Assembly (NCBI GenBank): GCA_965223415.1
Contig: OZ245002.1
Coordinates: 1,920,001-1,984,000, forward strand
Length of the DNA: 64,000 bases
Direction of reading: 5' to 3'
DNA from: Myxococcota bacterium
GTDB taxonomy: Bacteria > Myxococcota_A > UBA9160 > UBA6930
Shown here piece by piece: positions 1 to 64,000 of the stretch. The stretch's first letter is position 1, and each line of letters opens with the position of its first letter. The position numbers and the translations under genes were made by a program. The notes below the pieces were generated by a model. It made no database searches. It worked only from the letters and a program-made list of their open reading frames with translations, and had not been told where the DNA came from.

Positions 1-1
1 G

Positions 2-1090
2 AAGCCGAAGATCGATCTCTACGAGGGCGCGGACCCGATCTTCGACCACTTCGGCTGCGAGTCGCAGATCGACGACAACCTCGGCCGCAAGGCGTGGCTC
101 AAGAGCGGCGGCTACCTGATCATCGACCAGAGCGAGGCGCTCACCGCCATCGACGTGAACACCGGCCGCTACGTCGGCAAGCGCGACCTGGAAGAGACCG
201 TTCTGCGCACGAACCTCGAGGCGGTGCGTGAGGTGGTGAACCAACTCCGCTTCCGCAACATCGGCGGGCTGATCATCATCGACCTGATCGACATGGACAG
301 CGCGGAGAACCGGGAAAAAGTGTACCGCGCGCTCCAGGAGGCGATCCGTGGCGACAAGGCCAAGACCAACATCCTGAAGATCTCCGAGCTCGGCCTCGTG
401 GAGATGACGCGCAAGCGCACCCGCGAGAACCTGGTGCAGATGCTGTGCGAGCCCTGCGCCTACTGCGAGGGCAAGGGCTACGTGCTCTCGGACGAGAGCG
501 TGGCCCACAAGATCCTGCGCGAGATCCGCAAGGACCTGCCGCGCTTCTGCGGGCGCGAGGTGGCGGTGACCGTCAGCCGGCGGGTCGCCGAGCAGCTGCT
601 GGGCTCCGAGAAGGGCACGCTGAAGGGCCTGGAGGAGGACCTGGGCCGGGAGATCGAGATCCGCGCGCGCAGCGACTTCCACCAGGAGCAGTTCGAGATC
701 ACCTCCACCTCCGAGGGCCCGGCCGTGACCCTGGACCTGCCGTGGATGAGCCCGCCGGAGGAGCCGGCGAAGGCGAAGCCCAAGGCCGAGAAGGCGGCGG
801 AGCCGGCCGCCGAGGCGGAGGCCGAGACGGAATCGGCTGCCGAAGCCGCGCCTGCGGCGGAGGAGCCGGCCGCCGAAGCGCCGCCCGCCGAGGTAGAGCC
901 GGCTGCGGAGAGCCCGATCGAGATGGTCAGCCTCGACGACCTCGCCGATCCCCTCGGGGAAGAGCCGGGCAACGGCGAAGAGCCGGAGGAGACGCCGCGA
1001 CCGCCGGCGATGGGGGCGCCGCCGGAACCCGTTGACGCCCCTGGGGAATCGCCGATACTCCCGCGCTTCCAGGGTCCGGAGGAGTCGTGA
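2..1090 (+). CDS. Rne/Rng family ribonuclease, 5'-truncated by the window edge, with an acidic Ala/Glu/Pro-rich tail
   Basis: Frame open from base 2 ([46 protein letters not shown]; CxxC zinc link); lies upstream of rplU. Confidence 0.93.
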
Positions 1091-1401
1091 TGTACGCGGT
1101 GGTGAAGACGGGCGGCAAGCAGGTGCGGGTGACCCCCGGCCAGGCCGTGCGCGTCGAGAAGCTGGCCGGCGAGGTTGGCGATGCCGTGCAGTTCGACCAG
1201 GTGCTGCTGGTGGGCGGCGAAGGCGAGCCCAAGGTTGGCACGCCGCTGGTCGATGGGGCCAAGGTGGTCGGGAAGATCACCGCCCAGGCCCGGGGACCCA
1301 AGATCACGATCTTCAAGATGAAGCGCCGCAAGGGCTACCGTCGCAAGGCGGGCCACCGGCAGGCCTACACCGAAGTCCAGGTCGAGTCGATCGACGGCTA
1401 G
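1090..1401 (+). CDS. rplU: 50S ribosomal protein L21
   Basis: [11 protein letters not shown]...[14 protein letters not shown]. Confidence 0.98.
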
Positions 1402-1415
1402 ACGGGAGAGCTCTC

Positions 1416-1670
1416 ATGTCGCACAAGAAGGGTCAGGGAAGCTCCAGGAACGGCCGCGATTCCAACGGGCAACGGCGGGGCGTGAAGCGCTTCGGCGGGC
1501 AGGCCGTGCGCGCGGGCAACATCCTGGTTCGCCAGGTGGGGACCAAGATCCACCCCGGCCAGCACGTGGGCTGCGGCAAGGACTTCACGCTCTTCGCGCT
1601 GAAGGACGGCACCGTCCACTACGGTAGGTCCAAGGGCAAGGTCATTGCCCGCGTGGAGCCGTCGAACTAA
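1416..1670 (+). CDS. rpmA: 50S ribosomal protein L27
   Basis: [27 protein letters not shown] at 1416 inside the ORF called from 1032. Confidence 0.98.
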
Positions 1671-3876
<2,206 letters not shown>

Positions 3877-3912
3877 CGAGAGACCCACGAGAGACGGGCG
3901 AGAGAGAGTCCC

Positions 3913-5169
3913 ATGGAGCTCGAGCGAGAAGTCGAAGCCATCTGTCAACGGGCCCAGGCGGCAGGTCGCATCGTGGCGGCCCTGCCGACGAGCACGAAGG
4001 ACGCCTGGCTGAAGCGCGCCGCGGAGCGCCTGGAGCCCGCCCGGGAAGCCATCCTCGAGGCGAACCGCCGCGACATCGCCGAGGCGGAGGCCATGGGCCT
4101 CGAGGCGCCGATGGTGCGCCGGCTCTCCCTCGGCGACGGCAAGTGGGAGAGCATGATCGACGGGCTGCGGCAGGTGGCGAGCCTGCCGGATCCCGTCGGC
4201 GAGATCAGTGACATGAAGGTGCGCCCGAACGGCCTGCGGGTGGGACGCATGCGCATCCCCCTGGGCGTGATCGGCATGATCTACGAGTCGCGCCCCAACG
4301 TGACCGTGGACGCGGCGGCCCTGTGCGTGAAGGCGGGGAACGCAGTGATCCTGCGCGGCGGCTCGGAAGCGTTCCACTCCAACCAGGCGCTGGGCGAGCA
4401 GCTACGGCTCGCGGCCGACGACGTGGGGCTCCCCGGCGACGCGATCCAGGTCATGCCCACGACGGATCGCGTGGCGATCGATCACCTGCTGAAGATGGAC
4501 CGCTACGTCGACCTGATGATCCCCCGCGGCGGCTACACGCTCATCCGAAAGGTGATGCGGGAGAGCTCGATCCCCGTCCTCGCCCACGACGAGGGCATCT
4601 GCCACGTCTACCTCGACGCCAGCGCCGACGTGGAGATGTCCGCCGCGATCGTGCGCGATTCCAAGATCCGCCAGATGGCGGTGTGCAACGCGCTGGATAC
4701 GCTGCTCTGCCATCGCGAAGCCGCACGGCGCGTGCTTCCGGAGGTGCTGAAGCGCCTGCACGAGGAAGGCATCCAGATCCGCGGCTGCGAAACCACGTGC
4801 GAGGTTTTCGCCGAGGCCGTGCCCGCGGCGGAGGCCGATTGGGGCGCCGAGTTCCTCGACAAGATCCTCGCTGTGAAGGTCGTGGACGACCTCGATGTCG
4901 CGGTGACGCACGTGCAGCGCTTCGGGTCCGAGCACACCGACGTGATCGTGACCGACGACTACGCCGCCTCCCAGGAGTGGGTGCGGCGCGTCAACTCCTC
5001 GACGGTCGGCGTGAACTGCTCCACCGCCTTCTCCGACGGCTACCGCCTCGGGCTCGGCGCCGAGATCGGCGTCTCCACCTCCAAGCTTCACGCCTTCGGA
5101 CCGATGGGGCTCGAAGGGCTCACGACCCGCAAGTTCGTGCTCTTCGGGGACGGCCAGCTCCGTGAATGA
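3913..5169 (+). CDS. proA: Glutamate-5-semialdehyde dehydrogenase
   Basis: PLGVIGMIYESRPNVT, LRGGSEA, GAEIGVSTSKLHAFGPMGL. Confidence 0.97.
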   Translation: MELEREVEAICQRAQAAGRIVAALPTSTKDAWLKRAAERLEPAREAILEANRRDIAEAEAMGLEAPMVRRLSLGDGKWESMIDGLRQVASLPDPVGEISDMKVRPNGLRVGRMRIPLGVIGMIYESRPNVTVDAAALCVKAGNAVILRGGSEAFHSNQALGEQLRLAADDVGLPGDAIQVMPTTDRVAIDHLLKMDRYVDLMIPRGGYTLIRKVMRESSIPVLAHDEGICHVYLDASADVEMSAAIVRDSKIRQMAVCNALDTLLCHREAARRVLPEVLKRLHEEGIQIRGCETTCEVFAEAVPAAEADWGAEFLDKILAVKVVDDLDVAVTHVQRFGSEHTDVIVTDDYAASQEWVRRVNSSTVGVNCSTAFSDGYRLGLGAEIGVSTSKLHAFGPMGLEGLTTRKFVLFGDGQLRE

Positions 5170-5178
5170 GCAGACGCC

Positions 5179-5844
5179 CTGAGCGAGCTCGTCGGGATCT
5201 TCGGGGGCACCTTCAACCCCGTCCACGTGGGGCACCTGCGGGCGGCGGAGGAGGTGGCCGAGGCCCTCGGCCTGGCCCGTGTGCTCTTCGTGCCCGCCGC
5301 GGACCCGCCCCTCAAGCGCGGCGACGGTCAGGCGTTGGCGACGGCCCTGGACCGCTTCCGCTGGGTGGAGGCGTCGATCGCCGACAACTCGCGCTTCGGG
5401 ATCTCGCCGGTCGAGCTGGACCGGGAGGGCCCCTCCTACCTGGTCGACACCCTGCGCCTGCTCCGCGCCGAGCTCGCGCCGGCGCAGCTCGTCTTCATCG
5501 TGGGCCAGGACGCGTTCGCGGAGCTCGACGCCTGGCGTGCGCCGGAGGCGCTGCCTACCCTCGCCCACTTCGCGGTGGTGACCCGGCCGCCCGGAGGTGG
5601 CCGTCTCGCCGATTGGCTCCCGGCCTCCCTGGTCGGGGCCGTGGAGCTCGACCCGAACGGTCAGCACGCCCGGCACGAGTCGGCCGGAACCTGGATCCGC
5701 CGCGTACCGATCTCTGCCTTCGACGTCTCGGCGACGGACGTGCGCCGGCGGCTCCGCGAGGGCCGGTCCATCCGCTACCTCGTTCCCGAGGCCGCCCGGG
5801 AGGCCATCGAGAAGTGCGACACCTACGTGAGCCCGACGACGTGA
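5179..5844 (+). CDS. nadD: Nicotinate-nucleotide adenylyltransferase; probable CTG start
   Basis: GIFGGTFNPVHVGHL motif lies upstream of the ORF-finder start (5227); SAT..R C-terminal motif; proA-nadD-rsfS synteny. Confidence 0.93.
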   Translation: MSELVGIFGGTFNPVHVGHLRAAEEVAEALGLARVLFVPAADPPLKRGDGQALATALDRFRWVEASIADNSRFGISPVELDREGPSYLVDTLRLLRAELAPAQLVFIVGQDAFAELDAWRAPEALPTLAHFAVVTRPPGGGRLADWLPASLVGAVELDPNGQHARHESAGTWIRRVPISAFDVSATDVRRRLREGRSIRYLVPEAAREAIEKCDTYVSPTT

Positions 5845-6224
5845 GCGACGCCGCCCCCGACCCGAGCGCCGAGGAGCGCGTGCGCCGGCTCGCCGAGGTC
5901 GCCCTGGAGCGCAAGGCCCAGAACGCGGTGGCCCTCGACGTGCGCGAGCTCACCTCCTTCGCCGATGCCTTCCTGCTGCTCACCGGCACGTCGGACCGAC
6001 ACGTGCGCTCGGTGGCCGATGCGGTGATCCAAGCGGCCAAGGCCGACGGCCGGAAGCCCCTGGGCATCGAGGGACAGGACGAGGGCCGCTGGATCCTGGT
6101 CGACCTGGGGGACGTGGTGGTGCACATCTTCCTGGGTGAGGTTCGCGAGTACTACGACCTGGACCGGCTGTGGGAGGACGCGGAGCCGATCGAGCTCCCC
6201 GGCGGAGGCGACGCGGCGGCCTGA
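5841..6224 (+). CDS. rsfS: Ribosome silencing factor (Iojap)
   Basis: WILVDLGDVVVHIF...REYYDLDRLW; GTGA overlap with the nadD stop. Confidence 0.95.
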   Translation: MSDAAPDPSAEERVRRLAEVALERKAQNAVALDVRELTSFADAFLLLTGTSDRHVRSVADAVIQAAKADGRKPLGIEGQDEGRWILVDLGDVVVHIFLGEVREYYDLDRLWEDAEPIELPGGGDAAA

Positions 6225-6261
6225 TCGGTAGGCTCGGGGGGCCCGGTCCCCGGAGCGCCAC

Positions 6262-6966
6262 GTGACGCCCCTCGCCTGGCTCCGCGCCGGCCTGGCGGTG
6301 CTGCTGCCGGACGCCTGTGCGAGCTGTGGCCGGGCCGTCCCGGCGCCGCCCTTCTGCGGGCGCTGCGCGCCGGCGCCGGCCCCGCCGATCCCGCTGCCGC
6401 CGCCCCGACCCCTGGCCGCCTGGACGGCCGCGGTCGCCTACACCGGAGAGTGGCGGCTCTGGATCCAGCGCTTCAAGTACCCGGAGCCCGGCCTGCGCGG
6501 CCTCGATCCGGCCGCCGACGCGGTCGTCCTCGGGCTGGTCCGCGCGGCCGCCCGCTCCGCCCCCGACGGGCTCGCGCCGGACCTCGTCGTGCCGGTTCCC
6601 CTCCACCGGACCAGACGCCGCCGGCGGGGCTTCGACCAGGCGGCGCTCCTCGCCCGCAGCGTCGCCCGGGAGGTGGACGCTCCGGCCTCCTCCCGCGCCC
6701 TGCTGCGCTGCCGCGACACGCCGCGGCAGGTCGGCCTCTCCCGCCGCGAGCGCCGCCGCAACGTGCAGGGCGCCTTCGCGGCCCGGGGCCCGCTGCCGCC
6801 CTGCGTCTGGCTGGTCGACGACGTCGCCACCACCGGCGCGACCCTGGCGGAAGCCGCGCGCGCCCTGCGCCGGGCCGGCGCCCGCCGGGTCGTCGCCATC
6901 TGCGCCGCCCACACGCCCCCGGGCGCAAGCGACGTCCCGATTGAAAGCCCCCGATCGAGCGGCTAA
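6262..6966 (+). CDS. comF: ComF family protein (zinc ribbon + phosphoribosyltransferase-like domain)
   Basis: CxxC pairs, VPVPLH..R...RGFDQA, LVDDVATTGATL. Confidence 0.88.
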   Translation: MTPLAWLRAGLAVLLPDACASCGRAVPAPPFCGRCAPAPAPPIPLPPPRPLAAWTAAVAYTGEWRLWIQRFKYPEPGLRGLDPAADAVVLGLVRAAARSAPDGLAPDLVVPVPLHRTRRRRRGFDQAALLARSVAREVDAPASSRALLRCRDTPRQVGLSRRERRRNVQGAFAARGPLPPCVWLVDDVATTGATLAEAARALRRAGARRVVAICAAHTPPGASDVPIESPRSSG

Positions 6967-6977
6967 ACACCGCCGCC

Positions 6978-7160
6978 ATGGCGACGATCAAGCAGGCCCT
7001 GACCCTGAAGCACCAGGCCAACCTCGGCGAAGAGGTCGAGGACGTGGAGCTCACCGCCGGTGAGGCCGTGACCGTGCTCAAGACCTGGGCGAACAGCTAC
7101 CTGATCAAGAACGACGGGGGCCTGCTGTTCAACGTGCCCAAGGACCAGGTCGAGGAGTAG
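6978..7160 (+). CDS. Small 60-aa hypothetical protein, possibly SH3-like
   Basis: Host-like codon usage; ELTAGEAVTVL..W...YLI pattern resembles SH3 barrels. Confidence 0.7.
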   Translation: MATIKQALTLKHQANLGEEVEDVELTAGEAVTVLKTWANSYLIKNDGGLLFNVPKDQVEE

Positions 7161-7255
7161 TGAGACAAGGGGACGTTCCTGACTGTCTCACTCCCCGAAG
7201 ACCGCTGGAGCGGACCGCTGGGAGTGAGACAGTCAGGAACGTCCCCTTGTCTCAC
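7160..7255. repeat. REP-like palindrome, copy 1 (perfect 36-bp inverted repeat, 24-nt spacer)
   Basis: 7160-7195 GTGAGACAAGGGGACGTTCCTGACTGTCTCACTCCC is the reverse complement of 7220-7255; lies between convergent genes. Confidence 0.93.
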
Positions 7256-8312
7256 CGACCGCTTCGAGGATGGTCATCCGGAGCTTGTCCGGGTCCACTG
7301 GCTTCTTGAAGAGCACCGCCCCGAGTCCTTCGACGCGGCTGCGCTTGATGATGTGGTCCTTGTCGTAGTGGAAGGCGGTCATCATCAGCACGGGCAGGCC
7401 CGGGTGCTTCTCCTGGATGGCCTTGAACAGCTCGTAGCCGTCCATGTTCGGCATCACCACGTCGGACAACACGACGTCGAAGGAGCCCTCGTCGATGGCC
7501 GCCAGCGCCTGCTCACCGTCGCTGGCGGTGGTCACCTGGCAGCCGTCGTGGGTGAGGATCTCCTTCAGGCTGTGGGTGATGCCGCCGTCGTCGTCGGCCA
7601 CCAGGATGCGCAGGCCTTCGAGGGCGGCCACCGGGGCCGCCTCCCGCTCGGCCCGCTGACGCAGGTCCACCATGCGCGCGGGGCCGATGTAGCCGGTGGT
7701 CTCGTAGGTGTCGTCCTTCACCATCTCGCCGAGGCGTTCGACGATTTCGGAGATGCGTGAGATCTCGCGGCGGATCGCGTCGAGGCGCTCGTTCTCGACG
7801 GAGATGTCGCGCTCGTCCGCCAGCTCCTCCACGTCCCGCTCGAGGAGCGTGGCCTGGTTCAGGATCACGTTCAGCGGGTTGTTGATCTCGTGGGAGAGGC
7901 CGATCGCCACCTCGCCGAGGGTGGCGAGCTGGTCCTTGTGCAGGATCTCCCGCAGGTCCTTCGCGAAGCCGATGGTCCCGTCCTCCTCGCCGGCCTCGTC
8001 GCGGAGGATCGTGCCCGAGATGGCCACCGGGATGCGCTCGCCGCTCTTCGCCAGGAAGGTCGTCTGGAAGGTGTCGACCACGTCCTTGCCGCCCCAGTCG
8101 GCGTCGCGCATGGCGTGCATGACCTTCTTCGCCTCTTCGAGGTCGGAATAGAGGCGGCCGACGAACGTGCCCAGCACCTCCCCGCTCTCGTAGCCCAGCA
8201 CCTTCTCGGCCCCGTCGTTGAAGTAGATGACGTTGCCCTTGCGATCGGTGCCGACGATGCTGTCGGGCGACCGTTCGACCAGCTGCTCGAGACGCTCCCG
8301 GGTGAGGGCCAT
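7233..8312 (-). CDS. PAS + HisKA + receiver signalling protein with no HATPase domain
   Basis: N-terminal PAS, H-box LSHEINNPL, C-terminal REC (ILVADDD, SDVVMP, KPVD). Confidence 0.88.
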   Translation of the reverse strand: MALTRERLEQLVERSPDSIVGTDRKGNVIYFNDGAEKVLGYESGEVLGTFVGRLYSDLEEAKKVMHAMRDADWGGKDVVDTFQTTFLAKSGERIPVAISGTILRDEAGEEDGTIGFAKDLREILHKDQLATLGEVAIGLSHEINNPLNVILNQATLLERDVEELADERDISVENERLDAIRREISRISEIVERLGEMVKDDTYETTGYIGPARMVDLRQRAEREAAPVAALEGLRILVADDDGGITHSLKEILTHDGCQVTTASDGEQALAAIDEGSFDVVLSDVVMPNMDGYELFKAIQEKHPGLPVLMMTAFHYDKDHIIKRSRVEGLGAVLFKKPVDPDKLRMTILEAVGETRGRS

Positions 8313-8330
8313 GGGGCTCCCTGGCGGACG

Positions 8331-9269
8331 CTAGTCCGCCTCCTGCTCGGCCAACCACCGCTCGGAATCGATCGCGGCCATGCATCCGGTTCCGGCGGCG
8401 GTGACGGCCTGGCGGTAGGTCGGGTCCATCGCGTCGCCGCAGGCGAAGACACCCTCCACGTTCGTCCGGCTGGAGCCGGGCTCCACCTTGATGTAGCCGG
8501 TGTCGTCGAGCTCGAGCTGTCCGCGAAGGCGATCAGTGTTCGGCTTGTGGCCGATGGCGATGAAGAGCGCCTCCACCGGGAGATCGCGCAGCTCGCCGGT
8601 GTGGACGTCCTTGATGCGCACGCCGGTCACGAACTCCTCGCCGAGCACCTCCTCGACGACCGCATTCCAGGCGAACTCGATCTTCTCGTGCTTCGTCGCC
8701 CGATCCGCCATGATCTTCGAGGCCCGCAGCTCGTCCCGCCGGTGGATCACCGTCACCTTCGGCGCGAAGCGGGTGAGGAAGAGCGCCTCCTCCATGGCGG
8801 TGTCGCCACCACCGACCACCGCCATCGCCTTGTCCCGGTAGAGGGCGCCGTCGCAGGTGGCGCAGGCCGAGACGCCGCGGTTCGTGAGCCGCTCCTCCGA
8901 GGGCAGGCCGAGCCAACGGGCCGAGGCGCCGGTGGCGAGGATGAGGGCGTCGGCGGTGAGCTTCCGTTCCTCGGTCTCGACCCGGAACGGCCGCTCGGAA
9001 AGGTCGATCTCAGTGGCGTCCTCGAAGTGGATGCGCGTGCCGAAGCGCTCCGCCTGCTTCTGGAACATGTCCATCATGTCCGGGCCGCTGACGCCTTCGG
9101 GAAAGCCCGGGTAGTTCTCCACGTCGGTGGTGAGCATGAGCTGGCCGCCGAACTGGAGGCCCGCCAGCATCACGGGCTCGAGCTCGGCCCGGGCCGCGTA
9201 GATGGCCGCGGTATAGCCCGCCGGCCCGCTTCCGATGATCAGCACCTTCACGTGCTGCGCGTCGCTCAC
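8331..9269 (-). CDS. trxB: Thioredoxin-disulfide reductase
   Basis: IIGSGPAG, GVSACATCDG, GGGDTA, YRQAVTAAG; GTG start at 9269 after GAGGAGG. Confidence 0.97.
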   Translation of the reverse strand: MSDAQHVKVLIIGSGPAGYTAAIYAARAELEPVMLAGLQFGGQLMLTTDVENYPGFPEGVSGPDMMDMFQKQAERFGTRIHFEDATEIDLSERPFRVETEERKLTADALILATGASARWLGLPSEERLTNRGVSACATCDGALYRDKAMAVVGGGDTAMEEALFLTRFAPKVTVIHRRDELRASKIMADRATKHEKIEFAWNAVVEEVLGEEFVTGVRIKDVHTGELRDLPVEALFIAIGHKPNTDRLRGQLELDDTGYIKVEPGSSRTNVEGVFACGDAMDPTYRQAVTAAGTGCMAAIDSERWLAEQEAD

Positions 9270-9319
9270 GCCGCACCCTCCTCGTCCGGCTGCGAGCCGC
9301 TCACGCCGCACCCTCCTCG
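9263..9319. repeat. 22-bp direct repeat duplicating the grxC stop / RBS / GTG junction
   Basis: CGCTCACGCCGCACCCTCCTCG at 9263-9284 and 9298-9319. Confidence 0.9.
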
Positions 9320-9567
9320 GCGAGCAGGGCGTCCAGCTCTCCGCGGCGCTCCAGCTCGGCCATGTCGTCGTAGCCGCCCACGTGGACCTCGCCAACGAAG
9401 ATCTGGGGGACGGAGGTTCGCTTGGCCCGCTGCAGCATCTCGTCCTCGCGCCGAGGATCGGCCTCGATGTCGTGCTCCACGAAGGTCTGCCCCTTCTGCT
9501 CGAGCAGGGCCTTGGCCCGGTGGCAATAGCCGCACCAGGAGCGCGTGTACATGACGATCTCGGCCAT
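9301..9567 (-). CDS. grxC: Glutaredoxin 3
   Basis: WCGYC active site, SVPQIF, GGYDD. Confidence 0.93.
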   Translation of the reverse strand: MAEIVMYTRSWCGYCHRAKALLEQKGQTFVEHDIEADPRREDEMLQRAKRTSVPQIFVGEVHVGGYDDMAELERRGELDALLAEEGAA

Positions 9568-9639
9568 CGATCCTCCGGGCCTCCCGGCCCCCGACGAATG
9601 AGAGAGGGTACCGATTGAGGTGCGGGAGCCGCTAGACGC

Positions 9640-11349
9640 CTAGAGGGGCTCCGTGAAGGGGGCGTCCTCCCACAGGAGCTGCAGGAAGGTCCCGATGAAG
9701 AAGGCCATGAAGCTCATCAGCAGGACGGCGGTGGGGAAGGCGTAGAGGGGCCCCAGGCCCAGCACCCGAGGCAGCTCGCCGACGAAGGGGGTGAGGGTGT
9801 GGGCGAGGACCTCGATGGGGGTTCCACCCAGGTCCGGGCCCCAGTTGCGGGCCGCCATCAGCGGGCCGAGCAGGCTCGTCACCATCAGGCCGAAGCCGGC
9901 GGATTCGACGATGCCGAGCAGGAAGATCGCCCGAGCCCGCGCGAAGGCCTCCGGCGGGTCCCCCAACCGGCGCTGCACCTCGACGTAGATGTAGAGCAGC
10001 GTCGTCGTGCCGAGCAGAGCGATGGTCGAGAGGATGTAGACGGGAGACTGCTGGGCGAGGTCCCAGACCTCGTCGATCAGGAAGACGGGCAGGTAGCCGA
10101 CGATGATGCCGGCGCCGATGCGGGGCACCGAAGCGTGGAAGAGGGTGAGGTCCTTGCGCCACATGAAGCGGTAGGCGAGGAACCAGAGCGCTGCGAGCAG
10201 CACGATCGCGACCTCAGCCGACACGAGCACGTCGAACACCCGCGGCCAACGGGTGTAGGCGAAGATGCTCGCCACGAACGGCAGCGCCGGCAGCGCCAGC
10301 GCCAGGGCGTAGTTGCGCGGGCGGTGGCGGGAGAGCACCCGCTCGCCGTCCTCGTCGCCGCGCCGCAGGGCGTCGGCGTGGTAGAGCATGGCCGCCGCGT
10401 GATGGATATCGTACTGGCGCAGGAACCAGTGCTCGAGGCGCTTCAGGATGCGCTGGCTGTCCCGCCCCTGCCGTCGCAGGAAGGGCGTGAGGTCGCGGCC
10501 GCGATCGAGCTCGCGGGCGCCGCCCTGGCTGATCGCCAGGAGCACCTCGGTCTCGCGATCCTCGAAGGGAGAGGCGGTGCTCTCGAAGGCCCGGTTGTCC
10601 TCGTCGAGACAGACCTCGTCCAGCCAGCGGGTGAACGCTCGCTCGGCCGCGCCCACCAGCTGCGGATCGATCTCGTCGGCCTGGCCGGAGGCCAGGGCGT
10701 AGAAGAAGGACGTGTCGTAGGGGTCGGCGGAGCGGGTGGGATCCGCCGTTCCGGCGCGGTAGCTCTCCAGGAACCCGGGCCGGACCCGGGCCTCCATCAC
10801 GGTGAGGAGCGAGCGCCAGACGAGCTTGCGCCAGTGGAAGCGGGCGAGGCGCAGCCGCGGGTGATCCACCAGGGCCTTGTCGTGGATGAAGCGCAGCACG
10901 ACCTGCCCGAACACGGCCACGTCCTCGCTCGCTCGAAGGAGCGGCGCCGAGCTCTCGCCCTCCCCGAGTCGCTCGAGGAGTGCCGCCAGGCTGGCGGGCA
11001 GGACGGCGAGGAGCTGCAGCACCAGCTCTTCGGCGTCGCGCTTGCCCGCCCGACTCCCGAGCAGCCCGGGCTGGGACCACAGGTCTTCGAGCCGCAGGTA
11101 GAGCTCGGCCGGATCGTGGCGATCGGCGTGGAACGAGAAGGTCTCGGGAAAGACGTTGCCGAAGCCGTCGCCCGTATCGCGCTCGAAGCGAACCTCCCGC
11201 GCATGGAACGCGTAGGTGCAGCGATACACCGTCCGCAGCCGCTCGATCCGGAACTCGAGGCGCGGGATGGCGGGGCGAGGGGGGCTCGCCGAGCCGCTCG
11301 GCACCTCGTCGGAGGGCGAATTGCTTCGGGTTCGCTCCGGTTCGCTCAA
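9640..11349 (-). CDS. Hypothetical protein: ~330-aa soluble N-terminus plus a multi-pass C-terminal membrane domain
   Basis: Protein-like 3' part of ORF 9640-12984; TTG at 11349 overlaps the upstream TGA; several hydrophobic helices. Confidence 0.78.
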   Translation of the reverse strand: MSEPERTRSNSPSDEVPSGSASPPRPAIPRLEFRIERLRTVYRCTYAFHAREVRFERDTGDGFGNVFPETFSFHADRHDPAELYLRLEDLWSQPGLLGSRAGKRDAEELVLQLLAVLPASLAALLERLGEGESSAPLLRASEDVAVFGQVVLRFIHDKALVDHPRLRLARFHWRKLVWRSLLTVMEARVRPGFLESYRAGTADPTRSADPYDTSFFYALASGQADEIDPQLVGAAERAFTRWLDEVCLDEDNRAFESTASPFEDRETEVLLAISQGGARELDRGRDLTPFLRRQGRDSQRILKRLEHWFLRQYDIHHAAAMLYHADALRRGDEDGERVLSRHRPRNYALALALPALPFVASIFAYTRWPRVFDVLVSAEVAIVLLAALWFLAYRFMWRKDLTLFHASVPRIGAGIIVGYLPVFLIDEVWDLAQQSPVYILSTIALLGTTTLLYIYVEVQRRLGDPPEAFARARAIFLLGIVESAGFGLMVTSLLGPLMAARNWGPDLGGTPIEVLAHTLTPFVGELPRVLGLGPLYAFPTAVLLMSFMAFFIGTFLQLLWEDAPFTEPL

Positions 11350-12488
11350 AGGACGGGCTGCTTCGGGTTCTCTCCGGTCTCGTAGTAGGCCTCCACGCGC
11401 TGGGCGAGCTCGCGCACGCGGACCGGAAGACGATCGGGGCTCGGCCAGCGAGAGGTAGCGACGCGCATCCGATCCACGAGCGGCTGCGCCTCCGGGAAGT
11501 CCTCCCTGGCGAGGGAATCGTCGACGGCCAGCCAGTACTCGATGGCGGTGAGGGTGCGCGAGGTGCGCTCGACGAGCTCGCTCATGCCGGGGGAGGCCAC
11601 CCCGGTGCCCTTCACCTGCTCCGCCAGCTGGCCGAGATCCTGGCGCGCCTGGGCTAGCGGCGCGCGCAGCTCTCCGTCGGTTCCGGCGAGGCACTCGATG
11701 ATCTCCTCGAAGCGCCGCTTCAGGGGCTCGTGCGAGATCTCGCGGCCGAGGATCACCTGGCCGAGCTCGCGGCCGTCGGGACTGAGCAGCGGATGCATCG
11801 CGACGCGCAGCTTGACGCCGTCGCCGCTCGGCAGGTCCACCTCCTCGTAGCTCACGTCCTCGTCCTGACGGATGCGGATGGCCGCCCCGCCGATCTTCTG
11901 GAGCGCCTCGGCGCCGAGCACGTCGTCCAGGGCCCGCCCGCGCGGATCGCCCGCGATCGCGAGGTACTCCCGGGCCGGCGCGTTCACCGCGCGTACGACG
12001 CCGTGAGCGTCCACCGCGAGGGCGCCGGTATCGAGCTGATCCATCACCGCCTGCAGGAAGGCGTTCGAATCGCGCAGGTCGCTGACCAGCCGCTCGTTCT
12101 CCTCGGCGAGCGCGTGGTGCTCCACCGCGCGCCGCACCACCTGCTTGAGGTCGTCGGGCTCCCAGGGCTTCGTGATGTAGGCGTAGACGTGGCCGTCGTT
12201 GATCGCGCGGATGATCGCGTCCATGTCCGCGAAGCCGGTGAGGATGATCCGCACCGTGGTCGGATGCCGCTCGAAGACCTTGGCCAGGAACTCGACCCCG
12301 GTCATCTCGGGCATGCGCTGGTCGGAGATGACGGCGGCGACGCCGCCCCCCTGCTCGAGCATCTCCAGTGCCTTCACCGCCGACGTGCTGGTGAGGACGT
12401 CGTAGTCCTCCTCGAAGGTGAAGCTCATCGTCTCGAGGATGGCCTCTTCGTCGTCGACGATGAGGATGCGAGCACGGTCGGTTTGCAT
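11346..12488 (-). CDS. Response regulator (REC + PAS + helical C-terminus)
   Basis: ILIVDDE, ISDQRMP, ILTG, TKPW; PAS-like segment after a coiled coil. Confidence 0.9.
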   Translation of the reverse strand: MQTDRARILIVDDEEAILETMSFTFEEDYDVLTSTSAVKALEMLEQGGGVAAVISDQRMPEMTGVEFLAKVFERHPTTVRIILTGFADMDAIIRAINDGHVYAYITKPWEPDDLKQVVRRAVEHHALAEENERLVSDLRDSNAFLQAVMDQLDTGALAVDAHGVVRAVNAPAREYLAIAGDPRGRALDDVLGAEALQKIGGAAIRIRQDEDVSYEEVDLPSGDGVKLRVAMHPLLSPDGRELGQVILGREISHEPLKRRFEEIIECLAGTDGELRAPLAQARQDLGQLAEQVKGTGVASPGMSELVERTSRTLTAIEYWLAVDDSLAREDFPEAQPLVDRMRVATSRWPSPDRLPVRVRELAQRVEAYYETGENPKQPVL

Positions 12489-12540
12489 CGCGGGGGGAGG
12501 GTAGCTGCCCTGATGGGAGGCCGCTTCGCTCCTCGGTGCG

Positions 12541-12723
12541 CGATCGCGGGGCGGCGGGTGGGCCCCGCGCGGAATGGCTCGGCCGGGGCGCCGGGGCCGC
12601 GTTGGGGCTCGCATGGAGGGGTCGCCGCTCTCGGCTTCGCCGGCGGCGACCTGTGTGCACGGCGGATGGTGTGCCTGCCTGCGCTTGATTTCCGCGCGGG
12701 GCCCACCCGCCGCCCCGCGGTCG
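12541..12723. ncRNA. Candidate structured non-coding element, unit A
   Basis: Perfect 30-bp closing stem (12545-12574 / 12690-12719) around a core shared with unit B. Confidence 0.5.
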
Positions 12724-12865
12724 GCTCGGGGTTTCGCGCCCCGGGGAATCGTCGCCGCCGCTTTCGGTTGGGGGGTGGGGGCAGCTCGAACGTCGGCGCC
12801 GGCTCCACCCCTTCTCTTCTCGAGCTGCGGGACGGATCGGCGTCCGTCCCCCAGGAGCCGCGGTT

Positions 12866-13040
12866 CGCCGGCTCCGGGCGCAGGTCGGGCGGAAGTACAG
12901 CGCAGGCAGGCACGACGACCGCCGTGCGCTCAGGTTGCCGCCGGCCGAAGGCCGGAAGCGGCGACCCCTCCATGCGAGCCCCAACGCGGCCTCAGCGCCC
13001 CGGCCGAGCCATGGAGCCCGACCTGCGCCCGGAGCCGGCG
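12866..13040. ncRNA. Candidate structured non-coding element, unit B (inverted relative to A)
   Basis: Perfect 25-bp closing stem (12866-12890 / 13016-13040); core 12889-13012 is an inverted, diverged copy of 12574-12695. Confidence 0.5.
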
Positions 13041-13070
13041 GCTCGAAGCCCGCAGAAGAAGCGAAGCGGC

Positions 13071-13622
13071 CTAAGCCCCCCGCTTCTTCTTCGCCCGGGC
13101 CTCCCGCTCCTGGATCTTCCCCCGCAGCTCCTTCCGCTTTGCTTCGAGACGGGGGGCCAGGCGTGCCTTGGCGGTGTCGGTCCAGAAGCGCTGCTCGGAG
13201 CCCTCGCGGAAAGCCTTGAACTTGCGGTAGCCCCAGAGCTCGTGCTCGAGATCCTCTTCGACGAACTTGATCATGATCGCGTCGTCGAGGAAGCCGACCA
13301 GCGGGACGTCGTCGGGGATCACGTCGCGCGGGTTGTCGAAGTAGGCGAGGGCGGCGACAGCACGGCTGACGACGCTCTTCGGCGCCTTGTACTGCAGGTC
13401 GTTCACCATCTGCATCAGGTCTTCGAGCGAGGTGATGGCGTCGCTCACGAAGGTCGGGACCTTCTTGGTCTCCCGCACCTCCCGGATCAGCTTCCGCACA
13501 CCCCGGGAGATCTTCGGCCAGTCCTCGGCATCGGCGTTGCGCTTGGCCGCCCGGTAGATGGACTCGAAGTAGGCGGTATCCGACTCGTCCAGGGTGAACG
13601 AGATCCTCATCTTCCGGGCCAT
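13071..13622 (-). CDS. YkvA/DUF1232 family protein
   Basis: ALAYFDNPRDVIPDDVPLVGFLDDA motif. Confidence 0.85.
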   Translation of the reverse strand: MARKMRISFTLDESDTAYFESIYRAAKRNADAEDWPKISRGVRKLIREVRETKKVPTFVSDAITSLEDLMQMVNDLQYKAPKSVVSRAVAALAYFDNPRDVIPDDVPLVGFLDDAIMIKFVEEDLEHELWGYRKFKAFREGSEQRFWTDTAKARLAPRLEAKRKELRGKIQEREARAKKKRGA

Positions 13623-13665
13623 GACGCCTCCTCGTGAACGGCCCCCCGGCCGGAGGGCGACTCTA

Positions 13666-15009
13666 TCAGTAACGCGCGTACTCGATCAACCGGGGAACGG
13701 ATCGGGCCCAGCTCCCCTCCCATCGCTCCAGGATCTCCTCCCCGGGGCTGCGACCCCGCTCGAGCTGGCTCCAGATCGGGTCCAGGTAGCCCCGCTCGTC
13801 CGCGTCGCGCCGCCCGGCGTGGCCGATCCGGCGCAGGCCTTCCGACGCGATGGCGACCAGCTCCCGGGCCAGGTCGAGGACGGGCTGGCCGTCGAGCTCG
13901 GCCCCCAGTCCGCACCGCGCCACCGCCTCCAGGCCGGCCAACCGCGCCTCGAAGGCGTGGTCCTCCACCAGCCGCCACGCGGCCTCGCGGGCACCGGCGT
14001 CGTACAGCAGGCCCTTCCAGAGCGCCGGAAGGGCGCAGATCAGGCCGGGCGGAACGGCGTCCGTGCCCCGCACCTCCAGCACGCGCTTCAGGCGGACCTC
14101 GGGGAAGAGGGTGGTGAGGTGGAGGCTCCAGTCGTCCAGGGTCGCCCGCTCTCCGTCGAGACCGCGCTCCAGGAACTCGCGGAAGGGGGTACCGCGGGCC
14201 GGCACGTAGCGGCCCTCCCGGACGATGAAGAAGAGCGGCACGTCGAGGGCCCAGTCGGTGTAGGCCTCGTAGCCGAAGTCGGCCTCGAACACGAAGGGCA
14301 GCAGCCCGCAGCGGTCCGGGTCCGTGTGGCGCCAGATGTCCACGCGTCGCGAGGCGTAGCCGGTGGCCTTGCCGGCCGCGACCGAGGAGTTGGCGAAGAT
14401 CGCGGACACGATCGGAGAGACACCGAGCGCGGTACGGAGCTTTCGCGCCATGTCCTCTTCGTTCTGGAAGTCCAGGTTGGCCTGGACCGTCGCGGTGAGG
14501 TGCATCATGTGGAGGGAGAGCTCGCCGCGGGTGGGCAGGTACTCGCGCATGATGCGATAGCGCGCCTTCGGCATGCGCGGGATGTCCGGCACGTCGTGGA
14601 GCGGGTTGATGCCGAGGGAAAGCCAGATCACGCCGCGCGGCCCGGAGACATTGCGCACCAGCTCCAGGTGGTCGTGGAACTCCGAGCAGGTCTCGTGGAT
14701 GGTGCGCAGCGGCGCGCCGGAGAGCTCGAGCTGTCCGCCGGGCTCGAGGGTGATGCTCGCCCCGTCCTTCTGGAGCGCGATCAGGTTGGGGCCTTCGAAG
14801 ATCCGCTCCCAGGCGTCCTCGCTCGCCATCGCCTCGAGGATGGCGCCGATACCCCGCTCGCCCTCGTAGGGCACCGGCTCGTAGCTCTCGGCGAGCAGGC
14901 CGATCTTCTCGTGCTCGGTGCCGACCTTCCACTCTTCGGGCGGCTTCTCCCCGCCTCGAATGAAGTCGACGAGCTGCTCGGTGGACTCGATCCGGGTCGT
15001 GTCGCTCAC
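13666..15009 (-). CDS. gshA: Glutamate--cysteine ligase (GCS2 type)
   Basis: GTEHEK, ITLEPGGQLELSGAP, MPKARY, HLTTLFPEVRLK. Confidence 0.93.
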   Translation of the reverse strand: MSDTTRIESTEQLVDFIRGGEKPPEEWKVGTEHEKIGLLAESYEPVPYEGERGIGAILEAMASEDAWERIFEGPNLIALQKDGASITLEPGGQLELSGAPLRTIHETCSEFHDHLELVRNVSGPRGVIWLSLGINPLHDVPDIPRMPKARYRIMREYLPTRGELSLHMMHLTATVQANLDFQNEEDMARKLRTALGVSPIVSAIFANSSVAAGKATGYASRRVDIWRHTDPDRCGLLPFVFEADFGYEAYTDWALDVPLFFIVREGRYVPARGTPFREFLERGLDGERATLDDWSLHLTTLFPEVRLKRVLEVRGTDAVPPGLICALPALWKGLLYDAGAREAAWRLVEDHAFEARLAGLEAVARCGLGAELDGQPVLDLARELVAIASEGLRRIGHAGRRDADERGYLDPIWSQLERGRSPGEEILERWEGSWARSVPRLIEYARY

Positions 15010-15626
15010 GGTACGGCCTCGGGGGCGGCTTCGTAGAGATCCGGGTGGAGCCAGGAGACGAGGGCGCAGAGAACGGCGTGGCGGGTGTACTCGGCACGTG
15101 TGAGCACGCCGGCGCTGAGCTTTCCGACGTTACCCGTGGAGAGGGCCGAGGGCTCCCGGATGGCGGGCTCGCGGTGACGCCGCCAGAAAGCGTCGAAGAC
15201 GCTGCCGATGTCCTCACCGCGCTCCACGGCGGGCGCCACGCAGGCCAGCGGATACGCGAAGCCCGAAGAGAGGCCCACGCTCGTGTGCTCCGCGCCGACC
15301 AGGGCGGCGCAGCCGACGTTGAGCCAGCCCGCGCCCGCAAGCTCGACCAGGCCGTCCTCGTAGCCGATGGCGAGATCGCAGGCGCCGCTCTCGCGAGCCG
15401 CCGCCGCGCGGTTGCGCGCCCCCCGCTGGATCTCGGCGAAGCCCCGGGGCTGCTCCGGAACCCCGCTCTCCACGGCGACGCCGACGGTCTCGACGTTCGG
15501 ACAGTAGGCGGCCAGGGCGAGACGTACGCCCTCGAGCTTCGGCGGGTTGGTCGAGCCGACGCGAACCCGCTGCACCCCGGCGAGGCGACCGGGAAAGGCG
15601 TCGTCGCGCCTGGCGGCGGCGCTCAC
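15006..15626 (-). CDS. yjjX: Inosine/xanthosine triphosphatase (YjjX/DUF84 family)
   Basis: VGSTNPPK, SGVPEQP, GARNRA, GYEDG; GTG overlaps the upstream stop. Confidence 0.85.
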   Translation of the reverse strand: MSAAARRDDAFPGRLAGVQRVRVGSTNPPKLEGVRLALAAYCPNVETVGVAVESGVPEQPRGFAEIQRGARNRAAAARESGACDLAIGYEDGLVELAGAGWLNVGCAALVGAEHTSVGLSSGFAYPLACVAPAVERGEDIGSVFDAFWRRHREPAIREPSALSTGNVGKLSAGVLTRAEYTRHAVLCALVSWLHPDLYEAAPEAVP

Positions 15627-16054
15627 GGCGTGGCGGCCTCCTCGAGGAAGCGCTCGAGGAAGGCGGCCACGGCCTCGTCGATCTCCGCCTCCGCGTCCCA
15701 GGGCAGGGATTGGCAGGGGCCCTCGACCTTGCCCGTGCGGAAGGGGCCGACGAGGGTGACCTGGCCGCGGCTCTTCACGATGAAGAGCGCCCGGTGGCGC
15801 CCGCGGGCGGCCTCGAACTCCACGGCCCGCACGTGCTTCTCGTCGGTTCGGACCGGACCGAGGCTCACGCGGAGGTGCGGCGCACCGGCGGCCTCCACCG
15901 CCTCGTCGAAGCCCGCGAGGCCGGCGGCCACCTTCGCGCGCAGGGCGTCGGCGCGGGTGCGGGCCTGGTCGACGCCCTCCCGATGCTCCTCTTCGCGCCG
16001 GGCCAGGGCCGTGCCCTTGGCGGCCAGGCGCTCGTGCAGGGACGGGGCGGACAT
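15623..16054 (-). CDS. Hypothetical protein
   Basis: Host-like codon usage; translationally coupled to yjjX. Confidence 0.7.
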   Translation of the reverse strand: MSAPSLHERLAAKGTALARREEEHREGVDQARTRADALRAKVAAGLAGFDEAVEAAGAPHLRVSLGPVRTDEKHVRAVEFEAARGRHRALFIVKSRGQVTLVGPFRTGKVEGPCQSLPWDAEAEIDEAVAAFLERFLEEAATP

Positions 16055-16099
16055 GGCCGTATGCTGGCACAGACCGGGCGGAGCGGCCCGGGCGAGGCG

Positions 16100-17398
16100 C
16101 TACATGGCCTCGTTGGTCACCACCATCAGCGGCGCCGGGTCCAGCTCCTGCAGTAGCGCGTCCCGGGTCGCGTGGAAGCGCGGCATGTGCTCGGCCGGGA
16201 TCGGCTTGGCGGGCGGCGTCTGGATGCTCGACGGATTGACGTAGCGGCCGTTCTGCTTGAGCCGGAAGTCGAGATGCGGGCCCGTCGAGAGGCCGGTCGA
16301 GCCAACGTAGCCGATCACCTGCTTCTGCTGGACCTTCGCGCCCACCGGCAGGCTGGCGACGAAGCGCGAGAGGTGGCCGTAGAAGGAAACGTAGCCGTTG
16401 GCATGGCGCACCTTCACGAGCTTGCCGAAGCCGCCCTGGACGCCGCGGAAGATCACGGTGCCGGACGCCACGGACCAAACCGGCGTGCCGATGGGCGCTG
16501 CGTAGTCGATCCCCAGGTGGGGACGCCGGACCTTCAGGATCGGGTGGAGCCGGTTCGGCGAGTAGCGGGAGCTGATGCGGCGATACTTGAGCGGCGCGCG
16601 GAGGAACTGGCGCTCGACCGAGGAGCCGTCGGGGCGGTAGTAGCCCAGGAGCTCCTCTTCGCTGCCGAAGCCGATGGCATGGTAGTCGCCGGCGGCGTTG
16701 GAATAGCGGGCGGCGAGGATGCGGCCCGGGCCGATGTACACCTCGGCGCCCGTGTCGGTCTGCAGGAAGCGCCGCTCGTAGAGGATCGAGAACTCGTCGC
16801 CTCGCTGCACGCCGCGGGAGAAGTCGACGTCCCAGGCGAAGATGTCGGCGAAGTCGCTGGCCAGCTCGGTGGTCTCGCCGAGGGCGCCGACGGACTCGTA
16901 GAGGCTGCCGCTCACCGCGCCGGCGATGCGGCTGCGGCGGGTCTCGATATCGGGCTCGATGCGCTCCGCCACGAGCTCTTCGCCCTCGCTGTGGAGCACG
17001 TAGCGCTCGAGCACCGAGCGGTCGTAGCTGAAGCGGACGAGCTTGCCGTCCTCGTCCTGGACGAGGCGGAAGCGATCGCCCGGGCGGGCGTAGCGGAAGT
17101 TGAAGACGGGCAGCATGCCGGTATCGATGGCGTGGATGACCACCCAGTCGGTCTGGCTACGCCGCAGGGCGGCCGAGAGCGTCTCGCCGCGCTTCAGCTC
17201 GCCCTCGGTCAGGACGAGCCTGTGCGCGGGCGCCGCAGGCGGGTCGGCGCTCGGCGCCGCGGCGAGCGGGGCGACGGCCTCGGCCTTGGCGACCTCGGAC
17301 GCACCGTCCAGGTGCAGAAGGCCGATGATCAGCAGCAGACCGAATGCCGTCAGCAACGCCGCGACGATCTCGGGGCGGCGGTCCTGGCGTTGGCTCAT
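16100..17398 (-). CDS. M23 family peptidoglycan DD-metalloendopeptidase (MepM-like)
   Basis: N-terminal TM; HLGIDYAAP, YGHLS, GSTGLSTGPHLDF. Confidence 0.93.
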   Translation of the reverse strand: MSQRQDRRPEIVAALLTAFGLLLIIGLLHLDGASEVAKAEAVAPLAAAPSADPPAAPAHRLVLTEGELKRGETLSAALRRSQTDWVVIHAIDTGMLPVFNFRYARPGDRFRLVQDEDGKLVRFSYDRSVLERYVLHSEGEELVAERIEPDIETRRSRIAGAVSGSLYESVGALGETTELASDFADIFAWDVDFSRGVQRGDEFSILYERRFLQTDTGAEVYIGPGRILAARYSNAAGDYHAIGFGSEEELLGYYRPDGSSVERQFLRAPLKYRRISSRYSPNRLHPILKVRRPHLGIDYAAPIGTPVWSVASGTVIFRGVQGGFGKLVKVRHANGYVSFYGHLSRFVASLPVGAKVQQKQVIGYVGSTGLSTGPHLDFRLKQNGRYVNPSSIQTPPAKPIPAEHMPRFHATRDALLQELDPAPLMVVTNEAM

Positions 17399-17535
17399 CG
17401 CGTCTCCTGCTCCTCGTATCGGCGGCAGCGGCGGCGGGGCTTGTGACGCTCGGCCAGCCCCGGGTTCGTTCTTCCCGGGTTTCTCATCGACCGGCAGGCG
17501 CCCATGCTAGATAGTTCGTTTCCTCGGAAGTTCGT

Positions 17536-19035
17536 GTGCCCGCCATCACCTTTCATCACAAGGCCCGGAGGCGCCCCCGGAGCCGCCCCGCGGCCCAGGC
17601 CCGGGCGCTGACCCGGTCGATCTGGGTGGGGGGGATCCTCGTCGCCTGGCTCGGCTGCACGGGCCTCACCGGTCCGAACGGCCCGGAGGATGCCCCTGCC
17701 GAGCCGAAAGCGCGAGGGGGGCCCGTAGGGCTGCTTTCACGTGTTCTTCAGTTCGACACCACGAACCCCCCGGGGAACGAGGCGCCGCTGGCGCGGTTCC
17801 TGGCGGAGTGGGCCAGGGAGCGCGGCCTGGAGGCCGCGGTGATCGATCTATCGGACGCCCGGGCTCCCCTGGGGAGGGCGGCCTTCTGGGCGCGGGTCCC
17901 GGGCTCGGGCGAGGCCGGGGCAGTGGTGCTGCTCTCCCACCTGGACGTCGTGCCGGCGGATCCGGCGGCCTGGGACGAGGACCCGTTCGGTGGCGTGGTC
18001 AGGGACGGCGCGGTGATCGGCCGCGGGGCGCTGGACGCCAAGGGCGCGCTGGTGGTGCACCTGGCCGCCGCCGTGGAGCTGGCATCGCGCAGCGAGCGGC
18101 TCCGGCGCGACGTGATCGTGCTCTCGACCCCGGACGAAGAGGCGGGCGGCCGGGGCGGAGCGGCGCGGCTCCTGCGCGAGCGGCCCGAGCTGCTGGACGG
18201 CGCCGAGTACCTGCTCACCATCGGTGGCGGCATCACCGTGAGCCCGAGCGGAGGGCCGGGGCTCTGGGAGGTCGGTGTGGCGGAGAAGGTGCCGTGCTGG
18301 CTCGAGGTGCAGGCGCGAGGCGCGGCCGGCCACGGCGCGGCGGGATCTCGCGACTCGGCGGTGGATCGCCTGCTGGACGCCCTGGAACGGCTGCGGGCCC
18401 TACCTCGGCCGACCCGGGTGACGCCGGAGGTGGCCGCCATGTTCGCGGCCCTCGCGCCCCGGGCGGCCCCGGAGGATCGGGCCGGCTTCGCCGATCTCGC
18501 CCGCGCCCTCGAGAGCGACGCGGGCTTCCGTGCGCGCTTCCTCGCCGAGCCGGCGCGCGCGGCCCTGGTGCGGGACACCGTGACCGTGACGACGCTCCGG
18601 GGAAGCGACCGGATCAACGTCGTGCCGGGGCAGGCGGTCGCGGGGATCGACGCCCGGCTCCTGCCCGGCGCCAGCTGCCCCGCCTTCGCCGAGGCCGCCC
18701 GCCGTGCGATCGCCGACCCGGACGTACGGATCGACGTGCGCCTCACCCACCCGGGTCGCGCCTCCCCGCCCGCCACGCCGCTGATGGACGCGATCCGGCG
18801 CGTCGCCGCGCGCCTCGATCCGGGCGCCCTCGTCGTCCCCCGCGTCGGCGCGGGAACCAGCGACGCCCACTGGTTCCGCGGGCACGGCCTCACGGCCTAC
18901 GGCTTCGTCCCCCGCCGCCTCCGCCCCGTCGACACCCGCACCATCCACGGCCCCGGCGAGCGCATCACCCAAGCCAACCTCCACTTCGGCACCCGCACCC
19001 TCCTCACCCTCCTCGAAGAGCTCGACCGCCCCTAA
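17536..19035 (+). CDS. M20 family metallopeptidase, possibly exported/lipoprotein (start uncertain)
   Basis: TTNPPGNE, SHLDVVP, GRGALDAKG, DEEAGG, IHGPGE. Confidence 0.85.
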   Translation: MPAITFHHKARRRPRSRPAAQARALTRSIWVGGILVAWLGCTGLTGPNGPEDAPAEPKARGGPVGLLSRVLQFDTTNPPGNEAPLARFLAEWARERGLEAAVIDLSDARAPLGRAAFWARVPGSGEAGAVVLLSHLDVVPADPAAWDEDPFGGVVRDGAVIGRGALDAKGALVVHLAAAVELASRSERLRRDVIVLSTPDEEAGGRGGAARLLRERPELLDGAEYLLTIGGGITVSPSGGPGLWEVGVAEKVPCWLEVQARGAAGHGAAGSRDSAVDRLLDALERLRALPRPTRVTPEVAAMFAALAPRAAPEDRAGFADLARALESDAGFRARFLAEPARAALVRDTVTVTTLRGSDRINVVPGQAVAGIDARLLPGASCPAFAEAARRAIADPDVRIDVRLTHPGRASPPATPLMDAIRRVAARLDPGALVVPRVGAGTSDAHWFRGHGLTAYGFVPRRLRPVDTRTIHGPGERITQANLHFGTRTLLTLLEELDRP

Positions 19036-20357
19036 CGCAACTCCTGGATGGCACGGTGGATGGTCTCGAAGAGGGGCTCGATGTCGGAGAGCTCGAGGCA
19101 GCTGAAGGCGATGCGGAGGTCCTTCGGGCCGGTGGCGACGAGGCCGGTGCCGTGGCTGTCGAGGAGGTGGAGGCGGAGGGTCTCGGCGTCGACGCCCTTC
19201 ACCTCGAGGCACATGAAGTAGCCGCTGTTGAAGGGGTAGACCTCCCAGCTCTCGCGGAAGCGCGGGGCGTAGGCGATCTCGTGCACGAGCTCGGCGCGGG
19301 CGCGCAGGATCTCGCACTTCTGCTGGCGCTCTTCGTCGATGGACGAGGAGGCGAGCGCCTGCTCGACCAGGGTCTGGGAGAGCATCGGGCTGTTGGAGAT
19401 GCCGCCGCGGATGGCGCCGCGGGTCTTCGCGTCCAGGGCGCCGCACACGGCCTCGGCCGTGTCGGCGCGCCCGGGCCCGTAGGTGAGGAAGCCGCAGCGC
19501 AGCCCCCATACGAAGAGCTCCTTCGTCGCCCCGTCGAGGCGGATCGCCAGCAGGTTCGGGTGCGCCCCCACCAGGCGCCCGAAGAGCGACTCCTCCATCG
19601 ACGCGCCGCCCAGGTGGTAGAAGAGCCCGAAGTAGGCGTCGTCCAGCACCACCACGAGCTTCGTGCCGCGCTCGGCCTGGGCGACGAGGGCGGCGCGGAT
19701 CGCGGCGCCTTCGGCCTCGGTCGGCATGTAGCCGGTGGGGTTGTTCGGGAAGTTCAGGAGCACGACGAGCTTCTCGCGGCCGTCGGCCTCGCGGGCGAGC
19801 GCCTCCTCGAAGCCGGCGGTGTTGAAGCCCCGGCCCGCGTAGAACGGATAGGTGGCGATCTCGGCGCCCAGCCGCACCTCGTAGCCCAGGCGGTAGTTGC
19901 CCCACAGCTTGTCCGGCAGGAGGATCCGATCGCCCTCGCCGATGAACAGGTCCCCGACCAGCGTGAGGCCGTGGGTGAGCGCGCTCGTCACGATCGGCAG
20001 TCCGAACTGCTTGTCGCGCAGGCTCGGGTTCTCGGCGAGCTGCTTGTCGCGCCAGCGGCGGCGCAGCTCCGGCCGACCGCCGCCGCCCGCGTAGGGGTAG
20101 GCGTCGTCGGGTGCGACGTCGCGCAGATGCCGGTGCACCGACGCCAAGTGCATGGCCTCGCCGTCCTCGGTGGCGATGCCGATCGTCGCGTTGAAGCGAT
20201 GGCCCTTGGCCTTCGCCTCCGCCGACTGGCTCAGGATGCCCTTCGGGAAGTAGAGGCGGCGCCCCAGCGGCGAGAGCATCGCCAGCACCTCGGGCGCGGT
20301 CTCCTCGAGGGCCGCGTTCAGCTCACGGGCGAGCGGATTCAGGGGGGAAGACGGCAT
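19032..20357 (-). CDS. Class I/II PLP-dependent aminotransferase
   Basis: NFPNNPTGY, DDAYFGL, DGATKE..WGLRCG. Confidence 0.9.
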   Translation of the reverse strand: MPSSPLNPLARELNAALEETAPEVLAMLSPLGRRLYFPKGILSQSAEAKAKGHRFNATIGIATEDGEAMHLASVHRHLRDVAPDDAYPYAGGGGRPELRRRWRDKQLAENPSLRDKQFGLPIVTSALTHGLTLVGDLFIGEGDRILLPDKLWGNYRLGYEVRLGAEIATYPFYAGRGFNTAGFEEALAREADGREKLVVLLNFPNNPTGYMPTEAEGAAIRAALVAQAERGTKLVVVLDDAYFGLFYHLGGASMEESLFGRLVGAHPNLLAIRLDGATKELFVWGLRCGFLTYGPGRADTAEAVCGALDAKTRGAIRGGISNSPMLSQTLVEQALASSSIDEERQQKCEILRARAELVHEIAYAPRFRESWEVYPFNSGYFMCLEVKGVDAETLRLHLLDSHGTGLVATGPKDLRIAFSCLELSDIEPLFETIHRAIQELR

Positions 20358-20387
20358 GGCTCTCCTCGGCGCCGGAACGGTACCGAC

Positions 20388-20849
20388 TCAGAGCCGGCGT
20401 TCCAGCACGTCCATGGCCGGCGAGAAGCCGAGGGCCGCCCAGAAGGCCCGGCCCTCCGGATTGTCCCGGGCCACCTCGAGCTCCACCCGGGCGGCGCCCG
20501 CCTCCCGCAGCCAAACGAAGGCCGCATCGACCAGGGCGTGGCCGAGCCCGCCGCGCCGGGCCGCCGGATCGACGTAGAGATGCTCGACGTGCCCGCGCAG
20601 GGTCTCGGCGAAGAAGGCGGAGCGCCGGGCCACGGCGACGCTGACCAGGCCGACGAGACGATCCCCCTCCTCCGCCACGAAGACGCGGCCGTCGGCGTGC
20701 TCGAGATACGGCGCCAGCAGGGCCGCGGGCGAGCCCCCGTCCGCGGCGGCCACGTAGCGGGGGTGGGCGCCGTGGTGCGCCAGCAGGCCCGCCAGCAGCT
20801 CGGCCAGGGCGTCGCGATCCTCCGGCCGGGCCCGGCGGACCCAGCTCAC
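20388..20849 (-). CDS. GNAT family N-acetyltransferase
   Basis: LYVDPAARRGGLG motif A, N..GRAFW..LGF. Confidence 0.87.
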   Translation of the reverse strand: MSWVRRARPEDRDALAELLAGLLAHHGAHPRYVAAADGGSPAALLAPYLEHADGRVFVAEEGDRLVGLVSVAVARRSAFFAETLRGHVEHLYVDPAARRGGLGHALVDAAFVWLREAGAARVELEVARDNPEGRAFWAALGFSPAMDVLERRL

Positions 20850-21835
20850 GGCTCGAGCGTGCCTTTCCGCAGCATGTCCTGCAGGTCCGAGACCGACTTC
20901 CCGTCCTCGACGAACAGCCGCTCCATCTTCACGGCCAGGTTCGTGAGGATCGTCCGGTAGGCCGTGCGCTCGTCGTTGCTCCCCAGGGCCTCGTAGAGGC
21001 GCTGCTCGAAGGCCGCGCGGAGCTCCAGGCGTTCGTCCCGGGTGATGGAGCCGTCGTCGACCTTGGAGCGATACCACCCCTCGTCGTGATCGCCGGAAAG
21101 CTCGCTCAGGTGCCCCGCCAGGACGCGGGTCAGCGATTGGCCCTCTTCGGCGCGATCCTGCAGCGTCTTGCCCCCGCTGCCGACCGACTTCGCCTCGCCC
21201 GAGCGCATCAGACGGAAGGTCCCGTAGCGGGTCCCGGCGTCGCGCTCGAAGCGGCCGGTGATGACGTCGCCGTCGATCGCCTCGGCCGCGTAGAGCGTGC
21301 GCCCCTCCATCGACTCGGTCGACGCGCTCCCCATCACGTCGTCACGGGTGAAGGTCGGGAGATCGCCGTCGAACTCGATGGTCCAGGTCTCCTCGAAGGT
21401 GATCACGCTGGCGGATTGGTAGCCGCGCCGTCGCTTCGCCGAGGTCCAGCCCTGGGTGGCCGAGCCCTTGAGGCTCTTGGTGCGCGAGCCGCGCTGGTTG
21501 ATGGCCAGGCCCTCGCGGATCTCCCGGCGCTGGCTGCCGTTCGGCTCCCAGTGGTGGAGCACCCGGGCGTTGCGTCCGCCGCTGCTGTCGAAACGGCCGG
21601 ACTTGTCTTCGAACACGACGATCGGGTAGTCGACCCAGACGAGCCGCGAGCCCTCCAGCTTGAACTCCCAGATCCGGTCCTCCCAGCGCTCGGTGTCCGG
21701 GTTGTTCGTACCCTTGTCCTTGTAGTGGACGAGCAGGTGCCACGTACCGACCAGGTCCGGCGGCGCCGCTGCGGCAGGTGCGGCGAGCGCCAGCAGGAAG
21801 ACGGCGACGACTCCGACGCGAAGTGTGACGAGCAC
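20846..21835 (-). CDS. Secreted hypothetical protein
   Basis: Signal peptide ending AAAA-PP; beta-rich body; starts just after the thyX stop. Confidence 0.72.
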   Translation of the reverse strand: MLVTLRVGVVAVFLLALAAPAAAAPPDLVGTWHLLVHYKDKGTNNPDTERWEDRIWEFKLEGSRLVWVDYPIVVFEDKSGRFDSSGGRNARVLHHWEPNGSQRREIREGLAINQRGSRTKSLKGSATQGWTSAKRRRGYQSASVITFEETWTIEFDGDLPTFTRDDVMGSASTESMEGRTLYAAEAIDGDVITGRFERDAGTRYGTFRLMRSGEAKSVGSGGKTLQDRAEEGQSLTRVLAGHLSELSGDHDEGWYRSKVDDGSITRDERLELRAAFEQRLYEALGSNDERTAYRTILTNLAVKMERLFVEDGKSVSDLQDMLRKGTLEP

Positions 21836-21837
21836 GA

Positions 21838-23400
21838 TCAGATCCTCCGCTCGATGTCCGGGAAGCTCCGCCAGACCGGGATCCCGCAGAAGTGGCTGCC
21901 CTCGGTGCAGCGCGGCCGTACGAGCCCGGTGCGCACGGAGCACGGGGGGCCCACGTGGCGCATCAGCTCCGGGTGCACTGCGCGCACCTGCTCGATCTCG
22001 TCCATCGAGGCCTCGAAGATCTCCCGCTGGGCGTTCAGACAGGTGCGCATGGTCCACTTGTGGAGCTGGTGGAGAAGGCTCCCGGACTCCTCGAAGCGGA
22101 GCGCCAGGGCGTTCGGAAGGACGTAGAGGGCCAGCTCGGGATTCACGCCGAGAGCGTGGAGGCGGCGGCGGGCCTCCCAGGAGGCCTCGACGCTCTCGCG
22201 GAAGACGGCGTGGCAGCCGGGATCGTCGGCGATCAGCGCCGGCTCGATCACGTCCGGCGTGTCCGGCACGTTGAACAGCAGCAGCGGCCGCGAGCCGGGC
22301 ACCATGCGGTGGCGCTGGTCCTGGGAATCGGCGGTGTGGGAGAGCTTCTTGCGGAAGGTGTAGTGGGCGTGGTTCAGGGTCCGCATCAGGGGCGAGTGGG
22401 CCGAGACGTTGAGGGTGTCGAGGCGGTAGCGGTTGCGGGCGGGGTCGAGCACCCGGGCGATGGCCGTCTCGTCGTCGAGACCGGGCTCGCCCAGCACCGA
22501 GCGCACCGCGTCCGCCACCACCCGAGACGCACGGGCGCCCCAATCGACGAGCCGGGCGCTACGCCCGTCCAGGGACTTGTCGAAGGCCTCGAGGCCCGCC
22601 GAGTCGGCCGGGCCGCGCGGGCGGCCGGCGAGCTCGACGATCTCCTCCTCGCCGAGCGGGTCCTCGCCGATCGCCCCGAAGAAGTCCGGGTCGAGGCGAC
22701 GCACCTCGGCCACCATCCGGTCGACCACGCGGCGCGCCTCCGTCGGTGCGTCGCAGGCCGCCGCCATGCGGTGCAGCCGGTGCAGCGTGATGCCGGTGAT
22801 CGTGTAGACCATCGCCGTGTGGCACGCGACGGGAATGACGTAGCGCGCCGTCTCGATCGCCTTCTTCTCCGCCTCCTTCGCCACGTTGCGACCGAAGGCC
22901 TTGCCGGCCCGATCGGGAAGGCGCCAGAGATCCGAGAGGATCCCCTTCGTCACGGGAAGGAGGCGGCGGGTGAGCTCCGCATAGGCGCCCCAGGCGTCGC
23001 GCACGGCGCCCTCGTACACGGCGCGCGCCTCACCGGCGAGGGCGTCGGGCACGTGGGCACGCGCCTCCTCGAGCTTCACGTAGCGCTGGCTCTGCTGCTC
23101 CGTGTTGTAGAACGGGAAGGAGTGCAGCAGCGACCAGACGAGCTGCCGGGAGATGCCCGACAGCTCGAACTCGAAGGTCGCATGGGTATACACCGTGTGG
23201 TGTCCGCCCTCGTAGGTCAGCGGCCCGATGCGCTCGCGCTGGCCGGCGGTGATCTCGTCGGCGCGAATGACCCGCGGCGAATAGCAGGTTCGCGCAGCGG
23301 CGATGGCGTCGTCGTAGGGCGCCTCGAACCAGTTGCGCAGGCGGATCTCCGGCCCGCCGTCGACGACGGCGTCCGGCGTGCTGCCAGCGTGCTCTGCCAC
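21838..23400 (-). CDS. thyX: FAD-dependent thymidylate synthase with tandem Thy1 domains
   Basis: AARTCYS, GHHTVYTH, QQSQRY, ARYVIP in the first half; QDQRHRM, LYVLPNA, RTC..AQREI in the second. Confidence 0.8.
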   Translation of the reverse strand: MAEHAGSTPDAVVDGGPEIRLRNWFEAPYDDAIAAARTCYSPRVIRADEITAGQRERIGPLTYEGGHHTVYTHATFEFELSGISRQLVWSLLHSFPFYNTEQQSQRYVKLEEARAHVPDALAGEARAVYEGAVRDAWGAYAELTRRLLPVTKGILSDLWRLPDRAGKAFGRNVAKEAEKKAIETARYVIPVACHTAMVYTITGITLHRLHRMAAACDAPTEARRVVDRMVAEVRRLDPDFFGAIGEDPLGEEEIVELAGRPRGPADSAGLEAFDKSLDGRSARLVDWGARASRVVADAVRSVLGEPGLDDETAIARVLDPARNRYRLDTLNVSAHSPLMRTLNHAHYTFRKKLSHTADSQDQRHRMVPGSRPLLLFNVPDTPDVIEPALIADDPGCHAVFRESVEASWEARRRLHALGVNPELALYVLPNALALRFEESGSLLHQLHKWTMRTCLNAQREIFEASMDEIEQVRAVHPELMRHVGPPCSVRTGLVRPRCTEGSHFCGIPVWRSFPDIERRI

Positions 23401-23660
23401 GTCCTTCCCCCATCCCCGCGGACGCCCGCCACGGCGGGCGCCAGCCCGAAGACTCTAGCCGGAATCGGGGGCCCGGAGCCGCACCGCGGCCCTGTGAACG
23501 CCGGGTCACAGTGGAGAAACCTTTTCCCTCCCTGACACCGGCCGGTCTGCCCCGGCTTCCGGCAGCAGGCCCCCGCGGCCCTTCCGGTCGAACGTTTTTT
23601 TGCGAGCATTTTCCGAGCCTTGCGCCATCCTCCTGCGCGGGGTGGGAAGAGCGATGCCCG

Positions 23661-23676
23661 TTGGCATGTCGCTTGC
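23661..23676 (+). promoter_or_regulatory. Sigma-54 (-24/-12) promoter
   Basis: TTGGCATGTCGCTTGC has exact GG-N10-GC spacing, ~65 nt upstream of the TTG at 23743. Confidence 0.7.
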
Positions 23677-23742
23677 GCTCGTCAGGGGGACCGGCCGGGG
23701 GCGAGGTGCGCCCCGGGGCCGGCACTGCTCCGAGGCCTGCCC

Positions 23743-25596
23743 TTGATCTGGGTCGTCCATCCCGATCCGCGCATCCAGCGCTTCCTCGCCCGACTCGTCG
23801 GCGAGGGCGAGACCCTGTGCGGCGATGCGGCGGATCCCCGCTTCGAGGAGGCCCCGGCGCCCCGGGCCATCGTGCTCGGGGTGGTCGACCCGGCGCCAGC
23901 CCTGGAGCTCGCCGGGTGGGCGGCCACCCGCCATCCCCAGGCCCACTGGGTCCTGGTGCGCGATCCGGGCCTCGACGACGGCGAGCTGGCGAGGCTGTTC
24001 GCCGGGCTGGATGCGGCGCGGCTCGCCTATCCGCCCGAGCCGGCCGCCCTGCGTGCCGCCCTCCGCCCCGGCGCCGGCGACGAGGCGGGCGAGACCCTCC
24101 CGGAGCGCCGGCAGCGGGAGGCCGTGCGCAGCCGCTTCGCCCGCTACTTCCAGGGCCTCGTGCTCCCGGAGCCGGACCAGGTGCAGCGCGCCGGCCGCGG
24201 CCTGGTCGTGCGGGGCGAGCGCGGCACGGGACGGCTGCTCTTCGCCCGCGCGGCGCATCTGCTGGCCGGCGGCGAGCGCTTCGTCCACCTGCCTTGTGAC
24301 GAGACCACCGACACGGCAGGGCTTGCCGCCCGGCTGGGGACGATCCACGAGGCGCGCAGCCTGACGGTGTGCCTGGAGGCGCTCGACCGAGTGGCCCCCG
24401 CCGTGCAGCGGGAGCTCCTGGGCTGGGTCGAGCTCGGTGCTCCGGCGGCGCCGGTGCCCCCGGAGGACGTGCGCTGGATCGCGCTCGTGTCGGAGACGGG
24501 GGCCCTGCTGCCGGAGCTCGCGGACGGGCTCGCAGCTCTCGACGTGCACCTGCCGCCCCTGCGCGAGCGGCGCGAGGCGATTCCGGGCTTCGTGCACGCC
24601 ACCGCCAACCAGTGGGCGGCCGAGCGGCGGGTGGCGCGACAGGTCTCGGAGGCGGCCGTGCAGGAGCTCCAGAGCCACGTCTGGCCCGGCAACCTCCGCG
24701 AGCTCGAGGGCGCGGTGCTGCGACTGCTCGCGGAGGCGGACGACCCGAACATCGAGGCCCACCACGTGAGCGCCCTGCTCGCCGCGGGCGAGGCGCCGCC
24801 GATCCCCCGGCCCCGCCCGACCGCCGAGCCCGCCCGTCCGCTCGCCGAGGCGCCCACCCCCTTGCTGCCCGAAGCGCCCCCGGCGGCGGACGCCCGGCCC
24901 GCCGAGGCGGAGCCTCTCGCCGCCGTCCCGGCCGCGTCGCCGGCCGACGACCCGACGCTCCGCGAGCTCGCCGACTGCCTCGCCCACGAGCTGCGCAATC
25001 CGCTGGTCTCGATCCGCACCTCCGCCGAGCTGCTGCCCGAGCGCTTCGCCGATCCCAGCTTCCGGGGTGACTACCACGAGGAAGTGCTGCGGGACGTCGA
25101 GCGCGTCCAGGACCGGGTCGCCCGCCTGGCCCGCTTCGCCGAGCTGCGCCCGGCCGAGCCCTGGCCGGTGGACGTGAGCGCGCTCCTCGACCGGATGCTG
25201 GAGGAGCGCCGCGACGCGATCCGCCGCCGGCGCCTGCTCGTGCTGCGGGAGCTCGAGAGCGAGCTGCCCCTGGCGCTCGCCGACGAGGCCACCCTGACCT
25301 TCGCCTTCGAGTGCCTGCTCGACCGCATCGTCCGCGAGAGCTCGGAGCGGGCGGATCTCTACCTCGCCTCCCGCCACCACCAGGCGGCGGACGGCCGCAC
25401 CAGCCTACGCATCCTCTTCCGCTTCCACGACGGAAGCCACGCCGGCGAGCTCGCCGAGGCCCGCCACTCCCTGGATCTGTGGCTGGCGAAGGCGGCTCTC
25501 GCCCGCGGCGTGGGCCAGCTCCACATCGACACGGGGCGCGGCGAGGAGACGGTGGTGCTGATCGACCTGCCGGCACCCGGGAAGACCGACCGCTGA
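23743..25596 (+). CDS. Fusion of degenerate REC, degenerate sigma-54 AAA+, Pro-rich linker, HisKA and degenerate HATPase
   Basis: GERGTGR, LPPLRERRE, WPGNLREL, LAHELRNPL; GAGG precedes the TTG at 23743. Confidence 0.8.
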   Translation: MIWVVHPDPRIQRFLARLVGEGETLCGDAADPRFEEAPAPRAIVLGVVDPAPALELAGWAATRHPQAHWVLVRDPGLDDGELARLFAGLDAARLAYPPEPAALRAALRPGAGDEAGETLPERRQREAVRSRFARYFQGLVLPEPDQVQRAGRGLVVRGERGTGRLLFARAAHLLAGGERFVHLPCDETTDTAGLAARLGTIHEARSLTVCLEALDRVAPAVQRELLGWVELGAPAAPVPPEDVRWIALVSETGALLPELADGLAALDVHLPPLRERREAIPGFVHATANQWAAERRVARQVSEAAVQELQSHVWPGNLRELEGAVLRLLAEADDPNIEAHHVSALLAAGEAPPIPRPRPTAEPARPLAEAPTPLLPEAPPAADARPAEAEPLAAVPAASPADDPTLRELADCLAHELRNPLVSIRTSAELLPERFADPSFRGDYHEEVLRDVERVQDRVARLARFAELRPAEPWPVDVSALLDRMLEERRDAIRRRRLLVLRELESELPLALADEATLTFAFECLLDRIVRESSERADLYLASRHHQAADGRTSLRILFRFHDGSHAGELAEARHSLDLWLAKAALARGVGQLHIDTGRGEETVVLIDLPAPGKTDR

Positions 25597-25619
25597 TCAC
25601 CAGTCGCTAGCCTCCCCCC

Positions 25620-26993
25620 ATGCCCCGGGTGCTGGTCGTCGACGACGAGACGGGCGTCCGCGAATCCCTGCGCATGCTCCTCAAGCAGGAGTGCGAGGTG
25701 GTGACGGCGGACGGCGCGGACGCGGGCCTGCGCGCCATGGCCGAGCTGCCGATGGACCTGGTGCTCCTCGATCTCGTGATGCCGGGCAAGAGCGGGCTCG
25801 CCTTCCTGGAGGAGCTGGCGGAGCAGGCGGACGCGCCGCCGGTCATCGTGCTGACGGCGACGAAGACGGTGACCACCGCGGTCGAGGCCATGAAGCTCGG
25901 CGCCGCCGACTACGTGACCAAGCCCTACGAGATCGACGCCCTGCGCATCAAGGTCCGCCAGCTCATCCAACACCGCGCCCTCGAGCGGGAGGTCGTGCGG
26001 CTCACCGACGAGCTGGACCAGCGGACCCGGGTCGGCGACCTGATCGGCCGCAGCGACGCCATGCGCGAGGTGTTCCGCACCATCGACCGGCTGGCGCTCT
26101 CACCGGCCACGGTGTTGGTGCAGGGCGAGAGCGGAACCGGCAAGGAGCTGGCCGCCCGGGCGCTGCACGATCTCTCGCCCCGGGCCGCCGCGCCCTTCGT
26201 CGCGGTGAACTGCGCCGCCATCCCCGACACGTTGATGGAGAGCGAGCTCTTCGGCCATGAGCGCGGCGCCTTCACCGATGCGCGGGACCGGCGCATCGGC
26301 AAGTTCGAGGCGGCGGCCGGCGGCACTCTCTTCCTCGACGAGATCGGCGAGCTGGCGCCGGGCCCCCAGGCCAAGCTGCTCCGCGCCCTCCAGGAGCGGG
26401 TGATCGAGCGGGTCGGCGGCAACCAGACGATCGAGGTGGACGCGCGCATCATCGCCGCCACCAACCGCAACCTGGAGCACGAGGTGGCCGAGGGACGCTT
26501 CCGCGAAGACCTCTACTACCGCATCCACGTCGTGCCGCTGGTGCTGCCGCCGCTGCGGGAGCGCCGGGAGGACGTGAAGCTCCTGGCCGAGCGCTTCCTC
26601 AAGCTGGCCCGCGAGCGCGACGGGCGCGGCCCGTCGCGCATCGGGCGGGATGCGCTCCTCGCCCTCGAGCGCCATCCCTGGCCCGGCAACGTCCGCGAGC
26701 TCGAGAACGTGATCGAACGCGCCTTCACGCTGTGCGACGGCGACACCCTGGGCATCGGCGACCTGCCGGAATCCCTGGCTCGCGGCGCCCGTGCCGACAC
26801 CCTCCGCGACAGCCTGCAGGCGGGGCGCCTCTCCCTGGAGGACACCGTCTCGAGCTTCGAGCAGGAACTCCTCCGCGAGGCCCTCGAGCGCAACGACTGG
26901 AACCAGACCCGAACCGCCGAAGCCCTCGGCACGACCCGCCGCCTGCTCAAGATCAAGATGGACAAGCACGGCCTGTCCAAGCCGGAGCCGTGA
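25620..26993 (+). CDS. Sigma-54-dependent response regulator (NtrC/AtoC family)
   Basis: REC; GESGTGKE; ESELFGHERGAFTDA; LFLDEIGE; WPGNVREL; C-terminal Fis-type HTH. Confidence 0.95.
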   Translation: MPRVLVVDDETGVRESLRMLLKQECEVVTADGADAGLRAMAELPMDLVLLDLVMPGKSGLAFLEELAEQADAPPVIVLTATKTVTTAVEAMKLGAADYVTKPYEIDALRIKVRQLIQHRALEREVVRLTDELDQRTRVGDLIGRSDAMREVFRTIDRLALSPATVLVQGESGTGKELAARALHDLSPRAAAPFVAVNCAAIPDTLMESELFGHERGAFTDARDRRIGKFEAAAGGTLFLDEIGELAPGPQAKLLRALQERVIERVGGNQTIEVDARIIAATNRNLEHEVAEGRFREDLYYRIHVVPLVLPPLRERREDVKLLAERFLKLARERDGRGPSRIGRDALLALERHPWPGNVRELENVIERAFTLCDGDTLGIGDLPESLARGARADTLRDSLQAGRLSLEDTVSSFEQELLREALERNDWNQTRTAEALGTTRRLLKIKMDKHGLSKPEP

Positions 26994-27058
26994 GACAAGG
27001 GGACGTTCCTGTCTGTCTCACTCTGGAGTGAGACAGACAGGAACGTCCCCTTGTCTCA
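26991..27058. repeat. REP-like palindrome, copy 2 (perfect 33-bp inverted repeat, 2-nt spacer)
   Basis: 26991-27023 TGAGACAAGGGGACGTTCCTGTCTGTCTCACTC is the reverse complement of 27026-27058. Confidence 0.93.
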
Positions 27059-27063
27059 GCTAG

Positions 27064-28333
27064 CAGGCTGCTGAAAAACCCTGCGTTTCCGTGTTCTCGA
27101 TGGTAGAAGATGGGTCGGGGGGAGAGAGGATGCGCGGCAGCGACCGAGAGCAGGGTTCGATGTTCAGCTACGTCTCGCTGGAGACGCGGATTCCGGAGGA
27201 TCATCCGCTTCGCCCCATGCGGGCGATGGTGGACGAGGCGCTGAGGGGCCTGTCTCGGCGGTTCTCGGAGCTCTACGCGTCGACGGGCCGGCCGTCGATC
27301 CCACCGGAGCGGCTGCTGCGGGCTCTGTTGCTGCAGGTGCTCTACTCGATCCGGAGTGAGCGCCAGCTGATGGAGCAGCTCGAGTACAACCTGCTGTTCC
27401 GTTGGTTCGTAGGGCTGGGGATGGAGGATGCGGTCTGGGTCCCGACGGTCTTCACGAAGAACCGGGACCGGCTGCTGGAAGGGGACGTGGCGGAGGCGTT
27501 CTTTGAGGCGGTGCTGGCGCAGGGAAAGGACCACGGCCTTCTGTCGTCGGAGCACTTCACGGTGGATGGCACGCTGATCGAGGCGTGGGCGAGCCAGAAG
27601 AGCTTCCGGGCGAAGGACGGCTCGGGGGACGACGGAGACGACGATCCGGGCAACCCGACGGTGAACTTTCGGGGAGAGCGGCGGAGCAACGCGACGCACG
27701 AATCGACGACGGATCCCGAGGCGCGGCTGGCGCGCAAGAAGGGCCAGACCTCGCAGCTGGCCTACATGGGCCATCTGCTGACGGAGAACCGCAACGGCCT
27801 GATCGTCTCGGCGCTGCTGACGGAGGCCGATGGCTACGCCGAGCGGCTGGCAGCGCTGGAGATGGCGGAGGACGTGGCGGGAAGGCGCCGGATCACGCTG
27901 GGCGGGGACAAGGGCTACGACACCGAGGAGTTCGTGGCGGGCTGCCGGAAGCGCAACATCACGCCGCACGTGGCGCAGCACACGACGAATCGGGCCAGCC
28001 GGATCGACGGTCGCACGGTCCGTCACGAGGGCTACGCGATCAGCCAGCACAAACGCAAGCGGATCGAGGAGTGCTTCGGTTGGATGAAGACGGTCGGGGG
28101 AATGCGAAAGACGCGTCACCGGGGCACGGATCGGGTCGGGTGGATGTTCGTCTTCACGGCGGCGGTCTACAACCTGGTCCGCATACGCAACCTCGTAGAG
28201 GTCACATGACGCACCTGCATCGAGACGAGGTACCCCGGATCACTTCCGGGATCGAAGAGCGAGCCGAGCGGGCCGCGGGGACCCGCGCCCTCTGGCGTTC
28301 TGGCGCCTCTCAGCGCCGAATTTCAGCAGCCTG
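27064..28333 (+). mobile_element. IS5-family insertion sequence, copy 1 (1270 bp)
   Basis: 13-bp terminal IRs CAGGCTGCTGAAA / TTTCAGCAGCCTG; CTAG on both flanks (27060-63, 28334-37). Confidence 0.93.
27130..28209 (+). CDS. IS5-family DDE transposase
   Basis: DHPLR, GRPSIPPERLL, VDGTLI, GDKGYD, RKRIEECFGW. Confidence 0.95.
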   Translation: MRGSDREQGSMFSYVSLETRIPEDHPLRPMRAMVDEALRGLSRRFSELYASTGRPSIPPERLLRALLLQVLYSIRSERQLMEQLEYNLLFRWFVGLGMEDAVWVPTVFTKNRDRLLEGDVAEAFFEAVLAQGKDHGLLSSEHFTVDGTLIEAWASQKSFRAKDGSGDDGDDDPGNPTVNFRGERRSNATHESTTDPEARLARKKGQTSQLAYMGHLLTENRNGLIVSALLTEADGYAERLAALEMAEDVAGRRRITLGGDKGYDTEEFVAGCRKRNITPHVAQHTTNRASRIDGRTVRHEGYAISQHKRKRIEECFGWMKTVGGMRKTRHRGTDRVGWMFVFTAAVYNLVRIRNLVEVT

Positions 28334-28873
28334 CTAGCGGATCCAGCCGGGCAGGCAGCCGGCGCGGCGGCACTCCTCCTCCAGGCCCTCGGCGAGGTAC
28401 TGGCTGAGCTCTGCGTGGGCCTCCTGGAGGCGGCCGTACTCCTCCTGGACGTCGCTGCACTCGATGGTTCGGCGACGGCCCAGGTCGTCGGTGGTGTAGA
28501 CGCCGTCGCCGCGGTTGCACCAGCCGGCGACCTTCCGCAGGGTGGGGAGCTGCTGGTCGAGCTGGGCGAGCTGCTGCTCTGCGCGCTGCTTCTTGGTGCG
28601 CCAGCGGGCGGCGTCAGCTTCGTCGTTGATCGTCTGGCGGCGGGCGCGGGGCTCCGCGACCGCCGGACGCGGAGCAGGCTCCAGGCGCGCCGCCGGCGCC
28701 ACGCTCTGGATCTTCTTCTTCGGCTCGTGCTTCTTCGCGCCGGGACACTGGCTGGCGTCGCCGGTGAAGCGCACCTGGCCGTCCGGGCCGGTGCATCGGT
28801 AGATCTCCGCCGCGGCGGGCGCGGCCACCGATACGGCGAACAAGGCGATCAGCAACACGACTCGCGTTGTCAT
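28334..28873 (-). CDS. DUF4124-like secreted protein
   Basis: Signal peptide, then IYRCTGPDGQVRFT and a coiled coil; its stop codon is the IS target CTAG. Confidence 0.78.
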   Translation of the reverse strand: MTTRVVLLIALFAVSVAAPAAAEIYRCTGPDGQVRFTGDASQCPGAKKHEPKKKIQSVAPAARLEPAPRPAVAEPRARRQTINDEADAARWRTKKQRAEQQLAQLDQQLPTLRKVAGWCNRGDGVYTTDDLGRRRTIECSDVQEEYGRLQEAHAELSQYLAEGLEEECRRAGCLPGWIR

Positions 28874-29709
28874 CCATCCCTCCACGCCTGGGGAACCTGC
28901 GCGCGGTCGGCCGCTGCGTCGAGCTCGTCGAGCGCCGTTTCCAGGGCGGCCAGTCGATCCGCGAGCTCCCGGCGACGGCTCTCGCGGAAGAAGTGGTTCT
29001 CGCCGATGTAGGTCTCGAGGGTCGCGATCTTGGCGTTCAGCTCGGCGAAGCGGCGCCGCCACTGACCTTCGCTCATGCCGCTCCGCACCCGGTCGTTGGG
29101 GCGCAGGCTGATCACCTGGGCGCCCGGGTCGATCTGGAAGGTGAAGTTGTTGAAGAACGCGCCGCCGAGCAGCCCGATCTCCATGCTATCGGTGATCGAT
29201 CCGCGCACGCCCTCGACCCGTGCGTCGCCGACCTGTACGGAATCGAGGGTGACGATCGGATGGCTCACCACGCCGTTGGCGGTCTGGTAGAGGGCGGTGG
29301 GCGTGTCGGGACCGACGCGGATGCCGGCCCGTTGAGCGACCGAAGCCGGGATCGAGACGTCGCTCGCGCCGGTGTCGACGACGAAGGGCGCGGTCACCCG
29401 ATCGTTGAGTCGCACCATCACCAGCATGGCGCCCCGTTGCTGCTCGTAGCGGATGTGGATCACGCCGCTCCGACCGCGCCGGCGAGTGGCGGGACGCGAG
29501 GCGCCCGGGGCGGGGCTCGCGTAGATCTGGAGGCGGCTCGGCGGCGCGGCCCTGGCCCCCTCCCGTGCCGCTGGCCGCTGGCTCTCGGGCACCTGGGACA
29601 GATCCTGGGTGAAGTGGACCCGGCCCTGCGCATCGGTCCAGCGGTAGATGTCCGCGTGGGCGGCCGTGCCGAGCAGCAGCACGGCGAGCAGAGCCAGGGT
29701 GGGGCGCAT
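28870..29709 (-). CDS. DUF4124 + retropepsin-like aspartic protease
   Basis: IYRWTDAQGRVHFT; FVVDTGAS; TANG; GLLGGAF. Confidence 0.87.
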   Translation of the reverse strand: MRPTLALLAVLLLGTAAHADIYRWTDAQGRVHFTQDLSQVPESQRPAAREGARAAPPSRLQIYASPAPGASRPATRRRGRSGVIHIRYEQQRGAMLVMVRLNDRVTAPFVVDTGASDVSIPASVAQRAGIRVGPDTPTALYQTANGVVSHPIVTLDSVQVGDARVEGVRGSITDSMEIGLLGGAFFNNFTFQIDPGAQVISLRPNDRVRSGMSEGQWRRRFAELNAKIATLETYIGENHFFRESRRRELADRLAALETALDELDAAADRAQVPQAWRDG

Positions 29710-29940
29710 TCCCTGCGAATCGGTCGCCGCCGCCGGCGGCTTGATCGGCCGTCCCAGCGTTCCGGATGGTACACACCGCATTTCTGCTCCAAGGACGGTG
29801 GTTTACGTCTCCTCCCCGGGAATCGGTGAACCAGATGGAACGCCTCACCGGGGCTCCGGCGCATCGACCCCCAGGGGTGAGATCGGGAAAAGTGCTTTGG
29901 CGGCTGGGGGTTGTGCCGGATTTCGCGGATCCGGCCGAGA

Positions 29941-29955
29941 TGGCACGCCCCTTGA
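29941..29955 (+). promoter_or_regulatory. Possible sigma-54 promoter (variant -12 element)
   Basis: TGGCACGCCCCTTGA: perfect -24 TGGCACG, with TTGA in place of TTGC. Confidence 0.45.
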
Positions 29956-29969
29956 TAGGGAACACTGTC

Positions 29970-31154
29970 GTGACCGCCGCCGAGCCCCTCTCCGAGACCG
30001 CCTCCCCCGCGAACCGCGCGACCGTCCTGGTCGTCGACGACGAGCGGGGGCCCCGCGAATCGCTCCGGATGATCCTCCAGCCCACCTACGACGTGCAGGT
30101 GGCCCGGGACGGGTCCGAGGCCCTCCGCGTGCTGCGCAGCCGGCCCGTCGACCTCGTCACCCTCGACCTGAACATGCCCGGCATCCAGGGCGAGGAGCTG
30201 ATGGGGGTGGTGCGCCGGGAGTTCCCGGACGTCGAGGTCGTGATCATCACCGGCCACGGCACCCTCGAGAGCGCCACCGAGGCGATCCGCTACGGCGTCT
30301 CCGACTACCTCCAGAAGCCCTTCGACGTGGTGCAGGTGAGCGCCGCGGTGTTCCGCTGCCTCTCCCGCCGCCGCGGCCGCAACCGGCTCGTCACGTTCCT
30401 CTCGTCCCTCGGCGAGACGATCGGCTACCAGGACCAGATCGAGGCGATCCTCGAGCAGGCGGGTCAGGACCCGCGGGTGGGCCGCCGCATCGGCCGGCTG
30501 CTCGACGAGGAAGAGGCCGAGAGCCCGGGGCCGAACACCCTGGCCCGCTCCCTCGAGTGCCTCGAGGTGCTGGCGGACACGGTCGAGATCCAGAGCGGCT
30601 TCCTGCGCGGCCACGCCCGGCGCACCGGCTTCTACGCGGGCCTGCTGGCCGACCGGCTCCAGCTCGAGAACGCAATGATCGAACACGTTCGCATTGCGGG
30701 ATTCCTTCACGATGTCGGGAAGATCGGCGTCCCCACCGAGCTCCTGCTGCGGCCCGGCGCCCTCGACCCCAAGGAGCGCGCCGCCCTCGAGAAGCACCCG
30801 GAAATCGGGGCGCGGCTGGTCGAGCCCCTGGGCGTCGCCACCGAGATCATCGCGGCCATCCGCCACCACCACGAGTGGTGGGACGGCCGGGGCTACGGCG
30901 ACGGCCTCTACGGCGAGCAGATCCCGCTCTCGGCCCGCATCGTGGCCGTCGCCGACGCCTACGACGCCATGACCTGCGACCGGCCCTACCGCGAGGCGCT
31001 CTCGCCGGAGGTCGTGCGGCTCGAGATCGAGCGCTACGCGGGGGTGCAGTTCGACCCGACCCTCGCCAAGGAGTTCCTGCGGCTCATCGACGCCTCGGAG
31101 GTTCCCCTCCAGGTGCTGGCCGAGGCCACGAACGCGGAGGAGGTCGCGGCATGA
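29970..31154 (+). CDS. Response regulator with HD-GYP c-di-GMP phosphodiesterase domain (start uncertain)
   Basis: REC (VVDDE, LDLNMP, KPF); LHDVGKIG; HHEWWDGRGYG; ADAYDAMT.DRPYR. Confidence 0.92.
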   Translation: MTAAEPLSETASPANRATVLVVDDERGPRESLRMILQPTYDVQVARDGSEALRVLRSRPVDLVTLDLNMPGIQGEELMGVVRREFPDVEVVIITGHGTLESATEAIRYGVSDYLQKPFDVVQVSAAVFRCLSRRRGRNRLVTFLSSLGETIGYQDQIEAILEQAGQDPRVGRRIGRLLDEEEAESPGPNTLARSLECLEVLADTVEIQSGFLRGHARRTGFYAGLLADRLQLENAMIEHVRIAGFLHDVGKIGVPTELLLRPGALDPKERAALEKHPEIGARLVEPLGVATEIIAAIRHHHEWWDGRGYGDGLYGEQIPLSARIVAVADAYDAMTCDRPYREALSPEVVRLEIERYAGVQFDPTLAKEFLRLIDASEVPLQVLAEATNAEEVAA

Positions 31155-31182
31155 CGGCAGCTCCGGCTGGGGAGGGTTCGGC

Positions 31183-31581
31183 GTGACGCCCACGGAAGTC
31201 CAGATCCCGCTGTTCGAGACGGAGACGCCCCTGCGCCGCCACGAGGCGCGGGAGGATCGCGTGAAGGTGGTGCAGTACTGCCGCTTCCCGCGGGTCTGCG
31301 CCGACCAGCGCATGCGCACGGCGTTCACCCGGGACGTCTCGGCGACCGGGCTGTGTGTACGGGTGGACGCTGCCGAGCCCGTCGGCGCGTTGCTGCGATT
31401 GGTTCCACGGGGGGTGGATGGGGAGCCCGAGCCCGAACGGATCGGGCGGGTCGCCTGGACGCGGCCCACGGCGGACGGTGGACGCTGGCTCGGCATCGCG
31501 TTGCTCGATTGCGAGCAGCGCCAGCCGATCCGGATCCGCTACGTCCGCCGCCCCAGCCCCGCCCGCGCCGCCGGCGAGTAG
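31183..31581 (+). CDS. PilZ-domain protein
   Basis: RxxxR (RHEAR) and DxSxxG (DVSATG) motifs. Confidence 0.72.
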   Translation: MTPTEVQIPLFETETPLRRHEAREDRVKVVQYCRFPRVCADQRMRTAFTRDVSATGLCVRVDAAEPVGALLRLVPRGVDGEPEPERIGRVAWTRPTADGGRWLGIALLDCEQRQPIRIRYVRRPSPARAAGE

Positions 31582-31617
31582 CGGCCCGCCGGGCCCGAGG
31601 AGCTACCCTCCGCCGCC

Positions 31618-31905
31618 ATGTTCGGTATCGGCATGCCGGAGCTGATCGTCATCCTGGTGGTGGCGCTGCTCGTCTTCGGCCCCTCGAAGCTCCCGGAGCT
31701 CGCCCGCAACCTGGGCCGCGGGCTGGCCGAGTTCCGCCGCGCCTCCACCGACATCCGGCGCAGCCTGATGGAGGCCGAGAACGAGGCCCGCCAGTCGATC
31801 CAGCCCCCGCCGGCCCAGGCACCCGAAGCTGAAGCCGAGAAGGCACCGAAGGCCCTGGCCTCGGCCCCGGAGCCCGAGCCGAGCAAGCCGGACGACGCCA
31901 GCTAG
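31618..31905 (+). CDS. tatA: Twin-arginine translocase TatA/TatB subunit
   Basis: MFGIGMPEL...[11 protein letters not shown]. Confidence 0.9.
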
Positions 31906-31908
31906 CCC

Positions 31909-32649
31909 ATGACCCTGGACGAGGCGTTACCGCTCACGGAGCACCTGGCCGAGCTCCGCACGCGGCTCTTCAAGATCCTGATCGCCTGGGGGATCGGCTT
32001 CGCCGGCGCGTGGAACTTCAGCGAGCAGATCTTCGGCTACCTGCTCGAGCCGGCGACCCAGGCGCTGGGCGACGGCGGGAAGCTCCAGGCCATCGCACCG
32101 ACGGAGATCTTCTTCACCTATCTGAAGTGCGCGCTCCTCGCGGGCTTCGTGTTCGCGTTGCCCGTGATCTTCTGGCAGCTCTGGGCGTTCATCGCGCCGG
32201 GGCTCTATCCCTCGGAGAAGAAGGTCGCCTTGCCCTTCGTGGTGTGCTCGACCCTGCTCTTCGCCGGCGGCGGCGCCTTCGGCTACTTCCTCGTCTTCCC
32301 GCTGGTCTACGACTTCTTCGCCGGCTTCAGCAGCAGCTTCGTCGAGTCCGCCTGGACCATGAAGGAAGTCTTCTCCCTCACGACGCGGCTCCTGCTGGCC
32401 TTCGGCACCGGCTTCGAGCTACCGGTGCTGGTCTTCTTCCTCTCCGCCGCGGGCATCGTCGACCCGAGCCAGTTCATCGGCGGGCTCAAGTACGCGGTGC
32501 TGGTGTCCTTCGTGTTCGCCGCCGTGCTCACGCCCCCCGACATCGTGAGCCAGGTGCTGCTCGCGGTGCCACTGGTGGTGCTCTACGTGCTGGGCGTCGG
32601 CGTGGCCTACCTGTTCGCGCCGAGGAGGGACGACGGTGGCTCCGGGTGA
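31909..32649 (+). CDS. tatC: Twin-arginine translocase subunit TatC
   Basis: EHLAELRTRL, FIAPGLYPSE, FELP, LTPPD. Confidence 0.96.
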   Translation: MTLDEALPLTEHLAELRTRLFKILIAWGIGFAGAWNFSEQIFGYLLEPATQALGDGGKLQAIAPTEIFFTYLKCALLAGFVFALPVIFWQLWAFIAPGLYPSEKKVALPFVVCSTLLFAGGGAFGYFLVFPLVYDFFAGFSSSFVESAWTMKEVFSLTTRLLLAFGTGFELPVLVFFLSAAGIVDPSQFIGGLKYAVLVSFVFAAVLTPPDIVSQVLLAVPLVVLYVLGVGVAYLFAPRRDDGGSG

Positions 32650-33770
32650 GGCCCGCCCTGGGCCACGATGAGCACCAGGTCGTCCCCGGCCACCCGATCG
32701 CGGGTGGAGTCCCGGAGCCGGTTGGGGCCGAGCGAGTAGAGCGTGAGGCGCCTTCCGCCGTCGCGGCTGCACGCATCGCGCACCCAGTAGGGTGAGCTCC
32801 AGGGGTCGAGGACGTACTCGGCCCGCACCGGATCGAGACCGCGCGTGGTGAGTTCGCGGAAGCGCCCGCCCGCCAGGGCGGCTTCCGATTGGCGCGCGGC
32901 GAGGCGATAGACGCGCTTGTGCTGGCCGCAGCGCGTGCGCACGCGGCCCGCGCGGAAGTCGCGGGCCAGGGCCGCGAGCTCGGACCGTGCCGCGTCCAGC
33001 GCTGCGGGATCGGAGGCCCGGCTGCGCGACCAGCCGGTGGAGCCGGCCGCCAACAGGAGCACGACCGCGGCGGTCGCCAGCGACACCCGGGCCGGTGCCC
33101 GCGCCCGGCCGCGAGCGAGCCGGAGCAGGGAATCGGCCGCCAGACCGATCCCGAGCAGGAGCTCGACCCACTCCCCCGTGAAGCGGAAGGGGTAGACGGC
33201 GTACAGCGCCGCGGCGCCTACGAAGCCGAGTGCGACACCGGGAGCGGGCGCCTCGATGCCCAGGCGTCGACCCGTGTCCCGGAGCCGGCCGACCCGCACG
33301 AAGAGGGGGAGACCGAGCCCGTAGCCCAGCAGCACGACCTGCAGGCCGAGCTGGCGCAGGTCCTTCGGCAGGACGTTGTGGAGGTTCAGCTCCTGCTGGT
33401 CATTGTGAGCGAGGAAGTAGTCGGGCGGCTGGAGACCGAGGAGCCGTTGCCCCCAGGAAATCTCCTCGCCGGCCACGACGAGGCAACCGAGCGACGCCAG
33501 GGCGGGGAAGACGAAGGACCAGCCGGAGGCCCGGAAGGCGAGGACGCCGAAGGCTCCCGCCGCGGCGACGAGGCTCCAGACGGTGGCCCACTCGACGGGT
33601 CCGTCTTCCTGGAGCAGGCGGTCGTGGAGCTCGGGAGCGAGGGTGTGGAGCAGGCCCGCGGCGAGGACGACCGCCACCGCGAGGAGGCCGACCGCGTGCT
33701 CCGTCCGAAACGCGAGGACGGGGCGCCCGAGCCTTGCCGGCCGGACACCCCGCGGGTTCGCCGACACCAC
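32607..33770 (-). CDS. Multi-pass membrane protein with a GspG-like C-terminal motif, paralog 1
   Basis: QEDGPVEWAT, GEEISWGQR, HNDQQELNLHN, LDPWSSPY, YSLGPN. Confidence 0.8.
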   Translation of the reverse strand: MVSANPRGVRPARLGRPVLAFRTEHAVGLLAVAVVLAAGLLHTLAPELHDRLLQEDGPVEWATVWSLVAAAGAFGVLAFRASGWSFVFPALASLGCLVVAGEEISWGQRLLGLQPPDYFLAHNDQQELNLHNVLPKDLRQLGLQVVLLGYGLGLPLFVRVGRLRDTGRRLGIEAPAPGVALGFVGAAALYAVYPFRFTGEWVELLLGIGLAADSLLRLARGRARAPARVSLATAAVVLLLAAGSTGWSRSRASDPAALDAARSELAALARDFRAGRVRTRCGQHKRVYRLAARQSEAALAGGRFRELTTRGLDPVRAEYVLDPWSSPYWVRDACSRDGGRRLTLYSLGPNRLRDSTRDRVAGDDLVLIVAQGGPHPEPPSSLLGANR

Positions 33771-33774
33771 CTAG

Positions 33775-35044
33775 CAGGCTGCTGAAATTCGGCGCTGAGA
33801 GGCGCCAGAACGCCAGAGGGCGCGGGTCCCCGCGGCCCGCTCGGCTCGCTCTTCGATCCCGGAAGTGATCCGGGGTACCTCGTCTCGATGCAGGTGCGTC
33901 ATGTGACCTCTACGAGGTTGCGTATGCGGACCAGGTTGTAGACCGCCGCCGTGAAGACGAACATCCACCCGACCCGATCCGTGCCCCGGTGACGCGTCTT
34001 TCGCATTCCCCCGACCGTCTTCATCCAACCGAAGCACTCCTCGATCCGCTTGCGTTTGTGCTGGCTGATCGCGTAGCCCTCGTGACGGACCGTGCGACCG
34101 TCGATCCGGCTGGCCCGATTCGTCGTGTGCTGCGCCACGTGCGGCGTGATGTTGCGCTTCCGGCAGCCCGCCACGAACTCCTCGGTGTCGTAGCCCTTGT
34201 CCCCGCCCAGCGTGATCCGGCGCCTTCCCGCCACGTCCTCCGCCATCTCCAGCGCTGCCAGCCGCTCGGCGTAGCCATCGGCCTCCGTCAGCAGCGCCGA
34301 GACGATCAGGCCGTTGCGGTTCTCCGTCAGCAGATGGCCCATGTAGGCCAGCTGCGAGGTCTGGCCCTTCTTGCGCGCCAGCCGCGCCTCGGGATCCGTC
34401 GTCGATTCGTGCGTCGCGTTGCTCCGCCGCTCTCCCCGAAAGTTCACCGTCGGGTTGCCCGGATCGTCGTCTCCGTCGTCCCCCGAGCCGTCCTTCGCCC
34501 GGAAGCTCTTCTGGCTCGCCCACGCCTCGATCAGCGTGCCATCCACCGTGAAGTGCTCCGACGACAGAAGGCCGTGGTCCTTTCCCTGCGCCAGCACCGC
34601 CTCAAAGAACGCCTCCGCCACGTCCCCTTCCAGCAGCCGGTCCCGGTTCTTCGTGAAGACCGTCGGGACCCAGACCGCATCCTCCATCCCCAGCCCTACG
34701 AACCAACGGAACAGCAGGTTGTACTCGAGCTGCTCCATCAGCTGGCGCTCACTCCGGATCGAGTAGAGCACCTGCAGCAACAGAGCCCGCAGCAGCCGCT
34801 CCGGTGGGATCGACGGCCGGCCCGTCGACGCGTAGAGCTCCGAGAACCGCCGAGACAGGCCCCTCAGCGCCTCGTCCACCATCGCCCGCATGGGGCGAAG
34901 CGGATGATCCTCCGGAATCCGCGTCTCCAGCGAGACGTAGCTGAACATCGAACCCTGCTCTCGGTCGCTGCCGCGCATCCTCTCTCCCCCCGACCCATCT
35001 TCTACCATCGAGAACACGGAAACGCAGGGTTTTTCAGCAGCCTG
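33775..35044 (-). mobile_element. IS5-family insertion sequence, copy 2 (inverted)
   Basis: Same IRs, same length and identical transposase translation; CTAG at 33771-74 and 35045-48. Confidence 0.93.
33899..34978 (-). CDS. IS5-family DDE transposase
   Basis: Translation identical to 27130-28209. Confidence 0.95.
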   Translation of the reverse strand: MRGSDREQGSMFSYVSLETRIPEDHPLRPMRAMVDEALRGLSRRFSELYASTGRPSIPPERLLRALLLQVLYSIRSERQLMEQLEYNLLFRWFVGLGMEDAVWVPTVFTKNRDRLLEGDVAEAFFEAVLAQGKDHGLLSSEHFTVDGTLIEAWASQKSFRAKDGSGDDGDDDPGNPTVNFRGERRSNATHESTTDPEARLARKKGQTSQLAYMGHLLTENRNGLIVSALLTEADGYAERLAALEMAEDVAGRRRITLGGDKGYDTEEFVAGCRKRNITPHVAQHTTNRASRIDGRTVRHEGYAISQHKRKRIEECFGWMKTVGGMRKTRHRGTDRVGWMFVFTAAVYNLVRIRNLVEVT

Positions 35045-37033
35045 CTAGCGCCGGCGTGACCGACGGCGCCGCTTCTTCTTGCGCTTCTTGCGCTCCTTCT
35101 TCGTCAGTTTCTTCCCGGTGGGAGCCACGGTCGCCGGCTGCACCCGGCACTGGCGGTCGCTGTTCTTCGTGTCCACGGTGCCGGCCGGCCAGCTTCCCGT
35201 GCCGGACGAGACGTCGACGCGCACCGCGCGCGGCGCCGTCGCCACCGCGGCCGTGAGCAAGAAGTCTCCACTCGGATCGACCGTCCCGTTCGCCAGCTTG
35301 GCGCCCGAGTCGGCGTCATAGGCGTCGGCACTGCCGCCGGGCGGGCCGGCCTTGCCCTTCACCTCGAGGGTGCCGCAGGACCACCAGGCCGATCGGGCAT
35401 GGCTGGCCACCTCGACACCGCACTTCGCCGGAGCGCCGCGCACGCTGATCTCGGTGCTCGCCGGTGCGTCGATCCCCACCGTCACCGAGCACGGTGCCAT
35501 GAAGGGCATGAGCAAGATCATGAAGTCGCCGGCCTGGTCGCCCCAGCCGTAACCGAGGAGGGCACCGCTGTCGCCGTCGAACACGGCGATGCGCTCGCCC
35601 GGGTTGGCGCCGTGGCCCGTGACGGTCAGCGAGCCGAGGGACGAACGCCAGCGCCGAGCCCACGCGGGATCCGCGAAGTCGAGCATCCTCGGCTTGTGGG
35701 GGCCGGCGGTGCTCGGCTCGGCGCTGGGGGCCGAGCTGGAGTCCGAGTCGTCCGAATCATCGGAGTCGGCATCCGCGTCGCCATCGGAGTCCTCGGAATC
35801 CGAGTCGTCCCCGGACTCGTCGTCCCCGAAGCTCCACCAGGCGTCGTCCAGGACCAGGTTGCCGGACGTGACCGGATCCGTCGCCTTCATCTGGAAGGTC
35901 TCACGGGCGGACTCGACCGGGCTGCCGTCGTCGCTCACCGTGACGGTCACGGAGAAGCTGGCCGCCACGCTGGGCGTCCACAGGATCTCGGCGGTCCCAT
36001 CACCGAAGTCGGTGTAGGTGGCGTCCGCGGGGAGACCGCTGAACGCGTAGCCGAGGCCATCCTGGTCCGGGTCCGTCGCCGTCAGCAGCACCTGGAGGGT
36101 CATGCCCACGAGGACGCTGCGGTCGCCGACCGGCGTCAGCATCGGCGGACGGTTCACGTTGCCCACCGTGAGGGTGAAGCCCTCGGTGGCGCTCAAGGAA
36201 GGCGTGCCGTCATCGGTCGCCGTGGCCGTGAGGGCGTGGTTTCCGGCGGCGCCCGGCGTCCAGTCGAAGCTGCCGGTGCCGTCGCCGTTGTCGGCAAAGT
36301 TCGCGCCGGCGGGCAACGGGCTCACGTCGAGGGTGAGCATGTCGCCGTCCGGGTCGGTCGCGGATACGGCGATGCTCACCGGAACGCCGATGGACAGGCT
36401 CTGGTCGGCGATCGCAGTGATGGCCGGCGGCTGGTTGGCCGCCTGACCGACGCTGATCGTGACGACCTCCATCGCCGTCGCCATCGGAACGCCGTCGTCC
36501 GTCGCGTTGAAGGTGACCTGGAAGCTCCCGACCTGGCCCGCCCCCGGCGTCCAGGTGAAGGTGCCGGTGCCGTTCCCGTTGTCGGTGAACTGATGCCCGT
36601 TCGGGCCGTTGGCCACCGCGAGGGCGATGCCGTGGCCGTCGGGATCCCTCGCGCTCACCGGGATGGTGAGGAGCATGCCCTGGGTGGCGGTCTGCGGGCC
36701 GATCGCCGCGAGGACCGGCGGGTTGTTGGCGACCTGCGGGCAGAAGACGCTGTGATCGCGACCACCCCGGTCCCAGGCGTCCCCCTGGGCGCTCACATTG
36801 CCGCTAGACGGGAGGTTCGCGGGGAAGGGACCGTTGTTGTGACACAGCTTGCACTCGTTGAAGAACTCGTTGGGGTCGACGAGATCGGCGAAGGGCGTCG
36901 TCCCGGAGGTCGACGAGCAGAAGGCGTCGACCGCGGGGCCGTAGCCGGGGTCGTCCTTGGCCTGGGCCGTCACCGCCACGAAGAGCGCACACAGGAGCGC
37001 TGCCGTGGTGCGCTGGAGAGACGAGCGGAGCAT
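35045..37033 (-). CDS. Secreted protein with CxxCH motif, three Ig/cadherin-like repeats, Asp/Ser tract and basic tail
   Basis: Signal peptide; CKLCH; repeats NxPP...ATDPDGD...DNGDGT..FxWTP...ATDDG; ends KKERKKRKKKRRRRSRRR. Confidence 0.85.
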   Translation of the reverse strand: MLRSSLQRTTAALLCALFVAVTAQAKDDPGYGPAVDAFCSSTSGTTPFADLVDPNEFFNECKLCHNNGPFPANLPSSGNVSAQGDAWDRGGRDHSVFCPQVANNPPVLAAIGPQTATQGMLLTIPVSARDPDGHGIALAVANGPNGHQFTDNGNGTGTFTWTPGAGQVGSFQVTFNATDDGVPMATAMEVVTISVGQAANQPPAITAIADQSLSIGVPVSIAVSATDPDGDMLTLDVSPLPAGANFADNGDGTGSFDWTPGAAGNHALTATATDDGTPSLSATEGFTLTVGNVNRPPMLTPVGDRSVLVGMTLQVLLTATDPDQDGLGYAFSGLPADATYTDFGDGTAEILWTPSVAASFSVTVTVSDDGSPVESARETFQMKATDPVTSGNLVLDDAWWSFGDDESGDDSDSEDSDGDADADSDDSDDSDSSSAPSAEPSTAGPHKPRMLDFADPAWARRWRSSLGSLTVTGHGANPGERIAVFDGDSGALLGYGWGDQAGDFMILLMPFMAPCSVTVGIDAPASTEISVRGAPAKCGVEVASHARSAWWSCGTLEVKGKAGPPGGSADAYDADSGAKLANGTVDPSGDFLLTAAVATAPRAVRVDVSSGTGSWPAGTVDTKNSDRQCRVQPATVAPTGKKLTKKERKKRKKKRRRRSRRR

Positions 37034-37169
37034 GGGTCGATTCCTCCCGAAGCCGGGTTTGGCGTCGCACCGTGCGTTCGGAAGGACCTCTCTCCGCTGT
37101 GGTGATCGGGCGCACCCCGGTCGCGATTTGCGGCCGCACGCCTCGAAGCTTCATCTTCCGTGCAGGAGA

Positions 37170-37188
37170 CCTTTAGATTGCCTTCAGA
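37170..37188. promoter_or_regulatory. Possible OmpR-family binding site (direct repeat, 11-bp phasing)
   Basis: CCTTTAGA (37170) and CCTTCAGA (37181) in the divergent intergenic region. Confidence 0.35.
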
Positions 37189-37209
37189 AAGCGGTCGTAG
37201 GATGTGCGC

Positions 37210-37899
37210 GTGAAGGTCCTGTACGTGGAGGACGACTTGGAAGCGCAGGCCTTCGTAGGCCGGGCGCTGGGCGAGAGTGGGTTCGTCGTGGACCTCGCTG
37301 GCGACGGCGCGGCGGGTCTCGAGCTCGCGGTCCGCGGGGGGCACGATGTCATCATCCTCGACGTCCGTCTCCCCGACATGAACGGCTTCGACGTGTTGCG
37401 GGAGCTGCGCGGGAGCGGCGACGAGACTCCGGTGATCTTCCTGTCCGCGCAGGGCGAGGTGACGGATCGCATCGACGGGCTCAACCTGGGCGCGGACGAC
37501 TACCTGACCAAGCCGTTCGCGTTCGCGGAGCTCCTCGCCCGCATCCGCGTGATCGAGCGGCGTCTGCTCCGGGTGGGCAACGACGACACCATGCGGGTCG
37601 CGGACCTCGAGGTCGACGTAGGTCGGCAGGCTGTGCGGCGCGCGGGCCGGAGCATCCACCTGACCCCCAAGGAGCTCCAGCTTCTCGAGTACCTGATGCG
37701 CAACGAGGGCTACGTGGTGTCCCGGACGATGATCGCGGAGAAGGTCTGGGGGCAGGGCTTCGAGAACTACTCGAACGCGATCGACGTCCACGTGAACAAC
37801 CTCCGGCGCAAGGTCGATCGGGATTTCAGGCCGAAGCTGATCCACACGCGCAAGGGCGTCGGCTACGTGATCGAGGACCGCTCTTCCGAGGAAGCCTGA
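37210..37899 (+). CDS. OmpR-family response regulator (CusR/CzcR-like)
   Basis: VEDD, GADDYLTKPF, LTPKE, NAIDVHV..LRRKVD, IHTRKGVGY. Confidence 0.95.
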   Translation: MKVLYVEDDLEAQAFVGRALGESGFVVDLAGDGAAGLELAVRGGHDVIILDVRLPDMNGFDVLRELRGSGDETPVIFLSAQGEVTDRIDGLNLGADDYLTKPFAFAELLARIRVIERRLLRVGNDDTMRVADLEVDVGRQAVRRAGRSIHLTPKELQLLEYLMRNEGYVVSRTMIAEKVWGQGFENYSNAIDVHVNNLRRKVDRDFRPKLIHTRKGVGYVIEDRSSEEA

Positions 37900-39356
37900 T
37901 TCTCCTCGGCCGGCAGCCAGACCCGGAAGGTCGTTCCGACGCCGACCCGGCTCTCGACCTCGATGCGGCCGCTGTGGGCCCGCGCGATCTCGTGGGCGAT
38001 CGCCAGGCCGAGCCCGAAGCCCGGCACCTTGCCCTCGGCCCCGCCCCGCTCGAAGCGATCGAACACCATCTCCAGATGCTCGGGCGCGATGCCCGGCCCG
38101 TTGTCGACGATCTCGAAGGCGAGCCCGTTCTGCTGCCAGGACCCGCGGACGCGGATCGCGTCGCCGGGCCTCCCATACTTGATCGCGTTGTCGACGAGGT
38201 TCGAGAAGAGCTGGCGGAGCCAGGTGGGCTCACCGCGAACGAGGGCGTCGGGCACGGATTCCAAGCGGAGACCGATGCCCCGATCCTCGGCGAACGGCTC
38301 GAAGAACGCGTGGAGCGTCTCGAGGAGCGGCCGGATCTTGACGCGGGCGACGCGATCGGGATCGAGCCCCGCCCCCGAGCGCGAGAGCTCAAGCAGCCCG
38401 TGAACGCCCTGGGCGAGCTGGTGGGTCTGGGCGAGCAGGTAGGTCAGGACCTCGCGGTACTCCTCGGGCGTGCGCGGCTTCTGGAGGGTGGCGTCGATCT
38501 GGCCGCAGATCCGGTTGAGGGGGGTGCGGATCTGGTGGGCGGCGTTGGCATTGAAGCGCGCCATGCTCTCGATGCCGCGGCGGATGCGGCGGATCATGGC
38601 GTTGAGCGCGCTCGCGAGCCGATCGATCTCGTCGCCGGAGCCTCTCGTCGGGATCGTCTCGAGCAGGTTCGAACTGGTGATGCGCTCCGCCGTCGCCGTG
38701 ATCTGCGAGACCGGGCGAAGGGTACCCCGGGCGAGGACCCAGCCGAGCACGGCGGTGACCAGCACCATCAGCGGGGCCGAGAACATGAGCACGTCACGGA
38801 CCTGCTGGAGCGCGGCCTCGTAGCGTTGGGTATCGATCGCCACCTGGAGCATGCTGCCCGGCGCGCCCGTTGCCACGACGAGGAACGGGTGCTCGCCCCC
38901 GAGATCGACGGTCCGGAGCACCTGCGAGGCGTCGTCCCCGATCTCCGCCCAGGGAGGCGCCGGCCCACCGGCTTCGAGCGAGCCCGCCGCGGCCAGGCGC
39001 TCGCCGTCCTCCCCCACCAGCTCGATGCCCATGCGCAGGTCGGTGGGCGCCTCGCGGACCGTGCGCTGGATGCGCGCGCGGAACCACTCGAGGGTCTTTT
39101 CGGCGCCGTGCTCTTCGGTCTGGGTGTGCAGCGAGTCGCGAAGGTCCCGGGCCTGGATCTCGGCAACGAGGCGCGCCTCGCGATCGATCCGGACCGCCAT
39201 CTGCTGGTGGACCAGGAAGCCGAAGATCCCGAGCGCGAGCAGCACGGCCAGCCCGTACTGCAGCGCCCAACGTGCGCCGATCGTGAGCTTCAGAGCGGGT
39301 CTCCCTGCATCCTCCGGGGAGGATACGCCGGCCTGCGGCTCGCATGAAGCCAGCAT
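37863..39356 (-). CDS. Membrane sensor histidine kinase (HAMP-HisKA-HATPase); start uncertain
   Basis: Two TMs, AAHQIRTPL, NLVDNAIKY, DNGPGI, GFGLGL. Confidence 0.93.
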   Translation of the reverse strand: MLASCEPQAGVSSPEDAGRPALKLTIGARWALQYGLAVLLALGIFGFLVHQQMAVRIDREARLVAEIQARDLRDSLHTQTEEHGAEKTLEWFRARIQRTVREAPTDLRMGIELVGEDGERLAAAGSLEAGGPAPPWAEIGDDASQVLRTVDLGGEHPFLVVATGAPGSMLQVAIDTQRYEAALQQVRDVLMFSAPLMVLVTAVLGWVLARGTLRPVSQITATAERITSSNLLETIPTRGSGDEIDRLASALNAMIRRIRRGIESMARFNANAAHQIRTPLNRICGQIDATLQKPRTPEEYREVLTYLLAQTHQLAQGVHGLLELSRSGAGLDPDRVARVKIRPLLETLHAFFEPFAEDRGIGLRLESVPDALVRGEPTWLRQLFSNLVDNAIKYGRPGDAIRVRGSWQQNGLAFEIVDNGPGIAPEHLEMVFDRFERGGAEGKVPGFGLGLAIAHEIARAHSGRIEVESRVGVGTTFRVWLPAEENQASSEERSSIT

Positions 39357-39526
39357 GAGGATGGCGCCAGGCGCTGCGTGAAGAAGTGCCGACGCGCTGC
39401 TCTCGGATCGGGCATCCTGGGCGGTTCGGTGAGCCGGGTCACCGTACCGACCCTTTCACCTGGACGATGTTCCGTGACGCCGCTCGCGTTCCCATGCGCC
39501 CGCACCCAAGAGAAGGAGAGCCCACC

Positions 39527-39985
39527 ATGAGACGTTCCCTCACCCTCGCCGCGATGCTGCTCGTCGCCTGCGCCCTGGCGACCGGCCCGGCATTCGCGAA
39601 ATCCAAGAAGCACTGGAGCCGCTACGACGCCACGCTGGTGTGCGACGTCGCGGCGACCACGGTGGTGGTGCACAATCCGTCCAAGGTCGACATCACGGTC
39701 ATCGCGCGTTTGACGGACGCGATGGGCGACACCCAGCAGGCCTTGAGCGTGCCAGCGGAGGGCCTGACCTCCTTCGACTGCACCAGCACCGGCGTCAACA
39801 CGACCGGCATCCTGAGCTTCGAGGGTCCCGGCATCCTGCACGCCACGGCCACCTACGTGGGCGCCGGCGGCTCCGTCGACGTCGAGCGGCTCGTCCCGAT
39901 CCGCGTGAGCGGCAGGCACGGCCCCCGAGACGATTCCGACACCGGCGATTCGGACAGCGCCGCGGGCGATCCGAACCCCTCCTGA
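39527..39985 (+). CDS. Secreted hypothetical protein
   Basis: AAGGAG RBS; signal peptide ending AFA; two Cys in the mature part. Confidence 0.75.
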   Translation: MRRSLTLAAMLLVACALATGPAFAKSKKHWSRYDATLVCDVAATTVVVHNPSKVDITVIARLTDAMGDTQQALSVPAEGLTSFDCTSTGVNTTGILSFEGPGILHATATYVGAGGSVDVERLVPIRVSGRHGPRDDSDTGDSDSAAGDPNPS

Positions 39986-40035
39986 TCCGATCCCCTTCCC
40001 GTTCCAGCGGGCCCGAGGAGCCGATTCCCTGGGTG

Positions 40036-41094
40036 CTAGGGCTCCTCGGGCTCCGCGACCCACTCGAGGATCGTCTCGGCCACGTCGTCGGGACGAACCT
40101 CGGCGCGGGTGGAGTCGCGCCTGCGGTTCGGGCCGAACGAGTAGACGCGGATGCGGCGGGTCCCGTCGTCCTCGCAGCGATCCATCACCCAGTAGGGCTG
40201 AGCCCAGGGGTCGAGGAACCAGCGGGCCCGCTCCTCGGGCAGGCCGGGAAGCGAGGCGAAGGCGCCGTCCTTCAGGCCCTCGAGGCCGTCGTCCACGATC
40301 ACGTGGTAGAGGCGGCGGTGCAGCCCGCACTCGGTGCGCAGGCGCCCCTCGCGCCAGTCCTCGTGGAGTGCGGCCAGCTCCGCGGCCGCCTTGTGGCCGG
40401 CGTCCGGGTCCTCGGGGCGTAGCGCCGTGAGCGCGGCCGGCGTCGCCGCGGCGAGGAGCACGACACCCGCCACGGAAGGCAGGAGTGCCGTAGCTGCGGG
40501 CAGCGCGCCGACCAGGAAGCCGAGCCCCATGGCGAGCTCCACCCACTCGCCGACGAAGCGCCACGGGTAGGCGACGTAGAGCGCCCAGGTGGCGACGAAG
40601 CCCACGGCGAGCGACGCGGGCGGCGGCACCACGCCGAAACGCTGCAGCAGCGGCCGCACGCGCTGCCACCGCCCGAGCAGCGGGAGCAGCAGCCCGTAGC
40701 CGAGTAGCACCGCCTGCACCGCCAGCTTGCGCGTGTCGTCCCCGATCGTGTTGTGCCAGGTGAACTCCTGCTGCTCGTTGTGCGCGAGGAAGTAGTCCGG
40801 CGACTGGAAGCCGAAGAGCCGCTGGCCCCAGGAGATCTCCTCGCCGGCCACGACGGCGCAGAAGGTCGCGAGTGCAAGGCCGTAGGCGACCGCCAGGCCG
40901 CGGCGCGAGAGGCCCAGGTGCAGGTGAACACCGGCCGCGACCAGGAAGGCCCAGACCGTGGCCCACTCGACGGGACCGTCCTCCTGGGACACGCGGTAGT
41001 AGGCGTCGGGCGACGCCGCCTGGAGGACGCCGCCCGCTGCGAGCACGGCGAGGAGCAGGGCGGGCCCGAGCCACGAGGACGCGCGGTCGGCCAT
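40036..41094 (-). CDS. Multi-pass membrane protein with a GspG-like C-terminal motif, paralog 2
   Basis: QEDGPVEWAT, GEEISWGQR, LDPWAQPY, YSFGPN. Confidence 0.8.
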   Translation of the reverse strand: MADRASSWLGPALLLAVLAAGGVLQAASPDAYYRVSQEDGPVEWATVWAFLVAAGVHLHLGLSRRGLAVAYGLALATFCAVVAGEEISWGQRLFGFQSPDYFLAHNEQQEFTWHNTIGDDTRKLAVQAVLLGYGLLLPLLGRWQRVRPLLQRFGVVPPPASLAVGFVATWALYVAYPWRFVGEWVELAMGLGFLVGALPAATALLPSVAGVVLLAAATPAALTALRPEDPDAGHKAAAELAALHEDWREGRLRTECGLHRRLYHVIVDDGLEGLKDGAFASLPGLPEERARWFLDPWAQPYWVMDRCEDDGTRRIRVYSFGPNRRRDSTRAEVRPDDVAETILEWVAEPEEP

Positions 41095-41103
41095 GGTCGG
41101 ACT

Positions 41104-42051
41104 CTAGAGCGTGAGCAGCCGCTCGACGATGGCGTCCTGCGCCGTGTCCGCGTCGACGGCCGTCGCCACCTCCATCTCTGCACCGAGCCCCGCCGACGCC
41201 GGCACCTCGATCGTGCGCAGCACTCCCTCTTCGATCGTCGGCACCACGCGGATCCGCTCGAAGCTGAGCGCGCTCTCGTCGACCAGGGAGAGCACGGTCA
41301 GTGGATCGTGGAGGAAGGCCACATTGTCCGGCGCGAGCGTGCCGCCCAGACCGGTGAAGATCTTCACCTGGAAGGGGGTCCAGCGGCGAATCTGGTCGAC
41401 GAGCACGCGCGGCACCGGACCCGGGCGCTCGGCCAGGCGCTCGAGATCCTGCTCGCGCATCCAGGTCTGGAGCGTGACGTCCGCGGTGACGAGGCGCAGG
41501 TCGAAGCCGGCGCCCAGCACCATCACCGAGGCTTCCGGGTCCGAGCACAGGTTGTAGTCGATGCCGGGCGCGCAAACGTGGCTGCCGATGCGCACCTCTC
41601 GGATGTGGCCGCCCATGATCGTGAGGCGCGCGACCTTCTGCGGGAGATCGGGGTCGAGGGCCAGCGCGTGGGCCAGGTTCGTCAGCGGACCGATCGCCAC
41701 GATCTCGAGCCCCGGCACTTCGGTGGCAGCACGCACGATGCGCTCGGCGGCCGGCTCGACGCTGCGTACCGCGTCGGGGCCGTCCGGGTAGTCCTTCGTC
41801 TCGATGTCGCGCCAGACGAAGCGATTCCTGCGGGCGACGGCGTCCTGGGCGCCGACGCACACCTCGACGTCCGTGTGGCCCGCGAGGCCCAACATGCGCG
41901 CCGCGGCCCAGGCGCGGCCCTCGGTGTTGCCGGCGACGGTCGTGACGGCGACCAGCTCGAGCTCGTCCGCCGCCGAGAAGAGCACGCCCATGGCCACGGC
42001 GTCGTCGACGTCGGAGCCGATGTCCGTATCGAGGAGGATCGGTCGCGTCAT
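41104..42051 (-). CDS. Nucleoside hydrolase (IU-NH family)
   Basis: DTDIGSDVDDA, IGPLTNLA, MGG, LHDP. Confidence 0.92.
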   Translation of the reverse strand: MTRPILLDTDIGSDVDDAVAMGVLFSAADELELVAVTTVAGNTEGRAWAAARMLGLAGHTDVEVCVGAQDAVARRNRFVWRDIETKDYPDGPDAVRSVEPAAERIVRAATEVPGLEIVAIGPLTNLAHALALDPDLPQKVARLTIMGGHIREVRIGSHVCAPGIDYNLCSDPEASVMVLGAGFDLRLVTADVTLQTWMREQDLERLAERPGPVPRVLVDQIRRWTPFQVKIFTGLGGTLAPDNVAFLHDPLTVLSLVDESALSFERIRVVPTIEEGVLRTIEVPASAGLGAEMEVATAVDADTAQDAIVERLLTL

Positions 42052-43397
42052 GCTTTGGCCTTCTTCATGTGCGCGTCGATGAAGCCCGTGTCGTAGGTGC
42101 CTTCCTGGAATACCGGATGCCGGGCCAGGCGCCGGTGGAAGGCCAGGGAGGTGTGGATGCCCTCCACCTCGAACTCGTCCGCGGCTCTCGCCAGCCGCGC
42201 GACGGCCTCGGCCCGGTCGCGCCCCCACACCACGAGCTTCGCGAGCATCGGGTCGTAGTGGACGGTCACCTCGCAGCCCGCCGCGACGCCGCTGTCGACC
42301 CGCACGCCTGGCCCGCCCGGCTCGCGCCAGGCCGTGAGCGTCCCCGGCGAGGGCAGGAAGCCCTTGTCCGGGTTCTCGGCGTAGACCCGCGCCTGGATCG
42401 CGTGGCCGCGGATCGCCAGCTCGTCCTGGGTGAAGGAGAGGGGCTCGCCGGCGGCGATGCGGATCATCTCCTTCACCAGATCGATGCCGGTGATCGCCTC
42501 GGTGACGGTGTGCTCCACCTGGATGCGGGTGTTCATCTCCAGGAACCAGAAGCGGTCGTCCGGGTCCACCAGGAACTCGAAGGTGCCGACGCTCTGGTAG
42601 CCGAGGGCCTTCGTCGCCGTCACGGCCGCCTCACCCATGCGCGCCCGCAGCTCGTCGCTCATGCGCGGCGCGGGCGCCTCCTCGACGAGCTTCTGGTGGC
42701 GGCGCTGGATGGAGCACTCGCGCTCGAAGACGTGGACGGCGTTCCCGTGGGTGTCCGCCAGCACCTGGATCTCCACGTGGCGGGGGTGCTCGATCCACTT
42801 CTCGACGTAGAGGCCGTCGTCGCCGAAGGCGCTCTGGGCTTCGCTGCGGGCGCGGGGGAGGGCCTTGGCGAGCTGCTCGGGGCTCTTCACCAGGCGCAGG
42901 CCCTTGCCGCCGCCGCCGGCGCTGGCCTTCACCATCACCGGGTAGCCGATCGCCTCGCAGCGCGCGGCCACCGCTTCGTCGTCCAGGCGCTCGGTGGCGC
43001 CGGGCACGATCGGAACCCCGGCCGCCTCCATGGTCTGGCGCGAGAGCACCTTGTCGCCCATGCGCCGCATCACCTCGGCCTCGGGCCCGATGAAGACGAG
43101 CCCCGCGGCGCGGCAGGCGTCGGCGAAGTCGGCGTTCTCCGAGAGGAAGCCGTAGCCCGGGTGCACGGCGTCGGCGCCGCAGCGCTTCGCGATCCCGACG
43201 ATCCGGTCGGCCACGAGATACGACTCGCGGGCCGGAGCCGGGCCGCAGGGATGGGCCTCGTCGGCGAGCCGCACGTGGGGGGCCGCCGCGTCGGCCTCGG
43301 AGTGGATGGCGGCGGTCGCGACCCCCAGCTCGCGGCACGCCCGGATCACCCGAACGGCGATCTCCCCGCGATTCGCGACGAGGATCTTCTTGAACAG
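42048..43397 (-). CDS. accC: Biotin carboxylase subunit; probable CTG start
   Basis: (L)FKKILVANRGEIA, HPGYGFLSEN, GGGGKG, RECSIQRRHQK, EMNTRIQVEH. Confidence 0.93.
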   Translation of the reverse strand: MFKKILVANRGEIAVRVIRACRELGVATAAIHSEADAAAPHVRLADEAHPCGPAPARESYLVADRIVGIAKRCGADAVHPGYGFLSENADFADACRAAGLVFIGPEAEVMRRMGDKVLSRQTMEAAGVPIVPGATERLDDEAVAARCEAIGYPVMVKASAGGGGKGLRLVKSPEQLAKALPRARSEAQSAFGDDGLYVEKWIEHPRHVEIQVLADTHGNAVHVFERECSIQRRHQKLVEEAPAPRMSDELRARMGEAAVTATKALGYQSVGTFEFLVDPDDRFWFLEMNTRIQVEHTVTEAITGIDLVKEMIRIAAGEPLSFTQDELAIRGHAIQARVYAENPDKGFLPSPGTLTAWREPGGPGVRVDSGVAAGCEVTVHYDPMLAKLVVWGRDRAEAVARLARAADEFEVEGIHTSLAFHRRLARHPVFQEGTYDTGFIDAHMKKAKA

Positions 43398-43401
43398 GGT
43401 G

Positions 43402-46155
43402 CTACCCCTGGCGAGCGAGCAGCGAGAGGGTCGCCTCGCGCACGCGCGCCGCGACGGCCTCGGGCGATTCCTCGCTGACGCGCTCGTCGGGCTCGATCTT
43501 GAAGATCGTCTGGCCCTTGGCCACGACGGTGGCGTCCTGGTCGTTCATCAGGTTCTTCACCACGGTGCCGGAGAAGGGCGCTACCACCTTGTTGAACATC
43601 TTCATCACCTCGATGATGAAGAGCGGCTGGCCCTCCTCGAAGTGGTCGCCCTCGTCGACGAGCAGCGGGAGATGCGGGGCCTCGCGGGCGTAGAAGGTGC
43701 CGCCCATCGGCGTCACGATCTCGTCGGAGTTGGCCTTGGGCGGCGGCGAGAGCGCTCGGGTACAGGCGGCCATCTCCTCGGCGTCTTGGAAGCGCTCCGG
43801 GAAGGACGGCACCAGGCTCTCGTCCACCGTGATCTCCAGGAAGGAGGAGCGCACGCCGATTCGCGGGATCAGCAGCAGCAGCTCGAGCCCCACCTGGAAG
43901 CCGCGATGGGAGGCGACGCAGGCGTCCCAGAGGGCCGTGTCGCCGCCGCAGAGCCGCGCGTCCTCCGCGCCGGCGAAGAGCGCCTCGAGCTCCGCCGCGC
44001 TGGCCGCGCCGGTGCGCGCCTCCACCTCGTCGTAGAAGGCCAGGCCCGACGCCAGGATCCCCTGGTCGTGCTCCCAGATCTTCTCCGAGGGTGAGACCCC
44101 CGGGCGCTCCTCCATGTCGAGGAAGTGGTAGAGGCGGTCGAGGAAGCGGACCGGGTTCGCCTCGAAGCGCACCTCCCCGCCGTCCACCTGCCAGAGCTCG
44201 CTGTCGAAGCGGCCGAGGAAGCCCGCCAGCACGTGGGGGTTGGCGAGCAGCTCGTGCACCGGCCGGACGAGCAGGGTCTCCTTCGCGATCAGCACGTCGC
44301 GGGCTTCCGCGTCGGGCTGTGCCTTCACCAGCTCGGCGGCGGCCAGCTCGAGATCGACGTCGTTCACCATCTGTCGCAGGGCGCCGACGGCGGCGAGGAA
44401 CGACTGCATGAAGCGGGTGTTGGGCTCGGCCATCACCCCCTTGCCGAGGAACCACTGGACGAGGCCGTAGTGGACGGGCAGGTTCGTCTGCACGTCGTCG
44501 CCGCGGATCTCCATGCGGCGGAGTACCTCGGCCATGCGCTCGTAGTTGTCGCGCCGGCTCTCGCCGTCGGTGAGCAGCAGCGCGATGTTGGAGTCGTAGG
44601 CGCCGGCCAGGTTGTACCAGATGAAGCTGCCGGTATCGGGGTTCGGGGTGCCGATGCCCTGGTCCCAACGGATCTCGCCGGGGGTGGGCGGCGTCCAGCT
44701 GCGGATCAGCCCGCCGGCGTGGGGCTGGAGGGCCGCGTTGGTGGCGTTGATGCGCACCTCCAGGCCCGAGACCGAGCGCGGCACCCGCTCCGGCCTCGGC
44801 ACCCGCGGCCCGTGCACGGCCAGGAGCACCATCGCTTCGATCAGCTCCTCGACCACGAACCACTCGGCGGGATCGTCCGGGTTGGTGAACTTCAGCGCGT
44901 AGGCGAGCTCGGTCACGCCGTGCTCGACCTGGATGCGCGTGTTCATCTCCATGAAGAAGTGGTGGAAGCCTTCGACGATGCACTCGAAGGTCGATGCCGA
45001 GTCGAGGCCGGTGGCCTCGCCGAACTTCGCGCCCTCGTCCTCCATGCGGCCGAGGGTCTCCTTGTCGCCCCGCAGGATCTCCGCCGTGCGGCCGGCGGCC
45101 TCCTTCAGCTCCGCGTCGAGGAGCTCCTGGGTCAGCGATACCTCGAGGAGCTTCTGCTCGTGCATCTGCACCGAGCAGTCGCGGCCCCCGAGCGAGATGC
45201 ACCAGCTGCCGTTGCCGAGCAGCTGGATCTCGTTGTGGCGGGTGCTCTCGATGTTCAGCTCGATCAGGAAGTTCCGGTTCGTGCCGGGCTCGACCACCTT
45301 CACCTCGGCGAGCACGTCCATGACGGCCGCCGCCACCTCTTCCGGCGTGCGCACCACCCGCTGGCCCTTGCCGCCGCCGCCGCCGATGTGCTTGAAGCGG
45401 ATGCGGTGGTCCGGGTAGTCGCCCCAGATCTCCCGGGCCACCTGCTCCGCGGCGGCCTGCAGCTCGGCGATGGTCACCAGCTCGACGGTGGCGGCGTAGC
45501 CGGCCTGGAGGAGCGCCTCGGCGTTCTCCTCGGGGCTCCGGTCGTCGCTCCATGCGAAGTCGAGGCCGTGCTCTCCCGCGAGGCCCTCGAGGCCCGCCTG
45601 ACCGCCGACCTTGCCGATCAGCGCCCGCGCCGAGAGATCGTCGACGCCCGGGATCACCGCGTTGCCGAGCTCCCGGGCCAGCTTCTTGGCCTCGTCCTTG
45701 GCGCCGGCCCGGCGCACGACCCCGGAGCTGGGGCCGACGAAGCCGATGCCCGCGGCCTCGATGGCCTCGATGAACTCCGCGTCCTCGGCCATGAAGCCGT
45801 AGCCCGCGAAGATGTGGGTGTAGCCGTGGCTGCGGGCGATCCGGGTGATCTCGCGGATGCGCTCCTGCTTCTCCTCCTGGCCCACGCCCATGTAGTCGGC
45901 GACCCGGTGAACGTTTCCCGGGAAGCGCAGGCCCCGCAGCTCCGGCGCCAGGCAGCGCGGGTAGACGACCGAGTCCTTCTCCGAGAGCAGCATTCCGTAC
46001 TCGCGGATGCCCACGCGATCGAAGACCTCGAAGGCCTCCTTGCGAACGGGCCCACGGCAGACGACCAGACACTTCACGTCCTCGAGGGAGAACGCGCGCA
46101 GCCACTCGCTCTCGCACTGGTGGAAGGGTCGGCTCTGCTGCTCTCGGTCCAGCAA
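43402..46155 (-). CDS. Large biotin carboxylase / biotin-carrier fusion protein
   Basis: AGYGFMAE, GGGGKG, RDCSVQ, EMNTRIQVEH; biotinylation motif EVMKM near the C-terminus. Confidence 0.88.
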   Translation of the reverse strand: MLDREQQSRPFHQCESEWLRAFSLEDVKCLVVCRGPVRKEAFEVFDRVGIREYGMLLSEKDSVVYPRCLAPELRGLRFPGNVHRVADYMGVGQEEKQERIREITRIARSHGYTHIFAGYGFMAEDAEFIEAIEAAGIGFVGPSSGVVRRAGAKDEAKKLARELGNAVIPGVDDLSARALIGKVGGQAGLEGLAGEHGLDFAWSDDRSPEENAEALLQAGYAATVELVTIAELQAAAEQVAREIWGDYPDHRIRFKHIGGGGGKGQRVVRTPEEVAAAVMDVLAEVKVVEPGTNRNFLIELNIESTRHNEIQLLGNGSWCISLGGRDCSVQMHEQKLLEVSLTQELLDAELKEAAGRTAEILRGDKETLGRMEDEGAKFGEATGLDSASTFECIVEGFHHFFMEMNTRIQVEHGVTELAYALKFTNPDDPAEWFVVEELIEAMVLLAVHGPRVPRPERVPRSVSGLEVRINATNAALQPHAGGLIRSWTPPTPGEIRWDQGIGTPNPDTGSFIWYNLAGAYDSNIALLLTDGESRRDNYERMAEVLRRMEIRGDDVQTNLPVHYGLVQWFLGKGVMAEPNTRFMQSFLAAVGALRQMVNDVDLELAAAELVKAQPDAEARDVLIAKETLLVRPVHELLANPHVLAGFLGRFDSELWQVDGGEVRFEANPVRFLDRLYHFLDMEERPGVSPSEKIWEHDQGILASGLAFYDEVEARTGAASAAELEALFAGAEDARLCGGDTALWDACVASHRGFQVGLELLLLIPRIGVRSSFLEITVDESLVPSFPERFQDAEEMAACTRALSPPPKANSDEIVTPMGGTFYAREAPHLPLLVDEGDHFEEGQPLFIIEVMKMFNKVVAPFSGTVVKNLMNDQDATVVAKGQTIFKIEPDERVSEESPEAVAARVREATLSLLARQG

Positions 46156-46164
46156 CGGGGGCTC

Positions 46165-47838
46165 CTACTCGAACTCGCGCTGGGGCCCGCCCATCGAGGA
46201 CGGGGTGTAGGTGCGCATCAGGAAGGCGAGGTTCTGGGCGAGGACGCGGCGGCTCGTGCCGGGCAGCACCACCCGGGACACGGAGCCCAGGGAGAGCGCC
46301 TCGTTCGGGTTCATCAGCTCGGCCTCGTACTGCTCGCGCAGCTTCGCGAGGCCGGCGTCGCGCTCGGCGCGCGCCTCGGCCTCGTCGGCGCCGCCGGCCA
46401 CGGCCTTGCGGCAGGCCGCTTCGAGCTCGCGCATCTCGTTCTTGTAGACGAAATCGGTGCCGCCGCCGGAGCCCATCACCGCGATGCGGGCATGGGGCAT
46501 GGCGAACACCATGTCGGCGCCGACGTAGTGGGAGTTGTAGGCCGCGTAGGCGCCGCCGAAGGCGTTGCGGATGATCAGCGTGATCGACGGCACCCGGACG
46601 TCGATGATCGCATCCAGCAGGTGGCGGCCTTCGAGGATGATGCCGCGGCTCTCCTGCTCGGTGCCGACCAGGAAGCCCGGCGTGTCCTCCAGGAAGATCA
46701 GCGGAACGTTGTAGACGTTGCAGAAGCGGATGAAGCGGGTGGCCTTGCGCGCCGCGTCCACGTCGATCTGGCCCGAAGCCACCGCCGAGTTGTTGGCGAC
46801 GAAGCCCACCACGTGGCCGCCGATCCGCCCGAAGGCGGTGACCATGTTGCGCGCCCGGGCGGGCTGCAGCTCGAAGTACTCGCCGTGGTCGCAGATCTGC
46901 TGGATGAAGAGCGTGATGTCGAGCGGCGCGTTCATCCCCGCCGGCGAGTGGAAGGTGCGGCGAAAGAGGGTGTCCTCCTCGAGGGTGAAGCGGTCCACCG
47001 GGTCGGAGGTCTCCATGAAGGGCGAGAGCGAGCGGTTGTCGTCGGGCAGGTAGCCGAGCAGGCGGATCGCCGTGCGCAGCGAGGCCAGCTCGTCCTGGGT
47101 CGTCACGTCGCACACGCCGTTCAGACCGTGGACGCCGGTACCGCCGAGATCGTCGGCCGTGACGTCTTCGCCCGTCGAGCTCTTCACCACCCCCGGGCCC
47201 GTGAGCCCGATGAAGGTCTCCTCGCACTGGATCATGAAGGAGCCCTGGCGGGGCAGGTAGGCGCCGCCGCCGGCGTTGTAGCCGAACATCAGGCTGATGC
47301 TGGGAACCACGCCGCTGATCTTGCGCAGCGCCGTGAAGGCCTCGCTGTAGCCGTCGAGGCCGCCGACGCCGGCGGGCACGAAGGCGCCGGCCGAGTCGTT
47401 CATGCCGATCAGCGGGATGCCGCGCTCGCCGGCCATGTAGATCAGCCGCGCCAGCTTGTCGCCGTTGGTGGCGTCCATCGAGCCCGCGCGCAGGGTGAAG
47501 TCGTGGCCGTAGACCGCGACGTCGCGGCTGTTCACGTCGAGGATGCCGGTGACGATCGAGGCGCCGTCGAGGCCGGGGCCCCAGTTGTGCCAGAGCAGGT
47601 TCGGCTCGCGGTCCGTCAGCACCTTGAGGCGCTCGAAGACGGTCATGCGGCCCTTGGCGTGCTGCACCCGCACGCGGGCGGGGCCACCGCCGCGGCGCGG
47701 CCGGGCGTCGAGCTCGCGACCCCGCGCCAGGGCGGTCTCGTAGACGCTGGCGCCACCGGCAGGCCCGCCGGCCGCCGGCGTGGCGGCCTCCGGGGCGAAC
47801 GGGTTCTCGAGGGAGTAGCTGGGCACGGGCGCATCCAT
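46165..47838 (-). CDS. Acyl-CoA carboxylase carboxyltransferase (PccB-like)
   Basis: [38 protein letters not shown]. Confidence 0.92.
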
Positions 47839-47845
47839 GGCGGGG

Positions 47846-49132
47846 TTAGAGGCTGGAGACCTCGCCGAGACGCTCGCGAAGATCTCGGTCGTAGGCGGCG
47901 ATGTCGATGGGCTCCCGGGCGACCCCGGACTCCATGGCCGCCAGCGCCACGGCCGGTGCCACGTACAGGAGCACGCGTGGATCGAAGGGCTTCGGAATGA
48001 TGGACTTCGGGCCGAAGTCCATGTCCTCACCCGGGTAGGCCCGCTTCACCACCTCCGGGATGGCCTCGCCGCGCTTGGCCAGCTCGGCCAGGGCATCGAC
48101 GGCGGCCCGCTTCATCTTCTCGTTGATGCGCGTGGCCCGGACGTCGAGGGCGCCGCGGAAGATGAAGGGGAAGCCGAGGACATTGTTCACCTGGTTGGGG
48201 AAGTCCGAGCGGCCGGTGGCGATGATCGCGTCGGGCCGCACCGCCTCCACCTCCGGGGGAGAGATCTCCGGGTCCGGGTTCGCCATGGCGAAGATGACCG
48301 GGCGGGTCGCCATCGACTTCACCATCTCCTGGGTGACGACCCCCGCCTGGGAGACCCCTACGAAGACGTCGGCGCCCTTGAGGGCGTCCTCGAGGGTGCG
48401 CGCGTCGGTCGGGCGGGAGAACTCGGCCTTGTAGCTGTTCACCCCCTCGGTGCGCCCGTCGTAGATCACGCCGCGGCTGTCGACGAGGAGCATGTTCTCG
48501 GCCCGGACGCCCAGGTCCTTGTAGAGCTTCGCGCAGGCGATGCCCGAGGCTCCGGCACCGGAGAAGACCACCTTCACCTCGCCGATGGACTTCTGCTGGA
48601 TCTCCAGGGCGTTCATCAGGGCCGCCCCGGAGATGATCGCCGTGCCGTGCTGGTCGTCGTGGAAGACCGGGATGTCGCAGGTCTCGACCAGGGTGCGCTC
48701 GATCTCGAAGCACTCCGGCGCCCGGATGTCCTCCAGGTTGATGCCTCCGAACGAGGGAGCGATCAGCTGGCAGGTGCGGATGATCTCCTTGGGGTCCACG
48801 CTGTCGATCTCGATGTCGAAGACGTCGATGTCGGCGAAGCGCTTGAAGAGGACGCCCTTGCCCTCCATCACAGGCTTGCTGGCCAGGGGCCCGATGTTGC
48901 CGAGCCCGAGCACCGCGGTCCCGTTGGAGATCACCGCGACCAGGTTGCCCTTGGCCGTGTAGCGGTAGACGTCCCCCGGGTGCTTGGCGATCTCCCGGCA
49001 CGGCTCCGCCACACCGGGGCTGTAGGCGAGGGAGAGGTCCTTCTGGGTGATCGTGGGCTTCGTTGGGACGAGCTTGATCTTCCCCGGGCGCCCATCGGCG
49101 TGATAGCGCAACGCCTCTTCTTTGGTGATCAC
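47846..49132 (-). CDS. Malic enzyme (no PTA domain)
   Basis: [48 protein letters not shown]. Confidence 0.93.
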
Positions 49133-49280
49133 AGGCAGATCCTCGGGATCCGGGGGGTGGGGACTCCCTGGGGGGCCCAGCGAACGGGGCCCGCGATCCT
49201 AGCAGAATCGCGATGGGCCGACGAGGTGGGAAACCCTTTGAACACGCCGGGTTGAGTGCGATTCGGGGAACCCGCCGGAG

Positions 49281-50426
49281 CTACTCCTTCAGCAGCTCCC
49301 GGGCGATCACGAGGCGCTGGATCTGGTTCGTGCCCTCGTAGATCTGCATGAGCTTGGCGTCCCGCATCAGCTTCTCGACCGGGTACTCCTTCGTGTACCC
49401 GTTGCCGCCGAACACCTGGACCGCGTCGGTCGAGATCTTCATGGCCGCGTCCGTCGAGAAGCACTTCGCGAACGACGAGTACTTCGACGCGCGCAGGCCC
49501 TGGTCGATCATCCAGGCGCTCTGCAGGGTGAGCAGCCGAGCCGCCTCCAGGTCCTTGGCCATGTCGGCGAGCATGAACTGGACCGCCTGGAAGCCCGAGA
49601 TGGGGAAGCCGAAGGCCTTGCGCTCCTCGGCGTAGGCCAGGCTCTCCTCCAGGGCCCGGCGGGCGATGCCGCAGGCCAGGGCGCCGATGGAGGGGCGGGT
49701 CGTGTCGAGGGTCTGCATGGCGATCTTGAAGCCCTGACCCTCGTCGCCGAGCCGCTGGGAGGCCGGAACCCGCACGTTGTCGAAGTGGATCACCCGGGTG
49801 TCGCTGGCCCGCTGCCCCATCTTGTCCTCTTTCTTCCCCTGGGTGACGCCGGGGAGGTCGGAGTCCATGACGAAGGCGCAGATGCCCTTGTGGCGGGAGC
49901 TGCGATCGAGGGTGGCGAAGACGGTGTACATCTCTGCCACACCGCCGTTCGTGATCCAGCACTTCGTGCCGTTCAGCACGTAGTCGTCACCGTCCTTCTC
50001 CGCGAGGAGCTGGAGGCCGGCCACGTCGGAGCCGGCGGCGGGCTCGGAGAGACAGAAGGCGATCTGCTCGAACTTCTCGGTCGCGGCGAGGCGGCCGAGC
50101 CACTCCTTCTTCTGGGGCTCGCTCGCCCCGACGAGCAGCGGGGTGAGGCCGAGATCGTTGGCCATGATCGAGGTGGCCATGCCCGAGCATCCCCAGGCCA
50201 GCTCTTCGACGACCAGGCACGACTCGAAGAGCGAGAGCCCGACGCCACCGTACTCCTCGGGGATCGAAACGCAGGACAGCCCGAGCTCCCAGGCCTCCTT
50301 CATGATCTCGTGAGGGAACTCGCCACTCTGGTCGTAGTCGCCGGCGACCGGCGCGATCTTCTCCTTGGAGAAGCGGCGGGCCGTGTCCTGGAGCGCGAGC
50401 TGTTCGTCGCTGAGAGAGAAGTCCAT
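49281..50426 (-). CDS. Acyl-CoA dehydrogenase
   Basis: [33 protein letters not shown]. Confidence 0.95.
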
Positions 50427-50495
50427 GATCCTGACTCCTAGTCACTTCCCCCATCGAACAAGGAAGCTCGGAGCCGCGAATCGTAGCGGAGTTCT

Positions 50496-51296
50496 CTAAC
50501 GCAGGCGGGCCGAGAGGCGTTCGGCGGCCTCGATCGCAAGCGGCGCGAAGTGCTGACGCAGAGCGTCCTCGCTGACGCGGAACGCGGGCACCGAGATGGA
50601 AACGGCCGCGGCCACGCGATCCGACGCGTCGTACACCGGGGCCGCAACGCAGCACATGCCCTCGACACACTCCTCGAGGTCCAGGGCGAAGCCCTCGCCC
50701 GCCACGCCGCGCAGGTGATCGAAGAACTTGTCGCGATCGGTGATGGTGACTGTGGTGTGACGTGGCAGCTCGCCGTCCCGCGCGCACTCGCGATCGAAGC
50801 GCTCCCAGACCTCGGAGCCGGCCGTCGCCAGCAACACCTTGCCGAGGGCGGTGCAGTGCAGCGGCAGGCGCTGGCCGACTCGCAGGCCCGTCAGCACAGG
50901 CTGGTCCGAGCGCTCGCCGTCCAGGTGGCTCACCTGCAGGTCCTGCAACGCCCCAAGATGCACCGACTCACCGCTCGCCTCCGCCAGGCGCTCGAGCTCG
51001 GCCCGGGCGTGGCGGGCCAGGTCGCGGCCCCGCGAGAACGCGTGACCCAGCTCGAGGCACCGCGCACCCAGCCGATAGCGATCCGTATCCGCCATCTGCT
51101 CCACGTAGCCCCGCTCCTCGAGGGTGGCGAGAAGGCGGAACACATTGTTCTTGTGGAGGGACAGACGCCGGGAGAGCTCGGTGACGCCCAGCTCCTCGGC
51201 CTCGCGGAAGGCTTCGAGAAGACGGAGAGCGTTGATGACCGTCTGGATCACGTACTCGCTCTTGGGACGCCGCGGCAGCTTGGTGGGGGGTGCCAT
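50496..51296 (-). CDS. IclR family transcriptional regulator
   Basis: N-terminal HTH; PLHCTALGKVLL; CVAAPV. Confidence 0.93.
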   Translation of the reverse strand: MAPPTKLPRRPKSEYVIQTVINALRLLEAFREAEELGVTELSRRLSLHKNNVFRLLATLEERGYVEQMADTDRYRLGARCLELGHAFSRGRDLARHARAELERLAEASGESVHLGALQDLQVSHLDGERSDQPVLTGLRVGQRLPLHCTALGKVLLATAGSEVWERFDRECARDGELPRHTTVTITDRDKFFDHLRGVAGEGFALDLEECVEGMCCVAAPVYDASDRVAAAVSISVPAFRVSEDALRQHFAPLAIEAAERLSARLR

Positions 51297-51345
51297 GGGG
51301 GTCTCCGGCCCGGAGCCGTGGGGCCCCGTGCCTCGTGAATACCGG

Positions 51346-51996
51346 CTAGGTGCGGTTCTTGACCTTCTCCCAGTCGGCCAGGAAGGCCTCCAGCCCGGCG
51401 TCGGTGAGCGGATGCTTCACCAGCTGGGCGATGACCTTCGGCGGCATGGTCACCACGTGGGCTCCCATCTTCGCCGCCTCGACCACGTGGATCGGGTGCC
51501 GGACGCTCGCGACCAGCACCTCCGTCTCGAAACCGTAGTTCGCGTAGATGGTGACGATCTGCTGGATCAGTCCCATCCCGTCGGTGGAGATATCATCGAG
51601 CCGCCCGACGAAGGGCGACGCGAAGGTGGCACCCGCCTTGGCGGCCATCAGCGCCTGGGTCGCGCTGAAGATGAGGGTGCAGTTCGTCTGGATGCCCTGG
51701 GACGAGAGCGTCTTCAGCGCCTTCAATCCCTCGAGGGTCATCGGGACCTTGATCACGATGTTGTCGGCGATCTTCCCGAGCTCGGTGGCCTCGGTGATCA
51801 TGCCGTCGTGATCGAGGGCGGTGACCTCCGCGCTGACCGGACCCTCCACGACCTTGCAGATCTCCTGGAGGATCTCCCGCGGATTGCCCGATTCCTTCGA
51901 AAGCAGACTCGGGTTGGTGGTGACGCCATCGAGCAGTCCCATGCCGGCGGCTTCCCGGATGTCGCTCACGCTCGCGGTATCGATGAAGAACTTCAA
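51346..51996 (-). CDS. fsa: Fructose-6-phosphate aldolase / transaldolase
   Basis: [27 protein letters not shown]. Confidence 0.93.
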
Positions 51997-52152
51997 GTGT
52001 CGACGCTCTCAGGAAGAAGGGCTCGGAGCGGCTGAACGGGCGGTGGGAGCGGGATCGAGCCTGGGGCTTTGTAGTCGAGGCGACGTTCTCGTGTCAAGAA
52101 CGAGGAGACCCAAATACCTCAGTTTTTCGTCGGTGGGCGCCGGCTTACACTG

Positions 52153-52677
52153 TTATGTGTCCAGCGCCTCTTCGCTCCCCGTGGGAGCGCCGCGTTCGGC
52201 TCCCTCGCTCGCGATCAGCTCGAGAATCAGGAGACCCACACCGATCACGATCACCGAATCCGCGACGTTGAAGTCGGGCCACGAGGTGCCGGTCCACAGA
52301 CGGATGTGCAGGAAGTCGATCACCTCGCCGAAGCGGATGCGGTCGAGGAGGTTGCCCAGGGCACCGCCCAGGATCAGGCCCAGTGCGACGCCGGAGAGCC
52401 GATCCCTGGGGGCGAGCTGGCGGTAGAAGGAGAAGATCAGCACCACCGCGAGGGACGTGGCGATGAGGAAGAACCAGCGACGAAACGGCTCCGGCGCGGT
52501 CGCGAACATCGAGAAGGCGGCGCCCGGATTGCGAACGTGAGTCAGGTAGAAGAAACCCTCGATCACCGGCACGCGATCGCCGTAGGCGAGGTTCGTCACG
52601 ATCCATTGCTTGGTCGCCACGTCGAGGGGCAGGCTGGCGGCCAGGCCGACGAGAAACACCTTCAATTTCGGCGTCAT
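52153..52677 (-). CDS. lspA: Signal peptidase II
   Basis: NPGAAFS, GGALGNLLDR, VIDF, FNVAD. Confidence 0.96.
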   Translation of the reverse strand: MTPKLKVFLVGLAASLPLDVATKQWIVTNLAYGDRVPVIEGFFYLTHVRNPGAAFSMFATAPEPFRRWFFLIATSLAVVLIFSFYRQLAPRDRLSGVALGLILGGALGNLLDRIRFGEVIDFLHIRLWTGTSWPDFNVADSVIVIGVGLLILELIASEGAERGAPTGSEEALDT

Positions 52678-52693
52678 CGGGCGAAGGAACCTA

Positions 52694-53173
52694 TCACCGC
52701 AGCTCCAGGGCGTCGAGCCGACCGTCGGCCCACACTCCCGGAAACGCCCGCTCCGCCTCTCTCAGCGCTGCGGCATCCCCGAGCGCACCGCGCAGCCCGG
52801 TCGCATGCATCAGGGCCCCTGCGGGTGCGTCTTCCAGGCGGAGCAGCACCTCGGCCTGTTCCAGGAAGTGAACACCCTGGGTGGCGTCACCCCGCGCCTC
52901 GGCGCTGCGTGCGAGCGCGAGGAACGCGTAGGGATTGGTGGGATCCACCTGCAAGGCCCGCTCGAAGAGGGAGCGACCGCGAGAGGCGTTGCCCTCCGCC
53001 TCGGCGTCGAGCCCCCCGAGGACGAGCCGGGTGGACGCACGGCGCGCCGCATCTCCCGCACCGACGACGTGGGAGATGCGGAACGGCTCCGCCCGCGGGG
53101 CAGGGCCGAATGCGGCGCACCCGCTCGTCGCCAGTGCGAGCACCCAGACACCCACGAGACCGACGCGCGTCAC
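52694..53173 (-). CDS. TPR-containing lipoprotein
   Basis: Lipobox-like ATSGC; ERALQVDPTNPYAFLALA; coupled to the PBP1B stop. Confidence 0.75.
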   Translation of the reverse strand: MTRVGLVGVWVLALATSGCAAFGPAPRAEPFRISHVVGAGDAARRASTRLVLGGLDAEAEGNASRGRSLFERALQVDPTNPYAFLALARSAEARGDATQGVHFLEQAEVLLRLEDAPAGALMHATGLRGALGDAAALREAERAFPGVWADGRLDALELR

Positions 53174-55611
53174 AGCCGATCCAGCCAACGCTCGAACAGG
53201 CGCTGGATGACGGCGCGGGGACCGCGCCGTCGACCGGCGTGATCGCGCTCCACGTCGCGTTCGAAGCGCGCCCACTCCGGGCAGGTGCGAGAGGGCTCGG
53301 TGCCCCTGAGGAAGTACTCGGGCTGCCGCTGGGGACAGCCGCGCATGGCGAGCGCACCGGTCGCAGGATCGACGTCGATGCGGGCGACGTCACCCGGAGG
53401 GACGAAGCGTCCGCGAATCCTCCCTCCGAGGGCGCTGCGCACGAAGCGCGCCCAGAGGGGAACCGCGACCCGGCTGGACGCCAGGCCGAGACTACGGGGC
53501 TGGTCGAAGCCGACCCAAACGGCCACCACGAGCTCCGGCGTGAATCCGACGAACCAGGCGTCCCGCTCGTCGTCGCTGGTGCCGGTCTTTCCCGCCACCG
53601 GTCCGTCGATGCCAGCGCTCCGCAGGGCGCGCGCCGTGCCGCGATCGACCACACCCTGCATGAGGGAGGTGGCGAGGAACGCGGTGCCCGCATCGAGCAC
53701 GCGCTCGAAACGGATCTCCTGGCGCTCGACCGTGCCCCCCCGCGGGTCGACCACGTCTTCGAAGGTGCGGATCTCCGGCCGCACGCCGCGATTGGCCAGG
53801 GTCGCGTAGGCCCTCGCCATCTCGAGGGGCGAGACGTCGGCGGCTCCGATCGCGAGGGAGGGCACCTGGGGAAGCGGGCTCTCGATGCCGAGCCGGCGCG
53901 CCACGTCGCTGATCCGCGCCACTCCCACCTCCTGGCCGAGGCGTGCCGCCGCCACGTTGAAGGAGCGCTCCATGGCGATCCGCACGGGCACGGTGCCGTG
54001 GAACTTGCGGTCGAAGTTCCGCGGCTGCCACGGCCCGGAGACGGTCGCCACCTCGAGGGGTTCGTCGGAGAGCTGGCTCGCCAGGGTGATGTGAGGCGAG
54101 CCGTTCACCGGCTCGAGCGCGGCGACGTACACGAAGGGCTTGAAGACGCTCCCCGCCGGGCGCCGGGCTTGGGTGCAGCGATCGAACTGGCTCTCGGCGT
54201 AGCTACGCCCGCCCACCATCGCGAGCACCTCGCCGGTCTGGGGCCGCAGGGCCACCAGGCACGCCTGCAGCGTGCCCTGCCCTTTCTTCAAGGTGGGGTG
54301 CTTCTCCTCCAGCTCGGCCAGGCCGCCGCGTACCGCATCGGTGGCGGCCCGCTGCAGGCGCAGGTCCAGGGTGGAGTAGATCTCGAGTCCTTCGGTGGTG
54401 AGGGTGTCGCTGCCGTAGAACTCGGGCAGCTGCCGGCGCAGGGCGTCGAGGAAGAAGCGCGCCTCGCGCGGCTCCGGCGTCACGTCCGCCACCTTGAGCG
54501 GCCGGGAGACGGCCAGCTGATAGGCGGGCGGGGCGATCCGCCCCTGCTCGAGCATCAGTCGCAGGACGAGGTCCCTGCGCCGGGTCGCGCTCTCGACCTG
54601 ACGGTGGGGGGAGAGGCCGTTCGGGCTCTGGATGATCGCCGCAATCAGCGCCGACTCGTGGAGGTCGAGGTGGCGCACCGACTTCCCGAAGTAGAGCCGA
54701 GACGCCTCGCCCACGCCGTGAATGGCCGTGGAGCCCCGCTGACCCAGGTAGATCTCGTTGAGATAGGCCTCGAGGATGGCCAGCTTGTCGTAGCGGGCCT
54801 CCAGCAGCAGGGCCATCAGCGCTTCCTGGGCCTTGCGCTCGTAGCTGCGCTCCGGCGTCAGGAAGAAGTTCTTCACCAGCTGCTGGGTGAGGGTGCTGCC
54901 GCCCTGGGTGATCCCGCCGGCGCGCAGGTTGGCGACGAGAGCGCCGAGGATGCGCCGCAGGTCGATCCCCGGGTGCTGGTGGAAGCGCTGGTCCTCCACC
55001 GCGAGCACGGCGTCGATGAGGTGCTGGGGGACGTCGCCGGCCTGGACGAGATCGCGCTGCTCGTGGTCGGGACCGTAGTAGGCGCCCACCAGCTCGGGCT
55101 CCAGGAAGAGCGCCCCCAGCTCGCGGCCGCTGCGGGCGTCCCGCAGCTCTTCGATGGCGCTGCCCGCGAAGCGGATCTTGACCAGTCGGGCGGGCTCGGC
55201 CCGGCTCGGATGCTCGAAAGCGCGCCGATGCAGGCGCACCCCGCGGGCGCCCCAGTGGAAGCGCCCCACGGGAATGTCCGCGGCGCGGCCGATCTCCCGG
55301 TAGCCCAGGCGCTTCAGGGTTCCGCGCAGGTCGACCTGCTTCCAGTCGAGGCCCGGATACAGGATGGTGGGGGCCGAGAGCACCCGCGACGGCACCCGGA
55401 ACAGCCGTCCCTCGAAGCGGGCGACGACGGTGCGGTCGAGTTCGCGGAGCATCCGGCCGAAGGCGAAGCCGCCGGCCATGCTGGCCACCAGCAGCAGCAG
55501 GCCGAGCCAGCGGCGCCAGCGCACACCGCTGCGGCGGGCGGGCTTGCGACGCCTGCCTGCGCTGCGCTTGCGTGCCGGTTTCTTCCTGGCGGCCACGGGC
55601 TCCCTCGGCAT
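53170..55611 (-). CDS. mrcB: Penicillin-binding protein 1B
   Basis: UB2H-like region; EDQRF, GGSTLTQQLVKN; SVFK, SFN and KTG motifs. Confidence 0.92.
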   Translation of the reverse strand: MPREPVAARKKPARKRSAGRRRKPARRSGVRWRRWLGLLLLVASMAGGFAFGRMLRELDRTVVARFEGRLFRVPSRVLSAPTILYPGLDWKQVDLRGTLKRLGYREIGRAADIPVGRFHWGARGVRLHRRAFEHPSRAEPARLVKIRFAGSAIEELRDARSGRELGALFLEPELVGAYYGPDHEQRDLVQAGDVPQHLIDAVLAVEDQRFHQHPGIDLRRILGALVANLRAGGITQGGSTLTQQLVKNFFLTPERSYERKAQEALMALLLEARYDKLAILEAYLNEIYLGQRGSTAIHGVGEASRLYFGKSVRHLDLHESALIAAIIQSPNGLSPHRQVESATRRRDLVLRLMLEQGRIAPPAYQLAVSRPLKVADVTPEPREARFFLDALRRQLPEFYGSDTLTTEGLEIYSTLDLRLQRAATDAVRGGLAELEEKHPTLKKGQGTLQACLVALRPQTGEVLAMVGGRSYAESQFDRCTQARRPAGSVFKPFVYVAALEPVNGSPHITLASQLSDEPLEVATVSGPWQPRNFDRKFHGTVPVRIAMERSFNVAAARLGQEVGVARISDVARRLGIESPLPQVPSLAIGAADVSPLEMARAYATLANRGVRPEIRTFEDVVDPRGGTVERQEIRFERVLDAGTAFLATSLMQGVVDRGTARALRSAGIDGPVAGKTGTSDDERDAWFVGFTPELVVAVWVGFDQPRSLGLASSRVAVPLWARFVRSALGGRIRGRFVPPGDVARIDVDPATGALAMRGCPQRQPEYFLRGTEPSRTCPEWARFERDVERDHAGRRRGPRAVIQRLFERWLDRL

Positions 55612-55752
55612 CCGGATGAGCTCCCGCGGCCGCGGGCCTCACCCCAGGCCGAGACTCGCATATGGGGTTGGGGGCCGCCCGGGGCGGACCGGTTCCGTTG
55701 CCGGTTCCCTGCGCATGTTGCGGAACGGCCCGGTTTTTCGGAGAGTTTCCGA

Positions 55753-57165
55753 ATGTCGGGGAAGGGCGAACAGGCTTCCACCAAGCTTTGGGGCGGGCGC
55801 TTCCAGGGAGCGACCGATCCCGCGGTCGAGCGCTTCAGCGCGTCGGTGGCCTTCGATCGGGCGCTGGCGCGCTACGACCTGCGCGGCTCGATCGCCCATG
55901 CCCGCATGCTCGGCGAGACCGGGCTCGTTTCTGCCGGCGACGTGGACGCCATCGTGGCGGGGCTCGAGGCCATCGGCGCGGACATCGAGGCCGGTCGCTT
56001 CGCCTTCGACGACGCCCTCGAGGACATCCACATGAACGTGGAGGCCGCCCTGCGGGAGCGCATCGGCCCGGCAGCGGGGCGCCTGCATACGGGGCGCAGC
56101 CGCAACGACCAGGTGGCGACGGACCTCGCGCTCTACCTGCGCGACGCCGCCGCTGCCGCGGAGGCGGGGCTGGTGCAGCTGCGGGGCGTGCTGCTCGAGC
56201 GCGCCCGGGAGCACGTGGACACGGTGCTGCCCGGCTACACCCATCTGCAGCGGGCCCAGCCGGTGCGGCTCGCTCACCACTGGCTCGCGTTCTTCGAGAT
56301 GTGGACGCGAGACGCCGGCCGCTTCCGGGACCTGCGCGCGCGCCTCGACCGCGCGCCCCTCGGCTCCGGGGCGCTGGCGGGCTCGACCCTTCCCCTCGAC
56401 CGTGCCCGGACCGCGGAGAGCCTGGGCTTCGACGGCCCGTCCCGGAACAGCATGGACGCAGTGGCCTCCCGGGACGGCGCCCTCGAGTTCCTCTCGGCGG
56501 CGGCCATCGCGATGGTGCACCTCTCCCGCTTCGCGGAGGAGCTGGTGCTGTGGTCGTCCAGCGAGTTCGGCTTCGTCACCCTGGCCGATGCCTACTCGAC
56601 GGGCTCGAGCCTGATGCCCCAGAAGAAGAACCCGGACGTGCCGGAGCTGGTGCGGGGCAAGAGTGGCCGGGCCATCGGCAACCTGGTCACCCTGCTGACG
56701 GTGATGAAGGGGCTGCCCCTCACCTACAACCGGGACCTCCAAGAGGACAAGGAGCCGCTCTTCGACTCGGCGCGCACCCTGGGCGACAGCCTCGAGGTAA
56801 TGGCCGGCGCCCTGGCGACGCTCCGCGTGAACGGCGAGCGCATGCGCGAGGCGGCGAGCGATCCGCTGCTGCTCGCCACCGACCTGGCCGAGGCCCTGGT
56901 GCGGCAGGACGTCCCGTTCCGGGAGGCGCACGAGGTGGTCGGCAAGCTCGTGGCCCACTGCGAAGCGAACGATCTGGACCTCGCCGCCCTCTCCCACGAG
57001 GCACTGCGCGGGTTCCATCCCGCCTTCCCTGCCGGGGCGGACGAGCTGTTGGCGCTGGAGCGAGCCCTCGAGGAGCGCGCGCTCCCGGGCGGCACCGCGC
57101 GGGCACGGGTCATGGAAGCGCTGGACGAGGCCACCGCGCGCCTGGCCGGCGAGGGGGAGGAGTGA
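55753..57165 (+). CDS. argH: Argininosuccinate lyase
   Basis: KLWGGRF, HTGRSRNDQ, GSSLMPQKKNPD. Confidence 0.97.
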   Translation: MSGKGEQASTKLWGGRFQGATDPAVERFSASVAFDRALARYDLRGSIAHARMLGETGLVSAGDVDAIVAGLEAIGADIEAGRFAFDDALEDIHMNVEAALRERIGPAAGRLHTGRSRNDQVATDLALYLRDAAAAAEAGLVQLRGVLLERAREHVDTVLPGYTHLQRAQPVRLAHHWLAFFEMWTRDAGRFRDLRARLDRAPLGSGALAGSTLPLDRARTAESLGFDGPSRNSMDAVASRDGALEFLSAAAIAMVHLSRFAEELVLWSSSEFGFVTLADAYSTGSSLMPQKKNPDVPELVRGKSGRAIGNLVTLLTVMKGLPLTYNRDLQEDKEPLFDSARTLGDSLEVMAGALATLRVNGERMREAASDPLLLATDLAEALVRQDVPFREAHEVVGKLVAHCEANDLDLAALSHEALRGFHPAFPAGADELLALERALEERALPGGTARARVMEALDEATARLAGEGEE

Positions 57166-57167
57166 GC

Positions 57168-57344
57168 ATGCGGAAGATCGCCCTCGGGGTGCTGGTGGTC
57201 GCGGGCCTCGGGCTCGGTTGTGGCAAGTACGGCCCGCCGGTGCGCGCGGCCCAGCCCGCGGAGGAGGCCGCCGTGCCGGCCCCGGCGGCCCCGGCCCCGG
57301 CGCCCGCAGAGACGCCGCCAGCAGCGGAGGCTCCCGCTCCGTGA
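57168..57344 (+). CDS. Small lipoprotein, LptM/LppL-like
   Basis: LGCGKYGPP lipobox motif followed by an Ala/Pro tail; lies between argH and dapF. Confidence 0.7.
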   Translation: MRKIALGVLVVAGLGLGCGKYGPPVRAAQPAEEAAVPAPAAPAPAPAETPPAAEAPAP

Positions 57345-58201
57345 CCTTGACGCCGTTCACGAAGATGCACGGCGCGGGCAACGACTTCGTCGTGCTCGAC
57401 GGGCTGCGGAATGAGCTGCCGCCCCTCGAGCCCGTGGCGGCGGCCCTCGGCAACCGGCACACCGGCGTCGGCTTCGACCAGCTGCTCGTCGTGCGGCCGA
57501 GCAGCGCGGCGGACTTCCGCATGGAGATCTACAACGCGGACGGCTCCCAGGTGGAGATGTGCGCGAACGGCATCCGCTGCTTCTACCGCTACCTGCGCGA
57601 CGCGGAACACACCGAGGCGGACGAGGTGCGGGTCGAGACCCTCTCCGGCGTGGTCGTGCCGCGCCATGCCGGTGAAGGCTGGGTGACCGTCGACATGGGG
57701 CCGCCGGTGCTCGCCCCGGCAAAGATCCCCACCACGCTGGGCGACCCGGCGGGAGAGGGCCCGGTGCTCGATGTCCCCCTGGAGGTGGGCGGCCAGACGC
57801 TCACGGTCTCCGCCATCTCGATGGGCAACCCGCACTGCGTCGTCGTGGTGGACGACGTCGACGCCTTCCCGGTGGAGGCGCTGGGGCCCAAGATCGAGCA
57901 CCACCCGGCGTTCCCGAACCGGGTGAACGTCGAGTTCGTGCGCGTCGCGAGCCGTGCACGCGTCCTGCAGCGCACCTGGGAGCGCGGCACCGGCGAGACG
58001 CTGGCCTGCGGCAGCGGCGCCTGCGCCACCGCCGTCGCGCAGATGCTGCGGGGCCAGGTGGACCCGGAGGTCGCGATCGAGCTGCGCGGCGGCGAGCTGC
58101 GCATCGCGTGGGACGGCGGGGACGCGAGCGTCTTCATGACCGGCCCCGCCGCACACGTCTATCGCGGCGAGATCGATCTCGCTGCGCTCGCGAGGGGGTG
58201 A
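57341..58201 (+). CDS. dapF: Diaminopimelate epimerase
   Basis: KMHGAGNDF, EMCANG, MGNPH, ERGTGETLACGSG. Confidence 0.97.
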   Translation: MTLTPFTKMHGAGNDFVVLDGLRNELPPLEPVAAALGNRHTGVGFDQLLVVRPSSAADFRMEIYNADGSQVEMCANGIRCFYRYLRDAEHTEADEVRVETLSGVVVPRHAGEGWVTVDMGPPVLAPAKIPTTLGDPAGEGPVLDVPLEVGGQTLTVSAISMGNPHCVVVVDDVDAFPVEALGPKIEHHPAFPNRVNVEFVRVASRARVLQRTWERGTGETLACGSGACATAVAQMLRGQVDPEVAIELRGGELRIAWDGGDASVFMTGPAAHVYRGEIDLAALARG

Positions 58202-58203
58202 GC

Positions 58204-59076
58204 ATGTTCGAAGGAGTGCTGACGGCGCTGGTCACCCCGTTCCGGGACGGAGCGGTGGACGAACGCGCCCTCCAGGAGCTGGTGGAGCTGCAGATCGGCG
58301 CCGGCGTGGACGGACTGGTGCCCTGCGGCTCGACCGGCGAGTCCGCGACCCTGAGCCACGCGGAGCACCGCCGGGTGGTCGAGGTGGTGGTGGCGGCGGC
58401 CCGGGGACGCGTGCCGGTCGTGGCGGGCACCGGCTCCAACTCGACCCGCGAGGCGGTGGAGCTGACCCGTCACGCCAAGGAGGCGGGTGCCGACGGCGCG
58501 CTCCTGATCTCGCCCTACTACAACAAGCCCACACCCGACGGCATCGTCCAGCACTACGCGGCGATCGCCGCGGAGACGGCGTTCCCGTTGATCGTCTACA
58601 ACATCCCGGGGCGCACGGCCTCGAACATCCTCCCGGAGACCTTCGCCCGGCTCGCCGAGATCGAGCAGGTGGTGGCGGTGAAGGAATCCTGCGGCGACAT
58701 GGACCAGGTGGCGCACCTGATCGCGGCCACGCCGGACGACTTCCGGGTGCTCTCCGGCGACGACTGGGGCACGCTGCCGATCCTTGCGCTGGGTGGCGCC
58801 GGCGTGATCTCGACGACCGGAAACGTGGCGCCCTCGGACATGGTGGAGCTGGTCCGGGCCTACAAGGCCGGCGATCTGGGGCGCGCGCGGGAGGCCTACT
58901 ACCGGCTGCTGCCGCTGTTCGACGCGCTCTTCTGCGAGACCAACCCGATCCCCGTGAAGGCGGCCCTGGCGCTGCGGGGGCTGTGCACCGACGAGATCCG
59001 GCTGCCGCTCACCCCGATCACGCCGCCGAACCGCGAGCGACTGCAGGTCGCCCTGAAAGAGTTCGGTCTCCTGTGA
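58204..59076 (+). CDS. dapA: 4-hydroxy-tetrahydrodipicolinate synthase
   Basis: GSTGES, PYYNKP, YNIPGRT, ETNPIPVK. Confidence 0.97.
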   Translation: MFEGVLTALVTPFRDGAVDERALQELVELQIGAGVDGLVPCGSTGESATLSHAEHRRVVEVVVAAARGRVPVVAGTGSNSTREAVELTRHAKEAGADGALLISPYYNKPTPDGIVQHYAAIAAETAFPLIVYNIPGRTASNILPETFARLAEIEQVVAVKESCGDMDQVAHLIAATPDDFRVLSGDDWGTLPILALGGAGVISTTGNVAPSDMVELVRAYKAGDLGRAREAYYRLLPLFDALFCETNPIPVKAALALRGLCTDEIRLPLTPITPPNRERLQVALKEFGLL

Positions 59077-59864
59077 GCGGACGGGTCCTGGTCGTCGGCG
59101 CGCTCGGACGCATGGGCGAGCGGGTGCGGGCGGCGCTCCGTGGGCATCCTGCCCTGTCACTGCGTGCCGCGCTGGAGGCGCCGGGACATCCCCGACTCGG
59201 GGAAGAGCTGGCGCCCGGTGTGACCGTGGGAGACGATCCGGCGGCCGCCCTCGACGCCTGCGACGTGGCCATCGTGTTCGCGAACCCCGCGGCCACCCTG
59301 GCCGTGCTGCGGGTCGCGGCCGACCGGGGCCTGCCCTGCGTGGTCGGCACGACGGGCTTCGACCCGGAGCAGCGGGCGGAGCTCGAGGCGCTCGCGGGCA
59401 AGATCCCGCTGGTCGTCGCCGCCAACTTCTCGGTGGCGGTGAACGTGCTCTTCCACCTGGCGCGGGAGGCGGCGCGCCTGCTCGGTCCCGGCTTCGATGC
59501 GGAGATCGTCGAGATCCATCACGGCGGCAAGGTCGACGCGCCGAGCGGCACCGCGCTGCGGCTCGGTGCCGCAGTCGCCGAGGGCCGGGGGCAGAACCTC
59601 GACGAGCACCTGGTGCTCGCGAGAGAAGGGCTGACGGGACCCCGCCCGGAGGCGGCCATCGGGATCCAGACCCTTCGCGGCGGCGACAACCCGGGCGAGC
59701 ACACCCTGCATCTCGTGGGCAGCGGCGAGCGCCTGGAGCTGACCCACCGCTCCATGACCCGGGACCACTTCGCCCGCGGCGCGGTGCGTGCGGCAGCCTG
59801 GGTGAGCGAGCGCGGACCCGGGCTCTACGACATGGAGCAGGTACTGGGGCTCGGAGGCGCGTGA
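59073..59864 (+). CDS. dapB: 4-hydroxy-tetrahydrodipicolinate reductase
   Basis: GALGRMG, GTTG, EIHHGGKVDAPSGTA. Confidence 0.96.
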   Translation: MSGRVLVVGALGRMGERVRAALRGHPALSLRAALEAPGHPRLGEELAPGVTVGDDPAAALDACDVAIVFANPAATLAVLRVAADRGLPCVVGTTGFDPEQRAELEALAGKIPLVVAANFSVAVNVLFHLAREAARLLGPGFDAEIVEIHHGGKVDAPSGTALRLGAAVAEGRGQNLDEHLVLAREGLTGPRPEAAIGIQTLRGGDNPGEHTLHLVGSGERLELTHRSMTRDHFARGAVRAAAWVSERGPGLYDMEQVLGLGGA

Positions 59865-60673
59865 GCACGCCGGGCTCGCCCCAGGGCCGGCTCGTCGCGG
59901 GCATCTCCCTGGAAGCGCCAGAGCGGCTGGGCATCGCGGGCGGCGAAGCGATCCTGTTCACCCGAGCATCCCCGGACCGCGACGCCAACGAGGACGCCGC
60001 CGGGCTGTTTCCCCTGGGCCCCGGAGGCGTGCTCGCCGTGGCCGACGGGGTGGGCGGCCTTCCCGCCGGCGAAAGCGCCTCGCGGACGGTGCTCGAGTGC
60101 CTGTGGGATGCGCTGCTCGCCGCGGACCCGAGCGCCGAGAGCCTGCGCGGATCGATCCTCGACGGCATCGAAGCGGGCAATCAGGCGCTGCTGGCGAACG
60201 GCTCCGGCGCGGCGACCACCCTGGCGGTGGCCGAGCTGCGCGGCCGCGAGCTGCGCACCTACCACGTCGGCGATGCGAGCATCCTGCTCGTCGGCCAGCG
60301 CGGGCGCATCAAGTGCCAGACCGTCGCCCACTCGCCAGTCGGCTACGCCCAGGAGGCCGGCCTGCTCGACGAGGAGGAGGCCCTCGACCACGACCAGCGC
60401 CACCTCATCTCGAACGCCGTCGGCACCCCCGACATGCGCATCGAGGTGGGCAGCCCCATCACCATGGCCCCCCGCGACACCCTGCTGCTCGCGACCGACG
60501 GCCTGTTCGACAACCTCCTCCTCTACGAGATCGTCGAAGCCATCCGCCGCGGCCCCCTCGACCGCGCCACCCACACCCTCCAGACCACCTGCCGGCGCCG
60601 CATGCGCGGCGAAGAGCCCGGCCCCTCCAAGCCCGACGACGCCACCCTCGTGCTGTTCCGCGCTACGCGGTGA
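59861..60673 (+). CDS. PP2C-family Ser/Thr phosphatase
   Basis: NED, VADGVGG, HVGD, LATDGL, DDAT. Confidence 0.92.
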   Translation: MSTPGSPQGRLVAGISLEAPERLGIAGGEAILFTRASPDRDANEDAAGLFPLGPGGVLAVADGVGGLPAGESASRTVLECLWDALLAADPSAESLRGSILDGIEAGNQALLANGSGAATTLAVAELRGRELRTYHVGDASILLVGQRGRIKCQTVAHSPVGYAQEAGLLDEEEALDHDQRHLISNAVGTPDMRIEVGSPITMAPRDTLLLATDGLFDNLLLYEIVEAIRRGPLDRATHTLQTTCRRRMRGEEPGPSKPDDATLVLFRATR

Positions 60674-61991
60674 AGGAGCCGGCTTTGCGTTCGCGGCGGC
60701 CGCACCAGGGGCAGTGACGCCAGTGGGCCTTGGAGACGGGCCCGCGGCAGCGGGGACAGCGGTCGGACAGGTCCGGGTGCGACCAGGGGCGCTTGGGCTT
60801 CTGCTTGCAGAGGGGGCAGTAGCGCATGAAGGGGCGCAGCTCGCCCTCGCAGCCGCGACGAGGACAGCGGCGCTCGGCGGCGGGGTCGGGGCGGGGCTTG
60901 CGGCCGTTGCCTTCGAGGCGGCCGGCGTAGCACCAGGGGCAGGCGGTCCACTCGGCCCGCACCCCGCGCTCGCACTCGGGGCACACCAGCGGGTAGCTCG
61001 TGATCTCCCGAAAGGAGTTGTCCTGGCTCCCGCACCAGGGACACACCGCCATGGTCTCGGCGATCGGGCCGTCGCAGCGGTGGCAGCGATAGCGCATGCC
61101 GAGGGCCGCACCGTGACGCCGTCGGAAGTGCTCGGCCTCCACGGCCAGGGGCGAGCGGGTCGGCGCGGGCTTGGGGCGGCGCTTTCGCGGCTTGGGCGCG
61201 GCGGCCTTTTCCGCGCGGCGGAACGCCGCCTCGAGGGCGCGGTGAAAGGCGGCCCCGTCCGGGTAGCGTCGGTCCGGATCGAACTCGGCCGCCTTGCGCA
61301 GCACCGCCTGCACCGGCGCCGGCACCTTGCGGACGAAGGTCCGGTGGCCCGGCGGAGGCCACTCGAAGGGCCAGGTGAGCAAGTGACCCGTCAGGATCTC
61401 GTAGGCGATCAGCCCGACCGAGAAGACGTCCGAGCTGAAGCGGGGACGTCCGTAGGCCTGCTCGGGCGCCATGTAGCCCAGGGTTCCCGCCTCGGTGTAG
61501 GTGGCGCTCGCGCCCTTGTGAAGGCGCCAGGTCCCGAAATCGCCCAGGGCGGCGCGGCGATCCTTGAAGATCATCACGTTCTCGGGCTTCACGTCCCGGT
61601 GGAGGATCCGGCGCGCGTGGGCGTGGGCGAGGCCCGCGGCGACGTCGCGGATGATCGAGAGGGCCACCGCCGCGGAGCGTCGGGCGCCGACGTAGTCCGC
61701 GAGGCTCCGCTCGGCCAGCTCGGTGGCGATCAGGAACCAGCCGTCGATCCAGTCCGCATTCAGGACACGCAGCACGTTGGGGTGATCCAGGCGGCTGGCC
61801 ACCCGCGCCTCGTGCTCGATGGCGGCCCGCCCGTGATCCTCGACCTGGCGGGGATCGGCGATCTTGAGCGCGACGAAGCGCCCCTCGACGGTGTCCCGCG
61901 CCTTCCACACCGCGCCGAAGGAGCCCTTGCCGACGAGGCGCTCCAGCCGGTATTTCCCGAGCCTGGATCCCCTGCGAAGCGCGCGCGCCAT
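60663..61991 (-). CDS. Cytoplasmic Ser/Thr protein kinase with C-terminal zinc ribbons
   Basis: GKGSFG, VALK, HRDVKPEN, DFG, YMAPE; eight Cys pairs in the C-terminus. Confidence 0.93.
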   Translation of the reverse strand: MARALRRGSRLGKYRLERLVGKGSFGAVWKARDTVEGRFVALKIADPRQVEDHGRAAIEHEARVASRLDHPNVLRVLNADWIDGWFLIATELAERSLADYVGARRSAAVALSIIRDVAAGLAHAHARRILHRDVKPENVMIFKDRRAALGDFGTWRLHKGASATYTEAGTLGYMAPEQAYGRPRFSSDVFSVGLIAYEILTGHLLTWPFEWPPPGHRTFVRKVPAPVQAVLRKAAEFDPDRRYPDGAAFHRALEAAFRRAEKAAAPKPRKRRPKPAPTRSPLAVEAEHFRRRHGAALGMRYRCHRCDGPIAETMAVCPWCGSQDNSFREITSYPLVCPECERGVRAEWTACPWCYAGRLEGNGRKPRPDPAAERRCPRRGCEGELRPFMRYCPLCKQKPKRPWSHPDLSDRCPRCRGPVSKAHWRHCPWCGRRERKAGSFTA

Positions 61992-62037
61992 CGCGCGAAT
62001 CCTAACGTGCGCGCGGCGGGGATCGAGCCCCGCGTGC

Positions 62038-62601
62038 CTACCTCTTCGTCTTGAGCTCGGTGGCCTTGCGGGCGACGCGCACGGCCTCGAACGTCGTGCG
62101 CCGGTCGCCGCCGGGCCCGAACACCTGGGTGTCCGACCTCACCTCGAACCGGAGCCTGCCCTCTCCGACGACCTTGCCGGCCGTCGTGGCATGGAAGGGG
62201 GGGTAGGCCTTGCGGGGCATCATCGGTGCGCTGACGTCCATGCCGGGCACCTGGCCCTGGATGGTCTGCACCTCCGCCACCCCCGCGATCCGATCGCCCT
62301 TGAGGACCGCGTCTCCGTGGGAGATGAAAGAGAGGCTCGCGGGCCCGGTGTTGCCCTCGACGCGCTTCACGTCCGCCTCGACGAAGGTGGAGAGGCTCGG
62401 CCCGTCCTGGCGTACCACGAGCTTTCCGGTCATGACGAAGCGGTTCCCGGTCTCACCGACGAGGGTCTGGCCATCGATCTCGTAGATTCCGGCCACATCG
62501 TGCACGGGTTCGTCCTGGGCGGCTCCCGCGACGGCGGTGAGGAGGAGGACCAGACCGCCCGCGGCCGCGAGCGCTCGAACCATTCGAGGGGAGCAGCGCA
62601 T
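62038..62601 (-). CDS. Secreted hypothetical protein
   Basis: GGAGG RBS; signal peptide; beta-rich body. Confidence 0.72.
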   Translation of the reverse strand: MRCSPRMVRALAAAGGLVLLLTAVAGAAQDEPVHDVAGIYEIDGQTLVGETGNRFVMTGKLVVRQDGPSLSTFVEADVKRVEGNTGPASLSFISHGDAVLKGDRIAGVAEVQTIQGQVPGMDVSAPMMPRKAYPPFHATTAGKVVGEGRLRFEVRSDTQVFGPGGDRRTTFEAVRVARKATELKTKR

Positions 62602-62677
62602 GGGATGTACCTCCAGGGGACATCCTGCGCCGGTCGCTCTCCCGGGGCAAGTCCCTCGTTCCAAGGGCCCCGAAGGG

Positions 62678-62711
62678 AAAGGGCCCCGCCGGCCGTAGCC
62701 GACGGGGCCCT
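62678..62711 (-). terminator. Probable intrinsic terminator after glnA
   Basis: RNA AGGGCCCCGUCGGC-UACG-GCCGGCGGGGCCCU: UNCG loop and a short U run. Confidence 0.65.
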
Positions 62712-62732
62712 CGCGTACACGGCTGCCCCGAC

Positions 62733-63998
<1,266 letters not shown>

Positions 63999-64000
63999 GA

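Follow-up and report, generated by a model that had tools for sequence, protein, structure and literature searches.

Twin inverted units with long, unrelated closing stems, between two genes of a Myxococcota-like genome, resemble the outcome of DNA copying errors more than a retron or an established new RNA

Introduction

Retrons were first found in the Myxococcota. Among other elements that are bounded by inverted repeats, MITEs have terminal repeats that are conserved between copies, and they are flanked by direct target duplications. A general description of retrons (PMC7736814) defines them as a reverse transcriptase (RT) with a contiguous noncoding RNA (ncRNA), transcribed as one RNA. As set out there, the ncRNA comprises an msr with one to three hairpins, followed by a long stable msd stem-loop by the 3' repeat, and a conserved branching G ends the 5' repeat. 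REPs, according to PMC3733652, are 20-40 nt long and present in high copy number, and it is the palindrome sequence itself that is conserved; RAYT transposases are described as typically single-copy (PMC5581495).

Inverted repeats can also arise from errors of replication. Template switching, as presented in PMC8794818, writes perfect hairpin stems, fixes existing pairing and makes multibase "compensatory" changes in single events. It is further reported to homogenize and expand the arms of inverted repeats (PMC13100816; PMC8604942) and to lead to multinucleotide changes (PMC8604942). These mechanism papers treat rRNA genes and yeast promoters, not elements of the kind discussed here.

We have analyzed a pair of inverted units that an earlier reading of the same DNA, the original prediction, described as structured noncoding elements and likened to retron msr-msd RNAs or to a new class of RNA. 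The observation itself is confirmed; its interpretation as a retron or a new RNA class is mostly unsupported, and the units look more like the product of a DNA copying error than like a retron or a proven new RNA.

Results

Genomic context

The window, by which we mean the whole 64-kb stretch of DNA analyzed, has a G+C content of about 71% and a housekeeping gene content (RNase E/G, L21, Obg, ProB/ProA and GlnA) together with many two-component genes. The twin units occupy a 582-bp intergenic gap, and the two genes that border it both lie on the minus strand:

11346-12488, minus strand: response regulator with a PAS domain (Pfam Response_reg and PAS_4)
13071-13622, minus strand: DUF1232 protein gene (Pfam DUF1232; stop codon at 13071-13073)

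The start of the response regulator can be fixed at 12488 because homologs of 380-381 aa cover about 100% of the protein. This leaves 52 nt between its start codon and unit A; about 30 nt separate the DUF1232 stop codon from unit B. The relatives of the response regulator include proteins at 72-88% identity, the nearest being 88% identical; the closest named ones come from MAGs labeled Myxococcota or Deltaproteobacteria. No promoter-like site of the sigma-70 type was found at the locus, and the only terminator-like site outside the units is a weak one at the DUF1232 stop. A sigma-54-like TGGC...GC, seen by eye at the start of the core, was unconvincing and was dropped. A search for tRNA and tmRNA genes gave none, and the tandem repeats are trivial ones only.

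The sole mobile genes in the window are two identical 1,279-bp IS5-like copies (27059-28337 and 33771-35049), whose ends are unrelated to the twin units. Long perfect palindromes occur elsewhere in the window at 7160-7255 and 26991-27058; they have 2-nt centers and arms of 33-47 nt and form one repeat family, beyond which the 64 kb hold no other unique long perfect inverted repeat.

Anatomy of the two units

The original prediction was of twin inverted cores of about 120 nt and about 87% identity (about 14 substitutions and two indels), each core closed by a long stem of its own. Both parts were borne out. In a blastn alignment of 127 columns, 12574-12698 and the reverse complement of 12886-13012 are 86.6% identical (E 1.6e-37). 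A repeat search reports this homology in two parts, one of 62 nt (94%) and one of 60 nt (82%). When the gaps in the apical hairpin are placed symmetrically, the alignment has 125 columns, in which the cores differ by 15 substitutions and by two indels of 1 nt. The parts of the locus are as follows:

12518-12533: outer-flank motif, left copy, AGGCCGCTTCGCTCCT, in the response-regulator 5' leader, 32 nt outside the basal stem of unit A
12541-12574: closing stem of unit A, outer arm; pairs with 12690-12723 (33 Watson-Crick pairs and one G.T of 34)
12566-12698, plus strand: conserved module copy A, a basal 9-bp inverted repeat CGCGCGGAA...TTCCGCGCG and a core of about 115 nt
12620-12651: central hairpin of copy A, 9 bp GGTCGCCGC/GCGGCGACC, a 3-nt bulge, then 4 bp capped by TTC (GAA on the opposite strand)
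12690-12723: closing stem of unit A, inner arm; pairs with 12541-12574
12724-12865: spacer between the units, 142 nt, its halves not mirror images
12866-12890: closing stem of unit B, inner arm; pairs with 13016-13040 (25/25 Watson-Crick)
12886-13020, minus strand: conserved module copy B, a 5-bp basal repeat CGGGC/GCCCG and a core of about 125 nt
12933-12966: central hairpin of copy B, with one additional apical base pair relative to copy A
13016-13040: closing stem of unit B, outer arm; pairs with 12866-12890
13057-13072: outer-flank motif, right copy, AGAAGCGAAGCGGCCT, overlapping the DUF1232 stop codon, 36 nt outside the basal stem of unit B

Pooled, the two closing stems contain 58 Watson-Crick pairs and a single G.T among 59. 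They had been said to share no evident sequence. This is true of their outer parts, which are unrelated (491 of 500 shuffles align equally well), and not of the innermost 5-9 bp, which both stems have in common (CGCGCGGAA/TTCCGCGCG, with CGCGC/GCGCG, against CGGGC/GCCCG). The basal stem shows one both-sided swap between the copies, from C-G to G-C. In both copies, the core homology ends sharply and symmetrically at this basal repeat.

The flanks of the units behave differently on their two sides. On the outside, the 16-nt motif is inverted-repeated with 15 of 16 positions identical, a score that only one of 500 shuffles reached; a 13-mer within it is exact at both sites and has no further exact copy in the window. 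This motif was absent from the original description of the locus. On the inside, 73 of 500 shuffles of the spacer flanks scored as well as the real sequence, which rules out the spacer as a diverged palindrome, and the fold z scores there are -0.79 and -1.22. No direct repeats flank the units or the whole 12518-13072 block.

Folding statistics

Dinucleotide shuffles of the whole units fold far less stably than the units themselves, whichever strand is taken (z -7.5, -6.4, -10.3 and -6.7). Without their closing stems, the cores are at shuffle level, with z scores of +0.62 and -0.30 for the sense strand and -1.87 and -1.10 for the antisense strand, again against dinucleotide shuffles. The excess stability thus resides wholly in the closing stems, and the proposal that the two cores fold alike counts for nothing. 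Folded as one piece, the 612-nt region forms a single giant hairpin (z -14.3, 20 shuffles).

Within the core, the central hairpin is the sole feature that stands out structurally. The copy A hairpin appears in all folds, and its 9-bp perfect stem is matched by 17 of 1000 shuffles of core A. The hairpin of core B has a mismatch; the longest perfect stem there is 6 bp, which is ordinary (755 of 1000 shuffles). As predicted, the two indels between the copies add one apical pair symmetrically, converting CGGC-TTC-GCCG into CGGCC-TTC-GGCCG. The apical GAA triloop with its C-G closure is kept in both copies. d(GCGAAGC)-type DNA mini-hairpins are stable, and the apical GAA triloop resembles such hairpins. 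The GCGAAGC noted in unit A is indeed present, at 12634-12640 on the minus strand; with 35 occurrences in the window against 23 expected, it is not distinctive, and we have ruled it out as a special signal.

The claim that substitutions fall mostly in loops received moderate support. Taking eight minimum free energy (MFE) folds as references (both copies, both strands, RNA and DNA parameters), we found that differences between the copies were depleted at paired positions in 8/8 tests, with hypergeometric P values from 0.27 to 0.001; the lowest came from the antisense fold of copy A. RNAalifold tables list ten both-sided changes, all of them in the closing stems, nine in the unrelated outer parts and one being the basal swap; none lies inside the core interior. 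In the core region, the only compensated changes are the symmetric 1-bp insertion and the one basal swap. Evidence from wobble pairs about the strand is conflicting. In the central hairpin of copy B, one G has become A, which leaves a C.A on the sense strand but a U.G on the plus strand. A G.U pair is seen in that hairpin only on the antisense strand (copy B); in the third hairpin it is seen only on the sense strand (copy A). One change is tolerated only on the A(-)/B(+) strands and another only on A(+)/B(-).

We also estimated by hand how many changes the stems should have collected. With 12% pairwise core divergence, about 7 hits would be expected over 118 nt of arm, had the arms been as old as the duplication; there is one imperfect pair (Poisson P about 0.007), implying that the stems either are younger than the duplication or have been actively homogenized or kept perfect. 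By a similar hand estimate, an invariant block of 35 nt in the core is not significant at 12% divergence (P about 0.13), and the core sequence gives no strong indication of purifying selection.

Searches for relatives and coding potential

Rfam 15, searched over the whole window at gathering thresholds, gave no match. With the limit relaxed to E <= 10, the segment 12300-13300 gave nine matches, none at E <= 1 and all far below gathering scores; the best had an E value of 1.1-1.3. All nine were to eukaryotic miRNA or lncRNA models or to sRNA models, none of them a retron RNA.

A covariance model built from the two cores and run over the window with filters off scored copy B at 144.9 bits and copy A at 132.1 bits; the next best score was 20.8 bits, inside a PBP gene. 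Neither this model nor blastn found a third copy in the 64 kb, and the count of two applies to this window. Plasmid and phage collections searched with 12541-13044 by blastn in distant mode returned no match. In species-representative genomes, the central 19-mer occurred at one locus, in a Proteobacteria MAG, with 21 nt shared. We regard this as chance; its covariance score of 20.6 bits equals the noise level of 20.8, and blastn found nothing between it and the window.

Spurious ORFs called over relatives were sought by translating the region in three frame pairs. phmmer of these translations against 1.84 billion representatives gave a single match (P0121), a protein with tandem repeats of 59-aa period that matches at 38% identity and is spurious as a relative; two word-indexed protein searches, which covered proteins of about 92-301 aa, gave nothing. 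Neither long ORF over the region contains a Pfam family. A coding reading is ruled out, as copy B meets a stop after 6 codons in the frame of the core ATG and the copies differ by 2 nt in length. The pair is accordingly noncoding and, as whole units with z scores of -6.4 to -10.3, structured, as had been proposed. With two copies and no relatives retrieved, the proposed family of RNAs or single-stranded DNAs (ssDNAs) of about 175-180 nt is not supported.

We examined 68 translations from the window (8 + 46 + 14, annotated-looking genes plus alternative frames in the gaps). They include no RVT-type reverse transcriptase, consistent with the original statement that the window encodes none, and no HUH/Y1 transposase, RAYT, integrase, recombinase or relaxase. 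The neighbors of the copies are the response regulator and the DUF1232 protein, neither of them an RT or HUH gene. PADLOC, run on 26 proteins, detected no retron or other defense system near the locus. In the open-access literature on retrons, Myxococcota palindromic or intergenic repeats, REPIN/RAYT and template switching, we found no description of such an element. The feature is real and noncoding, and no membership was identified in any of the families searched.

Discussion

We tentatively propose that a small module underwent inverted duplication and that independent template switching during replication then extended its basal repeat into long palindromes. The starting module would have been a lineage-specific, noncoding, GC-rich segment of about 133 nt, with a 9-bp basal inverted repeat around an interior of about 115 nt that contains one robust central hairpin; its two copies now stand head-to-head. 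In a first step, inverted duplication would have made the pair and carried the 16-nt flank motif along, the duplicated segment running from that motif into the module and ending at the module's inner basal repeat. In a second, template switching would have started from the basal inverted repeat of the module itself, in each copy independently. Folding back to copy itself, the nascent strand would have replaced about 20-25 nt of outer flank with the reverse complement of the nonhomologous inner flank. The anatomy and the statistics are direct observations; the order of events and the mechanism are deduced from them, and we regard both as possible rather than probable.

Several features suggest this scheme. 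The mirrored flank motif, together with the mirrored core, points to an inverted duplication. That the outer flank motif is mirrored (1/500 shuffles) while the inner flanks are not (73/500) counts for the scheme, as do the reverse-complement arms that lie beside a short inverted repeat able to nucleate them, namely the 5-9-bp basal repeat at the inner end of the stems. The distance from motif to basal stem, 32 nt in one unit and 36 nt in the other despite arms that differ in length and sequence, fits an overwrite that preserves length. The scheme would account at once for the long perfect palindromic stems, for the lack of relationship between those of A and B, for the near-pure Watson-Crick pairing and for the preserved distance between motif and core. 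A pairing tally of 58 Watson-Crick and one G.T in 59, with the 1-bp insertion and the basal swap as the only compensated changes in the core region, is what DNA-level template switching would be expected to leave. This bears on the argument that conserved structure without conserved sequence marks a functional family: the stems do differ and nevertheless pair, but that pattern is also what template switching would produce, and stems made at the DNA level do not testify to RNA covariation. Of loop-inversion signatures of template switching within the core, a single one was seen by eye, a GGA/TCC inversion of 3 nt at the base of unit B; it was noticed post hoc and is not counted.

The main difficulty for template switching is that it requires two independent expansions, to 25-34 bp, at both copies of one module, a coincidence that selection for a long basal helix would lead one to expect equally. 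Since the window holds no other unique long perfect inverted repeat, either the basal repeat is a mutational hot spot or a long helix is selected. The avoidance of paired positions (P 0.001-0.27) and the symmetric 1-bp apical insertion also fit a selected fold. Selection for the helix, the idea behind the original prediction, is the main rival, one that we consider unlikely. It would make the units paralogous structured small RNAs that depend on a long basal helix, whatever its sequence, to enclose a conserved core; the helix might, for example, be processed by RNase III or protect the ends. A functional pair of this kind may hold because the differences between the copies avoid paired positions, most strongly in the antisense fold of copy A (P 0.001). 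The closing helix is kept in both copies despite its unrelated sequence, the apical insertion is accompanied by one compensated basal swap, the central-hairpin G-to-A change becomes a U.G wobble on the A(-)/B(+) strands, and the site is intergenic with no common reading frame (the stop after 6 codons in copy B; the 2-nt difference in length). Template switching is, moreover, described as able to make the stems of genuine RNA genes as well (PMC8794818). Against small RNAs stand the shuffle-level folding of the core alone, the single wobble in 59 closing pairs, the contradictory strand evidence from the G.U pairs of the third and central hairpins, an invariant 35-nt block that falls short of significance (P about 0.13 by hand), the lack of a promoter-like site and of any terminator-like site outside the units except one weak one, and the failure to find an Rfam match or a conserved relative in the databases searched. 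Less likely still, in our estimate, is the stronger form in which the two units are paralogs of a new class of structured RNA in bacteria, or of an ssDNA templated by RNA, whose activity depends on a long perfect helix, arbitrary in sequence, that encloses the conserved core of about 115 nt. That such a helix serves, for example, as a processing scaffold or as a decoy presenting double-stranded RNA, with stems rewritten repeatedly under selection for perfection, seems similarly improbable.

A nonautonomous mobile element of about 133 nt with 9-bp terminal inverted repeats could have inserted independently into the centers of two different, pre-existing long palindromes or hairpins. The sharp, symmetric boundary of homology at the basal repeat in both copies is what one would expect of it, the genome does carry long perfect palindromes with 2-nt centers and similar arms of 33-47 nt (7160-7255 and 26991-27058), and insertion sequences that target REP palindromes have been documented (PMC1525189). 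It would, however, need two unique 25-34-bp palindromes 140 nt apart where the 64 kb contain no other unique one, and it leaves unexplained why the outer-flank motif is mirrored at a matching distance; target-site duplications are not seen, there is no third copy in the window, and the only transposases in the window are the two IS5-like copies, with unrelated ends. We judge this origin improbable. We give even lower odds to a cis-acting DNA site at which extruded hairpins or cruciforms are bound by a protein, such as a recombination site, a single-strand origin or a nucleoid-structuring site. Pairing that can be called purely Watson-Crick (58 and one G.T of 59) and is equally strong on both strands would suit it, as would the GAA triloop kept with its C-G closure in both copies; but the 68 translations include no recombinase, relaxase or HUH gene, GCGAAGC is common in the window, and the housekeeping neighbors give no sign of a mobile or replicative context. 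Least credible of all is that the units are orphan or trans-served retron msr-msd RNAs that produce msDNA. They do have terminal inverted repeats of 25-34 nt around internal hairpins, as in the general msr-msd description of PMC7736814, in a host that is Myxococcota-like. Yet neither the 68 translations nor the 26 proteins given to PADLOC contain an RT or a retron component, no Rfam retron RNA matches at E <= 10, the longest internal hairpin is central, with a further 40-50 nt between it and the 3' arm whichever way a unit is read, and head-to-head twins are not a retron layout.

The stems could possibly matter to expression. A transcript crossing the region would be expected to form an extremely stable hairpin, either in each unit or over the whole quasi-palindrome of about 555 nt. 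Where transcription runs on from the DUF1232 operon into the response-regulator gene, such a hairpin could act as a terminator, an insulator or a mark for processing. If template switching is the true explanation, the locus is a clean bacterial case in which replication errors have written long perfect stems around a short inverted repeat already present, twice independently. It would have yielded the very pattern, structure conserved and sequence not, from which a functional RNA is usually taken to be proved, and it would call for care wherever covariation is used to discover RNAs in GC-rich genomes. Should the stems be under selection instead, the pair would mark an undescribed Myxococcota RNA, with an unusual need for a long perfect helix, just upstream of a response-regulator gene. 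On either reading, current knowledge of defense or mobile systems is unchanged.

Among the known kinds compared, the units work least like a retron. The likeness consists in long terminal repeats that, like a1/a2, can hybridize (arms of 34 nt and 25 nt) and close a region with internal hairpins. The units differ in having no contiguous, co-transcribed RT, their neighbors being the response regulator and the DUF1232 protein; in having no Rfam match; in being head-to-head twins; and apparently in the order of their hairpins, the longest of which (13-14 bp) is central in both orientations, with no long msd-type hairpin against the 3' arm. The supposed resemblance to msr-msd breaks down at the defining feature, the contiguous RT, and retron membership fails.

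REPINs offer a closer likeness of layout. As described in PMC3337134 and PMC3116915, they are intergenic and consist of two inverted hairpin units around a spacer, the doublet itself being foldable into a long hairpin; here, too, the units are head-to-head, around a 142-nt spacer. They are, though, about 183 nt long, five to nine times longer, and the pattern of conservation is reversed, with variable stems and a conserved loop. In place of short, conserved palindromes in many copies, there is one pair in 64 kb with unrelated arms, and no RAYT/Y1 transposase is found among the 68 window translations. MITEs are likewise small, noncoding, intergenic and bounded by inverted repeats; the stem arms of the present units are unrelated (491/500 shuffles), and there is no direct target duplication.

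The closest mechanistic class is that of inverted repeats generated by template switching. In the accounts of PMC8794818 and PMC13100816, these share with our units the adjoining perfect reverse-complement arms, the one-step multibase "compensatory" changes and the growth of arms from a short pre-existing inverted repeat. Most described events are short, with stems of a few to about 10 bp and short spacers; the twin units have arms of 25-34 bp around a "loop" of 115-125 nt, and the process has apparently happened twice, in two copies of one module. Within that class, they would be exceptional for their size and for being duplicated.

A Short Match to the Core in Another Genome

The single locus (L001) returned when species-representative genomes were scanned with the central 19-mer of the core is an exact 21-nt match to the core's most conserved part, at 3672-3692 of MAG contig JAEYTQ010000598.1. 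The match is intergenic in a Proteobacteria MAG, and the 7-bp GC hairpin that comes after it is unrelated. Because the covariance model built from the two cores scores this locus at 20.6 bits, the same as the noise level within the window, we judged it to be a chance match.

Other Features of the Window

Immediately downstream of the response-regulator gene lies an ORF that is probably cotranscribed with it.

9643-11343, minus strand: 567-aa ORF

This ORF has no Pfam family; its sole match, a weak one, is to the PADLOC model "6TM membrane protein with globular N-terminal domain" (E 1.2e-06).

Diverged direct repeats (70-76% identity across both pairs) look like paralogous gene segments. One pair, 33294-33656 and 40669-41031, lies inside ORFs 32607-33770 and 40036-41103, both without a Pfam family; the other, 42858-43159 and 45322-45806, lies inside the two biotin-carboxylase-type genes. 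Two copies of a 35-nt tandem direct repeat (9254-9323, 86% identity) sit close to the 5' end of a pyridine nucleotide-disulphide oxidoreductase ORF.

Two IS5-family-like insertion sequences are 100% identical, 5.4 kb apart and inverted in orientation, each with a DUF772 + DDE_Tnp_1 transposase.

27059-28337, plus strand: copy 1, 1,279 bp
33771-35049, minus strand: copy 2, 1,279 bp

Between them are aspartyl-protease-like, HD-GYP-like response regulator and TatA/TatC genes and one unknown gene; the whole could be composite-transposon-like or an invertible segment.

A Second Palindromic Repeat Family

A second palindromic family, unrelated to the twin units, occurs at 7154-7255 and 26984-27058. 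Between its two arms, GTGAGACAAGGGGACGTTCCTG.CTGTCTCACTC, lie 2 nt; each arm is 33-47 nt long and is the nearly perfect inverted counterpart of the other. The 7154-7255 copy has an additional, imperfect inner palindrome in its centre, and an IS5-like insertion adjoins the other (26991-27058). Because every single arm forms a small hairpin on its own (GTGAGACA...TGTCTCAC), the layout is a REPIN-like doublet (in REPINs, two inverted REP hairpins with a spacer are mobilised by RAYT transposases).
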